Positions 1 to 64,000 of a stretch of 64,000 nt of DNA are shown piece by piece. The position numbers and the translations under genes were made by a program. Positions within the stretch are counted from its first letter, which is position 1, and each line of letters opens with the position of its first letter. The DNA lies in assembly GCA_963663765.2 (NCBI GenBank), contig CAXXUA010000004.1, positions 64,001 to 128,000 on the forward strand, read 5' to 3'. The DNA is from Candidatus Poribacteria bacterium (GTDB lineage Bacteria; Poribacteria; WGA-4E; WGA-3G). The notes under the pieces were generated by a model, which was not told the origin of the DNA, searched no databases, and saw only the letters and a program-made list of their open reading frames with translations.

Positions 1-2
1 TT

Positions 3-2237
3 TCTCAAGACAAGTATGTATCAAATATTATATGGAAATCGGATGTATTCACAATTGGATCCTTAGAGATTTTTTCCGGTGAGGATAGTCCACAACAAAA
101 TCTAAATACTTCTCCCTTAAGAGTAACGCATTCAGATTCAGTCAATAGACAACATATCTTCTATTTGTCTGATTTAGGTTTACCATCTGGAGAATATATA
201 TATCGCATAAAGGCACAGAATAGAGCACGGCTTACGCGGATTGATGATAACGATGGAAACTTATATACAATTGCATTGCGAAATGAACAGATCTCACATT
301 TACACATGCAAGTTGAAAACTCAGCACAACTTGGATTGCATGCAATCGTTGCACCTACCGATATAAATTTGAATGGAAAAGTTGAACTGATAGGCGTTGA
401 AACAGGAACTAATACTGCCCATATTTTTGAGGCGGACAATAGCGATGGTCTTGTTAAGGTGTCTACTGTTGGTGAATCGGTGTCTCGTCTTTGGAGTATT
501 GGGGACACAGATGGTGATGGACTGATAGAAATCTTATGCAATCGTGGTAATATCACATTCTTGCTTGAACAACCCTCAGCTGGACAATTGCCTTCAGACA
601 TCATTTGGGAGATGCAGGGTATTTGGGGTGGAACAATCACTGACTTGGATCAAGACGGGAAACCTGAGATTCTATCACGACATGATGCAACTAATTCCAT
701 CATGGTATACGAAGCAGACGGAAATAACAACCATAGAGAAATTGTCTCACTTGAAAATCCCACATCTGGAAAGAATGGACTTGAATCAAGGTTTGCAATT
801 GGAGACTTTGATGCGGATGGCAAGATGGAGTTCCTTGCTGGCGACAGTGATGGAGAAGTATTCATATACGAAAATGTAGGAGATGACACATACCAAAATA
901 CTTGGAATGAAACATTACAAGATGGTACACCACACCTTTTTGCAGCTGGAGATATGAATGGTGATGGACGTCCAGAATTTGCAATAGGGTCGAAAGTTTG
1001 GACAGCAGAATTAGACTTGCCTCGACAACATTGGCTCATTACAATCTATACATCAACAGGAAACGATTCATATCGTGCAGTCTGGCATCAACGAATTCGT
1101 GAACTACATGATGGTGATAGTGGTATGACCATAGCAGATGCAAACAGTGATGGAAAAAATGAACTCTGTATCGTTGTACCTCCAAATGCATATCTTGTGC
1201 AATACGATGGTGTTGATTACCATCCTATTTGGCACCATACAGCGACAAGTACATTTAACCCAATTGTGACTGATTTTGATAAAGACGGTAAAAATGAATT
1301 CCTATTTAATAATTGGAATGTATTCAGCAGTTTCATTAACCCATACACAAACGCAATTGCTGCAGATATACTTCCACCATGGGGCATTTCAGCGAAACCG
1401 ATTAGCGAGACATCAGTGTCGCTACAATGGCAAGCAACAAAGGATGTTGTTGCATTTACAATCCATCGTGGAGAAAGTAAGGCATCATTGAAACCTATAC
1501 ATGAAGGAATTACAGTAACACATTTTACGGATGAAGGACTTACGAAAGGAAAAACCTATTGGTATGCCATTTCGTCTAAAGGTCTTGATGGCAAAATGTC
1601 CGATCTATCATCACTCGTATCAGTGAAACCCACTTCTCTACCGCAGTTACTGTCGGCAGTCCATTCACATCCTAAGCAGATACTGATTACCTTTGACAAA
1701 CAGATGGATATATCGGCAACGAATCCTGCACGCTATATGCTGCACAGACAAAAAACGGATGCAGAATCAAACGGTACAGACACCAACACAAAAGAGCACT
1801 ATGTACCACAGTCTGCTATCTTTGATAGGTCAAGCAAAAGGGTCATACTAACGTTTACCAATGACGTTCTTGATTCCAACGATCAATATCAGATTGAGAC
1901 ATTCCAACTTTCTGATATATCTGGTGCTGAGATAACTAAGGAAGGAAGCAGGATAGCAGTTGAATTCACTTCTCAGTCTCACAAGGATATGATTGTCTAT
2001 CCAAATCCAGCACGAGGCAATAAAATCACATTTGATAGGTTACCTGCAGGAAGCAAAATAGCGATCTATGATGTAAGCGGAAATCAGATCACTTCCCTTG
2101 CTACTTTAGAAGAGGACGCAACAGGAGAGAAGTGTCAACAAATCTGGTCATTAAATGGTATCAGTAGCGGCGTCTATATCTATGTGATTGAATCTGTTAC
2201 GGGTAGACAGATTGGAAAAGTGTCTGTGATTCGGTAG
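3..2237 (+). CDS. Secreted FG-GAP/VCBS-repeat protein with FN3 domain, Ig-like domain and T9SS-like C-terminal domain (5' partial)
   Basis: Frame is open from the window start, so the TTG at 165 is not the true start. Repeated GDxDGDG motifs, FN3 signature (LQW...YWYAI) and C-terminal VYPNP...IYDVSG...SGVYIY. Confidence 0.8.
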   Translation, partial: SQDKYVSNIIWKSDVFTIGSLEIFSGEDSPQQNLNTSPLRVTHSDSVNRQHIFYLSDLGLPSGEYIYRIKAQNRARLTRIDDNDGNLYTIALRNEQISHLHMQVENSAQLGLHAIVAPTDINLNGKVELIGVETGTNTAHIFEADNSDGLVKVSTVGESVSRLWSIGDTDGDGLIEILCNRGNITFLLEQPSAGQLPSDIIWEMQGIWGGTITDLDQDGKPEILSRHDATNSIMVYEADGNNNHREIVSLENPTSGKNGLESRFAIGDFDADGKMEFLAGDSDGEVFIYENVGDDTYQNTWNETLQDGTPHLFAAGDMNGDGRPEFAIGSKVWTAELDLPRQHWLITIYTSTGNDSYRAVWHQRIRELHDGDSGMTIADANSDGKNELCIVVPPNAYLVQYDGVDYHPIWHHTATSTFNPIVTDFDKDGKNEFLFNNWNVFSSFINPYTNAIAADILPPWGISAKPISETSVSLQWQATKDVVAFTIHRGESKASLKPIHEGITVTHFTDEGLTKGKTYWYAISSKGLDGKMSDLSSLVSVKPTSLPQLLSAVHSHPKQILITFDKQMDISATNPARYMLHRQKTDAESNGTDTNTKEHYVPQSAIFDRSSKRVILTFTNDVLDSNDQYQIETFQLSDISGAEITKEGSRIAVEFTSQSHKDMIVYPNPARGNKITFDRLPAGSKIAIYDVSGNQITSLATLEEDATGEKCQQIWSLNGISSGVYIYVIESVTGRQIGKVSVIR

Positions 2238-2283
2238 AAATTGCTATTTCTCACACATGATAGTGAATTGGAAAAGAACGTTA

Positions 2284-5200
2284 CTACTGATCATCACTGA
2301 CATCAATATATTGTAAATCATCAAAAGGTTTTCCATTTTCATCTGTAAATCGCATATAGAAACCCCATGTCAATTGCTCGTTACAGACCTTAATGAGAAT
2401 GGTGTTTTTTCCTGCTTTTAATGTGACTGGAACAATATCTTTGTCAACAACAACCCATCGACCAGTTTCGAAAGTATAGACCTGTTCTCCGTTTAACCAC
2501 ACTTTCGCTTGGTCATCAGTGCCAATACGGAGTTGTACTTCGCGCTCAACAGGGGACGTTACGGTTGTCCATGCATAAGAAACACGCCAATCCTCATTTC
2601 TACCAAAATCGATGAGTCCATTAAATGCGTCATCAGAGTGTTTTTGCCAACTGACCTTTCCATCAATGCCAACGTATTCTGCAGATCTGTCAATCTGTGT
2701 GATGTCTTCAGGAATGTAAGCTGTATCGTATCCGATACTTGCTGTGTTATCAAACGGACCGAGAACCAACCACTGTTCCTCATGGATGATACCTGTCTGT
2801 CGTATCTGTTCAATTGCTTTGTCATGCATGTCGTTCTTTTCGTAGTATTCAGCCCACCCTAAATTGACATTAACATGGAATGTAGGTTCTGGTGGAGGGG
2901 GTGTGTTCAGCAAAGCATCAGCAGATTTATAATGCAGATCATCATAAGGTATACCATCTACATCGGTAATACGGAAGTAAAAATCATAATCAGAACTTCC
3001 ATTACATATCTTCACAAGGATAGTGTTTTCTCCCTGATTTAGTGTCGTGTTAATTGTGTAGCGGTCAATCCTTGCAGCACCGGTTCTATCATGGTTGAAC
3101 ACATATTCACCGTTTAACCATATTGCACCTTGGTCATCACTGTCAAATTTTATGACTATATCACGATCATCTGGAGAGACAACGACTGCCCAAACATAAG
3201 ATGAGCTCGATTCGGTGTCACCCGTAAAAACGTAATGACCATCTAATGAACGATATGTCGATTTTTTCCAACTAATTAATTCACCTTTACCATAGTATTG
3301 TGCAGATGGGTCAATTTGGGTGGTTTCCTCTTTAATATAAGCATTTTGCACACCATAAGCATCAGTATTATCAAAGGGACCGAGTGTTATCCAATTTGTT
3401 TCAGGAACAAGTCCAGCTTTCATAGTGTATTCTATTGCATTTGCTTTTTTGCCTTTGTTACTATAGTAATGTGCTATCTTTCGGTAGCCGTTTGCTCGAG
3501 AAGTTGAACTCTCATCAGTAAAAGTGTCTAACACCTCATCCAACATCTGCTCAAACCTTTTCTTATCATCAGCATACTTACTACTGTCAATTATTCTGTC
3601 CCATATCCGTTCATAGGAATACTCGTTTGAGACAATAGAAAATGCTAGTTTATAGTATTTTATAGCGTCATCATAGAGTTGGTTAGCAACGCAGGTTTCC
3701 GCGAGTACAGCAGGATAATAATAACTTGTTCCTGTAAAGGTCTGTACTGCTCGTTTTGCGAATGTGTGTGCAGTTTTTGGAAATAGACCTTTTTCCAACA
3801 ATTCTTCAGCAAAAGTGCGATAGTAATATTCGTAGTCTGAGTTGTAGACCTGTTTTTGACGAATTTTTAACCACTGTGTAAACGCTTGTTCAGCTTTTTC
3901 TGTATCACCCAATTCATTGTAAATATTACCTAACAGGTCGTGTAGGACAGCACTCTTGAGCATCTTCGGTTGTATCTCTTCAAGGATAGCAAGACGTTTT
4001 TCCTTATGCTGTTCGTCAGCGAAGATTCCAACTAATGCTGTTATCGCGGAGTCGTGTGAAGATTGAGAAAGTGGTGCATCTAATGCTTGCCGGTATACAG
4101 TTTCTGCATCTGACATCTGATCCATTTTCATGTAAGTTTTTGCTAATAGATCGTAGTTTTGATATGTCGTAGGTTCAAGTTCAATTGCCTTTTGATAAGC
4201 AGATATTGCCTTTGTCAATACATCACTATTTATGGTTTCAAAGATTGGACGTTCGTATGATTCAAGTTTTGCATCACCTATGAGTTTTCCATGGTTGTTG
4301 TTCGGTGTAGTATCAAGGATCTGTTCATCTTTTTCTACGTCAAATTTCCAGTATCCGACCAAACCGTCTTCATCACCGTTGAGTGGTGTATCCATGTCAA
4401 CACGGATTTGTTTCTGAGTACGAGCGATATTCCAGATGCGCACCTCATCAATCTGTCCGACAAAAGAACCATGTAATGGATGCTTGTTCTCATGGGTCCA
4501 ACCGATTCGCAGCGGGAGTGTGCTTTTATGGATACTTTTCTGTCCATTGTAATTATTATGACTCACTTCATTGCCGTTAATAAAAAGTTTGATGTAATTG
4601 TTTTTTGCATCAATGACTCCAGCAATATGTGTCCATGTATTTAGTTTTATAGTTCCTGCTGGGGCATAGATGGGTATATCATGTACGTCTTGAGGAGATG
4701 ATGCAAATTGAATTCCCCCATCATTTATTAGCTGCAGAACGTAACTTCGCAGCTTGAATCCTGGATCCCATTCATCACCTCTGAAAATAATAGGAATGTA
4801 ATTATTTGAAAATCCTGTTGGATTCATCCAAAGTGAGAGAGTTACCTGTTCCGTTAAACTGTCTAAAACTTCGCTATCGTGGATTTCGACAAAATCTCGA
4901 TTTCCACTGAGTGTTAGTGCAGTATCTTCAATAACTTTTACAGTTTTACGTTTCTCTGTAGGTAGTTTTTGATAGAGATCCCCGAGTTTCTTTTGCCATT
5001 GTGGATTGTATAGTTGAAGTTCACTTATTTTTTCATACTGTTCAACTGCTAATGCAGTCTGTTCCGTCGATTCGTAGGTCTCAGCAAGGGTTTGCCTTGT
5101 GTTAGCATCGTTAGGATTTCTTTTTATCTTCTCCAGATATTTTGGTATCCATTTTTCATAGAGTTTTGTGGTTTTCGCAAGTTCAGTCATTGCTGTTTTT

Positions 5201-8200
5201 GCTCTGGATCGTGTGCTGCTGTTTCTGGCACTGTTTGCGAGTTGTTGATATATATTGACAGCTTCTTCATGTTGTTCTGTTTCCTTATAACACTTTGCGA
5301 GTAATTCGCTCAATATATCCACAATTGAACTACTACTATAACTGCTGCTTTTGTCTATAGCATACTTGGCGTATTTAATTGCACTCTCAAACTGTTTATG
5401 TTCAAAACTTATAGATGCAAGAGAACCGAGAAACCACATATCATTAATTTTGTTGTTTTCAAAAACTTTTTCTGCTTCACGGAACATTTCTTGTGCTAAA
5501 CCCTGTTGTCCACTGTTTGTAAATGCGTTACCAGCAGCATAGAAATTAGTTATGTTCTCTGGTTGTAGTTTTATTAACTTTTGATACACCTCAGCAGCTG
5601 CTTTGTAATTCTGTCCGCCTAAATAGATTTCTGCAAGTAATTCAAGAAAATCCGTGTTTTCAGGTTCATCATTAAGTTTATTTTCATAGAGTATTCTCAA
5701 CTTGTCCAGTTTTCCAGCACTGTTGTATGAACTAACCAATTCTTCACGCGCTTGTTCTTCCTTACTCTTATATGTCATGGTCGCGTTACTTGAATTTGAA
5801 GATCGATATGGACTACCAGAAGCGATATTATTGTCAAAGATTTCAAATACAGAATCGGTATCATCAAGTTTGACGTATACATCAAGCAATTCAGATGTGA
5901 TTCTTTCTCGATCATAGCTGTCTGTTGTCAAATCAAGTGCTTTTTTAAAAGCATCAACCGACTTATGTAAATCACCCTTTTTTTCATAGATTTGTGCTTG
6001 TTCTCTCTGCATCACTGCAGTGATAGTTCCTTCGTCCTCTGCCTTTTGTAACATCTCTTCTAATTTTCCTTGATAACGATACAAATTGATCAAATTCGCT
6101 TCTGTGTTTTCTCTATCCCACTGTGATGTCGTGAATTGGATAGCTTTTTTATATGCGTTTTCAGCAGCTTCCATGTTATCTTTGCGAAGGTATAGGTCAG
6201 CCATGTTTAGATGAATTTGTCGATTTCCAGCAGCATATTCCAATGCTTTTTCATAGTTGGAAATAGCTTCATCAACCTTATCTTCATCAATATATAGTTT
6301 TGCAAGACGTACGTAATGTACACTGCTTTCCGGTTCTGATTGGATGTATTCTTGGCACAATTCATACGCCTCCTTTATTTTTCCTGCAGACACATGACTA
6401 TTAACAAGTCCGTCCTGAAATTTGGTATTTTCTGGGTCGGAGTCAAGCAGAGAAGTCCATGTATTTGAAGCCTTTTCGTGTAAATTCAGACGAGTGTAAA
6501 GCCTTGCGAGTTCAGAACGCGATTCAAAGTCTTCAGGAGTGGATTTTGCAATCCGTTCGTATATACTTATTGCTCTTGCTACCTGACCAAGTCCCACCAG
6601 TTCTGTTGCAATAGCACGTTGCATGTGGATACTCATCGTCTGCGTCTGTTCGACCATCTGTTTTCTTGATGAAAGATCACCACGTTTTTGTATTGTATCT
6701 ATGTACATTCTTTGAGCATTGTCACGATCCCACCAATCAGCTGACAAGTCATTGATAATTCCTGCCAAGATGGTCTCAGCATCATCCCACATTTGGTATT
6801 TCATATATGTTGAAGCCAATCTTCTTCTCTCATATATATCAGTGTTGTTATTTCTCATCAATTGGAAATTACCCATCTTACGAAATGCGGTTTGTGCTTT
6901 TTCCAATTCACCGTTCGCTGCATAAGCCTCCCCAAGTCTATTGTAACAACTAACGACAGACCATGAGTTTTCTTGTTTCAGTTTTCTGGCAGCAGCCTCA
7001 AGTATCTGTGTTTGGAGATCATGTCCATCACTTGCATTGGCAAGATTATATAACCATTGTGTATTAACTGATGAGTGGTGATTCTCAATCAGTTGATTGA
7101 CATGTATGCTTGCTCCATCAATATCCTCAGCCATCAGTTTCATTCTTGCTACAATGTAAAGGAGTGTAGCGTTTGACGGATCGTCGTTCAGTATTGTTTC
7201 GTATTCAGTGATTAATTGTTCTAATTCATCCTTCTTTTTGTATAGATTAGAAAGTCTTTGTATATATGTTACATTAATGTCCGATATATCGTTGTTTTCG
7301 ATCTTTTCACGCATGTATTGAATTGCTTTATCTGGACCGCTTGCTGTTTCATGGAATTCGGAGATCTTTATTTCAAAAGAACTCTGTGTCATTCCAGTTT
7401 TATCCTGTTCAAACATCTCTGTTAAATACTGAATAGCTTTTTCAGGTTCATCATTCTTAGCATATATAGTTGCCAATTCTTGATATTGGTAGTTACGATT
7501 CGGTTGAACTTCAAGTATCTTTTCAAATAGTTCAATAGACTCTTTTGTTCTTTTTTCTGCAAGGCATCGTCGTGCAACCGCAATGGTAAATTCATCTCCA
7601 TAATATCTACCAACAGGTTGAATAATCTCTTTTGTTAGAGCAATCAGTTCATCTAATTTGTCTGAATGTACAAAAGCATCTATTGCATTTTCATAGTTGT
7701 AACCGAGTATGGATGAATCGCTTTTGAGAAGTACTTTATAATGAGGAATTGCGTCTTTCGCTTTACCGCTTCGTTCAAGCATCTGGACATAACGGAGACG
7801 GATGTTAATTTCCTTCGGACGTAGATTGAGTACTGACTTAAATGCTTCAGAAGCTTTTTGTATCTTATTTGTTCCCTCATAAAACATTGCTAATTTGAGT
7901 TGTGCATTGAATGATGTTGGGTTATTCTGCGCATCTTCAATAATTTTAGTTTCCCTGTTCTTTCTTTCTTTTACAGTACCAACTAAACTATTCGCCTGTT
8001 GAAAACTCCATGTTGACATCATGCGTCCATATTGGTCGGGACTGTTCGCAAACCGTAGTGCGCGTTCCGCTAATATAGCAGCATCCTGTCCTCTGCCAAG
8101 GTCAGCCAGATGGTCTCCCAGGTCTAATAGAAAGTTCGGATTGCGTTGTGTCATTGCCAATGTCATTGCTTTCTTAGCAGTTGCAATTGCGAATTGTGTG

Positions 8201-11200
8201 AAACCAGACTCTTGAAGCGTGATAGAGAATTCGTAAAGTTCTTGAGGACTTATCGGTGAGTTCATGAGATTGTTCATCACTTCCCGCAAGGTAATAGCAT
8301 CCCCAGTGTGAATTGCAAGTTGCAAGATCAGATCATTGTATTGGCGGCGGTTTCTTGGTTCTGACTCTGCAAGATCTTCAAGCATCGTTAGTGCTATTTT
8401 GTATTGACCACTTTGAATTGAGATATAGGCAATATTCAGTTTTAAAGTTAGGTCATCAGGAAAATCATTGTGTAACGTAGTGAGGATCTGTTGTGCTTTA
8501 TCACGTTTCTCATCCCACCAGTAGCAGTAGCTAAGAGCTAATCCAGGATAGACACGATCTCTACCGTTTGCAATATCCAATTCCTTTTGCAGTTTTTCGA
8601 AGAGTATCTCCTGTTTATTCCGTATCCATACCTCACGAAAAATTGATCTAAGATAGTTTAATCGTTCAATATTGAAGTATGCTGTTGGAACCGGGAAATT
8701 GGACTGTACAGGATTATAGTAGCCATAGTAAGAGTATGAAGATTGTGCAAGTGAAGCAACACGTCTGGGATTAATAGTATTGGGATTCGTTCTTTCTAAG
8801 AAAGTCCAGAATACATCTAATGCTTTTTCTGTTGCTTCTTGTTCTATGTAAGCGTCAGTGATTTCTTCAAAGATTAATCTATATTCCCTGTGCTGTTTTT
8901 GGGGTGGTGTAGGTAAATTCAGTAGTATTTGTTCTGCAATGTCTGTCCTTTTGCTTAATAGGAAAGCACCAACTAACTTGCTGCTTACAGAGAGATCTGT
9001 GTGATTTTCTTCTTCGATCTCTTCTAACAGTCTTGTTGCGTCTTCTTTTTTGTCTTCAGTGTATAGTATTGCGGCATATTCTGCAAAATATCGAGCACGT
9101 ACAGTTGGAACTAAACCGGGTATATCGTCAATTGCTTTCTTGACTGATGCATAATTAAGGTCATCCTTCAATAGTAGCTGCAAACGAAGTGGTTGATATG
9201 CCAAATCGTTGGGTGATATATCTATCAACTTATTTATTGCAGTTTCTGCTTTATCTTTTTGCTGTATCAATGTATAAAACCTTGCTAACGTCTCAAGTGC
9301 TTTTACATCTGTTGGATTTGCTTGAACAACATCCTCAAAATGTTGAATGAGTTCAGAAAGTTTTCCCAGTTGCTGAGCGATTGAAACTAAATGCACAAGT
9401 GCACCTACTTGTGCCTCTTCAAAGGTCTTCGGAATCCATTGCACATTTCCTCCAGCAAAAGTCGATCTACTCTGTATTTCACTGATAGTACCCTGAGAAA
9501 TCTCAAATTTGTTAAAGGTAATACCAGGGATGTAAGAATAGTTATAAATTTCACTATATCTTGTAGCTTGTTTTGTGGTGTTTTCTGCAGATTCGGACAT
9601 ATCCAGTATGCGGTGGAAGTATGTCTGCGCGCGATCCGGTTCATTCATGCCAACTAACAACACACCCAACCTGTAAAGAGGTAAATGTGCATCAGTACCC
9701 GATATCTTTTCAGATGCGCGTTCAAGTACAAAAAATGCTTCTTCCGACAATCCGTGCCGAAGTAATAGAGCAGCAAGCTTCACCTCTGCTTCAAGCGTTT
9801 GATTTTTTGCGTGTAGTAACTTCGTCCAAGCTTGAATTGCTTCCTGTTCTCGTCCAGCATCAAATAGTAATTCACCCAGTTTCTGTTGATGAGTTGGGTC
9901 TGGATCAACTTTGACAAGTCGCTGTTGGTAAGTTAGTGCATCTTGTATATCACCCAATTCAGAACTGATTTCAACTAATTTGAATAAGAGTTCCGGATTT
10001 TCACGTTGTTTGTTTAAACCTTGTGCTAATTGGAAACGTGCACTGGGTAGGTCACCTTCCATACGGTGAAGTTCAGCAAGTGCAAGTACTGGTGCAACCC
10101 AAGCAGTATTTGATTTTGCTAACTGCTTTAGTTTTTCCTCAAACTCACCTTGTCTACCAAGGTCATAATAGACTTCAGCAAGTGGTTTGACAAAAGTCAG
10201 TTTGTCGTGAATGTCTTCACTCAAGTTCCAACAACGCCAATATTGTGATAGTGCTTCCTGTAACTTACCAGAGAGTTTATAGACCTTTGCTAACTCTGTG
10301 CGTGTGTCAATCATTTCTGGGCGCAGCCGAATTGCTTGTTTCAAACTGTCTATAGCGGCATCATAATTCTTAGCTTGCTTTGCTATCTGTGCGAGAAGTT
10401 GGTGTCCTTCAGGATTACGCGGACTATTCGCGATAACCTGTTTTGCTGCTGTGGTAGCGGACTCGTAGTCTAATATATCTAAATAGGACTTTGCTATATT
10501 TGCGTGGTACTCTCGTGCGTTTGCACTGTCTATCTCAATTAGCTGCAAATATATAGAATTTGCATCGTCGCGTCTACCTTGCCTATTGTATACCTTAGCA
10601 AGCCATCGATTCACACCTACATCATTTGGTTTTAGTTTCTTTGCATTCAGTAGAACTTCTAAAGCATGGGTGATATTGCCCAACTTAAGATACATTTTTG
10701 CGATCTGTTTTTGGTATAAGAAATTTTGGTCAGAAGCTATTTCTGATTTATCAAGTTTAGTTTCCAGTTCTTCTATTTTTTCTTGTAGTGTACCTTGTCT
10801 TCGGTAGAGTTCTATCCTTTTGTCATCCATTTTTTCTGCAAAAAATGCATTGGGTGCAAGTTCCATTGCTGCCGTGTATTCAGTAAGAGCTGCATCGTAA
10901 TCTCCACTCTCAATAAGGTGTTTGGCTAAAGTTTCACGGTATTTATACTCATCTGGCATCAACTCAACTGCTTTTCGTATGGCAGCAACTGCTTCAGTAT
11001 TGAAATGCTTTGCTTTGAATAATTGTGCGAGTCTATCATAGTTCGCTCCAATTGCTCTTTTTCCCTCAACCATCTGATTCCAAGTCTCAAGTGCTTTCTC
11101 ACGGTTACCTTGTCGAAAGTAGAAATCTCCATAATACTCAATATAATCCAGATTGTTAGGCGCAAGTGAGATTGCCTTTTCATACTGAGCAACAGCATCA

Positions 11201-12477
11201 TCAATCCATTCATGGCCAGTGTAAATTTCAGCTAAAATGATATGTGTTGCCGGATTATTAGGAGAACGGTCAATCATTCTTTGATAGACGGTTGTTGCTT
11301 TATCTGGATTGCCAATCTGCAGATACAACTCTCCAAGTTCTCGGTAAATACCGAAATCATCAGGGGATTGTTCGCTGAGTACTTCGTATTCTGCTGCTGC
11401 ATCTTGAAACTTTTCAATGTTTCGGAGTGTGGCGATAAGATTAAGTCGCAGATTTGTATCAGTAGGTGCAAGATCAATGCCCTTTCTGTAAGTGCTGATA
11501 CCTTCATCAATCTGCTGGTTTTCTATATATGCAGCTGCCAGCAAACCGAACAGTTCAGGTTCATTTGGGGTTGCATCAAGTTTATCTTGATAGAATTTTA
11601 TGAGATCTTCCCAATTTCCATCTGCTGCAAAAATACCGATGATACGGTGTTGTAGGTCTTTACGTAGCCAATTTCCCGGTGCTGTCAACGACAAAGCAGT
11701 ATCAAAACTCTTTATTGCTGCCTGAAAGTCACCTTTCACTTCTTGTATGATACCTATTTCTCGGTGACTCAGACAGATCCTGTATATATCATCCTCTCTC
11801 AATTTAATTATTGCTTCATATTGTGAAATTGCCTGCGAAAAAAGTTCTTGTTCACGGAATAGGTCAGCAATATCAATACGTGCAAAAATGTCATCAGGAT
11901 CAAGTTCAGTAATCTTCTTCCATGCCTGAATTGCTTCATCTACCTTGTCACGCGCAAAATATGCATGTCCAAGTGCTTTATATATGTCTGTTAACTCTTC
12001 TGGAGCAACATTTTGTGCCTGTTCAGATAATTTTGATGCAGTTGTTAATGCTTTGATCGCGTCTTCATGCTGACGCAATGTAGCATAGAACTTACCCAAA
12101 GCAAAATGTGGATAGTAATTTTCTGGTTTGAGTTCAACAGCACGTTGGTATACTTTAACTGCTTGGGTGTCCTTACCAAGACGTTTATATATGTGTCCTA
12201 AAATGAGTTGGAGGTTTGAGTCGTCAGGTTTTTCATTTGCTTCTGTCAGATAATCGTTTAGCATTGCATCTAATCCTGCACCTTCAAGGTAAAACTGATA
12301 GACGCGATCAAAAGTACTTCCATCTTTGGGTTTTTGATATAATATCTGTTTATAACGTTCAATGATTTTCTCATCACTGGTAACATCTTGTGCTATAGAT
12401 ATTGTATTCGCTGTGAGCATTAGGACAATAAGAAACATAAAACTATAGATAACTGATCTTTTTTCTCGTTCAAGCAT
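2284..12477 (-). CDS. Giant (3397 aa) secreted TPR-repeat protein with an inserted LamG domain and two C-terminal PA14-like/carbohydrate-binding modules
   Basis: Signal-peptide-like N-terminus and dozens of TPR motifs. LamG motifs (WTHIAGV, GQIDEVRIWN) at about 4260-4925. Two copies of WxxLGPFDN...DD...WLNGE...GxNTILxK. Confidence 0.85.
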   Translation of the reverse strand: MLEREKRSVIYSFMFLIVLMLTANTISIAQDVTSDEKIIERYKQILYQKPKDGSTFDRVYQFYLEGAGLDAMLNDYLTEANEKPDDSNLQLILGHIYKRLGKDTQAVKVYQRAVELKPENYYPHFALGKFYATLRQHEDAIKALTTASKLSEQAQNVAPEELTDIYKALGHAYFARDKVDEAIQAWKKITELDPDDIFARIDIADLFREQELFSQAISQYEAIIKLREDDIYRICLSHREIGIIQEVKGDFQAAIKSFDTALSLTAPGNWLRKDLQHRIIGIFAADGNWEDLIKFYQDKLDATPNEPELFGLLAAAYIENQQIDEGISTYRKGIDLAPTDTNLRLNLIATLRNIEKFQDAAAEYEVLSEQSPDDFGIYRELGELYLQIGNPDKATTVYQRMIDRSPNNPATHIILAEIYTGHEWIDDAVAQYEKAISLAPNNLDYIEYYGDFYFRQGNREKALETWNQMVEGKRAIGANYDRLAQLFKAKHFNTEAVAAIRKAVELMPDEYKYRETLAKHLIESGDYDAALTEYTAAMELAPNAFFAEKMDDKRIELYRRQGTLQEKIEELETKLDKSEIASDQNFLYQKQIAKMYLKLGNITHALEVLLNAKKLKPNDVGVNRWLAKVYNRQGRRDDANSIYLQLIEIDSANAREYHANIAKSYLDILDYESATTAAKQVIANSPRNPEGHQLLAQIAKQAKNYDAAIDSLKQAIRLRPEMIDTRTELAKVYKLSGKLQEALSQYWRCWNLSEDIHDKLTFVKPLAEVYYDLGRQGEFEEKLKQLAKSNTAWVAPVLALAELHRMEGDLPSARFQLAQGLNKQRENPELLFKLVEISSELGDIQDALTYQQRLVKVDPDPTHQQKLGELLFDAGREQEAIQAWTKLLHAKNQTLEAEVKLAALLLRHGLSEEAFFVLERASEKISGTDAHLPLYRLGVLLVGMNEPDRAQTYFHRILDMSESAENTTKQATRYSEIYNYSYIPGITFNKFEISQGTISEIQSRSTFAGGNVQWIPKTFEEAQVGALVHLVSIAQQLGKLSELIQHFEDVVQANPTDVKALETLARFYTLIQQKDKAETAINKLIDISPNDLAYQPLRLQLLLKDDLNYASVKKAIDDIPGLVPTVRARYFAEYAAILYTEDKKEDATRLLEEIEEENHTDLSVSSKLVGAFLLSKRTDIAEQILLNLPTPPQKQHREYRLIFEEITDAYIEQEATEKALDVFWTFLERTNPNTINPRRVASLAQSSYSYYGYYNPVQSNFPVPTAYFNIERLNYLRSIFREVWIRNKQEILFEKLQKELDIANGRDRVYPGLALSYCYWWDEKRDKAQQILTTLHNDFPDDLTLKLNIAYISIQSGQYKIALTMLEDLAESEPRNRRQYNDLILQLAIHTGDAITLREVMNNLMNSPISPQELYEFSITLQESGFTQFAIATAKKAMTLAMTQRNPNFLLDLGDHLADLGRGQDAAILAERALRFANSPDQYGRMMSTWSFQQANSLVGTVKERKNRETKIIEDAQNNPTSFNAQLKLAMFYEGTNKIQKASEAFKSVLNLRPKEINIRLRYVQMLERSGKAKDAIPHYKVLLKSDSSILGYNYENAIDAFVHSDKLDELIALTKEIIQPVGRYYGDEFTIAVARRCLAEKRTKESIELFEKILEVQPNRNYQYQELATIYAKNDEPEKAIQYLTEMFEQDKTGMTQSSFEIKISEFHETASGPDKAIQYMREKIENNDISDINVTYIQRLSNLYKKKDELEQLITEYETILNDDPSNATLLYIVARMKLMAEDIDGASIHVNQLIENHHSSVNTQWLYNLANASDGHDLQTQILEAAARKLKQENSWSVVSCYNRLGEAYAANGELEKAQTAFRKMGNFQLMRNNNTDIYERRRLASTYMKYQMWDDAETILAGIINDLSADWWDRDNAQRMYIDTIQKRGDLSSRKQMVEQTQTMSIHMQRAIATELVGLGQVARAISIYERIAKSTPEDFESRSELARLYTRLNLHEKASNTWTSLLDSDPENTKFQDGLVNSHVSAGKIKEAYELCQEYIQSEPESSVHYVRLAKLYIDEDKVDEAISNYEKALEYAAGNRQIHLNMADLYLRKDNMEAAENAYKKAIQFTTSQWDRENTEANLINLYRYQGKLEEMLQKAEDEGTITAVMQREQAQIYEKKGDLHKSVDAFKKALDLTTDSYDRERITSELLDVYVKLDDTDSVFEIFDNNIASGSPYRSSNSSNATMTYKSKEEQAREELVSSYNSAGKLDKLRILYENKLNDEPENTDFLELLAEIYLGGQNYKAAAEVYQKLIKLQPENITNFYAAGNAFTNSGQQGLAQEMFREAEKVFENNKINDMWFLGSLASISFEHKQFESAIKYAKYAIDKSSSYSSSSIVDILSELLAKCYKETEQHEEAVNIYQQLANSARNSSTRSRAKTAMTELAKTTKLYEKWIPKYLEKIKRNPNDANTRQTLAETYESTEQTALAVEQYEKISELQLYNPQWQKKLGDLYQKLPTEKRKTVKVIEDTALTLSGNRDFVEIHDSEVLDSLTEQVTLSLWMNPTGFSNNYIPIIFRGDEWDPGFKLRSYVLQLINDGGIQFASSPQDVHDIPIYAPAGTIKLNTWTHIAGVIDAKNNYIKLFINGNEVSHNNYNGQKSIHKSTLPLRIGWTHENKHPLHGSFVGQIDEVRIWNIARTQKQIRVDMDTPLNGDEDGLVGYWKFDVEKDEQILDTTPNNNHGKLIGDAKLESYERPIFETINSDVLTKAISAYQKAIELEPTTYQNYDLLAKTYMKMDQMSDAETVYRQALDAPLSQSSHDSAITALVGIFADEQHKEKRLAILEEIQPKMLKSAVLHDLLGNIYNELGDTEKAEQAFTQWLKIRQKQVYNSDYEYYYRTFAEELLEKGLFPKTAHTFAKRAVQTFTGTSYYYPAVLAETCVANQLYDDAIKYYKLAFSIVSNEYSYERIWDRIIDSSKYADDKKRFEQMLDEVLDTFTDESSTSRANGYRKIAHYYSNKGKKANAIEYTMKAGLVPETNWITLGPFDNTDAYGVQNAYIKEETTQIDPSAQYYGKGELISWKKSTYRSLDGHYVFTGDTESSSSYVWAVVVSPDDRDIVIKFDSDDQGAIWLNGEYVFNHDRTGAARIDRYTINTTLNQGENTILVKICNGSSDYDFYFRITDVDGIPYDDLHYKSADALLNTPPPPEPTFHVNVNLGWAEYYEKNDMHDKAIEQIRQTGIIHEEQWLVLGPFDNTASIGYDTAYIPEDITQIDRSAEYVGIDGKVSWQKHSDDAFNGLIDFGRNEDWRVSYAWTTVTSPVEREVQLRIGTDDQAKVWLNGEQVYTFETGRWVVVDKDIVPVTLKAGKNTILIKVCNEQLTWGFYMRFTDENGKPFDDLQYIDVSDDQ

Positions 12478-12535
12478 TCAGAAGTCTCCATGTAAGAAAA
12501 GATGATAGGATGAATCGGACTCATTTATGTGGTCT

Positions 12536-13504
12536 TTATATTTCAGATGGACGAACTATGTCCGGATTTATACCGTAGTATTTTATAAGGTCTTGAAATG
12601 GATCATAAAAATAGTCTTTGACATTTGGAGAAAATACAATAGTTTTGAGTAATGCCTGTAAGTCATTTTCCAGTGAAATTCCTTTTTTCGGTATGTCTTT
12701 CATTAGATTGGTATCATATCTACTAAAGAATGGGACATCTTCCCTTGACAGTAGATCACTATAATAAGGTATTTTCTTAGATGTGTAGATAACGCCATGC
12801 AGATATTCTTCACAAATAGTTTCAAATGAAATGATTGCTCTAACCTCATTTTCTTCTTGATATATATTTCTTTTATGCAAAATTGGAGCGTAAAATAGTT
12901 TGAATAGGTTATCAGGATTATTTAAGTCTATTGATGGAAAATCTTCATATCCTTCAATATCTTCTTTTTCATAGTCCTTATATTTTATCTCACCTATATG
13001 GAATTGATAATTGGTAGATGCAAAACTTTTGATTAGATCGCCAATTGTCGTTTGAATGGCAATGGCTGTAGGACTACTATTTTCCCCATATCCCGCCCAC
13101 ATTGTATGGCTTTCATTTTCTTTTAGAAACCAGCTATTACAAAACATGAGATGGTTTGAAAAAAGTTGTAATAATGTTTCAAATGAGTGAAGAGTATTTA
13201 ATAATTCTTTTACTCTGTGTTCTGTGTGAAATTCTTCAGCATCCTCTATAAATCTTTTCATTCTTCGGAATGCTTCATCTTGTTTTATTGGTGTGTTTTC
13301 TTCATTTAATAAGTCTGTCTTATAGACTTCTTCTTTAGATTTTTCAGATAGTGTTCCCTCCTTTTTATCACTAAATATGGAGATGTTAGGAAAATAAAGT
13401 GAATTATTTTTGAGCATTGCCATAAATTTTTCTATTGACATGTACCTCCATATTTTTTTGTGTGCGCATGGGGTGTCAAAATGCGGACTATTTTGATAAG
13501 GCAT
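12536..13504 (-). CDS. DUF2971-like hypothetical protein
   Basis: Motifs IWRYMS, F.D..EG, SWF...E...MW..Y and K...Y..E.EVR resemble the DUF2971 family. AT-rich gene. Confidence 0.6.
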   Translation of the reverse strand: MPYQNSPHFDTPCAHKKIWRYMSIEKFMAMLKNNSLYFPNISIFSDKKEGTLSEKSKEEVYKTDLLNEENTPIKQDEAFRRMKRFIEDAEEFHTEHRVKELLNTLHSFETLLQLFSNHLMFCNSWFLKENESHTMWAGYGENSSPTAIAIQTTIGDLIKSFASTNYQFHIGEIKYKDYEKEDIEGYEDFPSIDLNNPDNLFKLFYAPILHKRNIYQEENEVRAIISFETICEEYLHGVIYTSKKIPYYSDLLSREDVPFFSRYDTNLMKDIPKKGISLENDLQALLKTIVFSPNVKDYFYDPFQDLIKYYGINPDIVRPSEI

Positions 13505-13574
13505 TTGTATATTTGGCTGGTTAGTATAATCCTTTTCGAACTTTTTGCTTAATTCGTAATTTGCGTTTTAACGT

Positions 13575-13913
13575 CTAAATTTGATCATTAAGCAGTGGTC
13601 TAAGATGTGTAATCAATCGATTTTCTATATCAAAACGTGATTCTGAAGGTAGAGGCACATAAACAGCGATAGCATTCATACCTAGCTTGAGAGCTTCCTC
13701 CCATTTTTCATGACCTGGGTTCAATCGTGTCCTAAAACCCTCGGTCTGTCCAATATATAAAAATTGATGTTGATTCTTACCACCGGCATCAGGTATGCCT
13801 TTTGAAAAAATATAGACACCGGATGCATTGTAGATAGGTCCCTCTAAATCATATACTACAAATGGGTATGAATCATTGTCTGTATTGACAGTCATTGGTC
13901 CTATCCTTGCCAT
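13575..13913 (-). CDS. Small GIY-YIG nuclease-like protein
   Basis: GVYIF...LYIGQT...R and IE..LI....P.LN motifs; AAGGAG RBS upstream. Confidence 0.65.
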   Translation of the reverse strand: MARIGPMTVNTDNDSYPFVVYDLEGPIYNASGVYIFSKGIPDAGGKNQHQFLYIGQTEGFRTRLNPGHEKWEEALKLGMNAIAVYVPLPSESRFDIENRLITHLRPLLNDQI

Positions 13914-13946
13914 TTTTTATCTCCTTAAGGTTTAATTGTTTTAGGA

Positions 13947-14069
13947 CAGGACTTACGCAGTTTTCTTGATTTAATCAAAAATTATGATGAAAATGATGCC
14001 ATTATCAGCGTTTTTATGGGTTTCCGGCGCGCTTACAAAGCACGCCTACCGTTGTGTGCGTAAGTCCTG
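13947..14069. mobile_element. MITE family A, copy 1 (TIR CAGGACTTACGCA)
   Basis: 13-bp perfect terminal inverted repeats; 5-bp target duplication TAGGA (13942-13946 and 14070-14074); near-identical to 51577-51699. Confidence 0.9.
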
Positions 14070-14125
14070 TAGGAATCAAAGCATTTAACAATCCTTTAAT
14101 CTCACGGATTCGTTGAAGGGTCTAT

Positions 14126-14953
14126 TTAGGTAGCAGCAAGAACATTATCCATGATCTCTTGCCATCTACCCTCATATTTTTCACCGAATTCTTTTTCACC
14201 ACCAGTGGCTAATGGTCCAGTAATCATAGGCTTTGATGCGTTGTTTCGTTCCCAAAGTTGCTTCCCACCGAAGTCGTTATGTATAAAGTGCAAAGCAATC
14301 CCTGCTCGTTCCTTATCAGACAAATTCGATCTGGTGCAGTGGGCAACACCATAACAAAAGAAGAGCACGCCACCAGCCTTTAATTCAATCGGTACAGCAC
14401 GTTCTTCAGGTGGATCACAGCGAATATGGTGGTCGCTCAAGGGGTCACGGTAGTGTTCATAACTTTCACGGTGACTACCGGGGATAACATGCATACAGCC
14501 GTTTTCAACTTTTGCATCGTGGATCGCAACCCACATAGCACATCCACGCAATGGGTCCGAAATTTTAAAGTAAGCGTTATCCTGATGCCAACTAGTACCG
14601 ATACCGATTTTCGGTGGTTTCCAAAACGCTTGATCCAATTGTAACATGAATCCATCACCGATAAGTTGCTTGACAGTGGAAACAACGTTGGGATGAAAAG
14701 GTAAAACTTTGTGTAAATCACTGCGGTTATTTAGCGGAATGACCTGCAAGTTTTGTCGTTCACCTTCGTTGTCACGTTTTGTGCCATCTTCCTGCACAGC
14801 ACAATTGATGCCAGTACCTTTCTCCAATTCAGTATTGTATATCCGCTCCAATTCAAGACGAAGTGCTTTTGCTTCAACTGACGAGAAAAAATCATCAATT
14901 GCTAAATACCCATTTTCTCTAAATTCAGCAAGTTGTTTTTCTGTTAATTGCAT
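14126..14953 (-). CDS. Phytanoyl-CoA dioxygenase (PhyH) family Fe/2-oxoglutarate dioxygenase
   Basis: F.ENGY, WHQD, ENGCM.VIPGSH and H...N.S...R motifs. Confidence 0.9.
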   Translation of the reverse strand: MQLTEKQLAEFRENGYLAIDDFFSSVEAKALRLELERIYNTELEKGTGINCAVQEDGTKRDNEGERQNLQVIPLNNRSDLHKVLPFHPNVVSTVKQLIGDGFMLQLDQAFWKPPKIGIGTSWHQDNAYFKISDPLRGCAMWVAIHDAKVENGCMHVIPGSHRESYEHYRDPLSDHHIRCDPPEERAVPIELKAGGVLFFCYGVAHCTRSNLSDKERAGIALHFIHNDFGGKQLWERNNASKPMITGPLATGGEKEFGEKYEGRWQEIMDNVLAAT

Positions 14954-14994
14954 ATCAATGTGTTTATCCTATTTAAATATGATTGGTAAGTGCT

Positions 14995-16416
14995 CTGACA
15001 TACTCCCCAAGCTAAAGCATGGGTGTTCTCAGTTCTTATATTGGAAACGGTTTGAGTTGTTTCCAAACGACTTTTCCTGCTTCCGTGTCTCGTGCCCTTT
15101 CCTGAACAGCGTTGGGTCTTATTTGCACTCCACAAGCGTGACTTTCGGTGTGCCCCACCGTAGTTGGTTTCAAGTTTATGGCAGCGTTGACATCTCTATC
15201 TATAGACATATCACATTGACTGCAGTGATACATTCTTTCTGAAAGTGTAAGGTCTTTCTTTTTGTGTCCACAACCGGAACAGGTTTTACTACTTGCAAAG
15301 AACTGATCTGCTTCTTTGACAGGTATACCGCGCACTTCCGCTTTTGTCTTGAGTTTTAGCAGGAAACCGCCTAATGCTGAATCTGACAATACTTTTGCGA
15401 GGTTTCTGTTCTTCAGCATATTAGTAACCTTGAGTGTCTCAATACCGATCGCAGCGGCACGGTTGACAATCTCTGTAGTTGCTTTGTGATGTGCGTCGTT
15501 TCGGATACAAGCGATACGATAGTGGATACGTTGTAACTCGTGTTTCTGCTTGAACCAGTTTTTAGACTTGAAAACACGACGGCTCAACTTGCGTTGTTCT
15601 CTCTTTAGCTTCCGCTCATAACGTTTTAGCGGTCGGGGATTATCATATTTCGTGCCATTACTCAAGGTGGCAAGTGTGTTGATGCCTACATCTACACCAA
15701 TCACAGGGTGCGTTGAATTATCAACTGCTTCGGTGTCCTCTGTTTCTACGGTGATAGATACAAACCAACGATGTGCTGTCCTTGAGATCGTCACTTTCAT
15801 AATCTTACCCACAAAACGCAATGATTCAAACATTCTAATCCAACCAATCTTAGGAAGTTTGATACGCTTGCCTTCAACTTCCACAGATTGATTATTTGTG
15901 GTGAATGCATCCTTTTTACCACGCTTCTTGAACTTCGGAAACTTTGCACGTTTACCAACCCAATTCGCAAGCGCAGCCGATAAGTTGCCAAATATGCTTT
16001 TGTTGGCTACAACCTGATCCATATCTTTTGTCCAAGCATGTTCTTTCTTAGCAACATTAAACCGCTTGTTTAACTTAGCAGCTGATAAGAACTCATCATT
16101 TGCCAATGCAGACTTGAAATCTGCTAATGCATGATTATATGCAAATCTCGCATAGCCACACTGTTGTGCAAACCAATTGCGTTGATTGTAATTTGGATTC
16201 AATGCAATCTTATGTGTTTTTAGCATGATGATATTCCAGTCCTATGAAGATGTCAGTTCCCTCTACTAAAGCTGTGTAGGTGTTAGTAGCACCTACACTG
16301 AACTGCTATAATGAGTATCTCATGTTTTAAACCAAAAATCAAGTGTTTTCTTGACACAAGCACTTAGCACGACTACATCCCACTACCTAAAGGTAGGGGT
16401 TTTGTCGTGATTCTTG
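14995..16416 (-). mobile_element. IS200/IS605-family non-autonomous (tnpB-only, IS1341-like) element
   Basis: Minus strand: left end TTTAT|CAAGAATC...CCCTACCTTTAGGTAGTGGG hairpin; right end GAAC-ACCCATGCTTTAGCTTGGGG-AGTATGTCAG. No tnpA. Exact ends inferred by analogy. Confidence 0.75.
15036..16226 (-). CDS. tnpB: RNA-guided endonuclease TnpB
   Basis: N-terminal HTH_OrfB (G.ARFAYN), RuvC residues GVDVG / IETL / DRDVNAA, and zinc ribbon CSGC...CSQC. Confidence 0.95.
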   Translation of the reverse strand: MLKTHKIALNPNYNQRNWFAQQCGYARFAYNHALADFKSALANDEFLSAAKLNKRFNVAKKEHAWTKDMDQVVANKSIFGNLSAALANWVGKRAKFPKFKKRGKKDAFTTNNQSVEVEGKRIKLPKIGWIRMFESLRFVGKIMKVTISRTAHRWFVSITVETEDTEAVDNSTHPVIGVDVGINTLATLSNGTKYDNPRPLKRYERKLKREQRKLSRRVFKSKNWFKQKHELQRIHYRIACIRNDAHHKATTEIVNRAAAIGIETLKVTNMLKNRNLAKVLSDSALGGFLLKLKTKAEVRGIPVKEADQFFASSKTCSGCGHKKKDLTLSERMYHCSQCDMSIDRDVNAAINLKPTTVGHTESHACGVQIRPNAVQERARDTEAGKVVWKQLKPFPI

Positions 16417-16789
16417 ATAAAAAGCAAATTGTGAAGACGTAAACAAACACACCATCAACAGTGAGTGGTATCAGATGTGTAAAATAATTGTATCACATCT
16501 CAAAACTGTTTGCTATATATATTTTTTGATACGGGTGTGTAAAGTGTTTATACAAAACAAAATTTTAGTGTGTCTTTGGATTTTTTACAAATGTTCTATC
16601 CATAATCTTTCCACATCCTAAATATACAACAGGAACATTCTATTCTCCAGTAGTACTTTTTCCCTACTAATTTGACTGGCTAAATGTTTCATAGCATTGC
16701 CTAATGTTCCAGAATTACAGAAAAAAGACAAGAATATAATCGACAGAATTGTTTGCTCTTCAAACAAATTAATTTTTCTCATTTTTTAT

Positions 16790-16818
16790 TTGACAATAAA
16801 ATTAAAACAATGTAAATT
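16790..16818 (+). promoter_or_regulatory. Putative sigma70 promoter of the LRR gene
   Basis: TTGACA-17nt-TAAATT in an AT-rich intergenic region. Confidence 0.4.
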
Positions 16819-16941
16819 AGCCATAATAAGTAACTAAACAAGCCGATTATCGTTAATTATAATTATCGTCTTAACATGGCATTTTATTTTTGTATTTTAA
16901 ATGTCTATGACAATTCAATTTTGTTGGAGATAAATTAATAT

Positions 16942-19431
16942 ATGAATAAAAAAACAATTCATATTTCTTTAACATTTTATATTTTTTTGTATGTTCTTCT
17001 AATAGTTATATCTGAAACAATTGCAGATCCTGTGGACATTCCTGATCCTGGCCTTCGCAAAGCATTAGAAGTGATGCTTAATAAGAAGCCGGGTGAAATA
17101 ATTACTGAGGCGGAAATGGGAGCGGAGAATTTCAAAATCCTTGGTGCACAGGAAAGGAATATTAACGATTTAACAGGACTTGAATTTGCAACCAACCTTC
17201 AATATGTATATCTTGAGTGGAATTCAATCTCAGATTTGTCACCGTTGTCAGAATTAACCAGTTTGGAACATTTACATCTTGAACATAACCAAATATCAGA
17301 CATTTCACCTCTCTCTAACTTTCCTGCACTAAAGAGTCTTAACATTTCATACAACAATCTTACAAGTCTGGAAGGTTTACCAGACCTAAGTTTGGTGTAT
17401 GCGCTCTTTTTACAACACAACCAAATAACCAGCATTAAACCTTTTATAGATCACACCGAATTCACCAGTGTCAATGACCCATATCGTGTTAATGTAGACT
17501 TGGAGGGTAACCCATTAGACGATGATTCTGCAAATATTTACTTTCCAATACTGTTTTTTGATAGAAGTATTGATGTATCTTTCACACTCACATTCATGAA
17601 GAAGGTTTCAGGTGATAAACAAACGGCATCCACCAACACGACGCTGCAACCGTTTGTCATCGAAGTATACAATTACAAAAATGAAAAACTATCGGGAGTC
17701 GCTGTGCGATTTGAACTTACTTCTGGTAGTGGTAGTTTTGTCAATGGTTACAAAAAATATGGTTACGAATCTTTTGATACGACAACTGATGCCGATGGCA
17801 AGGCTTCAGCAACACTAACTGCCGGATCAACAGCTGGCACTTACAAGATTTCTGTGTCTGCAACAATCGTGTATTCAAGTCATATTGGATCAGTAGGCAC
17901 TGGACCCTTTACTTTAACAATTAATGATCCCACACCAACTCAACAACAGGAAACAACACAACAAGAGCAAGAAGAAAATACACAACAACAGGAAACAACA
18001 CAAGAAGAGCAAGAAGAAAATATACAACAACAGGAAACGCAACAACAAGAAGAGGAAACGCAACAACAGGAAACAACACAACAAGTTAGTGAAGAACAAC
18101 AGGAAACAACACAACAACCTGAAACAAAGAACCTGTCTGAACCTGATCCAGATACACAATCTGAACAAAATCTGGAATCTGAGTCAGAACAACAGGAAAC
18201 AACACAACAAGTGAGTGAAGAACAACAGGAAACAACACAACAACCTGAAACAAAGAACCTGTCTGAACCTGATCCAGATACACAATCTGAACAAAATCTG
18301 GAATCTGAGTCAGAACAACAGGAAACAACACAACAAGATATTGAAGCACAACTATTGTCTAAATCTGAATCAGATATACAATCTGAACAACAACTTGAAC
18401 CGGAACCAGAAACAAATTATACTAAAATACCATTTGATTATCACTGGGAAAATGTTGGTAAAGTCGTTATTAGTGAGATTATGTTAGCGACGCTTGGAAA
18501 ATTTCCACAATGGATAGAGTTATACAATACTACTGATCAAGACATAGAGTTGAATGGGTGGAAAATCGTTGGAAGATATAAAGATGATTTAGATGCGGTA
18601 CACATATTAGAATCTCAAGTAATTACAATGTCAATAACAATAAAGGCTAAAGAAACAGTTTTATTAGTAAGTTATACATTACCAAATTTTAGGGACAGAG
18701 TTTCTGAAGGTTTTTCAAACAAAATCTGTTCTTTACAAGCAGCATCAATTAACCTTTGCAATTATAAGGGTCTCGTATTAGAATTACAAGATTCAGAAGG
18801 TAACCCTATTGATCGTATTGGCAATCTAAACGATAAGGACGAAATCGTATGGGAAATTCCTATACTTGTTCGAAATAAAAGAGTTTCTCTTATACGAAGA
18901 CTAAAATCGGTTCGATCACAAGAATATAATTTTTCATTTGGAATGAAAAAATTCGGTTGGTTTCCTGCAGAAAATGTAAAGGATTTGCGTGATAGTAATA
19001 ATCGTTATTTTTATGGCAGTTCAACTGATATCGGAACTCCAGGCTATAGAACAGAATCTGGTGAAATGTTACCTGTTACTTTATCATCGTTTCGTCCTCA
19101 ACTGAATCAAGATGGCCATGTTAGGTTGAGTTGGATTACTGAATCGGAATTAGAAAATGCTGGTTTCAATATCTTGCGTAGTGAGTTTAGAAAAGGTCCG
19201 TTTGTAAAAGTCAATCCGAAACTCATACAAGGTGCTGGTACGACGGGACAACGTAGTTTCTATTCCTGGACAGATACAACAGCAAAACCTGATGTTGAAT
19301 ATTACTACCGACTTGAAGATGTAGCTTTTTCAGGTGAACGACAAACCTTAACAACAAAACGTATAAAAGGAATGCTTTCAGCCAAGAATAGATTTACAAC
19401 GCAATGGGGACGACTAAAATCAAGACATTAA
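16942..19431 (+). CDS. Secreted internalin-like LRR protein with Ig-like domain, Q/E/T-rich linker, lamin-tail-like domain and TTxWGxLK C-terminal motif
   Basis: Signal peptide, IPDPGLR cap, LxxLxLxxNxIxD repeats, KVSGD.Q Ig-like motif, VVISEIM...QWIELYN, LPVTLSSF and FTTQWGRLK. Confidence 0.85.
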   Translation: MNKKTIHISLTFYIFLYVLLIVISETIADPVDIPDPGLRKALEVMLNKKPGEIITEAEMGAENFKILGAQERNINDLTGLEFATNLQYVYLEWNSISDLSPLSELTSLEHLHLEHNQISDISPLSNFPALKSLNISYNNLTSLEGLPDLSLVYALFLQHNQITSIKPFIDHTEFTSVNDPYRVNVDLEGNPLDDDSANIYFPILFFDRSIDVSFTLTFMKKVSGDKQTASTNTTLQPFVIEVYNYKNEKLSGVAVRFELTSGSGSFVNGYKKYGYESFDTTTDADGKASATLTAGSTAGTYKISVSATIVYSSHIGSVGTGPFTLTINDPTPTQQQETTQQEQEENTQQQETTQEEQEENIQQQETQQQEEETQQQETTQQVSEEQQETTQQPETKNLSEPDPDTQSEQNLESESEQQETTQQVSEEQQETTQQPETKNLSEPDPDTQSEQNLESESEQQETTQQDIEAQLLSKSESDIQSEQQLEPEPETNYTKIPFDYHWENVGKVVISEIMLATLGKFPQWIELYNTTDQDIELNGWKIVGRYKDDLDAVHILESQVITMSITIKAKETVLLVSYTLPNFRDRVSEGFSNKICSLQAASINLCNYKGLVLELQDSEGNPIDRIGNLNDKDEIVWEIPILVRNKRVSLIRRLKSVRSQEYNFSFGMKKFGWFPAENVKDLRDSNNRYFYGSSTDIGTPGYRTESGEMLPVTLSSFRPQLNQDGHVRLSWITESELENAGFNILRSEFRKGPFVKVNPKLIQGAGTTGQRSFYSWTDTTAKPDVEYYYRLEDVAFSGERQTLTTKRIKGMLSAKNRFTTQWGRLKSRH
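17940..18336 (+). repeat. Intragenic tandem repeats (QQETTQQ units; 126-bp duplication starting at 18064 and 18190)
   Basis: Two near-identical 126-bp (42-aa) units plus shorter CAACAGGAAACAACACAA units. Confidence 0.9.
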
Positions 19432-19471
19432 CCCAGTTGTATTTCAATGTTCCGACTACTACATAACCACG

Positions 19472-19499
19472 CGGACAATAAACAGTGATTTGTTGTCCG
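19472..19499 (+). terminator. Possible terminator hairpin after the LRR gene
   Basis: CGGACAATAAA-loop-TTTGTTGTCCG followed by AT-rich sequence. Confidence 0.35.
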
Positions 19500-19603
19500 T
19501 TATTATATTAATAAAATTCCGTGAACTTTTTTAGCATTTATATGACTAATAAGATGTAAATATCAATATCTTATGTTTATGAAAATTTGGAGATCTGATA
19601 AAA

Positions 19604-20935
19604 ATGAAGTTTATTGCACCAGTATTTATTTTTTTGATCCTTGTTTGTACTGCACTCCCTTGTTTTGGACATGGTGACGAGGAAGTTGCAGAAGATCAAG
19701 AGATGGTCAAATCAACCGGTTTATGGATATACAACGACCTTGAAAAAGGAATAACACAAGCTGAAGAGACAGGTAAACCGATGCTTGTTGTTTTCCGCTG
19801 AGTACCGTGAGTGTCCTGTCAAGGCATTGATGAACAGGTTGTTCGTCACGAAGAATCAATAAAAGATTTAATGGAACAGTTTGTATGTGTACGCATCGTA
19901 CAAGGTAACGGTATTGACCTATCTGTCTTTCAATTTGATTACGATCTCACTTTTGCAGCTTTTTTCATGAACGTTGATAAAACCATTTATGGTCGCTTCG
20001 GTACACGTGCAGAATACAGAAACGCTGCAAAGAATATATCTGTTGAAGGTTTTAAGCAAGCACTTGAAGCAGCACTTGAATTACACAAAGGTTATCCTGA
20101 CAACCAAGCAGTTTTAGCTGCAAAGACTGGTCCTGCTCCTTTAAAGAAAACACCAGAAGCATTTCCCGCATTACAACGATATCCATCTGATGTAAATTTA
20201 AGTAGACGTGTAGAAGGACAGTGTATACATTGCCACCAGATTGGTAAAGCACAACGTGAGATACATTGGTATGATAGGAAACCCGTACCAGATCAAGTGC
20301 TATATCCATTCCCAATGCCCGATGTGTTAGGGTTGAACTTTTCACCTAAACATCGTGCAAAAATTAGTAAGATTACACAAGGTTCGTCAGCAGAAAAAGA
20401 TGGTTTCAAACGCGCTGATGAAATTTTAACACTTGCTGGACAACCGATAATCTCAATTGCTGATATTCAATGGGTGTTACACCGTGCAAAAGACCACGAT
20501 GTATTACCAGTTACTGTGCTTCGTCATGGTGAAGAAATCAATCTTAATCTAACACTCAACAAAGGTTGGCGGAAAGCAAGCGACATCTCCTGGCGAACGA
20601 CAACCTATGAATTACGGCTTGTATCCTTGGGAGGTATGATACTTGAAGACTTGTCGAACACTGAACGCAAACAAAGCAATTTAAGCAATGATAATATGGC
20701 TCTGTTTGTTAAGGATTTGATGCGACGTGATCGTCGTGCAAATAGTCAGACAAATGCTCAAAAAGCGGGTATCCGACGAGGAGACATATTAGTCGGTTTC
20801 GGTGAACGAACTGATCGAGTCTCTGAAAGTAATATCATTGGATATGTGCTACAAGAACAAGCCAAAGCCAAGTCTTTACCTGTTAAAATCAACCGAAATG
20901 GAAATTTGTTAGATGTGAACCTATCACTTGAATAG
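19604..20935 (+). CDS. Thioredoxin-like/PDZ-domain selenoprotein (443 aa) with two in-frame UGA codons (UxxU) and a CxxCH motif
   Basis: ORFs 19604-19801 and 19811-20935 are in the same frame, joined by CGC TGA GTA CCG TGA GTG TCC TGT. The UGAs fall at the CxxC position after GKPMLVVFR. SECIS-like hairpin downstream. Confidence 0.85.
19829..19847 (+). promoter_or_regulatory. Putative bacterial SECIS element
   Basis: GATGAAC-AGGTT-GTTCGTC hairpin with a GGU-containing loop, about 27 and 36 nt downstream of the two UGAs. Confidence 0.6.
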
Positions 20936-20953
20936 AAAACGATTTTTCATGAG

Positions 20954-21146
20954 CAGGACTTACGCAGTTTTCATGATCCAATTAAGAATTAAGACGAAAA
21001 CGATGTAATTTTCAGCATTTTTTAGGTTTCCGGCGCGCTTACAAAGCACCAAATCAAGTAATCAACGGAATGAATACCTTATGGTATTCCCCGGGTATGA
21101 ATGCCATTTAGGCATTCCCCGCCTACCGTTAGGTGCGTAAGTCCTG
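20954..21146. mobile_element. MITE family A, copy 2, carrying a nested hairpin micro-insertion
   Basis: Same TIRs; 5-bp duplication ATGAG; extra 71 nt at 21050-21120. Confidence 0.9.
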
Positions 21147-21178
21147 ATGAGAATTATAACTACATTAAAAGGATTGAC

Positions 21179-22375
21179 ATGTTACGTAAAATAACTCTTA
21201 TACTGGTTTTGTTTTCGATAGCTTGTATCGTTGCAATCACAATTAGTGCAATTGAATCTGCAGAAGAAGTTGATGCGGATAAAACAACTGAAATTGCTAA
21301 GATTTCAAAAGAACCGAACATAGTTGCTTTGTCAAAAGTTATGAAAACATTCCGTGATTCATTAACTGAAGAACTGCTTGTCGCTGCCTCCTATCCGCTT
21401 GGACATAAGGAATCGTATTCTTGGTCTAATCTACCAGCATCAAGGAACAGTGATCGTGGTGGTATTGAATTTGCTAAGTTGTCTTTAGATCAATTAACAC
21501 TTTTTCATAAAGTATTAGATGCATTCTTGAGTGATGAAGGTTTGACCAAAGTATCTCTGATAACAAAAAGAGCAAAAACAACACTCAGCGAAATTAAGAC
21601 AGATTTTTGGAATTCACGTCCCTACTTTATTGCCCTGTTTGGTAACCCAGAGACAGATGGTTCTTGGGGATTCCAACTGGATGGACATCATTTAGCATTG
21701 AACTTTCTGGTGCATGGGGATGAGGTTACTATTGTTCCGAATCATCTCGGGACACAACCCACAATCATAGACGGCGCGATAGTGCTTGAAGACGAAAGAA
21801 AACTTGCATTAGCTCTACTCAATAGTCTTGACACCAATCAGAAAACAAAGGCAATACAAAAAAGCACTCGTCGCGGCTTGAAGGTAGGACCTGGAAGCAG
21901 AACTGACCCTTACCTGAATTATGATTACTCAAACTTTGTTGGTGTTGGTTTGAAAGCATCTGAAATGGATGATGCGCAACAACAGAATCTCCGGAAACTG
22001 ATTAAAGCCTATGTCTACAATCTTGAAACTGAGTTTGCAGATATCTGGATGAAAGACATTGACGTTGAACTTGACGACACCTATTTTGCTTGGATCGGCG
22101 GAACAACAGAAAACGATTCCATTTATTATCGTGTGTTCAATCCAGCGGTTTGGATTGAATTTAACGACGAAGCAAGGGGTAGTGATGGTAAACCGAATCA
22201 TATTCATACGATCACCAGAGCACCCAACGGTAAAGACTACGGTATTTTTGCATTGAATAGAGGTCCAAGAACACTATTAGAACACTATGCAATGGCAGAT
22301 CATCATAAATCAAGTAAAGTGTTTTTTGATTATACAACCTCCGATTTATCAGTAAAAAAAGTGAAGGAGCATTAA
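21179..22375 (+). CDS. DUF3500 domain secreted protein
   Basis: Y...FG.P...WG....GHHL..N, Y.AW.G, YYR and NHIH motifs. ATG 21179 follows AAAAGGA and precedes a signal peptide; the ORF-track start lies inside the MITE. Confidence 0.8.
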   Translation: MLRKITLILVLFSIACIVAITISAIESAEEVDADKTTEIAKISKEPNIVALSKVMKTFRDSLTEELLVAASYPLGHKESYSWSNLPASRNSDRGGIEFAKLSLDQLTLFHKVLDAFLSDEGLTKVSLITKRAKTTLSEIKTDFWNSRPYFIALFGNPETDGSWGFQLDGHHLALNFLVHGDEVTIVPNHLGTQPTIIDGAIVLEDERKLALALLNSLDTNQKTKAIQKSTRRGLKVGPGSRTDPYLNYDYSNFVGVGLKASEMDDAQQQNLRKLIKAYVYNLETEFADIWMKDIDVELDDTYFAWIGGTTENDSIYYRVFNPAVWIEFNDEARGSDGKPNHIHTITRAPNGKDYGIFALNRGPRTLLEHYAMADHHKSSKVFFDYTTSDLSVKKVKEH

Positions 22376-23013
22376 TGTTTGATCAAGTTTTGTCAGAAGT
22401 TGAGCAACAGTGTCGTGAAGAACGGGTTCCAATGTTGGGACCAGATAAAGCAAAGTTACTTGCGACTACTGTTGAAAAGGCTAAACCCTCTCTCATTGTA
22501 GAGTGTGGTACAGCTATAGGTTACTCTGGTTTATGGATATTGCGTGTTTTGAAGACTTTAGGTTTAGGTCGTTTGATCACAGCAGAGATAAATCCTGAAA
22601 GCGCACAACGAGCAAGAGAAAACTTTAAAAAAGCTGGTGTAGCTGACCTTGTTGATTCACGAATTGGAGATGCAGCAGAAATATTAACAACAATTCAAGA
22701 ACCTGTGGATTTTTTGTTCCTTGACAACAACAAGGACGGCTATTACGCTTGTTTTAATGCAATTGAACCACAGTTAACCAGTCCTGCAACGATAGTTGCA
22801 GACAATGTTGGAAGAGCAGATCAGATGGCGGATTATCTGGAACATGTCCGATCTAACTACGAGTCAGAAACCCATTGGTTTGAAAGACGTCGAAGACGCA
22901 GACCTGATAGCGGTGGGGAAGCAAATCGTGGACCACGTAGACGAGACGGTGATGAAGGTAACAGAGGTCCACGCAGACGTGACGGAATGGAAGTTAGTAT
23001 TTTTCGTCGTTGA
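22375..23013 (+). CDS. Class I SAM-dependent O-methyltransferase
   Basis: VECGTAIGYS, GDA, DFLFLD and ADNV motifs; overlaps the upstream stop (TAATG). Confidence 0.9.
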   Translation: MFDQVLSEVEQQCREERVPMLGPDKAKLLATTVEKAKPSLIVECGTAIGYSGLWILRVLKTLGLGRLITAEINPESAQRARENFKKAGVADLVDSRIGDAAEILTTIQEPVDFLFLDNNKDGYYACFNAIEPQLTSPATIVADNVGRADQMADYLEHVRSNYESETHWFERRRRRRPDSGGEANRGPRRRDGDEGNRGPRRRDGMEVSIFRR

Positions 23014-23023
23014 AGTGAAAATA

Positions 23024-24466
23024 TTATTCCTTTTTTGCACAAGGAACAATTATGGAATCCACCATACCGTGTAAGATTTTCTTATCTGCGGGACAGACAG
23101 TTGCTTGGATTCCACCTAATTTGACTGTATCTCCTACGACAAAATAGTATGGACGGAGTAGCGGTCGACACGGCATCTCCTGCATCGCTTCTGTTTCAAA
23201 GTCATAGTATTGCATCCGAACACGTTTTGCAGTGTGAAACTGCTGCATCACGTGAGGTGTATTTTCAAAGGATGCAAGACTATCATTAATTGCAGTTTCC
23301 CACTCCTCTGTAGGTAGATCATGTCCGATTTTCACACCACGACTTCCCCATGCGAGTTCTGAAAAACCTGATGGTTTTATGACTAATTCACGTTGCTTTT
23401 GTGTAACGGTACTTAGTTGCTTCCAATCGGTTAAAGCGATTCCGTCAATATCCAGGTTTGGAATAACTGCGTGTGGTGGTAATGGACGAGGATCGAGAAT
23501 CCAAGTTTGTGGTATCACTTCCTGAAGAAAAGAATGAGACTTCTTCCCAAGCTGACGTTGCCAGAACGGTTGTAGAGATGAATGGTGAAAGAGAGCAAGA
23601 CATAACTTTTCTTCCAAATATGCTTTTGGTGGTGGTGTCATCATAACGGTGCGTTTCTTTGCACTATAGAAAATCAGTTCTACTTTTGGAATGTTCGGTA
23701 GATCAAACATTTCATAAAATCGGTATACAACATCAACTTTATATTTTCCGTGATTATCTTCAACTAAGAGTCCCTCTTCAGTAAAAGCGATTTCAGGTGT
23801 TTTGAGTGCAACTGTTCTAAGTCCAGCATCACAAAGAGCATCCGCAAGCCATATCATCTCTGGATGATAGTCCTCAGATTCATCTGACACCACAATCGCA
23901 AGGGTAGCATCCTTTTTCTTTGCTAAAGCGCGAATCATCTCGGCAAATCCAACCACCATACCATCTTTACCCCCGATGATGTCATATCCGAGTTTTGTAT
24001 ATAGTCGTGCCAGACAACCTGTTCCACCGATGAAGCCTGGTATAGAGTCCAACTCAGTTATTACGCGTTCCTCATCGGAAGTGGGTAATATATCTGGTCG
24101 CATGACACCGGGAAGTTGTGTTTTAAAGCGGTTCATTCGTCCTTGCTGGATGACACTTTCCGGTTTGCCAATATCTAAGTATTCTGCGACCCAATCAGGT
24201 TGAATACCTCGAACACTTTGAGAATAAAGGAGATTACATGCGCGGTAAAATGTTAAAAGGTGAGGACCGAGTTCTTCTAACCAGTTCAGTTCTGACTCAG
24301 TTAGCCAGAACGGTTCGGGTGAGATTCGCCATGAGGTATTGCAATCGTGATGGACTGCCCTTTTTTCTGCGGTAAATAATTTCTCTTTCGGTATTTCGTC
24401 ATTAATTAACAGACATAACTGTTTTGCATCCAAACTATAACTCCCAAATGAAAATAATGTTGTCAA
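23024..24466 (-). CDS. ATP-grasp-like peptide ligase (glutathionylspermidine synthase/circularly permuted ATP-grasp-like)
   Basis: RPD...TELDS.PG, VYRFYE, VIKPSG...WGSRGV..G motifs. Confidence 0.55.
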   Translation of the reverse strand: MTTLFSFGSYSLDAKQLCLLINDEIPKEKLFTAEKRAVHHDCNTSWRISPEPFWLTESELNWLEELGPHLLTFYRACNLLYSQSVRGIQPDWVAEYLDIGKPESVIQQGRMNRFKTQLPGVMRPDILPTSDEERVITELDSIPGFIGGTGCLARLYTKLGYDIIGGKDGMVVGFAEMIRALAKKKDATLAIVVSDESEDYHPEMIWLADALCDAGLRTVALKTPEIAFTEEGLLVEDNHGKYKVDVVYRFYEMFDLPNIPKVELIFYSAKKRTVMMTPPPKAYLEEKLCLALFHHSSLQPFWQRQLGKKSHSFLQEVIPQTWILDPRPLPPHAVIPNLDIDGIALTDWKQLSTVTQKQRELVIKPSGFSELAWGSRGVKIGHDLPTEEWETAINDSLASFENTPHVMQQFHTAKRVRMQYYDFETEAMQEMPCRPLLRPYYFVVGDTVKLGGIQATVCPADKKILHGMVDSIIVPCAKKE

Positions 24467-24472
24467 TTATCC

Positions 24473-26056
24473 TTAGAGAATAACCTGCTTGACAGAATCT
24501 ATTTTATCCTGTGCAGCGATTGACTTGATGACATTGCGCGGAACGAAACTATCCACATTAATAAGGGTCAACGCAACATCTTCAATGCGGGATCGACCCA
24601 CCGTCATATCCGCTATGTTTATATTGTGTTCTCCCAAGATGGTACCCATAAGTCCAATAATCCCAGGTTGGTCTCGATTGCTAATGAGGAGAATATGTCC
24701 TTCAGGAGTTGCATTTAGATCAAGTTGGTTGATGCGAACAATGCGTATCTCTTTGCGTCCGAAGGTTGTCCCAGCAAGGATTGTATCACCTTTATCGGTT
24801 GTAACGGTGACTGTGATCAAGTTTGAATAATCAGTCTCTGCATCGCTCTTGGTCTGTGTCACGGAAATTCCGCGTTGTTTAACCAAGAAAGGAGCATTCA
24901 CATAATTTACCTCTGATATCACAGGTGTCAATAGACCTTTCTGTAATGCGACTGTAATCGGTTTAACATCCTCTTGTTGAAAAAGAGTTCCACTATATTG
25001 AATTTTGATTGTAGATATTTGACCTTCAACTATTTGCGCGTGGAAACTACCAATTTTCTCTGCAAGTTCAAGATAAGGACCCAAGATGTCATACATTCTC
25101 GGATCAATTTTGGGTTGATTGACAGCATTAGCGACAGGTTTACCTTGAAGTGCGTTAATGACTTGTTGTGCGACTTCAATGGATACATGTTCTTGTGCTT
25201 CGGTTGTGGATGCACCAAGGTGAGGTAGAGCGAGGACGTTATCCAATTCAAGGAGTGGACTGTCAATTGCGGGTTCGTCTTCAAACACATCAAGCGCAGC
25301 ACCAGCGATCTGTTTATCTTTCAATGCAGCGTAGAGTGCAGTTTCTTCTATGATACCGCCACGTGCACAATTGATGATTCTCGCGGTAGGTTTCATGAGT
25401 TTTATTTCAGATTCACCAATGCTGTGGTAGGTTTCTGCGGTAAGAAGTGCATGAACAGAGATAAAATCAGATTCACGAAAGAGCGAATCACGGTCAACGA
25501 GACGCACACCCATTTTATCAGCTGAGTTTGCGGTAATGAATGGGTCAAAAGCAATGAGTTTCATCTCAAATGCATTTGCACGTTTTGCGACTTCACGTCC
25601 AATTTTCCCAAGACCAACAGTTCCAAATACTTTACCGTAAAGTTCAACGCCAATATAATCATTTCGTTCCCAAATACGATCTCTAAGTGATATTCCTGCA
25701 GGAACAAGGTTTCGTGCTAATGCTAGCAACATTGCGATGGTGTGTTCCGCTGCTGCGATTGTATTACCATCAGGAGTATTTACAACTAAAATGCCGCTTT
25801 TTGTAGCTGCTTCAACGTCGATATTATCTACACCGACTCCTGCACGTCCGATTACCTTAAGCTGCTTTGCTGCATCAATAACATCTGCTGTTACTCTTGT
25901 CCCACTTCTAATCAATAGTGCATCATAATCCGCAATACGTTTTAACAAATTCTCATGTGACAATTCTAACTCAACATCTACCTTGAAGTCACCATTGTTG
26001 ATTAAGACATCTAATCCTTGCTGCGATAGCAAATCACTAATCAGCACTTTGTTCAT
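24473..26056 (-). CDS. serA: D-3-phosphoglycerate dehydrogenase
   Basis: GRAGVGVDNID, GLGKIG, INCARGG, PHLGAST and C-terminal ACT domain; ATG 26056 follows GGAGG. Confidence 0.95.
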   Translation of the reverse strand: MNKVLISDLLSQQGLDVLINNGDFKVDVELELSHENLLKRIADYDALLIRSGTRVTADVIDAAKQLKVIGRAGVGVDNIDVEAATKSGILVVNTPDGNTIAAAEHTIAMLLALARNLVPAGISLRDRIWERNDYIGVELYGKVFGTVGLGKIGREVAKRANAFEMKLIAFDPFITANSADKMGVRLVDRDSLFRESDFISVHALLTAETYHSIGESEIKLMKPTARIINCARGGIIEETALYAALKDKQIAGAALDVFEDEPAIDSPLLELDNVLALPHLGASTTEAQEHVSIEVAQQVINALQGKPVANAVNQPKIDPRMYDILGPYLELAEKIGSFHAQIVEGQISTIKIQYSGTLFQQEDVKPITVALQKGLLTPVISEVNYVNAPFLVKQRGISVTQTKSDAETDYSNLITVTVTTDKGDTILAGTTFGRKEIRIVRINQLDLNATPEGHILLISNRDQPGIIGLMGTILGEHNINIADMTVGRSRIEDVALTLINVDSFVPRNVIKSIAAQDKIDSVKQVIL

Positions 26057-26186
26057 AGTTTTAAATCCTCCCGCCAAAGCAGCTTTGAGCATTTGCAATT
26101 GTAGCACTTAAGGTTAGCGGTGTCAATATATTTTCAAAGATTACTTGTGGTTTTTCTGGTATTAGCAACAAAGTTTTATGTTGCAT

Positions 26187-27083
26187 TCATTTTGGATCGC
26201 AATAAGAATCGGACTTTAAATCAACCTTTTTAACGTTTACTTCATCCCCTATTTTCAATCCATAGCGAGCACTTGCATTGCCTAAATTTACTGAAATCTC
26301 TAATAGGCCGAAACTACTAATGATAGCTAAAGGTTCACCCGGTTTCGACTCGGAATAGGAACTGTTTAGTTTCTGTAATCTGACTGATCCTGCTATAATT
26401 TCGTAACAAAGTTGGTATTGTTGTTTGTATAGTTTTCCTGTTGTGGATTCATTTGAAGAACCAGATAAAAGAAACTGTGCAAGAAAATCCTCTGAAATAT
26501 TTGTAATCAAATTCCCAAAACTGTCGACTTTGATGACTTCACCTGTCAAAGTGGTTTCATCTATATTTACCATTGGTACAGTAAATCGGACAAATTTACA
26601 TAATGGAGTTCCAAAATCAGTAAGGGGTACACCGAGGGATAGATGAGCTGCAATAGGTGCAAAAATATCTCTACCATGGAAGGTGTTACTGACTTTAGGT
26701 AATAAGTAGTCAGTGTTTTGTATAGTAACAGCATTGGGTTTGTTAATGTTTTCAGTATCAGTTTTGTGTAGCAGATAACTTAGTACACCGTTGTTAGGAC
26801 AAACAAATAATGCGTTATCTGTTTGACACACAATTGCTTGTCGATTGCTGCCGACACCAGGATCTACGACAATGACATGTATTGTGTCTTCTGGGAAGAA
26901 ACGGTATGAGGAATGGATTGATAATGCTGCTTGGTGTATATCATGAGGCGGAATCGCGTGCGTCAGATCAACAACTTTGACATTTGGATTTATGTTTAGG
27001 ATGACTCCTTTCATGACACCGACATACACATCGCTTGTACCAAAATCGGTTGTTAGTGTAATGACGCGTGGAGATTTGTTCAT
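26187..27083 (-). CDS. SAM hydroxide adenosyltransferase/chlorinase-fluorinase family (DUF62)
   Basis: ITLTTDFG, VVDPGVGS.R, TFHGRDIFAP and D.FGNL motifs. Confidence 0.92.
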   Translation of the reverse strand: MNKSPRVITLTTDFGTSDVYVGVMKGVILNINPNVKVVDLTHAIPPHDIHQAALSIHSSYRFFPEDTIHVIVVDPGVGSNRQAIVCQTDNALFVCPNNGVLSYLLHKTDTENINKPNAVTIQNTDYLLPKVSNTFHGRDIFAPIAAHLSLGVPLTDFGTPLCKFVRFTVPMVNIDETTLTGEVIKVDSFGNLITNISEDFLAQFLLSGSSNESTTGKLYKQQYQLCYEIIAGSVRLQKLNSSYSESKPGEPLAIISSFGLLEISVNLGNASARYGLKIGDEVNVKKVDLKSDSYCDPK

Positions 27084-27108
27084 ACTGATGTGCTATACCG
27101 TGATTACC

Positions 27109-27909
27109 TTATAGATTTTGCTGCATCCATGCAAAACTTTTTTGTTGACCTGTTCCATCATTTTCTCTACCTTCATATTCACAGCACCAGACGCCATCAT
27201 AACCCGCATCACGTAGACATTGGATTGCTTTCTTGAGATCAATTTCACCTTCTCCCAATGCTTCCCCGCGATAGTTACCCCGCGAACCAGTACCATCTTT
27301 TAGATGTGTGTGTATGGTATAAGGTGCGATGATTTCGTAGAACCTACCGACTGTCTCTAAGTCGTGACCAGCCCATCGGTAGTTCATTGTGTCCATATTC
27401 GCACCGACATGTTTAGAACCCACCCGTTCAAAGAGTTCTACTTGTAAATCACCATCATTGGTGACCAATCCGTGATTGTCAACTGCCAAATAGATATCTT
27501 CCTGTTCAGCGAATTCAAGACATCGGGTTAAGCATCCTGCCATAGCTTCAACCCATCGGTTCTTGGGAACAGAATCCTTCATAGAGCCGCCTTCTGTACG
27601 CAGTACAGAAGTACCAAGTATTTTAGCTATTTTTGCGATACGTTCCATCCTTTCAACCTGTGCGGTTATAGTTTCTTCCTCTAACACCACAAAGTCGTTA
27701 CCCGCACCAAGAGCGGAAACCTGCAACCCATAGGATTCAACCTGTTTTCGTACGGCTTCAGCATTAGTTTCTGGTTCAGATGCATCTGCATTCCAGACTG
27801 TTCCTATTGCAAGTTCAACGTAACCAAATCCTGTATCACTACAAAACTTGAGAAAGTCGTCAAGTGAATTACCAGCATAGTTATAATGGATAAGACCAAG
27901 TTTAGACAT
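27109..27909 (-). CDS. Sugar phosphate isomerase/epimerase (AP endonuclease 2 TIM barrel)
   Basis: LAVDNH, D..N, HTHLKD, G.G.ID and GYDG...EYE motifs; start placed at MSKLG. Confidence 0.85.
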   Translation of the reverse strand: MSKLGLIHYNYAGNSLDDFLKFCSDTGFGYVELAIGTVWNADASEPETNAEAVRKQVESYGLQVSALGAGNDFVVLEEETITAQVERMERIAKIAKILGTSVLRTEGGSMKDSVPKNRWVEAMAGCLTRCLEFAEQEDIYLAVDNHGLVTNDGDLQVELFERVGSKHVGANMDTMNYRWAGHDLETVGRFYEIIAPYTIHTHLKDGTGSRGNYRGEALGEGEIDLKKAIQCLRDAGYDGVWCCEYEGRENDGTGQQKSFAWMQQNL

Positions 27910-28027
27910 ATTATTGTTTCCTATATTAAAAAGTTTTTGGAATTTAATGCGTGAATATGATATAATACATTTATAAAAGAGAAGAGTCAAGCAGTTTATA
28001 TCTTTTGAAAATAGATTAGGGAGAACA

Positions 28028-29164
28028 ATGGAGAAATATAATCCTCTAACTGATCCGAAATTACATGAGATCTATGAAAAAGTAATAGCGAAAGAACGTC
28101 TATCGTTTGAGGATGGGTTAGCACTTTACGAGAGTCCAGATATAAATGGTGTCGGTTTAATTGCGAATTATGTTCGTGAACGGTTAAACGGGAATGTTAC
28201 ATTCTACAATATCAATCAACATATAGATTACTCCAATGTGTGTATCCTACATGCCCGTTGTCATTTTTGTGCGTTTGCACGGAAGAACATGCAAACAGAA
28301 GGTGCTTGGGAGATGAGCGTAGATGAGTTTTTGGATAAAGCCATGTATTCTATAGAACATGGATGTACCGAAATTCATAGTGTCGGGGGATTGCACCCAA
28401 AATTACCTTTTGACTACTATTTAAAGATTATTCGGGGACTCAAAGAACGGATGCCAGAAGTCCATTTAAAGTTCTTCACTGCGGTTGAAATACATCACTT
28501 TTCGCGTATATTTAAGATGTCAATAGAGGAAGTTTTAAAACAACTCCGTGAAGTAGGTTTGGATTCATTGCCGGGAGGTGGAGCGGAGATATTTGCTGAA
28601 GAAACCCGTGAGAAGATATGTCCTGGAAAACTCAGTGCAGAAGGATGGTTAGAGATACACGATATTGCACATAGTTTGGGTATTCCTACAAACGCAACCA
28701 TGCTCTATGGTCACCTTGAAACAAACGCGGATAGAGTTGACCATCTCATCAGGTTGCGTGAACAACAGGATAAATCTGGTGGGTTTGTAACATTTATTCC
28801 TCTTGCGTTCCATCCTGCGAACACTCGGATGGCATACTTACCCTCAACCACTGGATTAACTGATTTACGAAACATTGCAGTTTCTCGTTTGCTGTTGGAC
28901 AACATACCCCACATAAAAGTATACTGGATTATGACCGGATTGAAAACTGCACAGATTGCTCTCAGTTTCGGTTCAGATGATATTGATGGTACAGTAACAG
29001 AAGAAAAGATTACCCACATGGCAGGTGCTGATACACCGGAAGCTGTATCAGTTGAAGCACTTACACGTCTGATTGAAGAAGCAGGATATGTTCCCGTTGA
29101 ACGCGACACACTTTACAATGAAATAATTCGAGAGGGTCATCAGTGGTACAGAAAAGCCGCATAA
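28028..29164 (+). CDS. mqnE: Aminofutalosine synthase (radical SAM, menaquinone futalosine pathway)
   Basis: GGLHP, PGGGAEIF, NATMLYGH.E, FIPLAFHP and NIPHIKVYW motifs; adjacent to mqnA. Confidence 0.88.
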   Translation: MEKYNPLTDPKLHEIYEKVIAKERLSFEDGLALYESPDINGVGLIANYVRERLNGNVTFYNINQHIDYSNVCILHARCHFCAFARKNMQTEGAWEMSVDEFLDKAMYSIEHGCTEIHSVGGLHPKLPFDYYLKIIRGLKERMPEVHLKFFTAVEIHHFSRIFKMSIEEVLKQLREVGLDSLPGGGAEIFAEETREKICPGKLSAEGWLEIHDIAHSLGIPTNATMLYGHLETNADRVDHLIRLREQQDKSGGFVTFIPLAFHPANTRMAYLPSTTGLTDLRNIAVSRLLLDNIPHIKVYWIMTGLKTAQIALSFGSDDIDGTVTEEKITHMAGADTPEAVSVEALTRLIEEAGYVPVERDTLYNEIIREGHQWYRKAA

Positions 29165-29958
29165 GAATTGGTGCCGTGTCATTTTTGAACACGAAACCCC
29201 TGATTTATCCGCTCATGAGTTGTGACTTTCAGTCAGAAGAAATATCCCTCAGTTTACATTTACCCAGTCAACTTGCTTCAATGTTAGAAGATAATGAATT
29301 AGAAGTGGGTTTGATTCCAATTGTTGAATACTTTCGTGCAAATGATCGCGGAGATAGTTATCGTATTCTTCCAGGTATTTCAATCGCATCGCGCGGAAGT
29401 GTCTTAAGCATTCAATTGTTTAGTCATGTGCCGGTTCATGACATACAAAAAATTGCATTAGATACAAGTTCAAGATCATCAGTTGCTCTATTGAATATCT
29501 TGCTTGTTGAGAAATATCAAATATCCCCAGTTTTTGTTTCTTGTGAACCATCGGTAAATCCTACCACTGTTGATACTGATGCGGTTTTACTCATTGGTGA
29601 TGCAGCCCTCAAGAATCTGGGAGTAACAGAATATAGTTATGATTTAGGGTATGAATGGCATGAACTCACAGGACTACCTTTCGTCTATGCGTGTTGGGTT
29701 GCAAGGGAAAAAGTGGGTCTCGGAAACATCCCAAAATTGCTTACAGATGCAAAAGATATTGGTGTTAAGCAGATACCTGAAATAGCACAAATTGAATCAG
29801 AAAAACTGGGTTTACCAGAAGGTTTATGCAAGAGGTATTTGCAAGAACATATCCACTATGACTTGGATGAAACAGCAATTGCGGGTCTTGAACGATTTTA
29901 CGAACTTGCTGTGAAAAACAAACTTATCAAACCATCTGGGAACTTGCATTTTGTGTAA
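29143..29958 (+). CDS. mqnA: Chorismate dehydratase
   Basis: IGAVSFLN.KPL, SRSS..L, LLIGDAAL and DLG..W..LTGLPFVYA.W motifs. Confidence 0.92.
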   Translation: MVQKSRIRIGAVSFLNTKPLIYPLMSCDFQSEEISLSLHLPSQLASMLEDNELEVGLIPIVEYFRANDRGDSYRILPGISIASRGSVLSIQLFSHVPVHDIQKIALDTSSRSSVALLNILLVEKYQISPVFVSCEPSVNPTTVDTDAVLLIGDAALKNLGVTEYSYDLGYEWHELTGLPFVYACWVAREKVGLGNIPKLLTDAKDIGVKQIPEIAQIESEKLGLPEGLCKRYLQEHIHYDLDETAIAGLERFYELAVKNKLIKPSGNLHFV

Positions 29959-30006
29959 TATGAACAGGTCATATAAAATTAATATTTTAAATATTGGACA
30001 AGAATA

Positions 30007-30492
30007 ATGAATTCCGCTGAAGAAACTAACAGTGCAGACGACTTTACTCAGAAGTTTTTGGATTTTTTAAAAGAATCAGGCCTCCGTTTGACACAAAAGC
30101 GGTTGGATGTGGTGAACCAAGTTTTTGTATTCCCTGGTCATTTCCAAACCGAAGACATTTTGGTGCAGATGCGTCAAAATGGATATAATGTCTCGCGTCC
30201 GACAATCTACCGCACCCTTCCATTGCTTGTTCAAAGTGGATTACTTACTGAGTTTATTGATGCGCATAAGAATACACGGTATGAGACTATTCACTCTTTG
30301 AAAGAACACGCCCACCTTATCTGCCTTCGGTGTGGACAGATAGCCGAATTCAAAGAACCTCAGATAGATGCATTGCAAAAAGCTGTATGTGAAGCCCATC
30401 AGTTCAGAGCTGTTCGCTTCAGAAACGAGATCATTGGTTATTGTACTGAATGCCAAGAGGAAATAGATAATCAGGATAATCCGGACGTATAA
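30007..30492 (+). CDS. fur: Fur-family transcriptional regulator
   Basis: GLRLT.KR, SRPTIYRTL, H.HLIC..CG and C-terminal CxxC. Confidence 0.88.
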   Translation: MNSAEETNSADDFTQKFLDFLKESGLRLTQKRLDVVNQVFVFPGHFQTEDILVQMRQNGYNVSRPTIYRTLPLLVQSGLLTEFIDAHKNTRYETIHSLKEHAHLICLRCGQIAEFKEPQIDALQKAVCEAHQFRAVRFRNEIIGYCTECQEEIDNQDNPDV

Positions 30493-30507
30493 TTTCACTC
30501 CATCCAA

Positions 30508-31338
30508 ATGAACCTAAGTTGCCTACCTGTCACTCTCTATAACGACATCTTCTCAGGAAAAAGATCTGTTGCTGATTGGATCCAATTCGGTGCTGAATTG
30601 GGATTAGATGCAGTTGATTTTAGCATCAAGTTTTTTCCCCAACGTGATACAGAAGCGGTTAAGCAGATTCGATCAATTCTTGAAAAACACAGAATACGTG
30701 CTTGTATGTTGGCGTGTTATTCTGATTTCACGCATCCAAATAAGACACAAAGGGATCAAGAGCTGTCTAATCTCAAAGTTGACATCTCCCTTGCAAAGGC
30801 ATTGGGAGCAGAGTTTGTTAGGGTGACTGCAGGGCAAAACCATCCGGGTATTGAACGTAAAAAGGGAGTTCAATGGGTAACTGATGGAATGAGACAAGCT
30901 CTTGATGTAGCAGAAGATTATGGCATCACGCTTGCTTTTGAGAATCATACTATAGGTGCACCGTGGCAATATTGGGATTTTTCTCAACAGTCAGAGATAT
31001 TTATAGAAATTCTTGATGGACTTTCCGACACACCGCTGGGTGTGTGTTTTGACACAGCAAACCCACTTGTCCTGAAGGAGGATGTGCTAAAACTATTGGA
31101 CAAAGTGATTGATCGTGTTGTAGTGTTACATGTCTTTGACCTAAGCGAGATAGGTTCATTTGAACCTGTTTGTATTGGGACGGGGGCAGCTCCAATACCT
31201 GAAGTTTTTAACCGCATGCAAATAGTGAATTTTGATGGGTGGGTTAGTATTGAAGAAGCAAGTCGTCAAGGTCGTCAAGGATTTGAGCAAGCAATTAGGT
31301 TTGTAAGACAAGCATGGATAGATGTAGCAACCGTGTGA
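30508..31338 (+). CDS. Sugar phosphate isomerase/epimerase family protein
   Basis: LAFENH, FDTAN, LHV.D, G.G and FDGWVSIE motifs. Confidence 0.85.
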   Translation: MNLSCLPVTLYNDIFSGKRSVADWIQFGAELGLDAVDFSIKFFPQRDTEAVKQIRSILEKHRIRACMLACYSDFTHPNKTQRDQELSNLKVDISLAKALGAEFVRVTAGQNHPGIERKKGVQWVTDGMRQALDVAEDYGITLAFENHTIGAPWQYWDFSQQSEIFIEILDGLSDTPLGVCFDTANPLVLKEDVLKLLDKVIDRVVVLHVFDLSEIGSFEPVCIGTGAAPIPEVFNRMQIVNFDGWVSIEEASRQGRQGFEQAIRFVRQAWIDVATV

Positions 31339-31366
31339 TTCTGTGTTTTGGTAAATAGTTGGAGTA

Positions 31367-33010
31367 TTACTGTTCTTCAGATATCTCAGCATCTCTTGCG
31401 AAGTCGCTGAGTATAGTTGGTGTAGCAGTATCAAAACCGATAAAGTCTATCATGTCAGGATCGTTTGGGTCTGCAATGGAAAAGTTGTTTGCCACCATTC
31501 CTACCACTGCACACTTTGCGTGTCTTCCCATTTTTTCTCGATACATATCCAATGCAGTTTTAGGGTGAATTTCCCCGTGCCACGTTTCGTTATCGGTGTA
31601 AATCACGAACACATCTACTTCAAGTTTGTTTTTCATTGCATATTGCATTGGTAGGGAGCAATCAGTTTTACCTTGTGGAAGACCTGATACGGCTTCAACC
31701 GCACTTGCCAACCTATCTGTAGCAGTAATAGGTACTCGTATAAAATTCTCAGAAAACCCGTAGATGTGGTAATGTGGTTCGGTACGTGCAGTAACCATCG
31801 CCATTGCTGCAGATGCGTTGCGCGGTGTAAGCCCTTGGCAACCAGCAACCATCCCAGATGCCATTGAACCTGAAACATCAAGTGCTAAGAATGTATTCTT
31901 TTGACTTGGTTCAATGTTGTCAAATGCCATATAAAAAGCGGAGTCTAATGCATCAATAATTTGTGGTACAGGTTCCCATGACAGACTTCCTCTCATCCCG
32001 CTACCGGACCGGTATGTTGTCAAAGCCATAAGAATCTGGATTGGGTGTATGCGAGATTTTTTAATTGCATCTGGGTTTAGTCTATTTAGAACTGTCTGAA
32101 TATCAGGAGCGAAAGGTTTTAGTAAACCTACCTGGGTCATTTTTCCGAGATTACGTACTGTTGCGATGACAGGCATGTTTTTTAACAACGCAGCCCAAAT
32201 TTCAACATCGTTCTTCCACTGATTCGGCACCATCTCATGTGTGAATTGATGTGTTTCAATGATTTCAAGAACTTCCGCACTCTTTTTGGCAACTTTTAGT
32301 TCTTCATAGGCTGCGAGTAGTTCTGGAAAATCGTCAGTCGCGTCGTAAATAGTTGCTATCTTTTCACTATCTTCAGTTCCGCGATGTACAATGCGTTTTC
32401 CTGTATCTATCCCTTTGATCCATCGATATAAACCATTGTTCTCTCCATAGTGGCACTTTGACAGAACATCAGCGTGACTCCACTTGTTGCGTGTCTGGTA
32501 TTTCAGTACTTGAAACGTTAACGTGTCAGTGTCTTTTGTACGGTACCATTCTCCGATTAACCTTCTGACAGAGCGACCCCATCCACGCATTCCATCAATA
32601 AACGAAACGAATGTGAAAAGGTGTGTTCCAATGCGCGCCACGTCACATAAAACTTCTTGAATTTTCTGTTTAGTTGCTTTATTCCCATGAGTGAATGCAA
32701 GAGCCAATGCATATAATGCGGGATCGTTCTTAGGGGCGCGACCTGATACTGAAATCTCACGTATTCTCTGAACAACTTGGACACCATCCTCAGCGATGCA
32801 TTTTAGGGTAGAATCTACGTTAACCTTTGTCAGATCCTGTTCTGCGGCATAATAGGATCCACCTTCGGTACCCAGAAGAAGGAACCTGTCTAAGTTTGTC
32901 CAGATAGAGACGGGATAGACGTATCCACCAGCAGAATTTTCTATCTGCTTTTTGTCTAAAGGTTGTCGTTGGTGTGGATACAAGGGAGCATATTTTCGCA
33001 AATAACTCAT
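31367..33010 (-). CDS. rsr: TROVE/vWA-domain Ro60 homologue (Rsr)
   Basis: NSAGG, RFL.LG.EGG.YY, RGWGR, KYQ.R..WSH.D, RNLGKM, DVSGSM and YTDNETW motifs; start placed at MSYLRK. Confidence 0.95.
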   Translation of the reverse strand: MSYLRKYAPLYPHQRQPLDKKQIENSAGGYVYPVSIWTNLDRFLLLGTEGGSYYAAEQDLTKVNVDSTLKCIAEDGVQVVQRIREISVSGRAPKNDPALYALALAFTHGNKATKQKIQEVLCDVARIGTHLFTFVSFIDGMRGWGRSVRRLIGEWYRTKDTDTLTFQVLKYQTRNKWSHADVLSKCHYGENNGLYRWIKGIDTGKRIVHRGTEDSEKIATIYDATDDFPELLAAYEELKVAKKSAEVLEIIETHQFTHEMVPNQWKNDVEIWAALLKNMPVIATVRNLGKMTQVGLLKPFAPDIQTVLNRLNPDAIKKSRIHPIQILMALTTYRSGSGMRGSLSWEPVPQIIDALDSAFYMAFDNIEPSQKNTFLALDVSGSMASGMVAGCQGLTPRNASAAMAMVTARTEPHYHIYGFSENFIRVPITATDRLASAVEAVSGLPQGKTDCSLPMQYAMKNKLEVDVFVIYTDNETWHGEIHPKTALDMYREKMGRHAKCAVVGMVANNFSIADPNDPDMIDFIGFDTATPTILSDFARDAEISEEQ

Positions 33011-33029
33011 GGTTTCACCAAAAATAAGG

Positions 33030-33086
33030 GACGGGCAAGGTGCGTATTGCGAAGATTCAATGGATAACGCAATACTTCGGCCCGTC
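33030..33086 (-). ncRNA. Minimal Y RNA (YrlB-like Ro-binding stem-loop)
   Basis: GACGGGC-CGAA-GTATTGCG...CGCAATAC-GCAC-CTTGCCCGTC: paired ends with a GCCGAAG motif and bulged C, immediately upstream of rsr. Confidence 0.7.
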
Positions 33087-33092
33087 AACGGA

Positions 33093-33218
33093 GACGCTGG
33101 ATAAAAATCGGAATACTAACGCTCTACCCCTGAGCTACAGTCGGTTTCGCATTACACTCCACCTTCTGGCAGGATTCGAACCTGCGACCACGTTAACGCA
33201 TTCACACGACCCAGAGTC
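33093..33218 (-). ncRNA. yrlA: YrlA-class Y RNA (tRNA mimic)
   Basis: The T-arm GCAGG-TTCGAAT-CCTGC precedes the D-arm GCTC-AGGGGTA-GAGC (permuted order). Acceptor-like stem is closed by a loop and the 5'/3' ends pair (GACTCTGG/CCAGCGTC). Next to rsr. Confidence 0.88.
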
Positions 33219-33298
33219 AATATTTTCAAGATTGAGGATTTTTACCTGTGTTCAATATTAAGAAAATCTTAGGCAAATCATTTCCAAGTAGAATATTC

Positions 33299-33328
33299 AT
33301 TATACTACAACTATTTTTATAATGTCAA
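33299..33328 (-). promoter_or_regulatory. Sigma70 promoter for the Y RNA-rsr operon
   Basis: TTGACA-18nt-TATAAT on the minus strand. Confidence 0.65.
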
Positions 33329-33346
33329 GTAAATTGTTTCAAGGGG

Positions 33347-33706
33347 CAGGGTTATTTAGTTTTAGGTATTTTTGATGATTTTTTGCTGTGACGTTAATTT
33401 TATGGGATACCATCTTGTCCGTGTCTTTAGTCCCGTAGGGACGATATGTTTATAGAAAAATGTTATCTAACTCTCTTGAGTTCCATAGGAACGGCATAGA
33501 AGAATAAACATATCGTCCCTACGGGACTAAAGAGCTGGTGAGGGTATTCGTTTTCTATAAACATATCGTCCCTACGGGACTAAAGAGCGATGTTCATGTT
33601 TCAATAATCTAAAATTGATGTATAAAGTTCGGTTAGGAAACCGAACCTTGTATTAACTTACAGTAAATCTCAATAACAGAAAACTATTAAAAACTGAATA
33701 ACCCTG
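33347..33706. mobile_element. MITE family B (CAGGG ends, ISAs1-like), copy 1, containing REP palindromes
   Basis: TIR CAGGGTTATTYAGTTTT; 9-bp duplication TTCAAGGGG/TCCAAGGGG; internal GTCCCGTAGGGAC/GTCCCTACGGGAC palindromes. Confidence 0.8.
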
Positions 33707-33762
33707 TCCAAGGGGTGTGTAAAGTTTTGGTTACTGTGTGTAGGGGTGGGATCTCCCCGCCA

Positions 33763-34433
33763 CATAGGTGTCAACTTAAGAAAAAGTCAAGTGCTAAATA
33801 CCCCATCCCGGTAGGCGTGCTTTGTAAGCGCGCCGATAAACACAGGATTGGCAACGGCGTGCTTACAAAACACGCCTGCGGGTGAGTGCGGGTGAGTGCG
33901 GGGCGCGCTTACAAAGCACGCCTGCAGGGGAGTGCGGGGGAGTGCGGGGCGCGCTTACAAAGCACGCCTGCAGGGGAGTGCGGGGGAGTGCGGGGCGCGC
34001 TTACAAAGCATACCTGCGGGTGAGTGCGCGTGAGTGCGGGGCGCGCTTACAAAGCACGCCTGCAGGGGAGTGCGCGTGAGTGCGGGGCGCGCTTACAAAG
34101 CACGCCTGCAGGGGAGTGCGGGGGAGTGCGGGGGAGTGCGGGGCGCGCTTACAAAGCACGCCTGCAGGGGAGTGCGGGGGAGTGCGGGGCGCGCTTACAA
34201 AGCACGCCTGCGGGTGAGTGCGCGTGAGTGCAGTTGAGGGGCGCGCTTACAAAGCACGCCTGCGGGTGAGTGCGGGTGAGTGCAGTTGAGGGGCGCGCTT
34301 ACAAAGCACGCCTGCGGGGTGAGTGCGGGGGAGTGCGGGGCGCGCTTACAAAGCATGTCTACCTTGAGTGAGAAAATCAGGATTTCAAGGTTTCCCTCCT
34401 ACAATAATATGAATCGCTAAGTTGACACCTATG
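33763..34433. mobile_element. MITE family D (TIR CATAGGTGTCAACTTA) carrying the tandem REP array
   Basis: 16-bp TIRs, flanked by the 18-bp direct repeat GGGTGGGATCTCCCCGCC (33744-33761 and 34434-34451). Confidence 0.75.
33811..34362. repeat. REP-derived tandem array 1 (one inverted plus 11 direct copies of GCGCGCTTACAAAGCACGCCT)
   Basis: Units of about 46-56 bp with linkers built from 10-bp GGGAGTGCGG-type subunits. Confidence 0.92.
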
Positions 34434-34451
34434 GGGTGGGATCTCCCCGCC

Positions 34452-34594
34452 CCATAGGCGTCAACTTAAGAAAAAAGTGTTAGCATTTCTCTTGTGGGAG
34501 GGGTTTTCAACCCCGATTTGAGAGGAAAAGCGCATAAATTCGGGGTTGAAAACCTCTCCCATAAGAGGTTAAAATCCTTAAATTGACGCTTATG
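34452..34594. mobile_element. MITE family D, short copy
   Basis: CATAGGCGTCAACTTAAG...CTTAAATTGACGCTTATG with an internal palindrome; homologue at 45052-45193. Confidence 0.75.
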
Positions 34595-34877
34595 AGGTGA
34601 GGTCTCCCCGGCCGAACAGAAGTTTTACGCGGGCGAGGAAACCTCGCCCCTACGATGTCCACAGTCCTTTAACGCCAAACAAGGTTGATAGAAACTGGTT
34701 GTACTTCTTTAAATACCAGGATTTCATTAAAAACTTTGCACACCCGTTCCAAGATAAATTCATTTTGATATATAGATGTAGAGTGAGTATAATATAGTGA
34801 ATATTACAATGCATAGTTATCATAGTTTTTCAAAATAGATAATTACTCTCATAAGTTGAAATAGAGAATATTCACAG

Positions 34878-35978
34878 ATGAAAAAACTGATCATAATTTT
34901 TATTTTTACCATAATCTTACTTGGAATCGGAATGTTTTTCTATACAGTTGACAAGAAGAATCCACATTCCCTGCTTGCTCGTATACCTGTATCACTACCA
35001 CATAAACATGCGACACCTGATGCGGAATTAATTGAACATACGCATACATACGATCATACCCACGCTAATCACAAATTATATGATCCAAGTTCTGTTGAGG
35101 GGTTAGAATCTAATAGCCATCCGATTCAACAAAATTGGGAACGTATTGATCTTGAAACTATTCAGGAAAAATACCAACCTTATACTATTGACCAAATGAA
35201 TAAATTGTGGACGCAGGATTATAGTAATCAAATTATTTCAGCTAAGAAAGAAAGACTTGATAAGACTTATCCAAAAAATAAATGGTTGAAACGCAATCTG
35301 GATTTGGGACAACCGATTCGTGATTATTCTGACTACCGTATGGTGTTACAACGGCGCATGTATATGGTGAACCGAAAAGCACTCTGGAACGCAGCCGGAC
35401 GTGAGGAAAAGCAGGCATTGAGAAACAGTCTACAATTACCTGATGAAATTGATACTTGGAAGGAATATGAGGATGCATTTCTAAAGTTTTGGATTGTTGC
35501 TGCTTATGAATCCCTACTTTCAGAGGAAACTGAGACAGTATATGTATATATTACTGATGGGAATAAGTTTACAAAGTTCACTGGAGCGAGATTAAAGCGT
35601 AATCAGATGCATGACTTAATGTATTACGGTATTGTTCCAGAAGGACTTCATGTTGTCTATCTTGATGAGAATGGAAATGCACTTCCCGCAAGAATAAAGC
35701 CTCGATTTTATGAATGGTATCTGAAGGAATTAGACCAAGCGTACACATTCGTTGAGAAGATCATCTCTGAACATAAAGATTTTTATATATCACAACCTGT
35801 ACAGAATTCCAAAACGAAAAATACTGAGAAAAAACTTAATCTGCATGATTCTTTTGGATTGTTGCGTGATTTACATTGGGATGAATTGCCGAAAGATTTG
35901 AAAGTATTACAGAATGCTATTAGAAAACTTGAAACTATTAAACGGCAGGGAGAAGAAAAAATGCAATTGCAACCTTAA
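34878..35978 (+). CDS. Hypothetical membrane-anchored protein with a His-rich segment
   Basis: 366-aa ORF with an N-terminal hydrophobic helix; no recognisable family. Confidence 0.7.
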   Translation: MKKLIIIFIFTIILLGIGMFFYTVDKKNPHSLLARIPVSLPHKHATPDAELIEHTHTYDHTHANHKLYDPSSVEGLESNSHPIQQNWERIDLETIQEKYQPYTIDQMNKLWTQDYSNQIISAKKERLDKTYPKNKWLKRNLDLGQPIRDYSDYRMVLQRRMYMVNRKALWNAAGREEKQALRNSLQLPDEIDTWKEYEDAFLKFWIVAAYESLLSEETETVYVYITDGNKFTKFTGARLKRNQMHDLMYYGIVPEGLHVVYLDENGNALPARIKPRFYEWYLKELDQAYTFVEKIISEHKDFYISQPVQNSKTKNTEKKLNLHDSFGLLRDLHWDELPKDLKVLQNAIRKLETIKRQGEEKMQLQP

Positions 35979-35998
35979 GGTTAGACCTACAAAAACAG

Positions 35999-36038
35999 TT
36001 GGAGTAATATGTTATTGATATCAAACATATCACTCCAA
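35999..36038. terminator. Possible bidirectional terminator hairpin between convergent genes
   Basis: TTGGAGTAATATGTT...AACATATCACTCCAA inverted repeat with one mismatch. Confidence 0.4.
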
Positions 36039-36111
36039 TGTATTGTGTTTTCAAATGCAGCAATTAGAAGAATAAATCAATTCTCTTGTGTAAAATATTG
36101 TTGAAGAATAG

Positions 36112-36975
36112 TTATTTCACAGATTGTGCATTTTTCAAAGATCCCCATGTAGTTGTGAGTTTTTGATGTGGTTCAACACTTAGGGGTTGCGTTATTTCAG
36201 CAAAGTCTGAATCCTCAAAAGCAGAATTATAGACTATAACTTCATCAATTACACCTTCAAACCAGTCTATATTGGTGCCTTCATTTTCACCATCATGATA
36301 GATTGTTTTTTGAAGTACATAGCCTATTGAAGTATCGTTTGTATGGGAATAAAGTTGTCCACCACTTTCCGTATCAGCAAGATTACCATCTAACCACAAT
36401 TCTAATTTATCGTCTTCAACTTTATCGGTAGTGTTGCGAAGGACTAAAGCGACATGATGCCAACGATTTGATTTTATATTTGCAGACATCCAGCTGCCAT
36501 CCCAATTATAGTTTGTGCGATTCCATCCGCCAACATAGACATTACCGTTTTGTACATAAACTGTGAGTCCTTTATTTAAACCACCTTCTTGAAATATCAA
36601 TTGTTTTTCAGTTTTAGATGCGTCAAAACACTTAAAGTATGCAGCAACTGTTCGATCAGTGTAGGGACCGCCAGTGTTGATGAGGTCGTTATCAGGAAAT
36701 TTTATTCCATCGCCTTCTCCATCAAATTCCATTGCTTTACCAACAATCCCATCAACGGCTTCTGGGTTGCCAACGATAGTACCATTAATTTTATTTTTTG
36801 AGGTATCAGTAGCAAAGCCATCTTCAAAGGTTATTGCAATTGCTACCGTTTCTTCATCTCGTTGTGCATCTACTTGAGGTGTAAGTAAGATAGTAAGTAT
36901 GAAACAATTGAGACAAAACATTGTCATTGACAAAAGTTTGTGTTGTTTGACTAATCTTATTGCTTGAGTCATCAC
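36112..36975 (-). CDS. Secreted LamG/concanavalin-like domain protein with TTxWGxLK C-terminus
   Basis: GKAMEFDG, WHHVALV, GVIDEVIVYN and VEPHQKLTTTWGSLK motifs. Confidence 0.88.
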   Translation of the reverse strand: MMTQAIRLVKQHKLLSMTMFCLNCFILTILLTPQVDAQRDEETVAIAITFEDGFATDTSKNKINGTIVGNPEAVDGIVGKAMEFDGEGDGIKFPDNDLINTGGPYTDRTVAAYFKCFDASKTEKQLIFQEGGLNKGLTVYVQNGNVYVGGWNRTNYNWDGSWMSANIKSNRWHHVALVLRNTTDKVEDDKLELWLDGNLADTESGGQLYSHTNDTSIGYVLQKTIYHDGENEGTNIDWFEGVIDEVIVYNSAFEDSDFAEITQPLSVEPHQKLTTTWGSLKNAQSVK

Positions 36976-37070
36976 TACAACTCCTTTGGAACAAATATTT
37001 GTAGTTCCATTCGTATTTTTTTAGAAACTGAAGTTAGAAACCTTTTATAATTATTACCATTTTGCAAATA

Positions 37071-37958
37071 TTAATCAATATTTTTTATTTTTGAACGCGG
37101 TCGTACGACTCTGAATCCGACTGTATGTGATGATTCCAACGGATAAAAGTGTGACCGTAAAGCTGCACGTAGAAATATGCTCCCGCCATCCCACGCTCCA
37201 CCACGAATTACTCGCGGTCTTAATACATCTCTGTAAATTAAATTCAATGGATTTTGCTTGTTACCCTTGCTGTTTTTTTGATAGTAATCTGGGTCAAATT
37301 CATCAAGGCACCATTCCCAAACATTTCCAGCAAGATCGGCAATACCATCAGGAGAGTTTCCGTTAGGAAATTGTCCCACCGGTGTCGGACGGTTGTAGCG
37401 TTTACCGAAATTAGCATGATGTCGTATTTTTGGGATTTCATCACCCCATGGATAAATTCTTCTATTGATGCCGCGAGCTGCGCGTTCCCACTGTGCTTCA
37501 GTTGGCAAACTGGCTCCTATCCATTCTGCAAACGCTTGTGCGTCAAACCATGTCACGCCGACAACAGGTTGTGTATCATTGTTGAAGTTATCATCATTCC
37601 ATATCTCTTGACCTTGTAGTCCTTTAGGTGAAGGTCGTCCTGTTGCATGTATAAAAGCTCGGTACTGTGCATTAGTGATTTCATATTTTGATATCTGATA
37701 TGAGGATAGATTAACTTTGTGTTGTGGTACCTCTGTATGAAAGTTCTGTTTTTCAAGGAGCGAAGTTCTTAATAATGCTTCTTTGTATGCGGCATCTGCT
37801 TCTTCCGGAGTTGACCCCATCAGAAACTCACCGATTGGAATTGTAACCCATTCTATTGTGTCAAATATCTTTTTTGCATCTGGGTGTACATCAGCTGTTA
37901 TATTACAGAAGAGTATGGTGAATATAAAAGAAAGAATTGTAAGACAAAAGAAGCGCAT
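37071..37958 (-). CDS. Formylglycine-generating enzyme (FGE-sulfatase/SUMF1) family protein
   Basis: F.MGS, YEITNAQY, LPTEAQWERAARG, DLAGNVWEW, RGGAW and GFRVV motifs. Confidence 0.93.
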   Translation of the reverse strand: MRFFCLTILSFIFTILFCNITADVHPDAKKIFDTIEWVTIPIGEFLMGSTPEEADAAYKEALLRTSLLEKQNFHTEVPQHKVNLSSYQISKYEITNAQYRAFIHATGRPSPKGLQGQEIWNDDNFNNDTQPVVGVTWFDAQAFAEWIGASLPTEAQWERAARGINRRIYPWGDEIPKIRHHANFGKRYNRPTPVGQFPNGNSPDGIADLAGNVWEWCLDEFDPDYYQKNSKGNKQNPLNLIYRDVLRPRVIRGGAWDGGSIFLRAALRSHFYPLESSHTVGFRVVRPRSKIKNID

Positions 37959-37966
37959 GTTCCGTT

Positions 37967-38557
37967 CTACTTAGGATTTTCTAAGACAGCTATGTACGGT
38001 AGATTTCGGTGTGACTGTGCATAATCAAGTCCATAACCGACAACAAAGACGTTCGGTATTTCAAAGCCAAAATAGTCTATTTTAACCGCAACTTCCCGAC
38101 GATGTGGTTTATCAAGAAGCGTACAAATTTTGATGGATTTTGGATTTAATTTTTGTAAGTGTTCCGTGAGAAGTTTCAATGTTTGACCGGTGTCAATAAT
38201 ATCTTCAACTATAAGAACATTTCTATGTTTAACATATTCACTTCCAGCGGAAATGAATTGAATTTCTTTTGATGGTATAGTACTATCATTATAACTGGAT
38301 GTCTGCAGGAACTCAAATCTTAATGGTATTGATATTTCTCTTGCAAGATCTGCCAAAAAAAACGCTGCTCCTCGCAAGACACATATAAGAACAAGTTCTT
38401 GGTTTTCATAGTCTTGTGAAATTTGTTTACCGAGTTCACGGATGCGGTTCTGTATCTGTTTTTTAGTATACAGAACAGAATTAGGATATGGTTCTGCTTT
38501 TTTCATATTGTAAGTGGAGACACCTTTTTGTTGTATTTTGGATTCTAAATTTTTCAT
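37967..38557 (-). CDS. hpt: Hypoxanthine phosphoribosyltransferase
   Basis: VLIVEDIIDTG.TL, LLDK and FVVGYGLDY motifs; alternative start at 38506. Confidence 0.95.
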   Translation of the reverse strand: MKNLESKIQQKGVSTYNMKKAEPYPNSVLYTKKQIQNRIRELGKQISQDYENQELVLICVLRGAAFFLADLAREISIPLRFEFLQTSSYNDSTIPSKEIQFISAGSEYVKHRNVLIVEDIIDTGQTLKLLTEHLQKLNPKSIKICTLLDKPHRREVAVKIDYFGFEIPNVFVVGYGLDYAQSHRNLPYIAVLENPK

Positions 38558-39896
38558 TGGTGTTAAAACCTATGACCCACATTAATTCATCACCACTTAT
38601 GAGCAATGGGATACGATTACGTTGATCTTGTGGAACTTTTTTATCAATAAAATAGTCCTTGACCTTCTTTGTTCCCTGCATTCCAAAAGGTTGAAATCGG
38701 TCACCTTGTCGTCTATTGCGAACAGATAGTGGATAGTTTATTTTACTACAATCAAACATTGCTTCATTGACACCGTCAGGTATAGAAGGAACACAGTCTG
38801 TTGCCATATCAACAAAAGTAACAGTGATTACAGCATTTGGAATAGAAAGAATAGTTTTACCAGGTATGTTTAGAATGTACTCAAAATCATTGAACTTATC
38901 AGAAGTTCTTTCAAAAATAAGTTCTTGATAGGCGCGTTTAAAAGTGAACTCGTCACGCAATGTGAATTTTGCATTCGGTTTCTCCCCGTGAATAATGTCA
39001 AGTATTGTTTGGCAATGGTCATAGGAGATGTCATTGAGTTGTCCCATTATGTCAGAGATTGCATATCTTAGAATCCGTCTCTGCAATGCAATGTGGTTTT
39101 GTTGGAATTTCTGACGATTTAAAACTATTGAAGCAGGATTGGAGTCTGTTTGTTTACATTCTGTATAAGTCTGTTGAGCGATAGTTTCAAGATATTCCGT
39201 TTCACTTCCTAAAATTTCTGCAGTGCGACATAATCCATTTTTTATATTTGGATTATAATCTTGTTCAAGAATGGGAATTAACTCGTGTCGGATTCGGTTT
39301 CGTAAAAATTGTTTGTCTGTATTTGTTGGGTCTTCTTTCGTAACAATATCAATAGACTTGAGATATGTTTCAATATCTTTCCGTGTGAATGTAGCAAGGG
39401 GTCTAATGTATTTACCATCTCTGATAGGAGCAATTCCCTTCAACCCGGTGCTGCCAGTACCACGGATGAGATTCATCAAGACCGTTTCAGCAATATCGTC
39501 TTTGTGATGTCCAAGTGCTACTTTGGTTGCCCCTGTTTTTGCACAAGTTGTTTCATAGAATTCGTACCGAACTTTTCGTGCAGCTGCCTCAATAGATAGT
39601 TTCCATTCTTTACTTAATTGCGAAACATCAATGGTGTGTAAGGAAAAGGAAATTTCTAATCGTGATGCATGTTTGCGAACATATTCTGCATCATTTGCAG
39701 AATCATGTCTGAGTGAATGATCAATATGAACTACGTGGAGATTGCAATTCAGTTGAGATTGTAGTGCATGCAGCCCATTTAGGAGTGCCATGGAATCAGC
39801 ACCTCCTGATACAGCGATGAGAACGGTATCACCATTCTCAATCATGGCATGTTTTTTTATGAAGCGATAGAGATTTTGCACAAAACGGGAGTTCAT
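38481..39896 (-). CDS. tilS: tRNA(Ile)-lysidine synthetase
   Basis: SGGADS, E.AAR..RY, H..DD.AET, RN.IRH and TilS C-terminal domain. Confidence 0.96.
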   Translation of the reverse strand: MNSRFVQNLYRFIKKHAMIENGDTVLIAVSGGADSMALLNGLHALQSQLNCNLHVVHIDHSLRHDSANDAEYVRKHASRLEISFSLHTIDVSQLSKEWKLSIEAAARKVRYEFYETTCAKTGATKVALGHHKDDIAETVLMNLIRGTGSTGLKGIAPIRDGKYIRPLATFTRKDIETYLKSIDIVTKEDPTNTDKQFLRNRIRHELIPILEQDYNPNIKNGLCRTAEILGSETEYLETIAQQTYTECKQTDSNPASIVLNRQKFQQNHIALQRRILRYAISDIMGQLNDISYDHCQTILDIIHGEKPNAKFTLRDEFTFKRAYQELIFERTSDKFNDFEYILNIPGKTILSIPNAVITVTFVDMATDCVPSIPDGVNEAMFDCSKINYPLSVRNRRQGDRFQPFGMQGTKKVKDYFIDKKVPQDQRNRIPLLISGDELMWVIGFNTNEKFRIQNTTKRCLHLQYEKSRTIS

Positions 39897-39919
39897 GAGG
39901 GTAGACCTTCAAAGAACGA

Positions 39920-39991
39920 TGCCGGTGCGGAGAGTCGAACTCCGGACCACACGATTATGAGTCGTGCGCTCTACCACTGAGCTACACCGGC
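39920..39991 (-). tRNA. tRNA with CAU anticodon (Ile2 or elongator Met); CCA not encoded
   Basis: Cloverleaf GCCGGTG...CACGA-CTCATAA-TCGTG...GTTCGAC...CACCGGCA. The G1:C72 pair argues against initiator tRNA. Confidence 0.93.
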
Positions 39992-40017
39992 AAAATAGTA
40001 GAGAAGTCTATAAAATT

Positions 40018-40046
40018 AGTATACCATATATATTGACAAATGTCAA
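40018..40046 (-). promoter_or_regulatory. Sigma70 promoter for tRNA-tilS-hpt
   Basis: TTGACA-17nt-TATACT with an extended TG. Confidence 0.7.
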
Positions 40047-40221
40047 ATAATAGAGGCATTCAAATGTCACGATGAATCTTTGTTGGAGGACAGTTCAACA
40101 ATTAGTTGATTTCTTGATTTAGAGATTCTGACTACACCATGTCAAATATTTTACAGACATATCAAAAACATCAAATGATACCATTTTCATGTGATAATGT
40201 CTCATTAGTAGCGGAAATCTG

Positions 40222-40263
40222 GTAGGAGCGACCTCACGGTCGCGACCGGGAGGTCGCTCCTAC
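40222..40263. repeat. GTAG-type REP palindrome
   Basis: GTAGGAGCGACCTC...GAGGTCGCTCCTAC; related sequence at 48303. Confidence 0.75.
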
Positions 40264-40449
40264 CGAAGAGAGTAACCCCCTGCCAGTAAATAGTAGAATT
40301 ACTTAATGAGACAAGATTTATTTGAATTGGTATGAAAAGAACTTTACACACCCTATAATACACCCTGCAGATGGAGTGTTTGGAAAATACTGGTTCAGAC
40401 ATAATCAAAAATATTTGCACACCCAAAAATACCAAAATACCACATCAAT

Positions 40450-40478
40450 TTGACAATTGTATCAGTTGATGTTAAAAT
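40450..40478 (+). promoter_or_regulatory. Sigma70 promoter for the GGGPS-grpE-dnaJ operon
   Basis: TTGACA-17nt-TAAAAT with an extended TG. Confidence 0.6.
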
Positions 40479-40561
40479 TATTGAGTTGCGATAGAAATAT
40501 AAAGTCAGTAAGATGGTAACTGTATTATAGACTCGTTACACCAGAAAAGGAATCACTGCAT

Positions 40562-41308
40562 TTGGCAAGAAGTTGTGTCCTAAATTATCTTCATGAGGTG
40601 CTTAATAAGCGAAAAGCGGGTTATCTCGTTCTAATTGACCCTGAGGAATGTGAGTTGGAAGCGTGCGCTAAGCTTGCATGTGAAGTTGAACGTGCAGGGG
40701 CTGATGCACTCTTGCTTGGAGGAAGTTTGTTGACAAGAGACCTTCATCCAATTGCAGCGTCACTGAAGGAGAAAACGTCGCTACCAATCATATTGTTTCC
40801 AGGTGATTCTATGCATCTTACGCCTCATGCTGATGCTATCTTGTATACGAGCCTGATAAGTGGACGAAATCCGAACTACCTAATCGGTGAACAGGTAAAA
40901 GCAGCGCCTTGGATACAACGGTATGGGTTGCAAGCTATACCAACTGGTTATATTCTCATTGATGGTGGTAATAGGACTGCTGTGGAATTTATGAGTGGAA
41001 CAGCACCTATACCCAGAGACAAACCTGATATTGCTTGGCCTCATGCATTAGCTGCACAATACTTGGGGATGCAGCTCGTCTATTTAGAGGCTGGCAGTGG
41101 TGCAGAACTTCCCGTAGCAAATACGATGATATCCACTGTCAACACACATATAGATATTCCAATTATTGTTGGTGGTGGCATTAGAACACCGGAAATCGCT
41201 GCGGAGAAAGTAAATGCAGGTGCTGATTTTATTGTAACAGGGAACATTATTGAAAATAGTGGATCCTTTGAACTTATGAAGCAGTTCGCAGATGCTGTTC
41301 ATGGATAA
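40562..41308 (+). CDS. Geranylgeranylglyceryl/heptaprenylglyceryl phosphate synthase (PcrB/GGGPS family)
   Basis: VLIDP, GGS, LFPG, SLISGRNP.YLIG, YLEAGSGA and VGGGIR motifs. Confidence 0.92.
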   Translation: MARSCVLNYLHEVLNKRKAGYLVLIDPEECELEACAKLACEVERAGADALLLGGSLLTRDLHPIAASLKEKTSLPIILFPGDSMHLTPHADAILYTSLISGRNPNYLIGEQVKAAPWIQRYGLQAIPTGYILIDGGNRTAVEFMSGTAPIPRDKPDIAWPHALAAQYLGMQLVYLEAGSGAELPVANTMISTVNTHIDIPIIVGGGIRTPEIAAEKVNAGADFIVTGNIIENSGSFELMKQFADAVHG

Positions 41309-41353
41309 TTAAAAACATAGATTATATTTTGACATGAAAAGAGGTAATTCATA

Positions 41354-42085
41354 GTGTCTGATAATAATGAAGTAGTAATAGAAATTGAGACGGATGAAGA
41401 AAAAACGGACAAACCGGAATTTTTAATTGATGATTCTGAATCTGAGGAGGAATCAGAAACATCGTCAGAAACAGAAGAACGTACACTTGAAACCGTTGAA
41501 GCAGAGCTTGAAGCAGTAAAAGAAGATTTCAAAAAACAACTTGAAGAAGTAGCTGAATCGGAACGTGAACAATTTGAGGAAGAACGTGAACGTTTGCTTC
41601 GTACAGCCGCAGAAGCAGAAAATGCCAAGAGACGTATCGAAAGCGAAGCAGAAAAACATCTCAAATTTGCTAACAGGAGTCTCATTGAAGGTCTCATTCC
41701 AGTATTGGATAGTCTTGAAGCTGCCATCAAGAGTGTTGATGAAAAAGTTGAGACAGACGAAGCAACCTCAGACATAACAACATTTAGAGATGGAGTAGAA
41801 TTGGTTCAAAAACAGTTCATGGATGTGCTTAGAATACAGGGTCTCACACAGATTGAATCTTCTTCCAAGAAATTTGACCCTAATAAACATGAAGCGGTGT
41901 TTGCCACTGATTCCGAGGATGTGCCTGATGGAGAAATAATTGAAGAATTTAGGTGCGGTTATCAATTGCATGATCAAATTATCCGTGCGGCACAAGTAGT
42001 GGTATCAAAAGGAAAAGCAGAGAAAGAAATTCCCATAGAAATAGTTGATAATCAGAAACAGAAAAACGGTTCCGAAGAAGAATAA
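41354..42085 (+). CDS. grpE: Nucleotide exchange factor GrpE
   Basis: R..AE.EN..RR, FDP..HEA and GY.L....IR.A.V.V motifs. Confidence 0.95.
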   Translation: MSDNNEVVIEIETDEEKTDKPEFLIDDSESEEESETSSETEERTLETVEAELEAVKEDFKKQLEEVAESEREQFEEERERLLRTAAEAENAKRRIESEAEKHLKFANRSLIEGLIPVLDSLEAAIKSVDEKVETDEATSDITTFRDGVELVQKQFMDVLRIQGLTQIESSSKKFDPNKHEAVFATDSEDVPDGEIIEEFRCGYQLHDQIIRAAQVVVSKGKAEKEIPIEIVDNQKQKNGSEEE

Positions 42086-42118
42086 AAATACAAATCTATA
42101 ACGATGGTAGGTAGATAG

Positions 42119-43237
42119 ATGGTTCAAAAACGAGATTACTATGAAATCTTGAATGTAAACCGGGATGCAGATGAGGATATGATAAAGAAAGCATACCGTA
42201 AATTAGCGATAAAATATCATCCAGACAAGAATCCTGACGATAAAGATGCAGAAGAGAAGTTTAAAGAAGCGACCGAAGCCTATGATGTCCTGAAAACCCC
42301 AGAGAAACGGGAACGGTATGATCAGTTTGGTCATGCGGGTCTTGAGGGAGTATCATCTAGTGGTTATGGATTTGGTATTGATTTTGATGAAATCATCAGA
42401 GAGGTATTCGGTGATGTTTTTGGTGGTTCTCGTAGAACGCGCCAACAGAGACCTAAACAGGGACGTGATCTACAGACAAAAATAGAGATTTCGCTTGAGG
42501 ATGCTTACAATGGACGAGAAGTAACTCTTGAGATTCCGCGTATAGAATCCTGTCCAGAATGTAGCGGTAGTGGTGCGGAAAGTGGGACAACAGTTGATAC
42601 GTGTCCCCAGTGCAATGGACGTGGTCAAGTGACTCAATCTCAAGGATTCTTCATGATGACTCGAACATGTCCTCGTTGTCGTGGTGAAGGGCAGATCATC
42701 CTTACCCCTTGCAGGAAATGCAATGGACAGGGCAGGATAAGAGTTGAACGTGAGATAAAAGTGGCTGTGGACAGAGGCGTTGACAATGGTTTTGAATATA
42801 GGATTCGTGGAGAGGGAGAGGCAGGCGTGCTTGGTGGACCTCCTGGTGATCTCCATGTTGTTGTAATGGTCAAACCTCACTCCCAGTTCAAACGTGATAG
42901 TAACGATTTGATCACAACAACAAAAATAACATTTGTTCAAGCTGCTCTTGGGTGTTCCATAGAGGTAAACGGGATTGATGGTCGTCATGAGTTATCTATA
43001 CCTGCAGGCACTCAGTTTGGGGATCTGCTACGGATTCCTGGAAAAGGAATGCCGAGATATAGAAGTTCCAGTTTTGGAGATCTTATTGTTCAAGTCGGGA
43101 TTGAAACACCACGGAACCTTAATGAAGAAGAACAGAGTTTGTTAGAACAATTTGCTGGACTACGTGGCGAATCTACTAAATCGGGTCATGGAAGTTTCTG
43201 GGACAAATTATTTCATCTAAACGACGATGAAGAATAA
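42119..43237 (+). CDS. dnaJ: Chaperone DnaJ
   Basis: J-domain HPD and four CxxCxGxG repeats. Confidence 0.97.
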
Positions 43238-43356
43238 TGGTCAATCTCAGTTGTCTTAAGAACATTGGACATTATAACGAATTAAAAGTAAACCCCATAA
43301 TTACCTACGGTACGCTGTGTGATTTTGGGTAGGTTAACCTTATGCGGGAGTTCAGT

Positions 43357-43421
43357 TTGTAGGTCCAAATCAACGGTATGAATCCCTTATTGGCATTCAT
43401 ACCGTTGATTTGGACCTACAA
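43357..43421. repeat. Perfect 27-bp-arm palindrome (GTAG...CTAC REP containing micro-insert sequence)
   Basis: TTGTAGGTCCAAATCAACGGTATGAAT-11nt-ATTCATACCGTTGATTTGGACCTACAA. Confidence 0.9.
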
Positions 43422-43471
43422 GATAGATTAAATCATTATAATGTCTATTTTGATAATTTACTTATATCACA

Positions 43472-44356
43472 ATGCATTGGACACGTATTACGGTAACGAC
43501 TACTGATCAAGCATCAGAAGCAGTTGCGAATTTTCTTTTTGACATAGACGCTTTTGGTGTTGAACTAAAAGACACTGACGATTCAACTACCAAGCTTATT
43601 GCTTATTATCCGCTTGATGACAGAGTTAACTCCCGAGTTCAGAAAATAAAGGCTTTTCTCACCAAACTTCCATCATGGGGAATCCAAGCACAACCTGCGA
43701 CTATAGACTTAACCCGTGTTGAAGCAGAGGAATGGATAGATGCTTGGAAGTCATCTTTCACTCCACAAAATATTGGAAAACAGCTGCTTGTTGTTCCAAC
43801 TTGGTCCGACATTGCACCAGATGACGAAACAATCATTATACGGCTTGATCCGGGAATGGCGTTTGGCACTGGATACCATCCTACGACACGACTGTCATTA
43901 GCACTATTAGAAAAGACGCTTAGACCTAATCAACTTGTTGCTGATATTGGAACAGGTTCAGGCATCCTTGCGATTACTGCTGTGAAGTTAGGTGCAGAAT
44001 GTGTTGCCGCAACAGAACTTGATCACTCTGCTATACCTATCGCGCAAACTAACTTTGAACTTAATGATGTTGCTGAACAAATTACTGTGTGTCAGGGTGA
44101 TGGTCTAAAGCCTTTGTTGGGGAAATATGACCTGATTGTAGGTAGTATTTTGACCAAAGTAGTGCTGACGATTATTCCTGACTGTCGATCACGACTGCTT
44201 CCTGAAGGCCAGGTAATTTTTTCTGGTATATTAGAAACGGAACTTGGAGTCGTGGAGGAGTCGTTAACAGAACATGGGTTTCAAACGGTAGAAGTAATGC
44301 AGGAAGCGGAGGAAGGTGTTGTGTGGGTTGCTATCTTAGGGCGGGTCTTTAACTAA
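43472..44356 (+). CDS. prmA: Ribosomal protein L11 methyltransferase
   Basis: LDPGMAFGTG.H.TT, D.GTGSGIL and SGIL motifs; follows dnaJ. Confidence 0.96.
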   Translation: MHWTRITVTTTDQASEAVANFLFDIDAFGVELKDTDDSTTKLIAYYPLDDRVNSRVQKIKAFLTKLPSWGIQAQPATIDLTRVEAEEWIDAWKSSFTPQNIGKQLLVVPTWSDIAPDDETIIIRLDPGMAFGTGYHPTTRLSLALLEKTLRPNQLVADIGTGSGILAITAVKLGAECVAATELDHSAIPIAQTNFELNDVAEQITVCQGDGLKPLLGKYDLIVGSILTKVVLTIIPDCRSRLLPEGQVIFSGILETELGVVEESLTEHGFQTVEVMQEAEEGVVWVAILGRVFN

Positions 44357-44593
44357 ACCGTGACATAGGGTGCATCTGCCTAAGTTGAGATGTGGCATCG
44401 TGGGTGATTTTTCGTCACCTATTATATGGCATTTTAGGCATGCGGGTGCTTCAGTAGATTGTTGATGTTCTATAATGTTTGAACGGGCTGGGGCTGCGTT
44501 GAAAAAGAGAATAACCATTACTATTGCATAAATTAGACCAATTACACAGACAATATACATTAAGGTCTTGGGACTTGCTTGATCGGTAGGCAT
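44336..44593 (-). CDS. Small membrane-anchored diheme cytochrome c
   Basis: Transmembrane helix, then H...CLKCH...PH....CTLCH. Confidence 0.75.
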   Translation of the reverse strand: MPTDQASPKTLMYIVCVIGLIYAIVMVILFFNAAPARSNIIEHQQSTEAPACLKCHIIGDEKSPTMPHLNLGRCTLCHGLVKDPP

Positions 44594-44682
44594 TTAATTT
44601 TGAGTAAACTCCTAATCTGGTTTGTTTATTTTACGACTAATAGAATACCTTATTTACACCTGTTGTGCAACCTTAAATGTTC

Positions 44683-44989
44683 CAGGTTTATTCAGTTTTA
44701 AAAGATTTCTGTTATTGAGATTTACTGAAAGTTAATACTCAAATGAGGTTTCCTAACTGCACCTTATACATCAATTTTAGATTATTGAAACATGAACATC
44801 GCTCTTTAGTCCCGTAGGGACGATATGTTTATTCTTCTATGCCGTTCCTACGGAACTCAAGAGAGTTAGATAGCATTTTTCTATAAACATATCGTCCCTA
44901 CGGGACTAAAGACACAGACAAGATGGCAACACATAAAATTAACGTCATAGCAAAAAATCATCAAAAATACCTAAAACTAAATTACCCTG
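44683..44989. mobile_element. MITE family B, copy 2 (inverted relative to copy 1)
   Basis: CAGG(T)TTATTCAGTTTT...AAAACTAAATTACCCTG; perfect 9-bp duplication TAAATGTTC. Confidence 0.85.
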
Positions 44990-45000
44990 TAAATGTTCAG

Positions 45001-45300
45001 GGGATGTGTAAAGTTTTGGTTACTGTGCGTAGGGGCTGGGTCTCCCCGCCCCATAGGCGTCAATTTAAGAAAATATTGTTGACATTTTTCTTGTGGGAGG
45101 GTTTTTCAACCTTGATTTGAGAGGAAAAGCGCATAAATTCGGGGTTGAAAACCCCTCCCACAAGAGGTCAAAATCCTTAAATTGACGCTTATGGGGCGGG
45201 GTCTCCTCGCCCGAATAGAGGTTTTACGCAGGCGAGGAAACCTCGCCTCTACGATGTACACAGTTCCCTAACGTCAAGCAAGCTTTGATAGAAACTTTAG
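45001..45300. mobile_element. MITE family C left part with nested family D copy (45052-45193)
   Basis: Colinear with 33713-33762 plus 34452-34700; a matching right end AAAACTTTACACACCC occurs at 48516-48531. Confidence 0.6.
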
Positions 45301-45610
45301 ATACCTCTTTTATAGTGAAAAATACAATTAACGACTTGTGCTAGTTACAATACCTTCGCCATTTTTGAGTGCTTCAGTTGAATGAGTATATAGTGTTGAT
45401 CTACCATTGCTCTGTGATATTGTTAGGATTACATAAATAAAAATAACTTCAGGTTTTCGTTGAAGTATTTTTATTTATCATAGCGTCTAATTTGACGATA
45501 GAATCTGACAGAATAATTTATATGCACAATCTGGAAGAATGTGCTACAACTGACCACACAATCTGGATGAAGATTAATTTATTAATCGGGTAATAAATAT
45601 TTTTCAGATG

Positions 45611-48077
45611 GTAGGCGTTGTTTGTAAGCGCGCTCTTGGGACTTGATGTGCCAGCGCGCTTACAAAGCACGCCTGCAGTTGGGGGCGCGCTTACAAAGCA
45701 CGGCTTGCAGTGGTAGGCGCGCGGACAAAGCACGCTTGCAGTTGGGGGCGCGCTTACAAAGCACGGCTTGCAGTTGGGGGCGCGCTTACAAAGCACGGCT
45801 TGCAGTTGGGGGCGCGCTTACAAAGCACGCCTGCAGTTGGGGGCGCGCTTACAAAGCACGCTTGCAGTTGGTGGCGCGCGGACAAAGCACGGCTTGCAGT
45901 TGGGGGCGCGCTTACAAAGCACGCCTGCAGTTGGGGACGCGCTTACAAAGCACGCCTGCAGTTGGGGGCGCGCTTACAAAGCACGCCTGCAGTGGGGTAT
46001 GCCAGCAGGTGAGGGCGGGGATGGCGCGCTTACAAAGCACGCCTGCAGTTTTTAGGGAGTATGGAGCGCGCTTACAAAGCACGCCTGCAGTGGGGTACGC
46101 CAGCAGGTGAGGGCGGGGATGGCGCGCTTACAAAGCACCAAATCAACGGTATGAATGCGCGTATGGCATTCCCCGCCAGCAGTTTTTAGAGAGTATGGAG
46201 CGCGCTTACAAAGCACGCCTGCAGTGGGGTACGCCAGCAGGTGAGGGCGAGGATGGCGCGCTTACAAAGCACCAAATCAACGGTATGAATGCGCGTATGG
46301 CATTCCCCGCCTGCAGTTTTTAGGGAGTATGGAGCGCGCTTACAAAGCACGCCTGCAGTGGGGTACGCCAGTAGGTGAGGGCGGGGATGGCGCGCTTACA
46401 AAGCACCAAATCAACGGTATGAATGCGCGTATGGCATTCCCCGCCTGCAGTTTTTAGGGAGTATGGAGCGCGCTTACAAAGCACGCCTGCAGTGGGGTAT
46501 GCCAGCAGGTGAGGGCGGGGATGGCGCGCTTACAAAGCACGCATGCAGTTTTTAGGGAGTATGGAGCGCGCTTACAAAGCACGCATGCAGTGGGATATGC
46601 CAGCAGGTGAGGGTGGGGATGGCGCGCTTACAAAGCACCAAATCAACGGTATGAATGCGCGTATGGCATTCCCCGCCTGCAGTTTTTAGGGAGTATGGAG
46701 CGCGCTTACAAAGCACGCCTGCAGTGGGGTATGCCAGCAGGTGAGGGCGGGGATGGCGCGCTTACAAAGCACCAAATCAACGGTATGAATGCGCGTATGG
46801 CATTCCCCGCCTGCAGTTTTTAGGGAGTATGGAGCGCGCTTACAAAGCACGTCTGCAGTGGGGTACGCCAGTAGATGAGGGCGGGGATGGCGCGCTTACA
46901 AAGCACACCTGCAGTTTTTAGGGAGTATGGAGCGCGCTTACAAAGCACGCCTGCAGTGGGATATGCCAGTAGGTGAGGGCGGGGATGGCGCGCTTACAAA
47001 GCACGCCTGCAGTTTTTAGGGAGTATGGAGCGCGCTTACAAAGCACGCATGCAGTGGGGTACGCCAGTAGGTGAAGGCGGGGATGGCGCGCTTACAAAGC
47101 ACGCCTGCAGTTTTTAGGGAGTATGGAGCGCGCTTACAAAGCACGCATGCAGTGGGGTATGCCAGCAGGTGAGGGCGGGGATGGCGCGCTTACAAAGCAC
47201 CAAATCAACGGTATGAATGCGCGTATGGCATTCCCCGCCTGCAGTTTTTAGGGAGTATGGAGCGCGCTTACAAAGCACGTCTGCAGTGGGGTACGCCAGT
47301 AGATGAGGGCGGGGATGGCGCGCTTACAAAGCACGCCTGCAGTTTTTACGGAGTATGGAGCGCGCTTACAAAGCACACCTGCAGTGGGGTATGCCAGTAG
47401 GTGAGGGCGGGGATGGCGCGCTTACAAAGCACGCCTGCAGTTTTTAGGGAGTATGGAGCGCGCTTACAAAGCACGCATGCAGTGGGGTATGCCAGCAGGT
47501 GAGGGCGGGGATGGCGCGCTTACAAAGCACCAAATCAACGGTATGAATGCGCGTATGGCATTCCCCGCCTGCAGTTTTTACGGAGTATGGAGCGCGCTTA
47601 CAAAGCACGCCTGCAGTGGGGTATGCCAGCAGGTGAGGGCGGGGATGGCGCGCTTACAAAGCACGCCTGCAGTTTTTACGGAGTATGGAGCGCGCTTACA
47701 AAGCACGCCTGCAGTGGGGTATGCCAGCAGGTGAGGGCGGGGATGGCGCGCTTACAAAGCACCAAATCAACGGTATGAATGCGCGTATGGCATTCCCCGC
47801 CTGCAGTTTTTACGGAGTATGGAGCGCGCTTACAAAGCACACCTGCAGTGGGGTATGCCAGTAGGTGAGGGCGGGGATGGCGCGCTTACAAAGCACGCCT
47901 GCAGTTTTTAGGGAGTATGGAGCGCGCTTACAAAGCACGCCTGCAGTGGGGTATGCCAGCAGGTGAGGGCGGGGATGGCGCGCTTACATAGCACGCCTGC
48001 AGTTTTTGGGAGTATGGAGCGCGCTTACAAAGCACCAAATCAACGGTATGAATGCCATTTAGGCATTCCCCGCCTAC
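45611..48077. repeat. REP-derived tandem array 2 (about 47 direct copies plus one inverted copy)
   Basis: Core GCGCGCTTACAAAGCACGCCTGCAG. 31-32-bp monomers at 45654-45990, then 42+56-bp dimers; nine cores carry a 36-nt insert. Confidence 0.95.
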
Positions 48078-48335
48078 CGTTGGAGAAATATTTTATTACC
48101 GAATTAATAAATTAATCTTCATTAGGGACGATATGTTTATAGAAAACGAATACCCTCTCAGTTCTTTAGTCCCATTGGGACGATATGTTTATTCTTCTAT
48201 GTCGTTCCTACGGAACTCAATTGGGGTGGAAAACATTTATCTACAAACATATCGTTCCTACGGAACTATAGTGAAATATACAATTAAGTTTACACTTGTT
48301 CTGTAGGAGCGATCTCCGAATCGCGACTGGACGTC

Positions 48336-48473
48336 TTGATAGTCGAGAATCGGAGTTCCCTCCTACACCTGAAAGTGAACGCCTTGATAGTCGGGAATCG
48401 GAGTTCCCTCCTACACCTGAAAGTGAACGCTTTGATAGTCGGGAATCGGAGTTCCCTCCTACACCTGAAAGTG
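48336..48473. repeat. Three tandem 48-bp REP-like units
   Basis: TTGATAGTCGRGAATCGGAGTTCCCTCCTACACCTGAAAGTG at 48336, 48384 and 48432. Confidence 0.9.
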
Positions 48474-48613
48474 TAAAAATAATTCTAAAATCCACTATAA
48501 TGTCAGGTTTCTACAAAAACTTTACACACCCTAAATATTTTGTGTGCTTGAAAAATAAGAGGAAATAGCATATAATAACTGAAATGTATTTGAATATTGT
48601 GGAGGACTGTGGT

Positions 48614-49624
48614 GTGATACGTGAAGTTATACAGAAGGTTGTTGCTGGAGACTCATTGACTGAATCAGAGATGGTTGAAACCATGAACGAGATTATGGAA
48701 GGAGAAACGACAGATGCGCAAATTGCATGCTTCTTGACAGCATTGCGTTTAAAAGGGGAAACGATTGATGAGATAACTGGTGCTGCGAAGGTGATGCGTG
48801 AAAAAGCAGCTAAAGTGCCAACGTTACAGTCGTTAGTCGTTGATACATGCAGTACAGGTGGAACTGGGTTGCACTCGTTCAACATTTCAACCACATCTGC
48901 GTTTGTCGTTTCTGGGACGGGTGTACCAGTGGCTAAACATGGTAACAGAGGTGTTACTCGTCAAAGTGGAAGTGCAAATGTATTGATGGCGTTGGGAGTT
49001 AATATTGAGATTTCACCAGAACACGTTGGTCGGTGCATTGATGAAGTTGGCATCGGTTTTCTTTTTGCTCCTTTGCTACACGGTGCGATGAAATATGCAA
49101 TTGGTCCTCGCAGAGAAATTGGAATTAGAACTATTTTTAACGCAATCGGTCCTTTGACAAATCCAGCAGGAGCACAAGCACAAGTGCTGGGTGTCTATGC
49201 AAAAGAACTAACACATACACACGCAAATGTTCTCAACAATCTTGGTGCACAACATGCGTTTGTTGTGCATGGTAACGATGGTTTAGACGAGATTACAACA
49301 ACAACCACAACTCAAGTCTCAGAACTTGTGAATGGTGATGTGAAATCCTACACCCTTGATCCAACAACACTTGGTATACCTAAAGCTGAGTTAGGTTCAT
49401 TACTTGGTGGCACTCCAGAAGAAAATTCAGAAATAACAGTGAATATTCTAAAAGGTGAAAAGGGACCTAAGCGTGATATAGTGATACTCAATGCTGCAGC
49501 GGCGATAGTTGCTGGTGGAAAAGCAGATAGTCTTGAAAAAGGATTAGAACTTGCCGCTAATTCCATAGATTCAGGCAGTGCATTGGAGAAATTGGAAGGT
49601 TTAAAAACTGTTTCAAATAATTGA
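48614..49624 (+). CDS. trpD: Anthranilate phosphoribosyltransferase
   Basis: DTCSTGG, FNIST, KHGNR, RTIFN..GPLTNP and GLDE motifs; GTG start after GGAGG. Confidence 0.96.
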   Translation: MIREVIQKVVAGDSLTESEMVETMNEIMEGETTDAQIACFLTALRLKGETIDEITGAAKVMREKAAKVPTLQSLVVDTCSTGGTGLHSFNISTTSAFVVSGTGVPVAKHGNRGVTRQSGSANVLMALGVNIEISPEHVGRCIDEVGIGFLFAPLLHGAMKYAIGPRREIGIRTIFNAIGPLTNPAGAQAQVLGVYAKELTHTHANVLNNLGAQHAFVVHGNDGLDEITTTTTTQVSELVNGDVKSYTLDPTTLGIPKAELGSLLGGTPEENSEITVNILKGEKGPKRDIVILNAAAAIVAGGKADSLEKGLELAANSIDSGSALEKLEGLKTVSNN

Positions 49625-49633
49625 TCAATCTCT

Positions 49634-50407
49634 ATGATATTAGATACAATAATTACACACAAATTGAAAGAACTTCAAAAGGAAAAGGAACAGGTACCGC
49701 TTGTTACATTAAAATCGCAGTTGGTAGACTTACCACCTACTAAGGATTTTAAGCGAGCAATTGCACTACCCGAAAAAATAAGTCTCATTGCTGAGGTAAA
49801 GAAAAAATCTCCAAGTAAAGGCGTTATACGTGATGATTTTGATCCGGTTGAAATAGCCAACATTTATGGAGAAAATGGTGCAGCAGCGATTTCAGTTTTG
49901 ACGGATGAGAACTTTTTTGCTGGAAAGCTTGATTATCTCTCTGCGATCCGAGACACAGTTGATGTTCCGCTGTTGCGGAAGGACTTTACAGTTGATCCCT
50001 ACCATATATATCAAGCACGCGCAACAGGTGCAGACGCTGTTTTGCTAATAGTTGCTGCTTTGACAAAGAAACAACTCAATGAATTTATGGACATTGCATC
50101 ATCCATTTCATTAGCATCATTGGTGGAAGTTCATACAGAGTCAGAATTGGAAATTGCTTTGGAAATAGGCGCGGAGATAATTGGTATAAACAATAGGGAT
50201 TTGCGAACTTTCCATACTGATTTAGAGACTACGTTCAAACTACGTGAATCTATTCCCTTTGGCAAGACTGTTGTTAGTGAGAGCGGAATATACACTCGTG
50301 ATGATGTGGATTCGTTACGCGATGCTGGTGTTAACGCTATTTTAGTGGGTGAATCACTGATGCGGAGTCCGGATATTGGTAAAAAAGTGAATGAGTTGAT
50401 TGGTTGA
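49634..50407 (+). CDS. trpC: Indole-3-glycerol phosphate synthase
   Basis: IAEVKK.SPSKG, SVLTD, LRKDF, GINNRDL and SESGI motifs. Confidence 0.97.
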   Translation: MILDTIITHKLKELQKEKEQVPLVTLKSQLVDLPPTKDFKRAIALPEKISLIAEVKKKSPSKGVIRDDFDPVEIANIYGENGAAAISVLTDENFFAGKLDYLSAIRDTVDVPLLRKDFTVDPYHIYQARATGADAVLLIVAALTKKQLNEFMDIASSISLASLVEVHTESELEIALEIGAEIIGINNRDLRTFHTDLETTFKLRESIPFGKTVVSESGIYTRDDVDSLRDAGVNAILVGESLMRSPDIGKKVNELIG

Positions 50408-50425
50408 TGAAATCGTAGAGCATCT

Positions 50426-50866
50426 TTATACAGAAATGACCTTAATTCCGTGCCGTTTTAGTAGTGCTGTTGTAACCCCATCACCTGCGGCAAGTTTCCC
50501 AGAAAATGATCCGTTATAGATTTTGGTGCACCCACAAGATGGACTATTGGACTTTAGGATAGCACAAGTTGCGTCTTGTGATATTGCAAATTTAAGTGCG
50601 TGTTGTGCTCCCTTCAAGTATTCATCGGTCTTGTCTTCTCCATCCGCTGTCAATACTTTTGCTTTTCCATCTAATACGTCATTACCATCACCACCGACAA
50701 TTTCTACAGGTGGACGCGGTGTAGGGAGTCCACCTGCATCTTCTGGGCAAACAGGTATAATTTCGTCTGTCTTGCTGTGTTTCAGAACATCTTCATTGCG
50801 ACAGTTACCCCCATCATATCTGCAATTGACTCCAAGAAGACAGGCACTGACAAGAGTTTTCTTCAT
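50426..50866 (-). CDS. DUF523/2-thiouracil desulfurase family protein
   Basis: VSACLLG..CRYDG, VCPE..GGL..PR and SPSCG motifs. Confidence 0.9.
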   Translation of the reverse strand: MKKTLVSACLLGVNCRYDGGNCRNEDVLKHSKTDEIIPVCPEDAGGLPTPRPPVEIVGGDGNDVLDGKAKVLTADGEDKTDEYLKGAQHALKFAISQDATCAILKSNSPSCGCTKIYNGSFSGKLAAGDGVTTALLKRHGIKVISV

Positions 50867-51522
50867 TTTTCTTCCCATAATTTCACTTGTTCTGTAATAG
50901 CAGAGATATTTCCAGATTTCAAGAGTAGATAGTTTTTCTCAAGATGACATAGTATTGATTGTAGGAGTCTTATTCTGCAGATTTCTGTTTTGTCCGCGTT
51001 TGAAGTTGCGATCTGTAGTGAGGTCGCGGTTTGGTGAAGTTCGACCGGAAATTCTTGCATGCTGATATTGACATTTACTCCAAACCCTAAGACGAAAAAG
51101 GGATTGCGTTGTTTGTCGTATTTCAGTTCAGTTAGGACACCTGCGACCTTCTTTTCTGCTATTCTGACATCATTTGGATGTTTTATCCTTGCGTGAAGTT
51201 CAGTTATTTCGTTAATACCTTGTGCGATAGAAAGTGCCCCAATAAGGTTTGGTAGATGGACATGTTGCTGCTTCAACCGATGTCTAAATATGACTGTAGC
51301 GAGAATGCATTTTCCGTGTGGTGCTTGCCAAGTTCTACCGTATCTTCCTCTTCCAGCAGTTTGATGGTCTGCAATGATGAGTGTTCCCTGAGTAACATCG
51401 CCATTTTTCGCATGTGCAATTGCAATGTCGTTGGTTGATGAAACCTCATCGTGAACAACTAAATCAGATTTACCAATAAAGTTGGTGTTAAGTGTCTTGC
51501 GAAAGGTATCAATGTCAAACAC
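50863..51522 (-). CDS. birA: Biotin--protein ligase (class I, no HTH)
   Basis: STND, QTAGRGR.GR.W, K.PND and KVAGVL.E motifs. Confidence 0.9.
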   Translation of the reverse strand: MFDIDTFRKTLNTNFIGKSDLVVHDEVSSTNDIAIAHAKNGDVTQGTLIIADHQTAGRGRYGRTWQAPHGKCILATVIFRHRLKQQHVHLPNLIGALSIAQGINEITELHARIKHPNDVRIAEKKVAGVLTELKYDKQRNPFFVLGFGVNVNISMQEFPVELHQTATSLQIATSNADKTEICRIRLLQSILCHLEKNYLLLKSGNISAITEQVKLWEEK

Positions 51523-51576
51523 TGTGAAACATTTCCATTTTACAAGAGCATAGTGATAATTGATTCACAGAACACT

Positions 51577-51699
51577 CAGGACTTACGCAGTTTTCTTGAT
51601 TTAATCAAAAATTATGATGAAAATGATGCCATTATCAGCGTTTTTCTGGGTTTCCGGCGCGCTTACAAAGCACGCCTACCGTTGTGTGCGTAAGTCCTG
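51577..51699. mobile_element. MITE family A, copy 3
   Basis: Same TIRs; 6-bp duplication AACACT that overlaps the stop codon of the TPR gene. Confidence 0.9.
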
Positions 51700-51703
51700 A
51701 ACA

Positions 51704-54577
51704 CTATTGTCCGCCTAATTTACTGAGGCGTTTTTCTGCTTCAAGTTTCCACTGTTCAGGTGGTTTTAGTTTTAGGAAACGTTTCCACTGTTCTCTTGCC
51801 AACTTATTTCGTTCGGTATATTCATACATCAATGCGAGATTGTAGTTTGCGGTCATATTTCTGGGTTCCAGTTCAAGTGCGCGTTCGAACTGATCCGCTG
51901 CTGCCCCGAGTTTATCCATGCTGTATAGCACATTTGCATATACGATAATCGTTGGTACATGGTTTTTATTTAATTCAAGAGCCTTATCTAACATATCTTT
52001 TGCTTTATTCAAATCTAACTCATTATTGTAATATAGGTCGCCGAGTCTTTGATATGCTTCTGTGGCTTTGTTGTTTAGTGAGATTTCTTTTTCATAGAGT
52101 TTTATTGCTTCTTTCCAGTTCTGGCTGCGTTCTGCCAGTTTACCCAGTTGTGTATGAACGCCTTTATAGTTTGGATCCATCTGAATGACTTTTTTGAATG
52201 TATCCTCTGCAAGTCTGTATTGTTCAATCCAGAGTTGAATTGTACCAATATGGAAATATGCGTTTACGTTTTTCGGGTCTAAGTCAACAACTTGTTTGAA
52301 GTCTTCCATAATTTGACTGCTGCGATACAGTGTCTCACCAATGCGTTTATAGCGGTTGGTAATGAGGCCGCGCTGAAAATACGCCTGTATGTGATCTGCT
52401 TTTAGTGCAATAGTAGCCGTATATTCCTTTACAGCTAATTCCGCGTGATGGTGATAGTCTTCAAGAGTTGCAGCATGTCCATCTAACAAGAGTGCGTAGC
52501 GATAGTGCCATTCAACGTGTTCGGGATCATGTTCGTTTGCTAAACCGTAATGATGCAGTGATTGTTGAAGGTTTTCAGCTTTGTTTTCTTTGGGACCTTT
52601 TTTGAAACGTTTCTCAAAGATGACAGCAAGAGTATGGTGTACATTTGGATGTGCGGGGTCAAGTATCAATGCTGGTTGATAGACGCGTATCATGTTATCT
52701 TCATCTTTCCGCTGTTCATAGATGCCACCAAGTCGGAAAAAGGGTTCTGTATTTTCTGGATCAAGTTCAATAGTTTTCTCTAAATAGACTATTGCGTTGT
52801 CAATATCACCCTTCTTCTGATATAAGACACCAGTCTGATATTGTGCATCAACATTGTCAGGTTTTAACCGTATGGTTTCTAAGAAAGCGGAGAGTGCTTC
52901 GTCGTCCTTTTCAAGTGCTACATAAGATAGTGCAGTGAGATAGTGTGCGTGTGCATCGGATGCGTCAAGTGCTATTATTCTTTTCAATGTGTCAATTGCT
53001 TTCTGATGTGAAGCATCCCCTCGATAGATACTAACCATTTTGTATAGTACATCGGGTCTTTTGGCATCTAACTGCAATGTTTTTTCATAATACACAAGTG
53101 CGTTTGGTTTATCTTCATTCGCTTCGTAACTTTGTCCTAACAGGTAAGTCGCATCAATATCTTTAGGATACAATATGACATGCATGTTTAGCGATTCAAC
53201 TGCACCCGTGTAGTTCTCATTTTCATAAGCAGATTTACCTTGCATCCAGTATTTTGTCGCTAGTGTAGGATTGAATTCGATTGCTTTTCGGAGATTTACC
53301 GCGGCTTCTTCTAATTTTCCTTGCTTGAAATAGAGTTCACCCAGATACATATATGAGTCATTGAAGTGTCCGTAAGTTGGTATTTTTTCAAGATAGGTTG
53401 GGTCTGCTTCGATAATCTCAATAGTTTTTTTATAGAGTGTGATGGCTTGCTCTGCATTTTTATCATTTGCTTCAATACTTGCGAGATAAAAATAGGAGCG
53501 TGGGTCTTTTGGTAGAATAGCCATTGTTTTCTCTAAAATCTTTCGTGCGTCTGTTGCATCCATTTCGCTAACAAAAAAGGGATTTAATGGTTCAAACAGG
53601 GCATCTTTTAGTGTTGGGTCATCGTCTATTGCTTGTTTGTAGTGTGTTTTTGCAGTCTCAACATCACCTTGTGAATATAGAAGTTCTGCTATAGCGAAGT
53701 GTGCTGGACCATACTCTGGTTCAATCTCAAGTGCGCGACGATACAATTGAACTGCCCCATCTGCATTGTCACCATCAGCGAAAATCACACCTAAATCATA
53801 TACATCTTTCGCGGTGTAGGGTTGATATTCTGCGGATTTTTGATATTCCAGTTGTGCGTCATCAAAAAACTTCTCTTTTGCGAGTACTTGCCCAAGTTTG
53901 ATGTATGCTGGTGCGAATTTGCGGTCATTCTGAATCACACGGTCAAATGTTTCACGTGCCTGACTCAGGTTATTTTGGTGAAAATAGACCAGACCGATTC
54001 CGTAAAGAGAGTATGTCCATTTTGGGTTTAATTCTTGAGCAGTTTGAAAAGATATGAGTGCTTCGGCATATTTGCCTTGTTCAATCTGGATTTCACCTAT
54101 ATTGTAGTGCGCAGGATAGTATTTTGGATTTAGTGTAAGACAAGTTTGGAATTTGACGAGAGCCAGTTCATAATTTTTCAGTTTTCTGTAGACTGCGCCG
54201 AGACTGTAATGTGCCCAAAACATTGATGGATCAAGTTGCAGAGCGGTTTCAAAGTTCATGACCGCCATTGCATCTGAGACCATATTTTGCTTTGTGTCCG
54301 ACAATGCGTATGCATAACCTATTCCGTAGAAAAACGCGGCATCATCTGCTTTGTTTGCTTTTTGTGCTTCATAAAGTTGTATGAGTTCAGTTAGAAGTTC
54401 TTGCTTTTGCCATTCAACGACCAATTCGCGATGTTTTTCTGGCGCGTCTTTTTTGGTATTCAAAACCATGGCGAAATCTTTCTGCATTTCCTGTAATGAT
54501 TCTTCTTGTGAAAAGGTATCTACAGCAATCGTAAATAATGTGAATAAAAATATGAGCGAGAATGTGATTCTTTTCAT
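51704..54577 (-). CDS. Secreted multi-TPR protein (957 aa)
   Basis: Signal peptide followed by continuous 34-aa TPR motifs. Confidence 0.9.
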   Translation of the reverse strand: MKRITFSLIFLFTLFTIAVDTFSQEESLQEMQKDFAMVLNTKKDAPEKHRELVVEWQKQELLTELIQLYEAQKANKADDAAFFYGIGYAYALSDTKQNMVSDAMAVMNFETALQLDPSMFWAHYSLGAVYRKLKNYELALVKFQTCLTLNPKYYPAHYNIGEIQIEQGKYAEALISFQTAQELNPKWTYSLYGIGLVYFHQNNLSQARETFDRVIQNDRKFAPAYIKLGQVLAKEKFFDDAQLEYQKSAEYQPYTAKDVYDLGVIFADGDNADGAVQLYRRALEIEPEYGPAHFAIAELLYSQGDVETAKTHYKQAIDDDPTLKDALFEPLNPFFVSEMDATDARKILEKTMAILPKDPRSYFYLASIEANDKNAEQAITLYKKTIEIIEADPTYLEKIPTYGHFNDSYMYLGELYFKQGKLEEAAVNLRKAIEFNPTLATKYWMQGKSAYENENYTGAVESLNMHVILYPKDIDATYLLGQSYEANEDKPNALVYYEKTLQLDAKRPDVLYKMVSIYRGDASHQKAIDTLKRIIALDASDAHAHYLTALSYVALEKDDEALSAFLETIRLKPDNVDAQYQTGVLYQKKGDIDNAIVYLEKTIELDPENTEPFFRLGGIYEQRKDEDNMIRVYQPALILDPAHPNVHHTLAVIFEKRFKKGPKENKAENLQQSLHHYGLANEHDPEHVEWHYRYALLLDGHAATLEDYHHHAELAVKEYTATIALKADHIQAYFQRGLITNRYKRIGETLYRSSQIMEDFKQVVDLDPKNVNAYFHIGTIQLWIEQYRLAEDTFKKVIQMDPNYKGVHTQLGKLAERSQNWKEAIKLYEKEISLNNKATEAYQRLGDLYYNNELDLNKAKDMLDKALELNKNHVPTIIVYANVLYSMDKLGAAADQFERALELEPRNMTANYNLALMYEYTERNKLAREQWKRFLKLKPPEQWKLEAEKRLSKLGGQ

Positions 54578-54698
54578 TTTTCTTATTCCTCTATATACAG
54601 TGTTATACCCAATTAACGTGTTCTGTAATGGTAAACGTGCGGTTTGGAGATCGCACCTACATTTGGAAAAAGATAAATCCCGTTAATTTGGTATTATG

Positions 54699-55643
54699 TT
54701 AAGCTTTTATTTTTTCTATAAGGATTGTCTCTATTTTCTCTTGCGTTGGCATTGATGGTGTTGCACCAAGCACCGTGGTTGCTGCTGCGCCTGCAGCTGC
54801 AGCAAATTTTACTGCATCAGATAACTCTTTTCCATTTGCGATTGCGGTTGCCAAAGCTCCGCTGAACGCATCTCCTGCACCTGTTGTGTCCACTGCTTCA
54901 ACCACAAACGTTGGTATGTGTGTGCATTCTGTGAGTGTGCTAAGCAAAACTCCTTGTTCTCCAAGTGTTATGATAACTGCTGAAAGTCCATCAGGAGCAA
55001 TCTTTGCACGTAATGCATTTGCTGCTGTGATAGCATTTTCTGGTGATGACACTGTATGTCCGGATAACACTGTTGCTTCTGTTTCGTTTGGTTTCAGAAT
55101 ATCTACCTGTGCTAACAATTTTGATGGTAGTTGTTTCGCTGGTGCCGGATCCATTATGACGATTGTGTCGTTCTGTCTTGCTATCTCAATCGCTTTTTCC
55201 GATGCATCTATCGGTGTTTCTAATTGTAGCAGCAATACGTCTGCGTTTGCAATGCTTTCTGCTGCTTCATCTATGTCTTTGGGTGTTAGACGCATATTCG
55301 CGCGTGGGATAACGATGATACTGTTTTCGCCATCCGGTTGGACTATTATTGTGGCGATTCCGGTTCCGCTCTTTGCATCGGTTTTGACGAATTGGCTGTT
55401 GATGTTTTCTGCGTCTATTGCGGTTCGGAGGACCTCTGCGAAGTGGTCATCCCCTATTTTGCCAATCAGCGTGACTTCTGCACCTAATCGGGCTGCGGCC
55501 GTTGCTTGATTGAAGCCTTTGCCACCTGTGAAAATGTCATAGGTGTCTCCGATGAGGGTTTCGCCTTTGTTTGGCAGGCGTTTGGCGCGGATGACAAGGT
55601 CAACGTTTGCACTGCCGAGGACGGTGACTTTGGGTGACTGCAT
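54699..55643 (-). CDS. rbsK: Ribokinase
   Basis: GS.N.DL, GGKG.NQA, PNETEA and DTTGAGDAF motifs. Confidence 0.95.
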   Translation of the reverse strand: MQSPKVTVLGSANVDLVIRAKRLPNKGETLIGDTYDIFTGGKGFNQATAAARLGAEVTLIGKIGDDHFAEVLRTAIDAENINSQFVKTDAKSGTGIATIIVQPDGENSIIVIPRANMRLTPKDIDEAAESIANADVLLLQLETPIDASEKAIEIARQNDTIVIMDPAPAKQLPSKLLAQVDILKPNETEATVLSGHTVSSPENAITAANALRAKIAPDGLSAVIITLGEQGVLLSTLTECTHIPTFVVEAVDTTGAGDAFSGALATAIANGKELSDAVKFAAAAGAAATTVLGATPSMPTQEKIETILIEKIKA

Positions 55644-55647
55644 TGTT

Positions 55648-55968
55648 TTACGTTTCCGGTCCGTTCAATTCTTGTAAGAATGCTTTAATGCTCGGTGTGT
55701 GGATTGCTGTGCGAAGCAACTCTGTTAAACGATCAAGGTCCACAATAGATTCAAGTGCTTGCGCTACGGATTGCAGTTCGCTCTGTGGAAAACGTGTGGT
55801 AAGTACAGACAAGATATTTTTGGTGGAAGTTTCGCGTGCACCTCTGTTAATACCCTGTTTGACACCTTGATCAAAACCTTTTATAAAACCTTGATTATAA
55901 CCTTTATCAATTCCTTTTTTAATTCCACGTTGTTCTATGACCTTGTAAAATGGAGATTCTTGCATCAT
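55648..55968 (-). CDS. Stand-alone Rpn C-terminal protein (RpnS-like orphan antitoxin) with expanded Gxxx repeats
   Basis: Starts MMQESPF and is homologous to the C-termini of the adjacent Rpn genes. Confidence 0.7.
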   Translation of the reverse strand: MMQESPFYKVIEQRGIKKGIDKGYNQGFIKGFDQGVKQGINRGARETSTKNILSVLTTRFPQSELQSVAQALESIVDLDRLTELLRTAIHTPSIKAFLQELNGPET

Positions 55969-56001
55969 TTTCTTCACCATAAGTATATTAAATCAAGCAG
56001 G

Positions 56002-56922
56002 TTATGAACTAAATTGTGCTACGTAGATAGCACAAACAATAACGGTTTCCGATCCGTTCAATGTATGTAAGAATGCTTTAACACTCGGTGTGTGGATTGC
56101 TGTGCGAAGTAGCTCTGTTAAATGATCAAGGTCTTGAATAGACTCAAGTGCCTGTGATATAGGTTGCAGATCGCTCTGTGGAAAGCGTTCGATTAGCACA
56201 GACTGTATATTCTTGATGTTGGTTTCGCGGGAACCTTGTTCCGTATATTTCTGCATTAAGTGTTCAATAAAGGGAGATTCTTGCATCATTGCCTCCGTTA
56301 TAAGTTTTTGTAAAAATGTAAGGTCATGGGCTATGCTGCCCAACGTTGATAGCGCAAAGAACAGCGTTCCACGCGTTTGCGTGTCAACTGGTGCTGCTTC
56401 TGTCTTCTCAATACATTTCTTTAACCATTCCTCCGTATCCATACTTTCTGGCGGTCTCATCAAAGGCGTAAACGGTAACAATCCAACCGATGCTTCTTCC
56501 AAAAACGATTCGCCTTCTAAATCCGCCAACCGAATTACCTGATACTTATGCTGCAAACCGAATTCATCATTTCCATAACTATAACCGCCAGGGTCAGTCT
56601 CTCCAGCATTTGGACTTAGATATATCACCACTGAATACACGGGAAGTTCATGACGTAACAGGAGTTCACTTGCATAAGCGAGGACACGCAACGGCATCGG
56701 CTTATCTCTGCTATCCTCGGTTTGCACCTCTATGTGAAGCAGGACTGTTTCATTGTGCCATAGCACCTTAAATGTCATGTCATTGCGATGCACCTTTACC
56801 GTTTGTTGTTCGGTGTCCAGTGTCTCTAAAACTTGGACATCGGGTGTGGCAAAGGATAGTATGGCGAAGTCGGCGGCGAACTGGTGCATCAGGTACTTTA
56901 CTATTTCATCGTATTATGCCAT
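56002..56922 (-). pseudogene. Rpn/YhgA-like PD-(D/E)XK nuclease copy 3 with a nonsense mutation at codon 3
   Basis: ATG GCA TAA versus ATG GCA CAA in the paralogues. The rest of the frame is intact; possible restart at 56889 and internal start at 56289. Confidence 0.75.
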
Positions 56923-56936
56923 GTTAAGTAGTATGC

Positions 56937-57000
56937 CTTTCGGCGCGTATCACAAGGTCAAGTTTGCGCTGCCGAGGATGGCAACTTTTGGGGACTGCAT
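56937..57000 (-). pseudogene. Duplicated 5' fragment of rbsK
   Basis: ATGCAGTCCCCAAAAGTTGCCATCCTCGGCAGCGCAAAC... matches the rbsK start, with the same 4-nt gap after the upstream stop. Confidence 0.85.
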
Positions 57001-57004
57001 TGTT

Positions 57005-57241
57005 TTACGTTTCCGATCCGTTCAATGTCTGTAAGAATGCTTTAACACTGGATATCTGGACTGCTCTGCGGTGCAGCTCAGTTAAACGATCAAGGTCTTG
57101 TATAGACTCAAGTGCTTCTGCCACTGGTTGCACATCGCTCTGTGGAAAACGTTTTGTAAGCACAGACAAGATGTTTTTGGTGGAATTTTCACGTGCACCT
57201 TTCTGCATTAAGTATTCAATAAAGGGAGATTCTTGCATCAT
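57005..57241 (-). CDS. Stand-alone Rpn C-terminal protein (RpnS-like orphan antitoxin)
   Basis: MMQESPF start with a GGAGG RBS, preceded by a remnant QKLITEA coding stretch. Confidence 0.75.
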   Translation of the reverse strand: MMQESPFIEYLMQKGARENSTKNILSVLTKRFPQSDVQPVAEALESIQDLDRLTELHRRAVQISSVKAFLQTLNGSET

Positions 57242-57269
57242 TGCCTCCGTTATAAGTTTTTGATGCTTT

Positions 57270-58175
57270 TTATACTTCCGATGCGTCTAATCCTTGCAGG
57301 AACGTTTCAACGCTGGATGTCCGGATTGCTGTGCAAAGCAGCTCCGTCAAACGATCAAGATCCTCAATAGATCCAAGTGCCTGCTCTATGGATTGCAGAT
57401 CACTCTGTGGAAAGCGTTCGGTTAGCACAGACAAAATATTTCTGATTGCCATTTCACGCGAACCTTGTTCAATACCTACAACTTTACCTTGTTCCGTATA
57501 TTTCTGCATTAAGTGTTCAATAAAGGGTGATTCTTGCATCATTGCCTCCGATATAAGTTTTTGTAAAAATGTAAGGTCATGGGCTAAACTACCCAACGTT
57601 GATAGTGCAAAGAACAGCGTTCCACGTGTTTGTGTGTCAACTGGTGCTGCTTCTGTCTTCTCAATACATTTCTTTAACCATTCCTCCGTATCCATACTTT
57701 CTGGCGGTTTCATCAAAGGCGTAAACGGTAACAAACCAACCGATGCTGCTTCCAAAAACGATTCGCCTTCTAAATCCACCAACCGAATTACCTGATACTT
57801 ATGCTGCAAACCGAATTCATCATTTCCATAACTATAACCGCCAGGGTCAGTCTCTCCAGCATTTGGACTTAGATATATCACCACCGAATACACGGGGAGT
57901 TCATGACGTAGCAGGAGTTCACTTGCATAAGCGAGTACACGCAACGGCATCGGTTTATCTCTGCTATCCTCGGTTTGCACCTCTATGTGAAGCAGGACTG
58001 TCTCGTTGTGCCATAGCACCTTAAATGTCATGTCATTGCGATGCACCTTAACCGTTTGTTGCTCGGTGTCCAGTGTCTCTAAAACTTGGACATCGGGTGT
58101 GCCAAAGGATAGCATGGCGAATTCATCGGCGAACTGGTGCATCAGATGCTTTACTATCTCATCGTATTGTGCCAT
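57270..58175 (-). CDS. Rpn/YhgA-like PD-(D/E)XK nuclease copy 2
   Basis: R.D...LLHIEVQ...MP.R...Y motif; internal GGAGG-ATG at 57542. Confidence 0.85.
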   Translation of the reverse strand: MAQYDEIVKHLMHQFADEFAMLSFGTPDVQVLETLDTEQQTVKVHRNDMTFKVLWHNETVLLHIEVQTEDSRDKPMPLRVLAYASELLLRHELPVYSVVIYLSPNAGETDPGGYSYGNDEFGLQHKYQVIRLVDLEGESFLEAASVGLLPFTPLMKPPESMDTEEWLKKCIEKTEAAPVDTQTRGTLFFALSTLGSLAHDLTFLQKLISEAMMQESPFIEHLMQKYTEQGKVVGIEQGSREMAIRNILSVLTERFPQSDLQSIEQALGSIEDLDRLTELLCTAIRTSSVETFLQGLDASEV

Positions 58176-58182
58176 GCTATGT

Positions 58183-58210
58183 GTTATACCGTAGTTTTAG
58201 AAAATGTCAA
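58183..58210 (-). promoter_or_regulatory. Promoter for Rpn copy 2, probably leaderless
   Basis: TTGACA-16nt-TATAAC, then 7 nt to the ATG. Confidence 0.55.
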
Positions 58211-58213
58211 AGA

Positions 58214-58297
58214 TTTCGCTTTGTTTGACGTCCGTTTGGCGCATATCACAAGGTCAACGTTTGCACTCACGAGGACGGAGGCTTTGGGCTGCTGCAT
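58214..58297 (-). pseudogene. Duplicated 5' fragment of rbsK
   Basis: ATGCAGCAGCCCAAAGCCTCCGTCCTCGTGAGTGCAAACGTTGACCTTGTG... matches the rbsK start. Confidence 0.85.
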
Positions 58298-58301
58298 TGG
58301 T

Positions 58302-59171
58302 TTACGTTTCCGATCCGTTCAATGCTTGTAAGAATTCTTTAACGCTGGATATCTGGACTGCTGTGCGAAGCAGCTTTGTCAAACGATCAAGGTCTTGAAT
58401 AGAATCAAGTGCCTGTGATACAGGTTGCAGATCGCTCTGTGGAAAGCGTTCGGTTAGCACAGACTGAATATTATTAATAGAATTTTCACGTGCACCTTTC
58501 TGCATTAAGTATTCAATAAAGGGAGATTCTTGCATCATTGCCTCCGATATTAGTTTTTGTAAAAATGTAAGGTCATGGGCTAAACTACCCAACGTTGATA
58601 GCGCAAAGAACAGCGTTCCACGCGTTTGCGTGTCAACTGGTGCTGCTTCTGTCTTCTCAATACATTTCTTTAACCATTCCTCCGTATCCATACTTTCTGG
58701 CGGTCTCATCAAAGGTGTGAACGGTAACAATCCAACCGATGCTGCTTCCAAAAACGATTCGCCTTCTAAATCCGCCAACCGAATTACCTGATACTTATGC
58801 TGCAAACCGAATTCATCATTTCCATAACTATAACCGCCTGGGTCAGTCTCTCCAGCATTTGGACTTAGATATATCACCACCGAATACACGGGGAGTTCAT
58901 GACGTAGCAGGAGTTCACTTGCATAAGCGAGTACACGCAACGGCATCGGTTTATCTCTGCTATCCTCGGTTTGCACCTCTATATGCAGAAGGACTGTCTC
59001 GTTGTGCCATAGCACCTTAAAAGTCATGTCATTGCGATGAACCTTTACCGTTTGTTGTTCGGTGTCCAGTGTCTCTAAAACTTGGACATCGGGTGTGCCA
59101 AAGGATAGCATGGCGAATTCATCGGCGAACTGGTGCATCAGATGCTTCACTATTTCATCGTATTGTGCCAT
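58302..59171 (-). CDS. Rpn/YhgA-like PD-(D/E)XK nuclease copy 1
   Basis: Near-identical to copy 2 over the N-terminal ~210 aa; internal GGAGG-ATG at 58538. Confidence 0.85.
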   Translation of the reverse strand: MAQYDEIVKHLMHQFADEFAMLSFGTPDVQVLETLDTEQQTVKVHRNDMTFKVLWHNETVLLHIEVQTEDSRDKPMPLRVLAYASELLLRHELPVYSVVIYLSPNAGETDPGGYSYGNDEFGLQHKYQVIRLADLEGESFLEAASVGLLPFTPLMRPPESMDTEEWLKKCIEKTEAAPVDTQTRGTLFFALSTLGSLAHDLTFLQKLISEAMMQESPFIEYLMQKGARENSINNIQSVLTERFPQSDLQPVSQALDSIQDLDRLTKLLRTAVQISSVKEFLQALNGSET

Positions 59172-59178
59172 GCTATTG

Positions 59179-59208
59179 ATTATACTCAATGGGGTGGTGG
59201 TTTGTCAA
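59179..59208 (-). promoter_or_regulatory. Promoter for Rpn copy 1, probably leaderless
   Basis: TTGACA-18nt-TATAAT, then 7 nt to the ATG; no SD. Confidence 0.65.
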
Positions 59209-59463
59209 GTGGAGTTTTTTTGGGTGGGATGGTGTTGTAATGGATGTCCTGTTTACTTTAGCGATTAATATTTCTACAGCGTATCTCATAAATGCATTTT
59301 TCTTCAAATTCAGCTGATCGAGTGTCCGGTAAATTGAGGTTAGAAACCCCGATTTATGAGATAGGTTGTAAATTACTCAAAGAGTGGATAGGTTCCCCCA
59401 ACTGCCAGAACAGACCTTGAAAGGATGTTATGTTGTGTTTTGGGTTGAAAATATGGTATCCTT

Positions 59464-59672
59464 AACGACTTGTGCCAGTTAACCAATTGTTTATATAGTT
59501 ATCACATATATTAGGTTTATAATGCACACATATCGTCCCTACCAAATCAACGCCAAATGCGCGTATGGCATTTGTCGGGACTGAAGATCGTTTCAAACTA
59601 TGAAGTACACCTGCAAAACGTCATGTTTATGTGAAACAATGATTAACATATTGTTATTTAGCACAACTCGTT
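59464..59672. mobile_element. MITE family E (TIR AACGASTTGTGC)
   Basis: 12-bp TIR with one mismatch; 6-bp duplication ATCCTT; a similar end occurs at 45330. Confidence 0.65.
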
Positions 59673-59762
59673 ATCCTTAAGAAAATGTTGCATTATTTGC
59701 ATTATAATTTCGTGTTTTTGAAAAATATTATAATAGAAACCTTCGCGAAAAAGGAGGGTTAG

Positions 59763-60146
59763 ATGCGGTTGTCACAAGAGGTTATTGCTGATCTGGTTGT
59801 GTTGCTTAGGCGCACTTCTGTGAGTTTGGCATGTGAAGAAGCGGGAGTGAGTGTTGGTTCGTATTATCGTTGGCATTGGGAGTCTCGTAAGCTATCTCGT
59901 CGGCGTGTTCCGAATTCCGTTGATACACCTTATGAGTGTTTGCTTCGTGAGTTCGGCAGGCGGACTCGTGCGTCTCGTAAGCATTATTTGTTGTGTAAGC
60001 GTGTAGTGCAAGGGAAAAAAGGAGCGGTACGAAAACGTAGTGTGAAGTTAGAAAGTGGAGCGGATGTCAATAATCGTAAACGGGTTCACGAACTTTGTAA
60101 GGAGACTGTGTCTCTAACATCATCAAATTTTGATTTTTTGGAGTGA
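59763..60146 (+). CDS. Small basic HTH protein (phage terminase small-subunit-like HTH)
   Basis: AC..AGVS..SYYRW helix-turn-helix; AGGAGG RBS. Confidence 0.6.
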   Translation: MRLSQEVIADLVVLLRRTSVSLACEEAGVSVGSYYRWHWESRKLSRRRVPNSVDTPYECLLREFGRRTRASRKHYLLCKRVVQGKKGAVRKRSVKLESGADVNNRKRVHELCKETVSLTSSNFDFLE

Positions 60147-60149
60147 GAA

Positions 60150-61223
60150 ATGAATAAGAAGTTGAAGTCTAATTGGGTAAAACATGATAAAGAACCAGAA
60201 TCTAACATTAATATGTTTGACATAACTGGGGTCGGTTTTCTGGAATTACCGGAGGCATTTGCGTTGTATCATCCGTTTGTTTTGGAGCAGCGTTTTCCAT
60301 CAGAGATGCCTATGTCGGTGCAGGAGAAATTTCTTCAATCGGGTTTTATGAAGATGGAAGGTATGGCTTGGATGTTGAGTTTGATCGGGCATCGTAAGTG
60401 TGTGGAAGATACGGACAAAATCGGTGTGGGTATCAAGGGTGAAGTTACCTTTGCAAAAATTCACGATGCTTATAGAAATTATTTTGACAAGAAACCGTAT
60501 CGGGACTATGACCTCAATCACATTGATTACAAAGAAAACTGTCGGAAATGGATGGACGAACTGCTTTATCCGTATTATCGTAAGTTCCTTTCGTCTTCGT
60601 TGCGGGAGGTAGTTGTACGGGGGCATGCACGTGGATTGTCTACGACAGCGGTGATTAATGATTTGATTCTTACGGATGATGATTTGTCGCCGTTTGCGTT
60701 GTGGAAGTTAGACGATATTTGCGGTTCGGATCGGCTTCGTAGATATCTTCATCCGCAGTTGGTGTATTTGAAATCGTCTAATCCTCGTTTTCCGAAGAAA
60801 TATCGGGGAGTATGGGATGATGAGCGTGAGCGTTTTCAGCGGGCGTTGACGAGTGTACCGATGTCGACGGTAGTGGAGCAGGTACAAGCATTGTCTGATC
60901 ATTATGAAAAGTTGGTTGATGCGCGAGATTCTGTGAAGGATCCGAAGGATTTGGTGTCGTTATCGAATGCGATTGTTAAAACGGTAGCGGGTATGTTTAG
61001 GTTGACGCGTGATCCTGTTTACCGGGATCAGTTGGATTCTTTGAAGGATCAAAATACTTTGGAAATGCTAAGTGCAGAGTCGCTTGATGAGATTGGTTCA
61101 TCTGAAATGCAGTCGTTTGCGCCGTCTAAGGTTGCGGCACTGGATACGCCTGCTTTGGATGTGCCTGCTGAGGAGAAAGCGGTACAGAAAGTTGAGGAGA
61201 ATGTGACAATAGAAGCAAAGTAA
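60150..61223 (+). CDS. Hypothetical protein with a DUF2280-like segment
   Basis: 357-aa ORF; KKY...W...RERF......VP......Q..AL recalls phage DUF2280 proteins (from memory, unverified). Confidence 0.55.
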   Translation: MNKKLKSNWVKHDKEPESNINMFDITGVGFLELPEAFALYHPFVLEQRFPSEMPMSVQEKFLQSGFMKMEGMAWMLSLIGHRKCVEDTDKIGVGIKGEVTFAKIHDAYRNYFDKKPYRDYDLNHIDYKENCRKWMDELLYPYYRKFLSSSLREVVVRGHARGLSTTAVINDLILTDDDLSPFALWKLDDICGSDRLRRYLHPQLVYLKSSNPRFPKKYRGVWDDERERFQRALTSVPMSTVVEQVQALSDHYEKLVDARDSVKDPKDLVSLSNAIVKTVAGMFRLTRDPVYRDQLDSLKDQNTLEMLSAESLDEIGSSEMQSFAPSKVAALDTPALDVPAEEKAVQKVEENVTIEAK

Positions 61224-61379
61224 TACCATTTCTCATCTATAATGTTTCATTATCATGTCGGAAGAACCCTCACCCTCCCATACGCTATCGCTATGGGAAC
61301 CCTTCCCTCTTATCAGAGTAGGACTTCATCACCCTTGCATGCGGGGGGAGAAAGGGAGGAAATCAAATAGAAATGGTAT
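61223..61379. repeat. Possible MITE (11-bp IR ATACCATTTCT) with an internal purine/pyrimidine hairpin
   Basis: ATACCATTTCT...AGAAATGGTAT; single copy in the window. Confidence 0.35.
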
Positions 61380-61578
61380 ATGATAGTATCAGGACAGACG
61401 CAAACTGAACAGATAAAGGGAATATTGGGGTTAAAAAGCCGTTACTTCAGGATTTTAACCCTAAATTCTCTTATCAAGGGACTTTATGAGAAAATGCATA
61501 AGTTTTGACTATGACGTATCCATAAATCAGTTTTGATTTCTACACAACAAACAAAATTGGATGGAGTCTGTTCAATAT

Positions 61579-64000
61579 GTTTCAATCTCGAAATCGAGAT
61601 ACTTCTGATTTAAAGCAACAACATTAATTACATTATCAGATGATGTAAGTGATGTTTCAATCTCGTAATCGAGATACTTCTGATTATAAGCAAGAGGAAC
61701 GCTTGGCAGGGTTATTCAGTTTTCAATTTATTGAGTAAATTCTATCACCGTTGTTAATCCTTGAGTTAGCTTATTTTTGGGAGTTAACCCATTGTTTGTC
61801 TGAACCAGGATTTTCAGGATTACCAGATTTTCAGGATTTACCTCGTCAAGGGTTTTTGATATTTGTTTATGCCCTCTTTTGGAATAGGATCTGATGAGAA
61901 ATATCTTGATAATCTACTAATCCTGAAAATCCTAGTTCAGACCAAAATCAAGAATACCATAAAAATCCTATATAATTACTAATCTTAACCCAAAGTTAAC
62001 TGGCATAACGATAGATTCTTAAAACTGAATAACCCTGAACGCTTGGGACACGGGGAACTCGTGGAACTCACGGGTTTCAATCTCGTAATCGAGATACTTC
62101 TGATTTCAAGATTCCAAGCGTACATTCTAACGTTGTGGCAAAGTTCATTAAAGTTTCAATCTCGTAATCGAGATACTTCTGATTTCAAGATGGAATTGCT
62201 GGATGCACTGAAAGCAATATCGCCGTTTCAATCTCGTAATCGAGATACTTCTGATTTCAAGAACAGAACAAGGCGCGGGGTCTCCAACACCTAAACTTGC
62301 ACGTTTCAATCTCGTAATCGAGATACTTCTGATTTCAAGATAATTGGTGAAAACATCATTACCGTTACAGCTACAGTTTCAATCTCGTAATCGAGATACT
62401 TCTGATTTCAAGTCAGAAACCTTTGACGGTGAAGCGTATCTATTTCCAAAGTTTCAATCTCGTAATCGAGATACTTCTGATTTCAAGTCAGAAAAATAAT
62501 CCCTCGCTTTTTGTTCAATTGCCGTTTCAATCTCGTAATCGAGATACTTCTGATTTCAAGTGACATACTTTGTTTATGACGCTACAAGTGAAAACTTTGT
62601 TTCAATCTCGTAATCGAGATACTTCTGATTTCAAGTTTTGAAGTGATTGGGAGTAATGACACCTCCCAAACACGATTGTTTCAATCTCGTAATCGAGATA
62701 CTTCTGATTTCAAGTCTCATGTAAGATACCGAAGTTATGCGCGGTTTTTAGTTTCAATCTCGTAATCGAGATACTTCTGATTTCAAGACAACCCTCTGAA
62801 CAAGAAGCATCAAATCACATACAAGTTTCAATCTCGTAATCGAGATACTTCTGATTTCAAGCAAAGATCGTGACTGGTTTATATATCCAATGTTTTGTTT
62901 CAATCTCGTAATCGAGATACTTCTGATTTCAAGGTTAATTTAATCACCTGATGGTTATGCGCGGTTTTGTTTCAATCTCGTAATCGAGATACTTCTGATT
63001 TCAAGTTCTCCGTAGTCAAGCATATCTGCCTTGTAAGATTCGTTTCAATCTCGTAATCGAGATACTTCTGATTTCAAGAAAGCATTAGCACCCGTAGACC
63101 CAACGAACCACGTAAAGTTTCAATCTCGTAATCGAGATACTTCTGATTTCAAGCCTGGGTCTTGATTGTTCCAGCAGGCTTTCTAAAAAGTTTCAATCTC
63201 GTAATCGAGATACTTCTGATTTCAAGTGAGTTCGCATAATCGGGGGGTGTAAAAACCTCACAGTTTCAATCTCGTAATCGAGATACTTCTGATTTCAAGT
63301 TCATTTTCGGTTTCACGTGCTTGTCGTATTTCCTCGTTTCAATCTCGTAATCGAGATACTTCTGATTTCAAGTAAACATATACAATACACAACAAAATAA
63401 CACACAAGTTTCAATCTCGTAATCGAGATACTTCTGATTTCAAGGCAAGATCTGATATGTTTCCTGTAATATCTCCTAAGTTTCAATCTCGTAATCGAGA
63501 TACTTCTGATTTCAAGTAATATAAGCATACTATAAGAGAGGCGCACTCAATAAGTTTCAATCTCGTAATCGAGATACTTCTGATTTCAAGAATACCTTGT
63601 GGGGTTTCAATAATGCGGGTAATTCTGGCTTGTTTCAATCTCGTAATCGAGATACTTCTGATTTCAAGTAAGCACCATTAAGGTAAAACTCGGTCTGATT
63701 GTCGTTTCAATCTCGTAATCGAGATACTTCTGATTTCAAGAGTCGGATTCATATCAGCAACGGCTAAATACTTCCCATGTTTCAATCTCGTAATCGAGAT
63801 ACTTCTGATTTCAAGTCATGATAAAATCGCTTGATAATCGCCTCGCCTCCATGTTTCAATCTCGTAATCGAGATACTTCTGATTTCAAGGAAATTATACG
63901 GTCTCTTGACGGATGGACAAGCATGAGTTTCAATCTCGTAATCGAGATACTTCTGATTTCAAGGCCTCAAATACTTCTTTTATTGCTTTTATTTCCTCAT
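61579..64000 (-). CRISPR. CRISPR array, at least 28 repeats of 37 bp, truncated by the window end
   Basis: Repeat GTTTCAATCTCGTAATCGAGATACTTCTGATTTCAAG with unique spacers of about 35-43 nt. The two leftmost repeats are degenerate (trailer end) and the minus strand ends in ATTGAAAC. Confidence 0.98.
61707..62037. mobile_element. MITE family B, copy 3, inserted in a CRISPR spacer
   Basis: 17-bp perfect TIR CAGGGTTATTCAGTTTT; perfect 9-bp duplication AACGCTTGG; interior unrelated to copies 1 and 2. Confidence 0.92.

Follow-up and report, generated by a model that had tools for sequence, protein, structure and literature searches.

A probable UxxU member of the Trx7/PDZ (seleno)protein family encoded across two in-frame UGA codons in Candidatus Poribacteria

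[quoted passage not shown] In the review entries consulted, the Trx7/PDZ family is given as CxxU, with one selenocysteine (Sec). On the other hand, bacterial UxxU motifs have already been published for other families, as has the suggestion that two UGAs can share a single SECIS. The accounts consulted name, among prokaryotes, the Prx-like thiol:disulfide oxidoreductase / Prx-like 2 family, a putative mercuric reductase-type metal-binding protein and FmdB, and, among eukaryotes, SelL and a UxxU form of SELENOW. These proteins belong to families different from that of the protein described here, and they likewise replace a CxxC redox or metal motif with two Sec residues placed two residues apart. 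SelL reportedly forms a diselenide bond. The eukaryotic SECIS sits in the 3' UTR, so two nearby UGAs pose no spacing problem in those genes. Recently, UXXU-type Group 4 [NiFeSe] hydrogenases have been described, and a single downstream SECIS was proposed for both of their UGAs (PMC13582414, 2026). The Sec residues of these cytoplasmic metalloenzymes are Ni ligands, whereas the protein described here would be exported and would carry them as a thioredoxin-fold redox pair. A UxxU form of the Trx7/PDZ family was not found in the full-text searches made; with the family listed as CxxU, the family is known already and its UxxU form is a new variant.

We have analysed a 64-kb stretch of Candidatus Poribacteria DNA, hereafter the window, which carries a gene of this kind; all features given below lie on its + strand. 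The read-through coding sequence of the Trx7/PDZ (seleno)protein occupies 19604..20935, with an ATG at 19604 and 443 codons followed by TAG at 20933-20935. By direct reading, a Shine-Dalgarno-like GGAG (19589..19592) stands 11 nt 5' of the ATG. The sole in-frame stops between start and TAG are two TGAs, UGA 1 at codon 66 (19799..19801) and UGA 2 at codon 69 (19808..19810), and translation across both gives L-V-V-F-R-U-V-P-U-V-S-C-Q. They occupy the first and second Cys positions of the thioredoxin CxxC, just as the preliminary description of this DNA had claimed. U69 coincides with the Sec position of the CxxU listing in the reviews, and U66 is an extra Sec codon unlisted for the family. Translation with Table 11 instead produces two ORFs of 65 aa and 374 aa.

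The translated protein scored 389 bits against NF041199 (cut-off 300, E 2.2e-116), with residues 41-441 aligned on profile positions 2-389 of 390. Its relatives L001, L010, L026, P0106 and P0210 also exceeded the cut-off, and Cys-type members are among them. On this profile evidence, the window protein belongs to the NF041199 family, with which it has in common Thioredoxin_7, a C-x-H-C-H segment and two PDZ domains. The preliminary description had presented the gene as hidden; this is correct with respect to gene callers, but not for the family, since NF041199 is already curated as a selenoprotein family. Considering that the Pfam search of the window protein returned no AhpC-TSA or Redoxin match at E <= 1 and that its fold family is Thioredoxin_7, we liken it to the Prx-like and SelL proteins in its working at most, and not as a member of their families.

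Residues 1-22 (19604..19669) form a probable Sec-type signal peptide. This assignment was made by eye from an initial MK, a hydrophobic run and C-F-G/H-G-D, with cleavage guessed after C-F-G, and agrees with the earlier claim; the hydrophobic N-terminus is kept in the relatives. Thioredoxin_7 (Pfam PF13899, E 2.5e-15) covers residues 41-123 (19724..19972) and both TGAs, and neither half of the split ORF is a complete domain by itself. When the thioredoxin part alone was searched against the PDB, matches were weak, led by 3fk8 (E 0.009) and followed by AGR2 and TXNDC12. A third conserved thiol, Cys72 (19817..19819), lies one helical turn past U69 and extends the motif to C/U-x-x-C/U-x-x-C; it is invariant in a 17-sequence alignment and present in most, not all, distant representatives.

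The C-terminal part contains the PDZ-like domains that had been noted earlier, and Pfam resolved them as two PDZ_2 stretches. PDZ domain 1 spans residues 242-318 (20327..20557, E 1.5e-13) and aligns to PDZ1 of DegP/DegQ, and PDZ domain 2 spans residues ~350-441 (20650..20926), with approximate limits. Across 70 aligned family members, PDZ was found in all 70 and Thioredoxin_7 in 47, the remainder being N-terminally truncated calls. The tandem PDZ1-PDZ2 module of DegP/DegQ/HtrA can be aligned to this C-terminus, with the DegP profile alignment running over residues 247-436, and PDZ matches of RseP, DegS and AlgW were obtained at profile positions 338-432. PDB profile matches of the whole protein were limited to the PDZ part, from position ~235 on. 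A serine protease assignment was considered and rejected: TIGR02037 gave 58.6 bits against 416.2 and matched at profile positions 256-430 only, without the protease domain. By these profile matches, the labels "serine protease Do" and "peptidase" carried by relatives are misnomers.

Between the two parts lies C-I-H-C-H (residues 207-211, 20222..20236), a CxxCH-type motif. C207, H209, C210 and H211 are invariant in the homologue alignment, and CxxCH occurs in 135 of 150 representatives. The minimal haem c motif is CxxCH, without the extra His of C-x-H-C-H. The preliminary description had called this a haem-type motif; its presence and conservation stand, but no cytochrome or magnetochrome profile exceeded its cut-off (MCR, 11.4 bits vs 30.4). 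MCR appeared at E <= 1 in just 5 of 70 family members, with a best value of 0.071, and other cytochrome families did not recur. The magnetochrome-PDZ proteins MamP and MamE likewise have CxxCH adjoining PDZ, and MamE profile matches were weak and confined to the PDZ part. Accordingly, we regard the magnetochrome resemblance as a lead only, and consider that the motif may hold a haem c or a metal.

In the relatives, the two UGA sites are strictly maintained. Twenty-three close relatives (68-91% identity) have sequence across the site, and every one of them shows TGA at both codons; so does L026 from Verrucomicrobiales, which is 30% identical, whereas L025 from Planctomycetota has Cys codons at both. 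All 16 full-length homologues in the alignment have Cys at 66 and 69, as C-x-P-C. The expectation that homologues would show C or U at both sites was thus borne out, with only Cys or TGA and no Trp or other residue. Where loci could be read to the end, 19 of 21 had exactly these two TGAs in a frame that was otherwise open, with 441-444 codons. In addition, public gene-caller records show how such genes are divided, as 99 of the best 120 matches are C-terminal fragments of 269-383 aa, and 88 short N-terminal ORFs are on record. Seventy-four of these 88 end at the first position and 14 only at the second, and the latter, of CxxU type, terminate in R-C-x-P. The stop sites of these public short ORFs suggest that the UxxU form is common within the Trx7/PDZ family.

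Purifying selection extends across the two codons. dN/dS was 0.10 before UGA 1 and 0.05-0.10 after the UGAs, with a higher value of 0.35 in the N-terminal signal-peptide region. Codon 67, between the TGAs, changes synonymously only (GTA/GTG/GTC). Synonymous diversity, with a gene mean of 0.464, fell to a minimum of 0.104 at codons 75-81; when 281 windows of seven codons each were compared, the 11 with the least diversity all lay inside codons 68-86. We conclude that the gene is not a pseudogene, because the TGAs are conserved, dN/dS is ~0.1 on both sides and the hairpin codons are synonymously constrained. The codon comparisons show that the recoding is conserved and under selection, and the synonymous pattern shows that the hairpin is under RNA-level constraint.

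These data bear on the simplest alternative, in which the TGAs are true stops and the gene is broken or makes separate 65-aa and 374-aa products only. The C-terminal pieces and short N-terminal ORFs recorded by public gene callers are what it would predict. However, the stops would then split the thioredoxin domain, while both TGAs are kept in 24 loci of two phyla, the sequence upstream of them is constrained, the change between them is synonymous only and a constrained hairpin follows 3'. We therefore consider true stops very improbable, in agreement with the earlier argument that chance nonsense mutations at exactly these codons are unlikely.

If the organism generally read TGA as an amino acid such as Trp or Gly, the frame would also be open, and nothing other than the two codons speaks for such a reassignment. 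TGA terminates 4 of the 22 annotated ORFs in the window (TrpD, TrpC, BirA and a SAM hydrolase), and the TrpD and TrpC profile matches stop only a few residues short of where the ORF ends. Since TGA ends ordinary ORFs, the code is not reassigned, and in the homologues both positions are occupied by Cys rather than by Trp or Gly. We regard general reassignment as extremely improbable.

On the 3' side of the UGA site, the sequence 19829..19847 folds as a hairpin, here called hairpin 2, with an 8-bp stem and a 3-nt GGU apical loop; the single GGU-loop hairpin announced in the preliminary description is indeed present, and we consider it a putative SECIS. Its loop is spaced 35 nt from UGA 1 and 26 nt from UGA 2. 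The bSECIS model, as given in the Fig. 2 legend of PMC13188914, has a loop of 3-9 nt, an upper stem of 4-16 bp, a G within the first two loop positions and a UGA-to-loop distance of 16-37 nt, and PMC13188914 further gives a minimum free energy of <= -7.5 kcal/mol. Loop size, stem length, loop G and spacing of hairpin 2 all agree with this model for both UGAs, with the spacing of UGA 1 near the upper limit. Because 35 and 26 nt are both inside the permitted spacing, one hairpin could serve both UGAs. The earlier claim of one SECIS for two UGAs is thus supported in its geometry, while the actual use of a single SECIS is a conditional part of the reading.

The folding energy gives a more mixed picture. 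The 19-nt hairpin alone had -6.9 kcal/mol in the window and four relatives and -5.2 kcal/mol in L013, and -8.7 to -10.5 kcal/mol in the other 19 of 25 sequences. Thus, 6 of 25 sequences, the window included, fall short of the -7.5 limit, which may refer to a longer structure. The 81-nt fold was thermodynamically ordinary (z = -0.8), and in a 75-nt context the minimum-energy fold of the window loses hairpin 2 to another pairing. In the alignment, the pairing of hairpin 2 is kept in 99.5% of cells, and covariation is thin, with one compensatory pair, changed on both sides, solely in the distant L026. The Cys-type L025 has no hairpin equivalent to hairpin 2. An RNAalifold consensus added long-range pairs that we judged untrustworthy. 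Across the window, Rfam gave nothing at the gathering threshold but one tRNA, and around the UGA site it gave chance-level matches only (E >= 1.1).

A second, weak structure, hairpin 1 (19811..19827), lies directly 3' of UGA 2, with a loop that starts with G. This raises the alternative of two tandem SECIS elements, with hairpin 1 serving UGA 1 and hairpin 2 serving UGA 2. The G-first loop begins 16 nt past UGA 1, which is the lower bound of the model; the hairpin 1 pairing is kept in 91% of cells, some hairpin exists there in 25/25 sequences with shifted registers, and synonymous diversity is lowered to 0.12-0.27 at codons 73-75. However, hairpin 1 reaches only -2.9 to -5.3 kcal/mol, far from the -7.5 limit, its register is unconserved, and synonymous diversity at codons 71-72 (0.42, 0.39) is near the gene average; moreover, hairpin 1 may be a mere lower stem or spacer. 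We consider the tandem arrangement unlikely, and hairpin 1 possibly belongs to the SECIS as its lower portion or as an accessory to it.

With regard to the decoding machinery, no selA, selB, selD or tRNA-Sec was found within the 64-kb window or the 26 loci, and no candidate stood out when the window was scanned for other TGA-split selenoprotein genes. Published genome tables provide evidence at the level of the phylum. In the supplement of PMC13582414, the row for a Poribacteria MAG gives SelA, SelB, SelD, two tRNA-Sec and a UXXU hydrogenase, and in a COG table the row for Ca. Poribacteria WGA3G gives SelA, SelB and SelD matches, with its columns counted by hand.

The same source also suggests how the UGAs might be read as cysteine. 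A SelB/SECIS-dependent Cys-tRNA (tRNA-ReC / SelC*) could decode one or both of them, and the mature protein would then be CxxC, CxxU or UxxC. This route would leave the identical genomic signature of conserved TGA and SECIS. According to PMC13582414, tRNA-ReC-like genes occur in ~56% of UXXU-hydrogenase genomes vs ~2.3% of other Sec-type genomes, and its authors state that tRNA-ReC may act at a single UGA or at both. However, the SelC(-like) column of the Poribacteria supplement row shows two tRNA-Sec and no further tRNA type, and a costly UGA with SECIS, kept in >20 species to obtain Cys, is less parsimonious than TGC/TGT, which related lineages use. Accordingly, we rate cysteine insertion by tRNA-ReC as quite unlikely.

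Downstream of the gene lie a DUF3500 gene (21101..22375) and an O-methyltransferase gene (22375..23013), both assigned by Pfam. By tblastn they are syntenic in most Poribacteria loci, among close relatives only. A terminator-like hairpin at 19471-19500 belongs to the upstream gene, and no terminator-like site was found after 20935. The two downstream genes are possibly co-transcribed with the Trx7/PDZ gene. The neighbours (an LRR protein, DUF3500 and the O-methyltransferase) gave no functional lead.

Taken together, we consider it probable that 19604..20935 encodes a single 443-residue exported Trx7/PDZ protein in which both UGAs are recoded, most likely as Sec, by means of one hairpin. SelB and Sec-tRNA(Sec), recruited by the hairpin at 19829-19847, would recode codons 66 and 69. 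We infer Sec as the inserted residue, the use of a single SECIS, a diselenide, a haem or metal site and the nature of the substrate as follows. The U-V-P-U redox centre would be located at the active site of the thioredoxin fold, with Cys72 behind it, and may cycle between diselenol and diselenide, or form a selenylsulfide. After this centre, the protein would continue with the conserved C-x-H-C-H segment and the DegP-like tandem PDZ module. As a periplasmic oxidoreductase, it could grip client polypeptides with the PDZ domains while their disulfides are reduced or reshuffled.

A broader reading, which we offer only tentatively and regard as rather doubtful, is that a Poribacteria clade and, independently, Verrucomicrobiales have a natural periplasmic diselenide enzyme that is made with one 19-nt SECIS, coupled to haem or metal and directed at a PDZ-held client. 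In this broader form, two SelB-dependent insertions would take place 9 nt apart, UxxU would be backed by Cys72, a haem or metal at C-x-H-C-H would trade electrons with the Se-Se centre, and the PDZ pair would grip the client.

In summary, for annotation, the gene and ~100 database relatives are entered as two fragments or as peptidase or serine protease Do, and the correct product of the gene is most likely one secreted selenoprotein. The family description would gain a UxxU form conserved in two phyla vs the CxxU listing. If the broader reading is true, a bacterial SECIS tolerates two UGA spacings on one mRNA. Having two UGAs at a distance of 9 nt and a single hairpin under strong constraint, the gene may serve as a compact natural test system for SECIS spacing; the question of two codons and two spacings was raised just recently, for the hydrogenases. 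If the diselenide forms, sponge and coral symbionts would have, in their oxidising periplasm, a Se-Se redox centre built on a thioredoxin fold, and such a centre would bear on the apparent enrichment of selenium use in these symbionts.

The Trx7/PDZ gene forms one read-through frame on the forward strand, from an ATG at 19604, preceded by a GGAG at 19589-19592, to a TAG at 20933-20935. The frame is interrupted solely by two in-frame TGAs, at 19799-19801 (codon 66) and 19808-19810 (codon 69); translation table 11 therefore splits the gene into a 65-aa and a 374-aa ORF. The read-through product has 443 residues. It comprises a hydrophobic N-terminus (on visual inspection, a putative signal peptide), a Thioredoxin_7 domain whose Pfam match (residues 41-123) crosses both TGAs, the redox motif R-U-V-P-U-V-S-C at residues 65-72, where U is presumed selenocysteine (Sec), a C-I-H-C-H motif at residues 207-211 and two PDZ domains found by Pfam. 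The preliminary description had reported UGAs at both positions of the thioredoxin CxxC, PDZ-like domains and a single hairpin with a GGU loop, and we confirmed this observation, the hairpin folding with an 8-bp stem at 19829-19847 (hairpin 2). Its double-Sec reading is supported as far as the sequence allows.

The family itself is already known. The protein scores 389 bits against NCBIfam NF041199, 'Trx7/PDZ domain-containing (seleno)protein' (curated cut-off 300). The entries for this family in two reviews (PMC9312934, 2022; PMC13188914, 2026) give the motif as CxxU, the latter with one Sec. The apparent source cited by both, the GOS study (PMC2398784), introduces 'putative secreted serine protease MucD' as a new family with a CxxU motif, represented by 2 selenoprotein reads and 12 Cys homologues. 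We consider 'protease' a misnomer, as the DegP model aligned with the PDZ region alone and reached 58.6 bits where its cut-off is 416.

A scan of genome contigs gave 26 homologous loci (L001-L026). Poribacteria MAGs are the nearest relatives, L001 being the best of the 26 with 91% identity over the protein. The close relatives number 24 of 26 (68-91% identity), with record titles naming Poribacteria in 23 and 'uncultured bacterium' in one. All 23 close loci that cover the site have TGA at both codons; the other, L023, lacks the first 124 residues. The preliminary description expected C or U at both sites in homologues, and this held beyond the close loci: L026 (Verrucomicrobiales, 30% identity), which passes NF041199 at 374 bits, has TGA at both positions as U-E-T-U, both positions are Cys codons in L025 (Planctomycetota, 42% identity), and C-x-P-C with a third, invariant Cys after it is present in each of the 16 full-length protein homologues (43-50% identity). 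Of the 21 loci read to the end, 19 carry the two TGAs and no other interruption in a frame of 441-444 codons. The frame is disrupted farther downstream in L018, which stops early at codon 403, and L022, which has three extra in-frame TGAs, both beyond codon ~340. In L023 the homologue begins at residue 125 with unrelated sequence upstream, and a partial TnpB-like match lies beside it. These three irregularities may reflect genuine decay or else erroneous indels in long-read assemblies.

Selection was estimated by the Nei-Gojobori method for the window and 19 loci, with saturated-dS pairs dropped (13 to 71 of 190 by region). The dN/dS was 0.10 upstream of the first TGA (codons 23-65), 0.05 in the rest of the thioredoxin domain (codons 70-123), 0.07 in the middle segment (codons 124-240) and 0.10 in the PDZ domains (codons 241-443), and codon 67, between the TGAs, showed synonymous variation only. 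Because the TGAs are conserved and dN/dS is low on both sides of them, a pseudogene is very unlikely, as are separate 65-aa and 374-aa products. A reassigned code is also very unlikely, since TGA still terminates 4 of the 22 annotated ORFs in the window.

For hairpin 2 as a putative SECIS, synonymous constraint is stronger evidence than pairing conservation. Mean synonymous codon diversity was 0.464 (319 scored codon columns, 20 sequences). The bottom 11 of 281 seven-codon windows all fell inside codons 68-86, and the minimum, 0.104 at codons 75-81, is exactly hairpin 2. Four-fold-degenerate third positions in the stem were identical in 20/20 and 20/20 sequences for two Val codons and in 19/20 for an Arg codon. 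In the 25 sequences compared, standard pairs filled 99.5% of the pair cells; four stem pairs were invariant, two changed on one side compatibly with G-U, one changed on both sides (in L026) and one was broken in a single sequence. No hairpin was found at the equivalent place in the Cys-type L025. The bacterial SECIS model in the legend of Fig. 2 of PMC13188914 has a loop of 3-9 nt, a stem of 4-16 bp, a UGA-to-loop distance of 16-37 nt, a G in the first two loop positions and an MFE <= -7.5 kcal/mol. Hairpin 2 agrees in loop, stem, G and spacing for both UGAs (35 nt from the first, 26 nt from the second), so that the earlier idea of one SECIS for two UGAs fits the geometry. Alone, it folds at -6.9 kcal/mol in the window, short of the model limit, which may apply to a longer structure, and at <= -8.7 in 19 of 25 sequences. 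The local fold was ordinary against shuffles (z = -0.8), an alternative pairing displaced the hairpin in one 75-nt context, and no Rfam family matched the region. A rival reading is that two SECIS elements are in use: hairpin 1 (19811-19827) follows immediately on the second TGA, and its loop, which opens with G, lies 16 nt from the first. It is, however, weaker than hairpin 2, at only -3 to -5 kcal/mol, and does not keep one register across the relatives. Hairpin 1 is possibly an auxiliary element.

No Sec machinery was found in the 64-kb window or the 26 loci. Published tables give indirect support for it in Poribacteria: the row of a Poribacteria MAG (class WGA-4E) in the supplement of PMC13582414 lists a UXXU hydrogenase, SelA, SelB, SelD and two tRNA-Sec genes, and Supplementary Table S4 of PMC5649159 gives, by column count, SelA, SelB and SelD COG matches for Ca. 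Poribacteria WGA3G, with a statement in the main text that SelA and SelB are found together in the majority of sponge-symbiont bins. A proposal in PMC13582414 (2026) has a single downstream SECIS decoding both UGAs of hydrogenase UXXU motifs. The same paper states that genes for tRNA-ReC, a SECIS-dependent Cys-inserting tRNA, are enriched in UXXU genomes, and insertion of Cys rather than Sec at one or both UGAs therefore stays a live rival.

Of the best 120 protein matches, 99 lack the thioredoxin domain, being C-terminal pieces 269-383 aa long. The 65-aa N-terminal piece, a query biased towards its own close relatives, returned 88 short ORFs (the window's own included), of which 74 end exactly at the first Cys position and 14 end in R-C-x-P, the CxxU form. 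By regular expression, the best 150 representatives of 50%-identity clusters included 34 CxxC, 4 degenerate motifs and 104 without the motif region; the majority of these 104 begin immediately past the motif, and a few are expression misses. In a quick ML tree of 48 rows (10 UxxU, 25 CxxC, 13 truncated), computed on the part of the sequence that follows the motif, the nine UxxU rows from Poribacteria formed one clade (100% SH-aLRT) nested among Cys forms. L026 lay far from it on a long branch, so that this tree requires two or more changes to account for UxxU.

Downstream, genes for DUF3500 and an O-methyltransferase occupy 21101-23013 (+), with no terminator-like site found between them and the Trx7/PDZ gene. 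DUF3500 was matched in 17 of 26 loci (two short partial) and the O-methyltransferase in 21 of 26 (one of 23 residues; tblastn, E <= 1e-5). These conserved neighbours gave no further functional lead. Directly upstream, at 16942-19431, is a repeat-rich LRR/lamin-tail protein, and an IS200/IS605-type TnpB RNA-guided endonuclease gene lies at 15036-16226 (-) (NF040570, 277 bits, cut-off 100). The window (40.5% G+C) also holds a giant 3397-aa ORF at 2284-12477 (-), largely TPR repeats with a Laminin_G_3 domain, a second TPR protein (957 aa) at 51704-54577 and, at 28028-29958 (+) and 40562-41308 (+), futalosine-pathway menaquinone genes (MqnE, a VitK2_biosynth family protein) and a GGGP/heptaprenylglyceryl-phosphate synthase family gene. 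The 17-nt motif GCGCGCTTACAAAGCAC occurs 59 times at <=1 mismatch (0 expected), in two large tandem arrays (33817-34356 and 45654-48035, periods 31 to 134 nt), the second ~2.4 kb long with 58% G+C against 40% for the window, and as single copies at 14027, 21033 and 51657, one of them between the Trx7/PDZ and DUF3500 genes; a REP-like or satellite nature is possible. A CRISPR array at 61579-63963 (+) reaches the window end; its 37-nt repeat recurs 28 times at ~72-79 nt spacing, the first two copies being degenerate. The ORFs just upstream of it (59763-60146 and 60150-61223) had no NCBIfam or Pfam match.

Earlier publications already contain the Trx7/PDZ family, UxxU motifs in bacteria and the proposal of a single SECIS. 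Apparently undescribed in the literature searched are the UxxU form in this family, its conservation throughout a symbiont clade and the clean footprint that its putative SECIS leaves at synonymous sites. With regard to function, the thioredoxin part weakly resembles DsbD-gamma, DsbH and AGR2/ERp18-type Thioredoxin_7 domains, and the PDZ pair resembles DegP/DegQ PDZ1-PDZ2. Almost all family members have C-x-H-C-H, and no cytochrome profile matched this segment above cut-off; haem or metal binding is therefore a candidate, a lead rather than a finding. Selenium in a redox centre provides speed and resistance to over-oxidation. We tentatively suggest that the protein may be an exported oxidoreductase whose polypeptide clients would be held by the PDZ domains while its U-x-x-U(-x-x-C) centre would exchange disulfides.

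Follow-up and report, generated by a model that had tools for sequence, protein, structure and literature searches.

All coordinates given here are positions within the window, i.e., the whole stretch of 64,000 nt that was analyzed, which belongs to a Candidatus Poribacteria genome of 6.35 Mb (15 contigs, ~41% G+C, 97.8% complete). The locus from which this study departs is a MITE whose REP1-like hairpin is split by a composite of two heads and two hairpins (Table 1), an architecture that recurs at the same site in other copies of this MITE. Folded as single-stranded DNA, the composite reaches -13 kcal/mol (z -3.55), with both hairpins predicted. Related units occupy a REP1 tandem array at 45654-48035 (array 2), the period of which is 134 nt when filled vs. 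98 nt when empty, and the last REP1 of that array, where the unit folds with -6.9 kcal/mol (z -3.75). At 43359-43419, head and 5' arm pair with their own reverse complement and are enclosed by a GTAGGTC/GACCTAC hairpin (-27.3 kcal/mol, z -13). In agreement with a first-pass annotation of the window, the coordinates and sequences at 21050..21120 and 59543-59576 are as described there, and a second REP host, CCCTAC^GGGAC, accommodates a unit at the latter position.

Table 1. Units, composites and host repeats in the window.
Feature	Coordinates	Strand	Sequence or site
MITE hosting the 71-nt composite, ~193 nt	20954..21146	+	inverted ends CAGGACTTACGCA (20954-20966) and TGCGTAAGTCCTG (21134-21146)
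71-nt composite	21050..21120	+	REP1 site CAAAGCAC^GCC; CAAAGCAC at 21042-21049, GCCTACCG from 21121
Composite, part 1: head piece	21050-21059		CAAATCAAGT
Composite, part 2: complete 35-nt A unit	21058-21092		GTAATCAACG-GAAT-GAATACC-TTAT-GGTATTC-CCC
Composite, part 3: headless A hairpin	21093-21120		GGGTAT-GAATGCC-ATTTA-GGCATTC-CCC
Palindromic form, 61 nt, perfect	43359..43419	.	GTAGGTC + CAAATCAACGGTATGAAT + 11-nt centre + ATTCATACCGTTGATTTG + GACCTAC
Eight identical 36-nt A units, loop GCGTATG	46139..47798	+	each at CAAAGCAC^GCC
Array-2 units 1-4	46139-46174, 46273-46308, 46407-46442, 46639-46674
Array-2 units 5-8	46773-46808, 47201-47236, 47531-47566, 47763-47798
36-nt A unit, loop ATTTA, last REP1 of array 2	48036..48071	+	CAAAGCAC^GCC
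34-nt B unit	59543..59576	+	CAAATCAACG-CCAAATGC-GCGTATG-GCATTTGT-C; splits REP2 at GTCCCTAC^GGGAC

The unit comprises 34-36 nt and consists of the head CAAATCAACG, a hairpin of 7-8 bp and a C-rich tail. The head is invariant over its 10 nt and common to all types; the conserved unpaired part reads CAAATCAACG(G), and a GTAG or CGTC tag is absent. In type A (35/36 nt), the head is followed by G, a TAT bulge, the stem strand GAATGCC, a loop of 4-5 nt, GGCATTC and CCC. The simple copies of this type (n = 405; 244 of 36 nt and 161 of 35 nt) fall into 49 stem-loop variants. Types B and E both measure 34 nt. In type B, the head precedes CCAAATGC, GCGTATG, GCATTTGG/T and C, the stem of the variant B' is CCGAATGC / GCATTCGG, and that of type E is TCAGAAGC / GCTTCTGA. 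Each unit contains one hairpin, which folds as predicted with DNA parameters. Terminal inverted repeats do not occur in the unit and the junction is ambiguous by a single C at most, as the first-pass annotation had stated in noting the lack of such repeats and a duplication of no more than 1 nt.

More than 480 copies reside in the genome; simple A units number 405, and 78 B units conform to a stricter B pattern. Most A heads (433 of 493) are situated outside crude ORFs. The motif AATCAACG occurs 14 times in the window vs. 2.99 expected, a number reached by none of 100 shuffles; all matches except that at 16180 are located within units. Genome-wide, 1043 matches were found vs. ~194 expected from length alone, 493 of them continuing with GTATGAAT and 142 with CC[AG]AATGC. 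The exact 18-mer AATCAACGGTATGAATGC is present 421 times, ATTTA and TTTT are the dominant loops, and the junction CCCC-CAAATC, which tandem copies yield, was encountered 34 times. Palindromic unit loci number two in the genome; the common multimer is a tandem direct run. Comparison with Rfam at the gathering threshold returned one tRNA only and no family matching the units, and at E-values up to 10 nothing meaningful appeared for 20900-21200.

With regard to the hairpin, sequences selected by the head alone exhibited six different, perfectly complementary stems downstream of it: GAATGCC/GGCATTC (301 copies), CAAATGC/GCATTTG (68), GAATGCT/AGCATTC (20), GAATACC/GGTATTC (18), CAGAAGC/GCTTCTG (15) and CGAATGC/GCATTCG (12). 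Uncompensated stems are rare (GAATACC/GGCATTC, six copies; GAATGCC/GGTATTC, two copies). In an alignment of B and E units (15 rows, 14 distinct), both sides have changed in four of the eight pairs and 92.9% of the cells are paired, while structures slid along the same alignment as a control pair only 27-51%; the covariation score was reached by none of 500 shuffles. Among 44 distinct type A sequences, both sides have changed in three of seven pairs, the outer four being fixed by the selection pattern and thus uninformative on covariation, and again none of 500 shuffles attained the observed number of doubly changed cells. Independent compensatory events are few, amounting to a handful of subfamilies. 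Covariation of the stems, already proposed in the first-pass annotation, is real, and its combination with an invariant head requires selection on the unit itself.

Empty counterparts of filled sites were sought by cutting out the unit, joining 9+9 flanking bases and searching for the resulting 18-mer in uninterrupted form elsewhere. Of the 220 distinct contexts of type A, 111 have such an exact empty counterpart, as do 22 of the 27 contexts of types B and E. Filled and empty copies amount to 37 and 57 for the loop of B, CCAAATGCGC^GTATGGCATT, to 31 and 155 for the REP1 site of the MITE, TACAAAGCAC^GCCTACCGTT, to ~23 and 594 for array REP1, ...GCAC^GCCTGCAG, to >50 and 467 for REP2, TCCCTAC^GGGAC, and to 3 and 33 for GTAGGTC^GGGTAGAG. 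For the junction behind a unit, ATTCCCC^GGGTATGAAT (CCCC^GGGT), 101 empties were counted, and 50 for GGGAG^GGGTTT. Type E is located at AAAATC^GGGGTTGAAAACCCC, and uninterrupted REP2, GTCCCTACGGGAC, is found 602 times genome-wide. Other species contribute the host sites GGGAATC^GGAGTTCCC, GCACTC^GGGAGTGC, GGGGCAC^GGGACCCC and CGGATTTCAC^GGAT as well as CAGGATT repeats. Two host contexts do not represent clean insertions, namely REP3 and GGAGATC...GCCTACAG, the latter with 0 empties.

Among 120 contexts of the genome itself, 104 have C directly before the unit and 109 have G directly after it; the corresponding numbers for 64 contexts from other species are 50 and 61. Units of types B and E are followed by GGG in 32-35 of 36 contexts. 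The left-flank tetranucleotides GCAC, GCGC, CTAC, GGTC, AATC, ACTC and CCCC agree only in their last base, C. Eight or more unrelated host repeats, which have nothing but C^G in common, contain clean insertions. The first-pass annotation had described interruption of otherwise intact repeats at AC^G. Its precision is borne out; the restriction to AC^G is not, the site being C^G in general. Some insertion points belong to loops, others to one or the other arm of a stem or to the foot of a hairpin; no structural position common to them was seen, and structure-dependence of the target is not supported. Orientation is nearly fixed (210:1 in REP1, 121:0 in REP2, 62:1 in the B loop and 5:0 in REP4) despite the self-complementary CpG step. 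True nesting is common, with type A found 62 times inside the loop of type B. We also note that strict orientation and position would likewise follow from homology-driven copying. Copying of that kind explains spread within one host repeat family, but it does not account for clean transfers from one host to another when these have only C^G in common, and an active, sequence-specific process is still favored.

How far processes other than transposition have contributed can be judged from the inserts at the REP1 site. An insert of 36 nt corresponds to one head and one hairpin, 44 nt to two heads and one hairpin, 60 nt to a unit with an inner hairpin that is 24 nt longer, 63 nt to one head and two hairpins and 71/72 nt to two heads and two hairpins, while inserts of 95 nt, 98 nt and more are larger combinations. 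Three or four heads on one hairpin were also seen, and headless hairpins are nearly always situated behind another unit. The numbers of heads and hairpins therefore vary independently, which nesting of whole units cannot achieve, and slippage of modules, i.e., the 8-nt head and the 27/28-nt hairpin, must contribute. On the other hand, the inner haplotype at 21058-21092 (second base T, stem ACC/GGT, loop TTAT) was encountered again in several hosts and next to other outer hairpins, which favors a discrete inserted unit for that variant. In head-site composites, the register is off by one base, a point against the mobile-unit reading: G stands at both junctions, where C and nothing would be expected of a unit simply inserted at AAC^GG. 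For 21050-21120, the nested insertion assumed in the first-pass annotation is plausible, while the composites of 44 and 63 nt and those with multiple heads make module slippage an equally good explanation. Likewise, the nine copies in array 2 are present as annotated (eight identical ones plus one with another loop), but they sit in higher-order tandem repeats of 134-428 nt with 95-100% identity and so derive mostly from tandem amplification and not from nine separate insertions.

The MITE that hosts the composite lends itself to a distinction between one event and many. Of its 130 genome copies, 60 are empty, with 118-119 nt separating the end motifs; the remaining ones carry +36, +44, +60, +71 nt and more at two insertion sites, GCGC^GCTTAC (site 1) and GC[AG]C^GCCTAC (site 2). 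A tree was derived for 122 MITE backbones with the hairpin region omitted, eight of the 130 copies having been dropped by length and anchor filters. On this tree, occupancy of site 2 (38 filled copies) takes 30 changes, against a mean of 29.8 for shuffled labels, and that of site 1 (21 filled copies) takes 15 against 18.4, whereas a control backbone SNP kept out of the alignment takes 9 against 32.6. Since the SNP follows the MITE tree and occupancy does not, the pattern does not go back to one inherited insertion: either gain and loss recurred many times, or short conversion tracts carry the unit between copies. Descent of all copies from a single ancestral insertion, which the first-pass annotation had named as an alternative, is contradicted by this scattered occupancy together with the unrelated hosts. 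Its other alternative, a lack of significant covariation or of a target consensus, is at odds with the covarying stems and the C^G junction consensus. Support is found for its central proposal of a very small mobile unit with a constrained hairpin, in line with the filled/empty pairs, the 62 cases of A-in-B nesting and the scattered MITE occupancy.

Conversion deserves consideration in its own right. If no transposition system is dedicated to the unit, each host repeat may have received a small number of founder insertions by illegitimate events, which were then spread by host amplification, slippage and short-tract gene conversion between paralogous copies. The clearly tandem origin of the array-2 copies agrees with this, as do the independently varying numbers of heads and hairpins (44, 63, 71/72 and 98 nt; three to four heads) and the fact that each MITE site possesses its own loop subtype, TTTT at site 1 and ATTTA at site 2, with a linked T>C change 3 nt away from the site-1 insertions. 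Fixed orientation and position would be kept automatically, and two contexts resemble recombination through similar sequence (ATTCCCCGCCTAC vs. GTTCCCTCCTAC). We nevertheless regard such an origin as unlikely, given the clean insertions into eight or more host sequences with only C^G in common, host contexts that differ among species, an identical 36-mer at ~70-76% gene identity alongside lineage-specific loops, and an invariant head with covarying stems that call for selection on the unit.

The units are not confined to one genome. Of the 24 further species of the genus, 23 contain the exact 18-mer AATCAACGGTATGAATGC (3-276 copies), whereas none of 16 genomes from three other families of the order yielded a match. 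An 11-mer that includes the preceding CA occurs 19-508 times per genome in all 37 other genomes of the genus, with 0-9 matches for controls. It made the sister genus seem nearly empty, where a different base precedes the head; a head-plus-hairpin pattern detected 44, 52, 73 and 147 copies in the four sister-genus genomes tested (control, 0) and none in one genome of another family. The units consequently extend across the bacterial family at the least. Which loops dominate depends on the lineage, the sister genus favoring TTAT, GTAT and TTAAT. A scan of public genomes with the first 20 nt of the unit gave at least 80 loci; among the matches listed, 77 bear titles of Candidatus or uncultured Poribacteria and three are titled 'uncultured bacterium'.

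Orthologous sites were also compared. In the species represented by genomes G006, G017 and G022, the flanking genes are only 70-76% identical to those of the source genome, and identical 36-mers occur nevertheless; in G006 and G017, the 60-nt block of REP2 plus B unit at the 59543 locus is 96-98% identical. Even where genes are 85-89% identical, the intergenic surroundings of the units are not conserved between species. Taken together, identical 36-mers in unconserved intergenic contexts imply that copies were placed after the species split, from masters with a constant head and covarying stems. The entire MITE at 20954-21146 is missing from the orthologous site in G016, where the flanking genes abut, and entire MITEs or REPs are present or absent at the orthologous sites of 21050, 43368 and 59543. 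In two unit-rich regions of 20 kb that were compared with G016 and G045, whole MITEs and REPs come and go. Neither at these three loci nor in the two regions was a filled/empty pair that differs by a single unit detected. Contigs assembled from four public read runs across 18500-33800 stop at 20980 and resume at 21118; read joints that skip 37-74 nt stem from paralogous copies and hence carry no information on polymorphism of the locus. An invariant head with covarying stems across lineages asks for machinery that reads both everywhere, or for exchange between co-resident symbionts.

As possible movers, the first-pass annotation had named HUH enzymes, namely RAYT or IS200/IS605-type Y1 transposases. 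If the unit were a REP-like or IS200/IS605-like substrate that a resident Y1 enzyme (RAYT/TnpA) processes on a folded single strand, its hairpin with a conserved 5' tail, the lack of inverted ends and duplications, the seamless empties and the single orientation would all find an explanation. Matches to Y1_Tnp (PF01797) are present in 27 of 31 genomes of the genus, and the genome studied here contains six. Four of these are tnpA-tnpB IS200/IS605 copies with a left end, TTAACACTATTCCGTC..., unrelated to the unit, and the ends of all four share nothing with it. A RAYT-like gene at C4:621661 sits between GGGAATCGGAGTTCCCTCCTAC arrays, and a partial one at a contig end (C10) adjoins a REP1 array. 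A tblastn search with the two RAYT-like proteins was dominated by REP-derived matches; for their core region, matches were confined to C4, C10 and a single short segment of C5. Units are indeed found inside REPs that flank RAYT-like genes (loci L111 and L116 and the C10 gene), but in none of the Y1 and RAYT-like loci inspected in 20 genomes (34 from the genus search plus 18 further RAYT-like ones) does the unit form a close bracket on both sides; head matches occur on one side only or far away on both (L141, L145, L148). The transposase gene flanked by head and hairpin ends that had been suggested as a partner was accordingly not encountered there. Four Y1 loci that were read base by base have genes flanked by their own REPs, with units inside these REPs at L111 and L116, and each Y1 class has its own, different REP.

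Further observations weigh against a Y1 enzyme as well. Three genomes of the genus with 90 (G001), 104 (G010) and 115 (G024, a single contig) exact copies of the 18-mer yielded no Y1_Tnp match above the cut-off, the best E-values being 0.1-0.6. The left flanks, uniform in their last C only, provide no target of 4-5 nt, and a GTAG/CGTC tag is absent. A lagging-strand mechanism on single-stranded DNA predicts a link between orientation and skew; none was found (type A, 67/70 vs. 67/97 with respect to coding GC skew or gene strand, p 0.16), though in a genome of weak GC skew that is distributed over 15 contigs with the origin not located. Nor is there a bias with respect to the direction of flanking genes (72:76 in ++ gaps, 64:77 in -- gaps). 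The recognizable Y1 genes are poor candidates for the enzyme that acts on the unit, and we judge Y1-mediated movement improbable.

Far less probable still is that the unit is what remains of a larger element, as its footprint or in collapsed form, or that it is moved by a REP-targeting recombinase of the IS110 type, the second kind of mover named in the first-pass annotation. IS110-family elements are known to insert into REPs in one orientation, and the two full-palindrome loci with a head on both sides resemble paired ends. However, the IS110 recombinase domain PF01548 is without a match in the 97.8% complete genome. The 76 units that lack a nearby closing arm are 60-nt variants, units into which another small palindrome has intruded, or decayed copies, and none encloses a gene. 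Inserts of up to 381 nt at the REP1 site contain no coding element with unit ends, and long elements with the ends of the unit were not found. Enrichment of a gene family beside the units was not detected. By eye, paralogue families near units look like WD40-repeat proteins, sulfatases and spurious ORFs running through REP arrays, the WD40-like family accounting for 30/193 near units vs. a background of 522/4442. Readings as integron attC sites or as products of Xer, Cas1 or retro-elements were dropped, as the cut points, duplications or arrays that they predict were not seen.

On balance, we lean towards the view that the units constitute one family of non-autonomous DNA that is mobilized in trans and defined by head, covarying hairpin and C tail. 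A protein supplied in trans would recognize head and hairpin, probably on single-stranded DNA, and would cut at both ends of the unit, C^CAAAT... and ...CCC^G. The excised piece would be rejoined, always in the same orientation, at another C^G step by a reaction of the peel-and-paste type that would leave no terminal inverted repeats and a target duplication of at most one base. Targets would mostly be GC-rich extragenic repeats (REPs, MITEs); insertion at the junction behind an existing unit would generate tandem runs and insertion into loops of sister units would lead to nesting. Copy number would then be raised by amplification of the host repeats (REP arrays, MITE transposition), by slippage of the 8-nt head and 27/28-nt hairpin modules and, as a third amplifier, by recombination between paralogous copies. 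A more specific variant appears possible though rather doubtful: the unit may be the complete substrate of an undescribed system in which an enzyme conserved in the family, belonging to neither the HUH-Y1 nor the IS110 group, moves a single-stranded 35-nt hairpin into C^G, possibly via a minicircle closed at CCCC-CAAAT.

Several established systems resemble the unit in part. REPs and RAYT-like genes coexist with it in Poribacteria genomes, and like REPs and REPINs it is an extragenic, high-copy hairpin in the range of 20-40 nt with a conserved unpaired 5' motif that probably acts in single-stranded form. According to PMC3733652 (for REPs and RAYTs, see also PMC3116915), REPs carry a conserved GTAG or CGTC tetranucleotide at one hairpin foot. 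The unit lacks this tag and no RAYT gene is bracketed by it; inverted doublets, as in REPINs, are rare (two loci), and units are located inside REPs of several other families and not beside them. With IS200/IS605 elements and their palindrome-associated derivatives, the unit shares the absence of inverted ends and duplications, seamless sites, orientation specificity and dependence on hairpins. However, these elements possess a hairpin at each end and insert 3' of a fixed target of 4-5 nt, and their derivatives exceed 100 nt, whereas the unit has one hairpin, no such target and 36 nt, and the ends of the resident IS200/IS605 copies are unrelated to it. MITEs such as Correia, RPE and Nezha are likewise non-autonomous, abundant and sometimes nested, but have terminal inverted repeats, target duplications and lengths of 70-300 nt; the unit has neither such repeats nor such duplications, and travels as a passenger inside MITEs. 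The portions of the literature on Poribacteria REPs, MITEs and palindromic repeats that were accessible give no account of the units, and the 18-mer AATCAACGGTATGAATGC had no match in the text covered by a full-text literature search.

The closest analogue is provided by the small dispersed repeats of heterocystous cyanobacteria. The statement of the first-pass annotation that no described element could be recognized calls for qualification, since these repeats represent a described analogue. In 2008, Elhai et al. reportedly described SDR4-6 of Nostoc punctiforme and its relatives, which have 21-27 nt and are nested in each other. To our knowledge, the mechanism behind these repeats has remained unexplained since 2008, and mobile DNA below ~50 nt is almost undocumented. 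SDR4-6 and the unit are alike in being very small and non-coding, in inserting precisely into other repeats and in lacking a known transposase. For SDR5, a 2015 paper (PMC4390886) reports precise insertion into HIP1, after the third and before the fourth base; HIP1 occurs only 29 times in the Poribacteria genome. Compared by description, the unit is longer (34-36 nt) and has a defined anatomy in which an invariant head of 10 nt, a hairpin with covarying stem and a tail of C residues go along with insertion at C^G.

Together with the REPs and MITEs that they invade, the units remodel the sequence between Poribacteria genes at a pace exceeding that of gene divergence, and all three break short-read assemblies exactly where they sit. 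A clear grammar and hundreds of copies per genome, available in ~100 sequenced relatives, make the question of their movement testable. Should an undescribed enzyme system be responsible, no smaller self-defined mobile DNA would be on record for which the anatomy of recognition is known, and the cyanobacterial small dispersed repeats would be joined by a second, independent case. Set beside those repeats, the unit stands as an independent family of very small mobile DNA in a second phylum, with an explicit grammar of head, stem, tail, target and orientation.

Among the repeats that host the A units, the 35/36-nt head-plus-hairpin micro-elements, the hairpin repeat REP1 has 1123 occurrences genome-wide and forms two large tandem arrays in the window. 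The second of these, array 2, is bracketed by inverted copies of a second small palindromic element. Elsewhere, this element resides inside REP1 loops (TTAC^...^CAAAG) as well as inside the loops of A units, while one copy is reduced to its two ends, 24 nt in total. A MITE is also present in the window; in the relative G016, the orthologous site lacks it and the flanking genes join there with an overlap of 4 nt. The locations of these and further features are compiled in the table.

Repeats, mobile elements and genes in the window and elsewhere in the same genome (C, contig)
Feature	Location	Strand	Details
MITE, ends CAGGACTTACGCA / TGCGTAAGTCCTG	window 20954-21146		130 genome copies in family
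REP1 hairpin GCGCGCTTACAAAGCACGCC, large tandem array	window 33856-34355		periods 46-52 nt
REP1 hairpin GCGCGCTTACAAAGCACGCC, large tandem array (array 2)	window 45654-48035		periods 31 then 98/134 nt
Second small palindromic element, ends ATGAAGATTAATTTATTAAT... / ...ATTAATAAATTAATCTTCAT	window 45567-45605 and 48085-48125; also C5:805602 and others
tRNA gene	window 39920-39991	-	Rfam, gathering threshold
RAYT-like gene	genome C4:621661-621987 (outside window)		long arrays of GGGAATCGGAGTTCCCTCCTAC-type REPs on both sides
IS200/IS605 element (tnpA + tnpB), n=4	genome C5:688634, C3:287718, C5:550867, C5:353059

Among the Y1_Tnp candidates examined as possible movers of the A unit, a partial RAYT-like gene at the end of contig C10 adjoins a REP1 array. 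The REP type that surrounds the RAYT-like gene on C4 also builds an array of three 48-nt units in the window (48331-48473). Of the four IS200/IS605 copies, one breaks off after tnpA, and a further transposase-like ORF comes next.

Tandem repeats at window 17936-18411, with periods of 18-126 nt and rich in CAACAACAGGAAAC, look like a repetitive coding segment, and an identical 41-nt stretch recurring at 56606, 57859 and 58855, i.e., at a spacing of ~1.0-1.25 kb, suggests a tandemly repeated gene or domain. Genome-wide, WD40-repeat-like and sulfatase-like paralogues number ~193 and ~50, respectively, in a crude ORF set with sequences judged by eye, and GC skew at the 100-kb scale is weak and patchy.

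The tRNA gene is the sole Rfam match in the window at the gathering threshold. All Rfam CRISPR-DR families scored below their gathering score for a CRISPR-like array that extends towards the window end (62676-63963), in which a repeat of ~37 nt, GTTTCAATCTCGTAATCGAGATACTTCTGATTTCAAG, recurs in at least 14 copies with a period of 72-74 nt.
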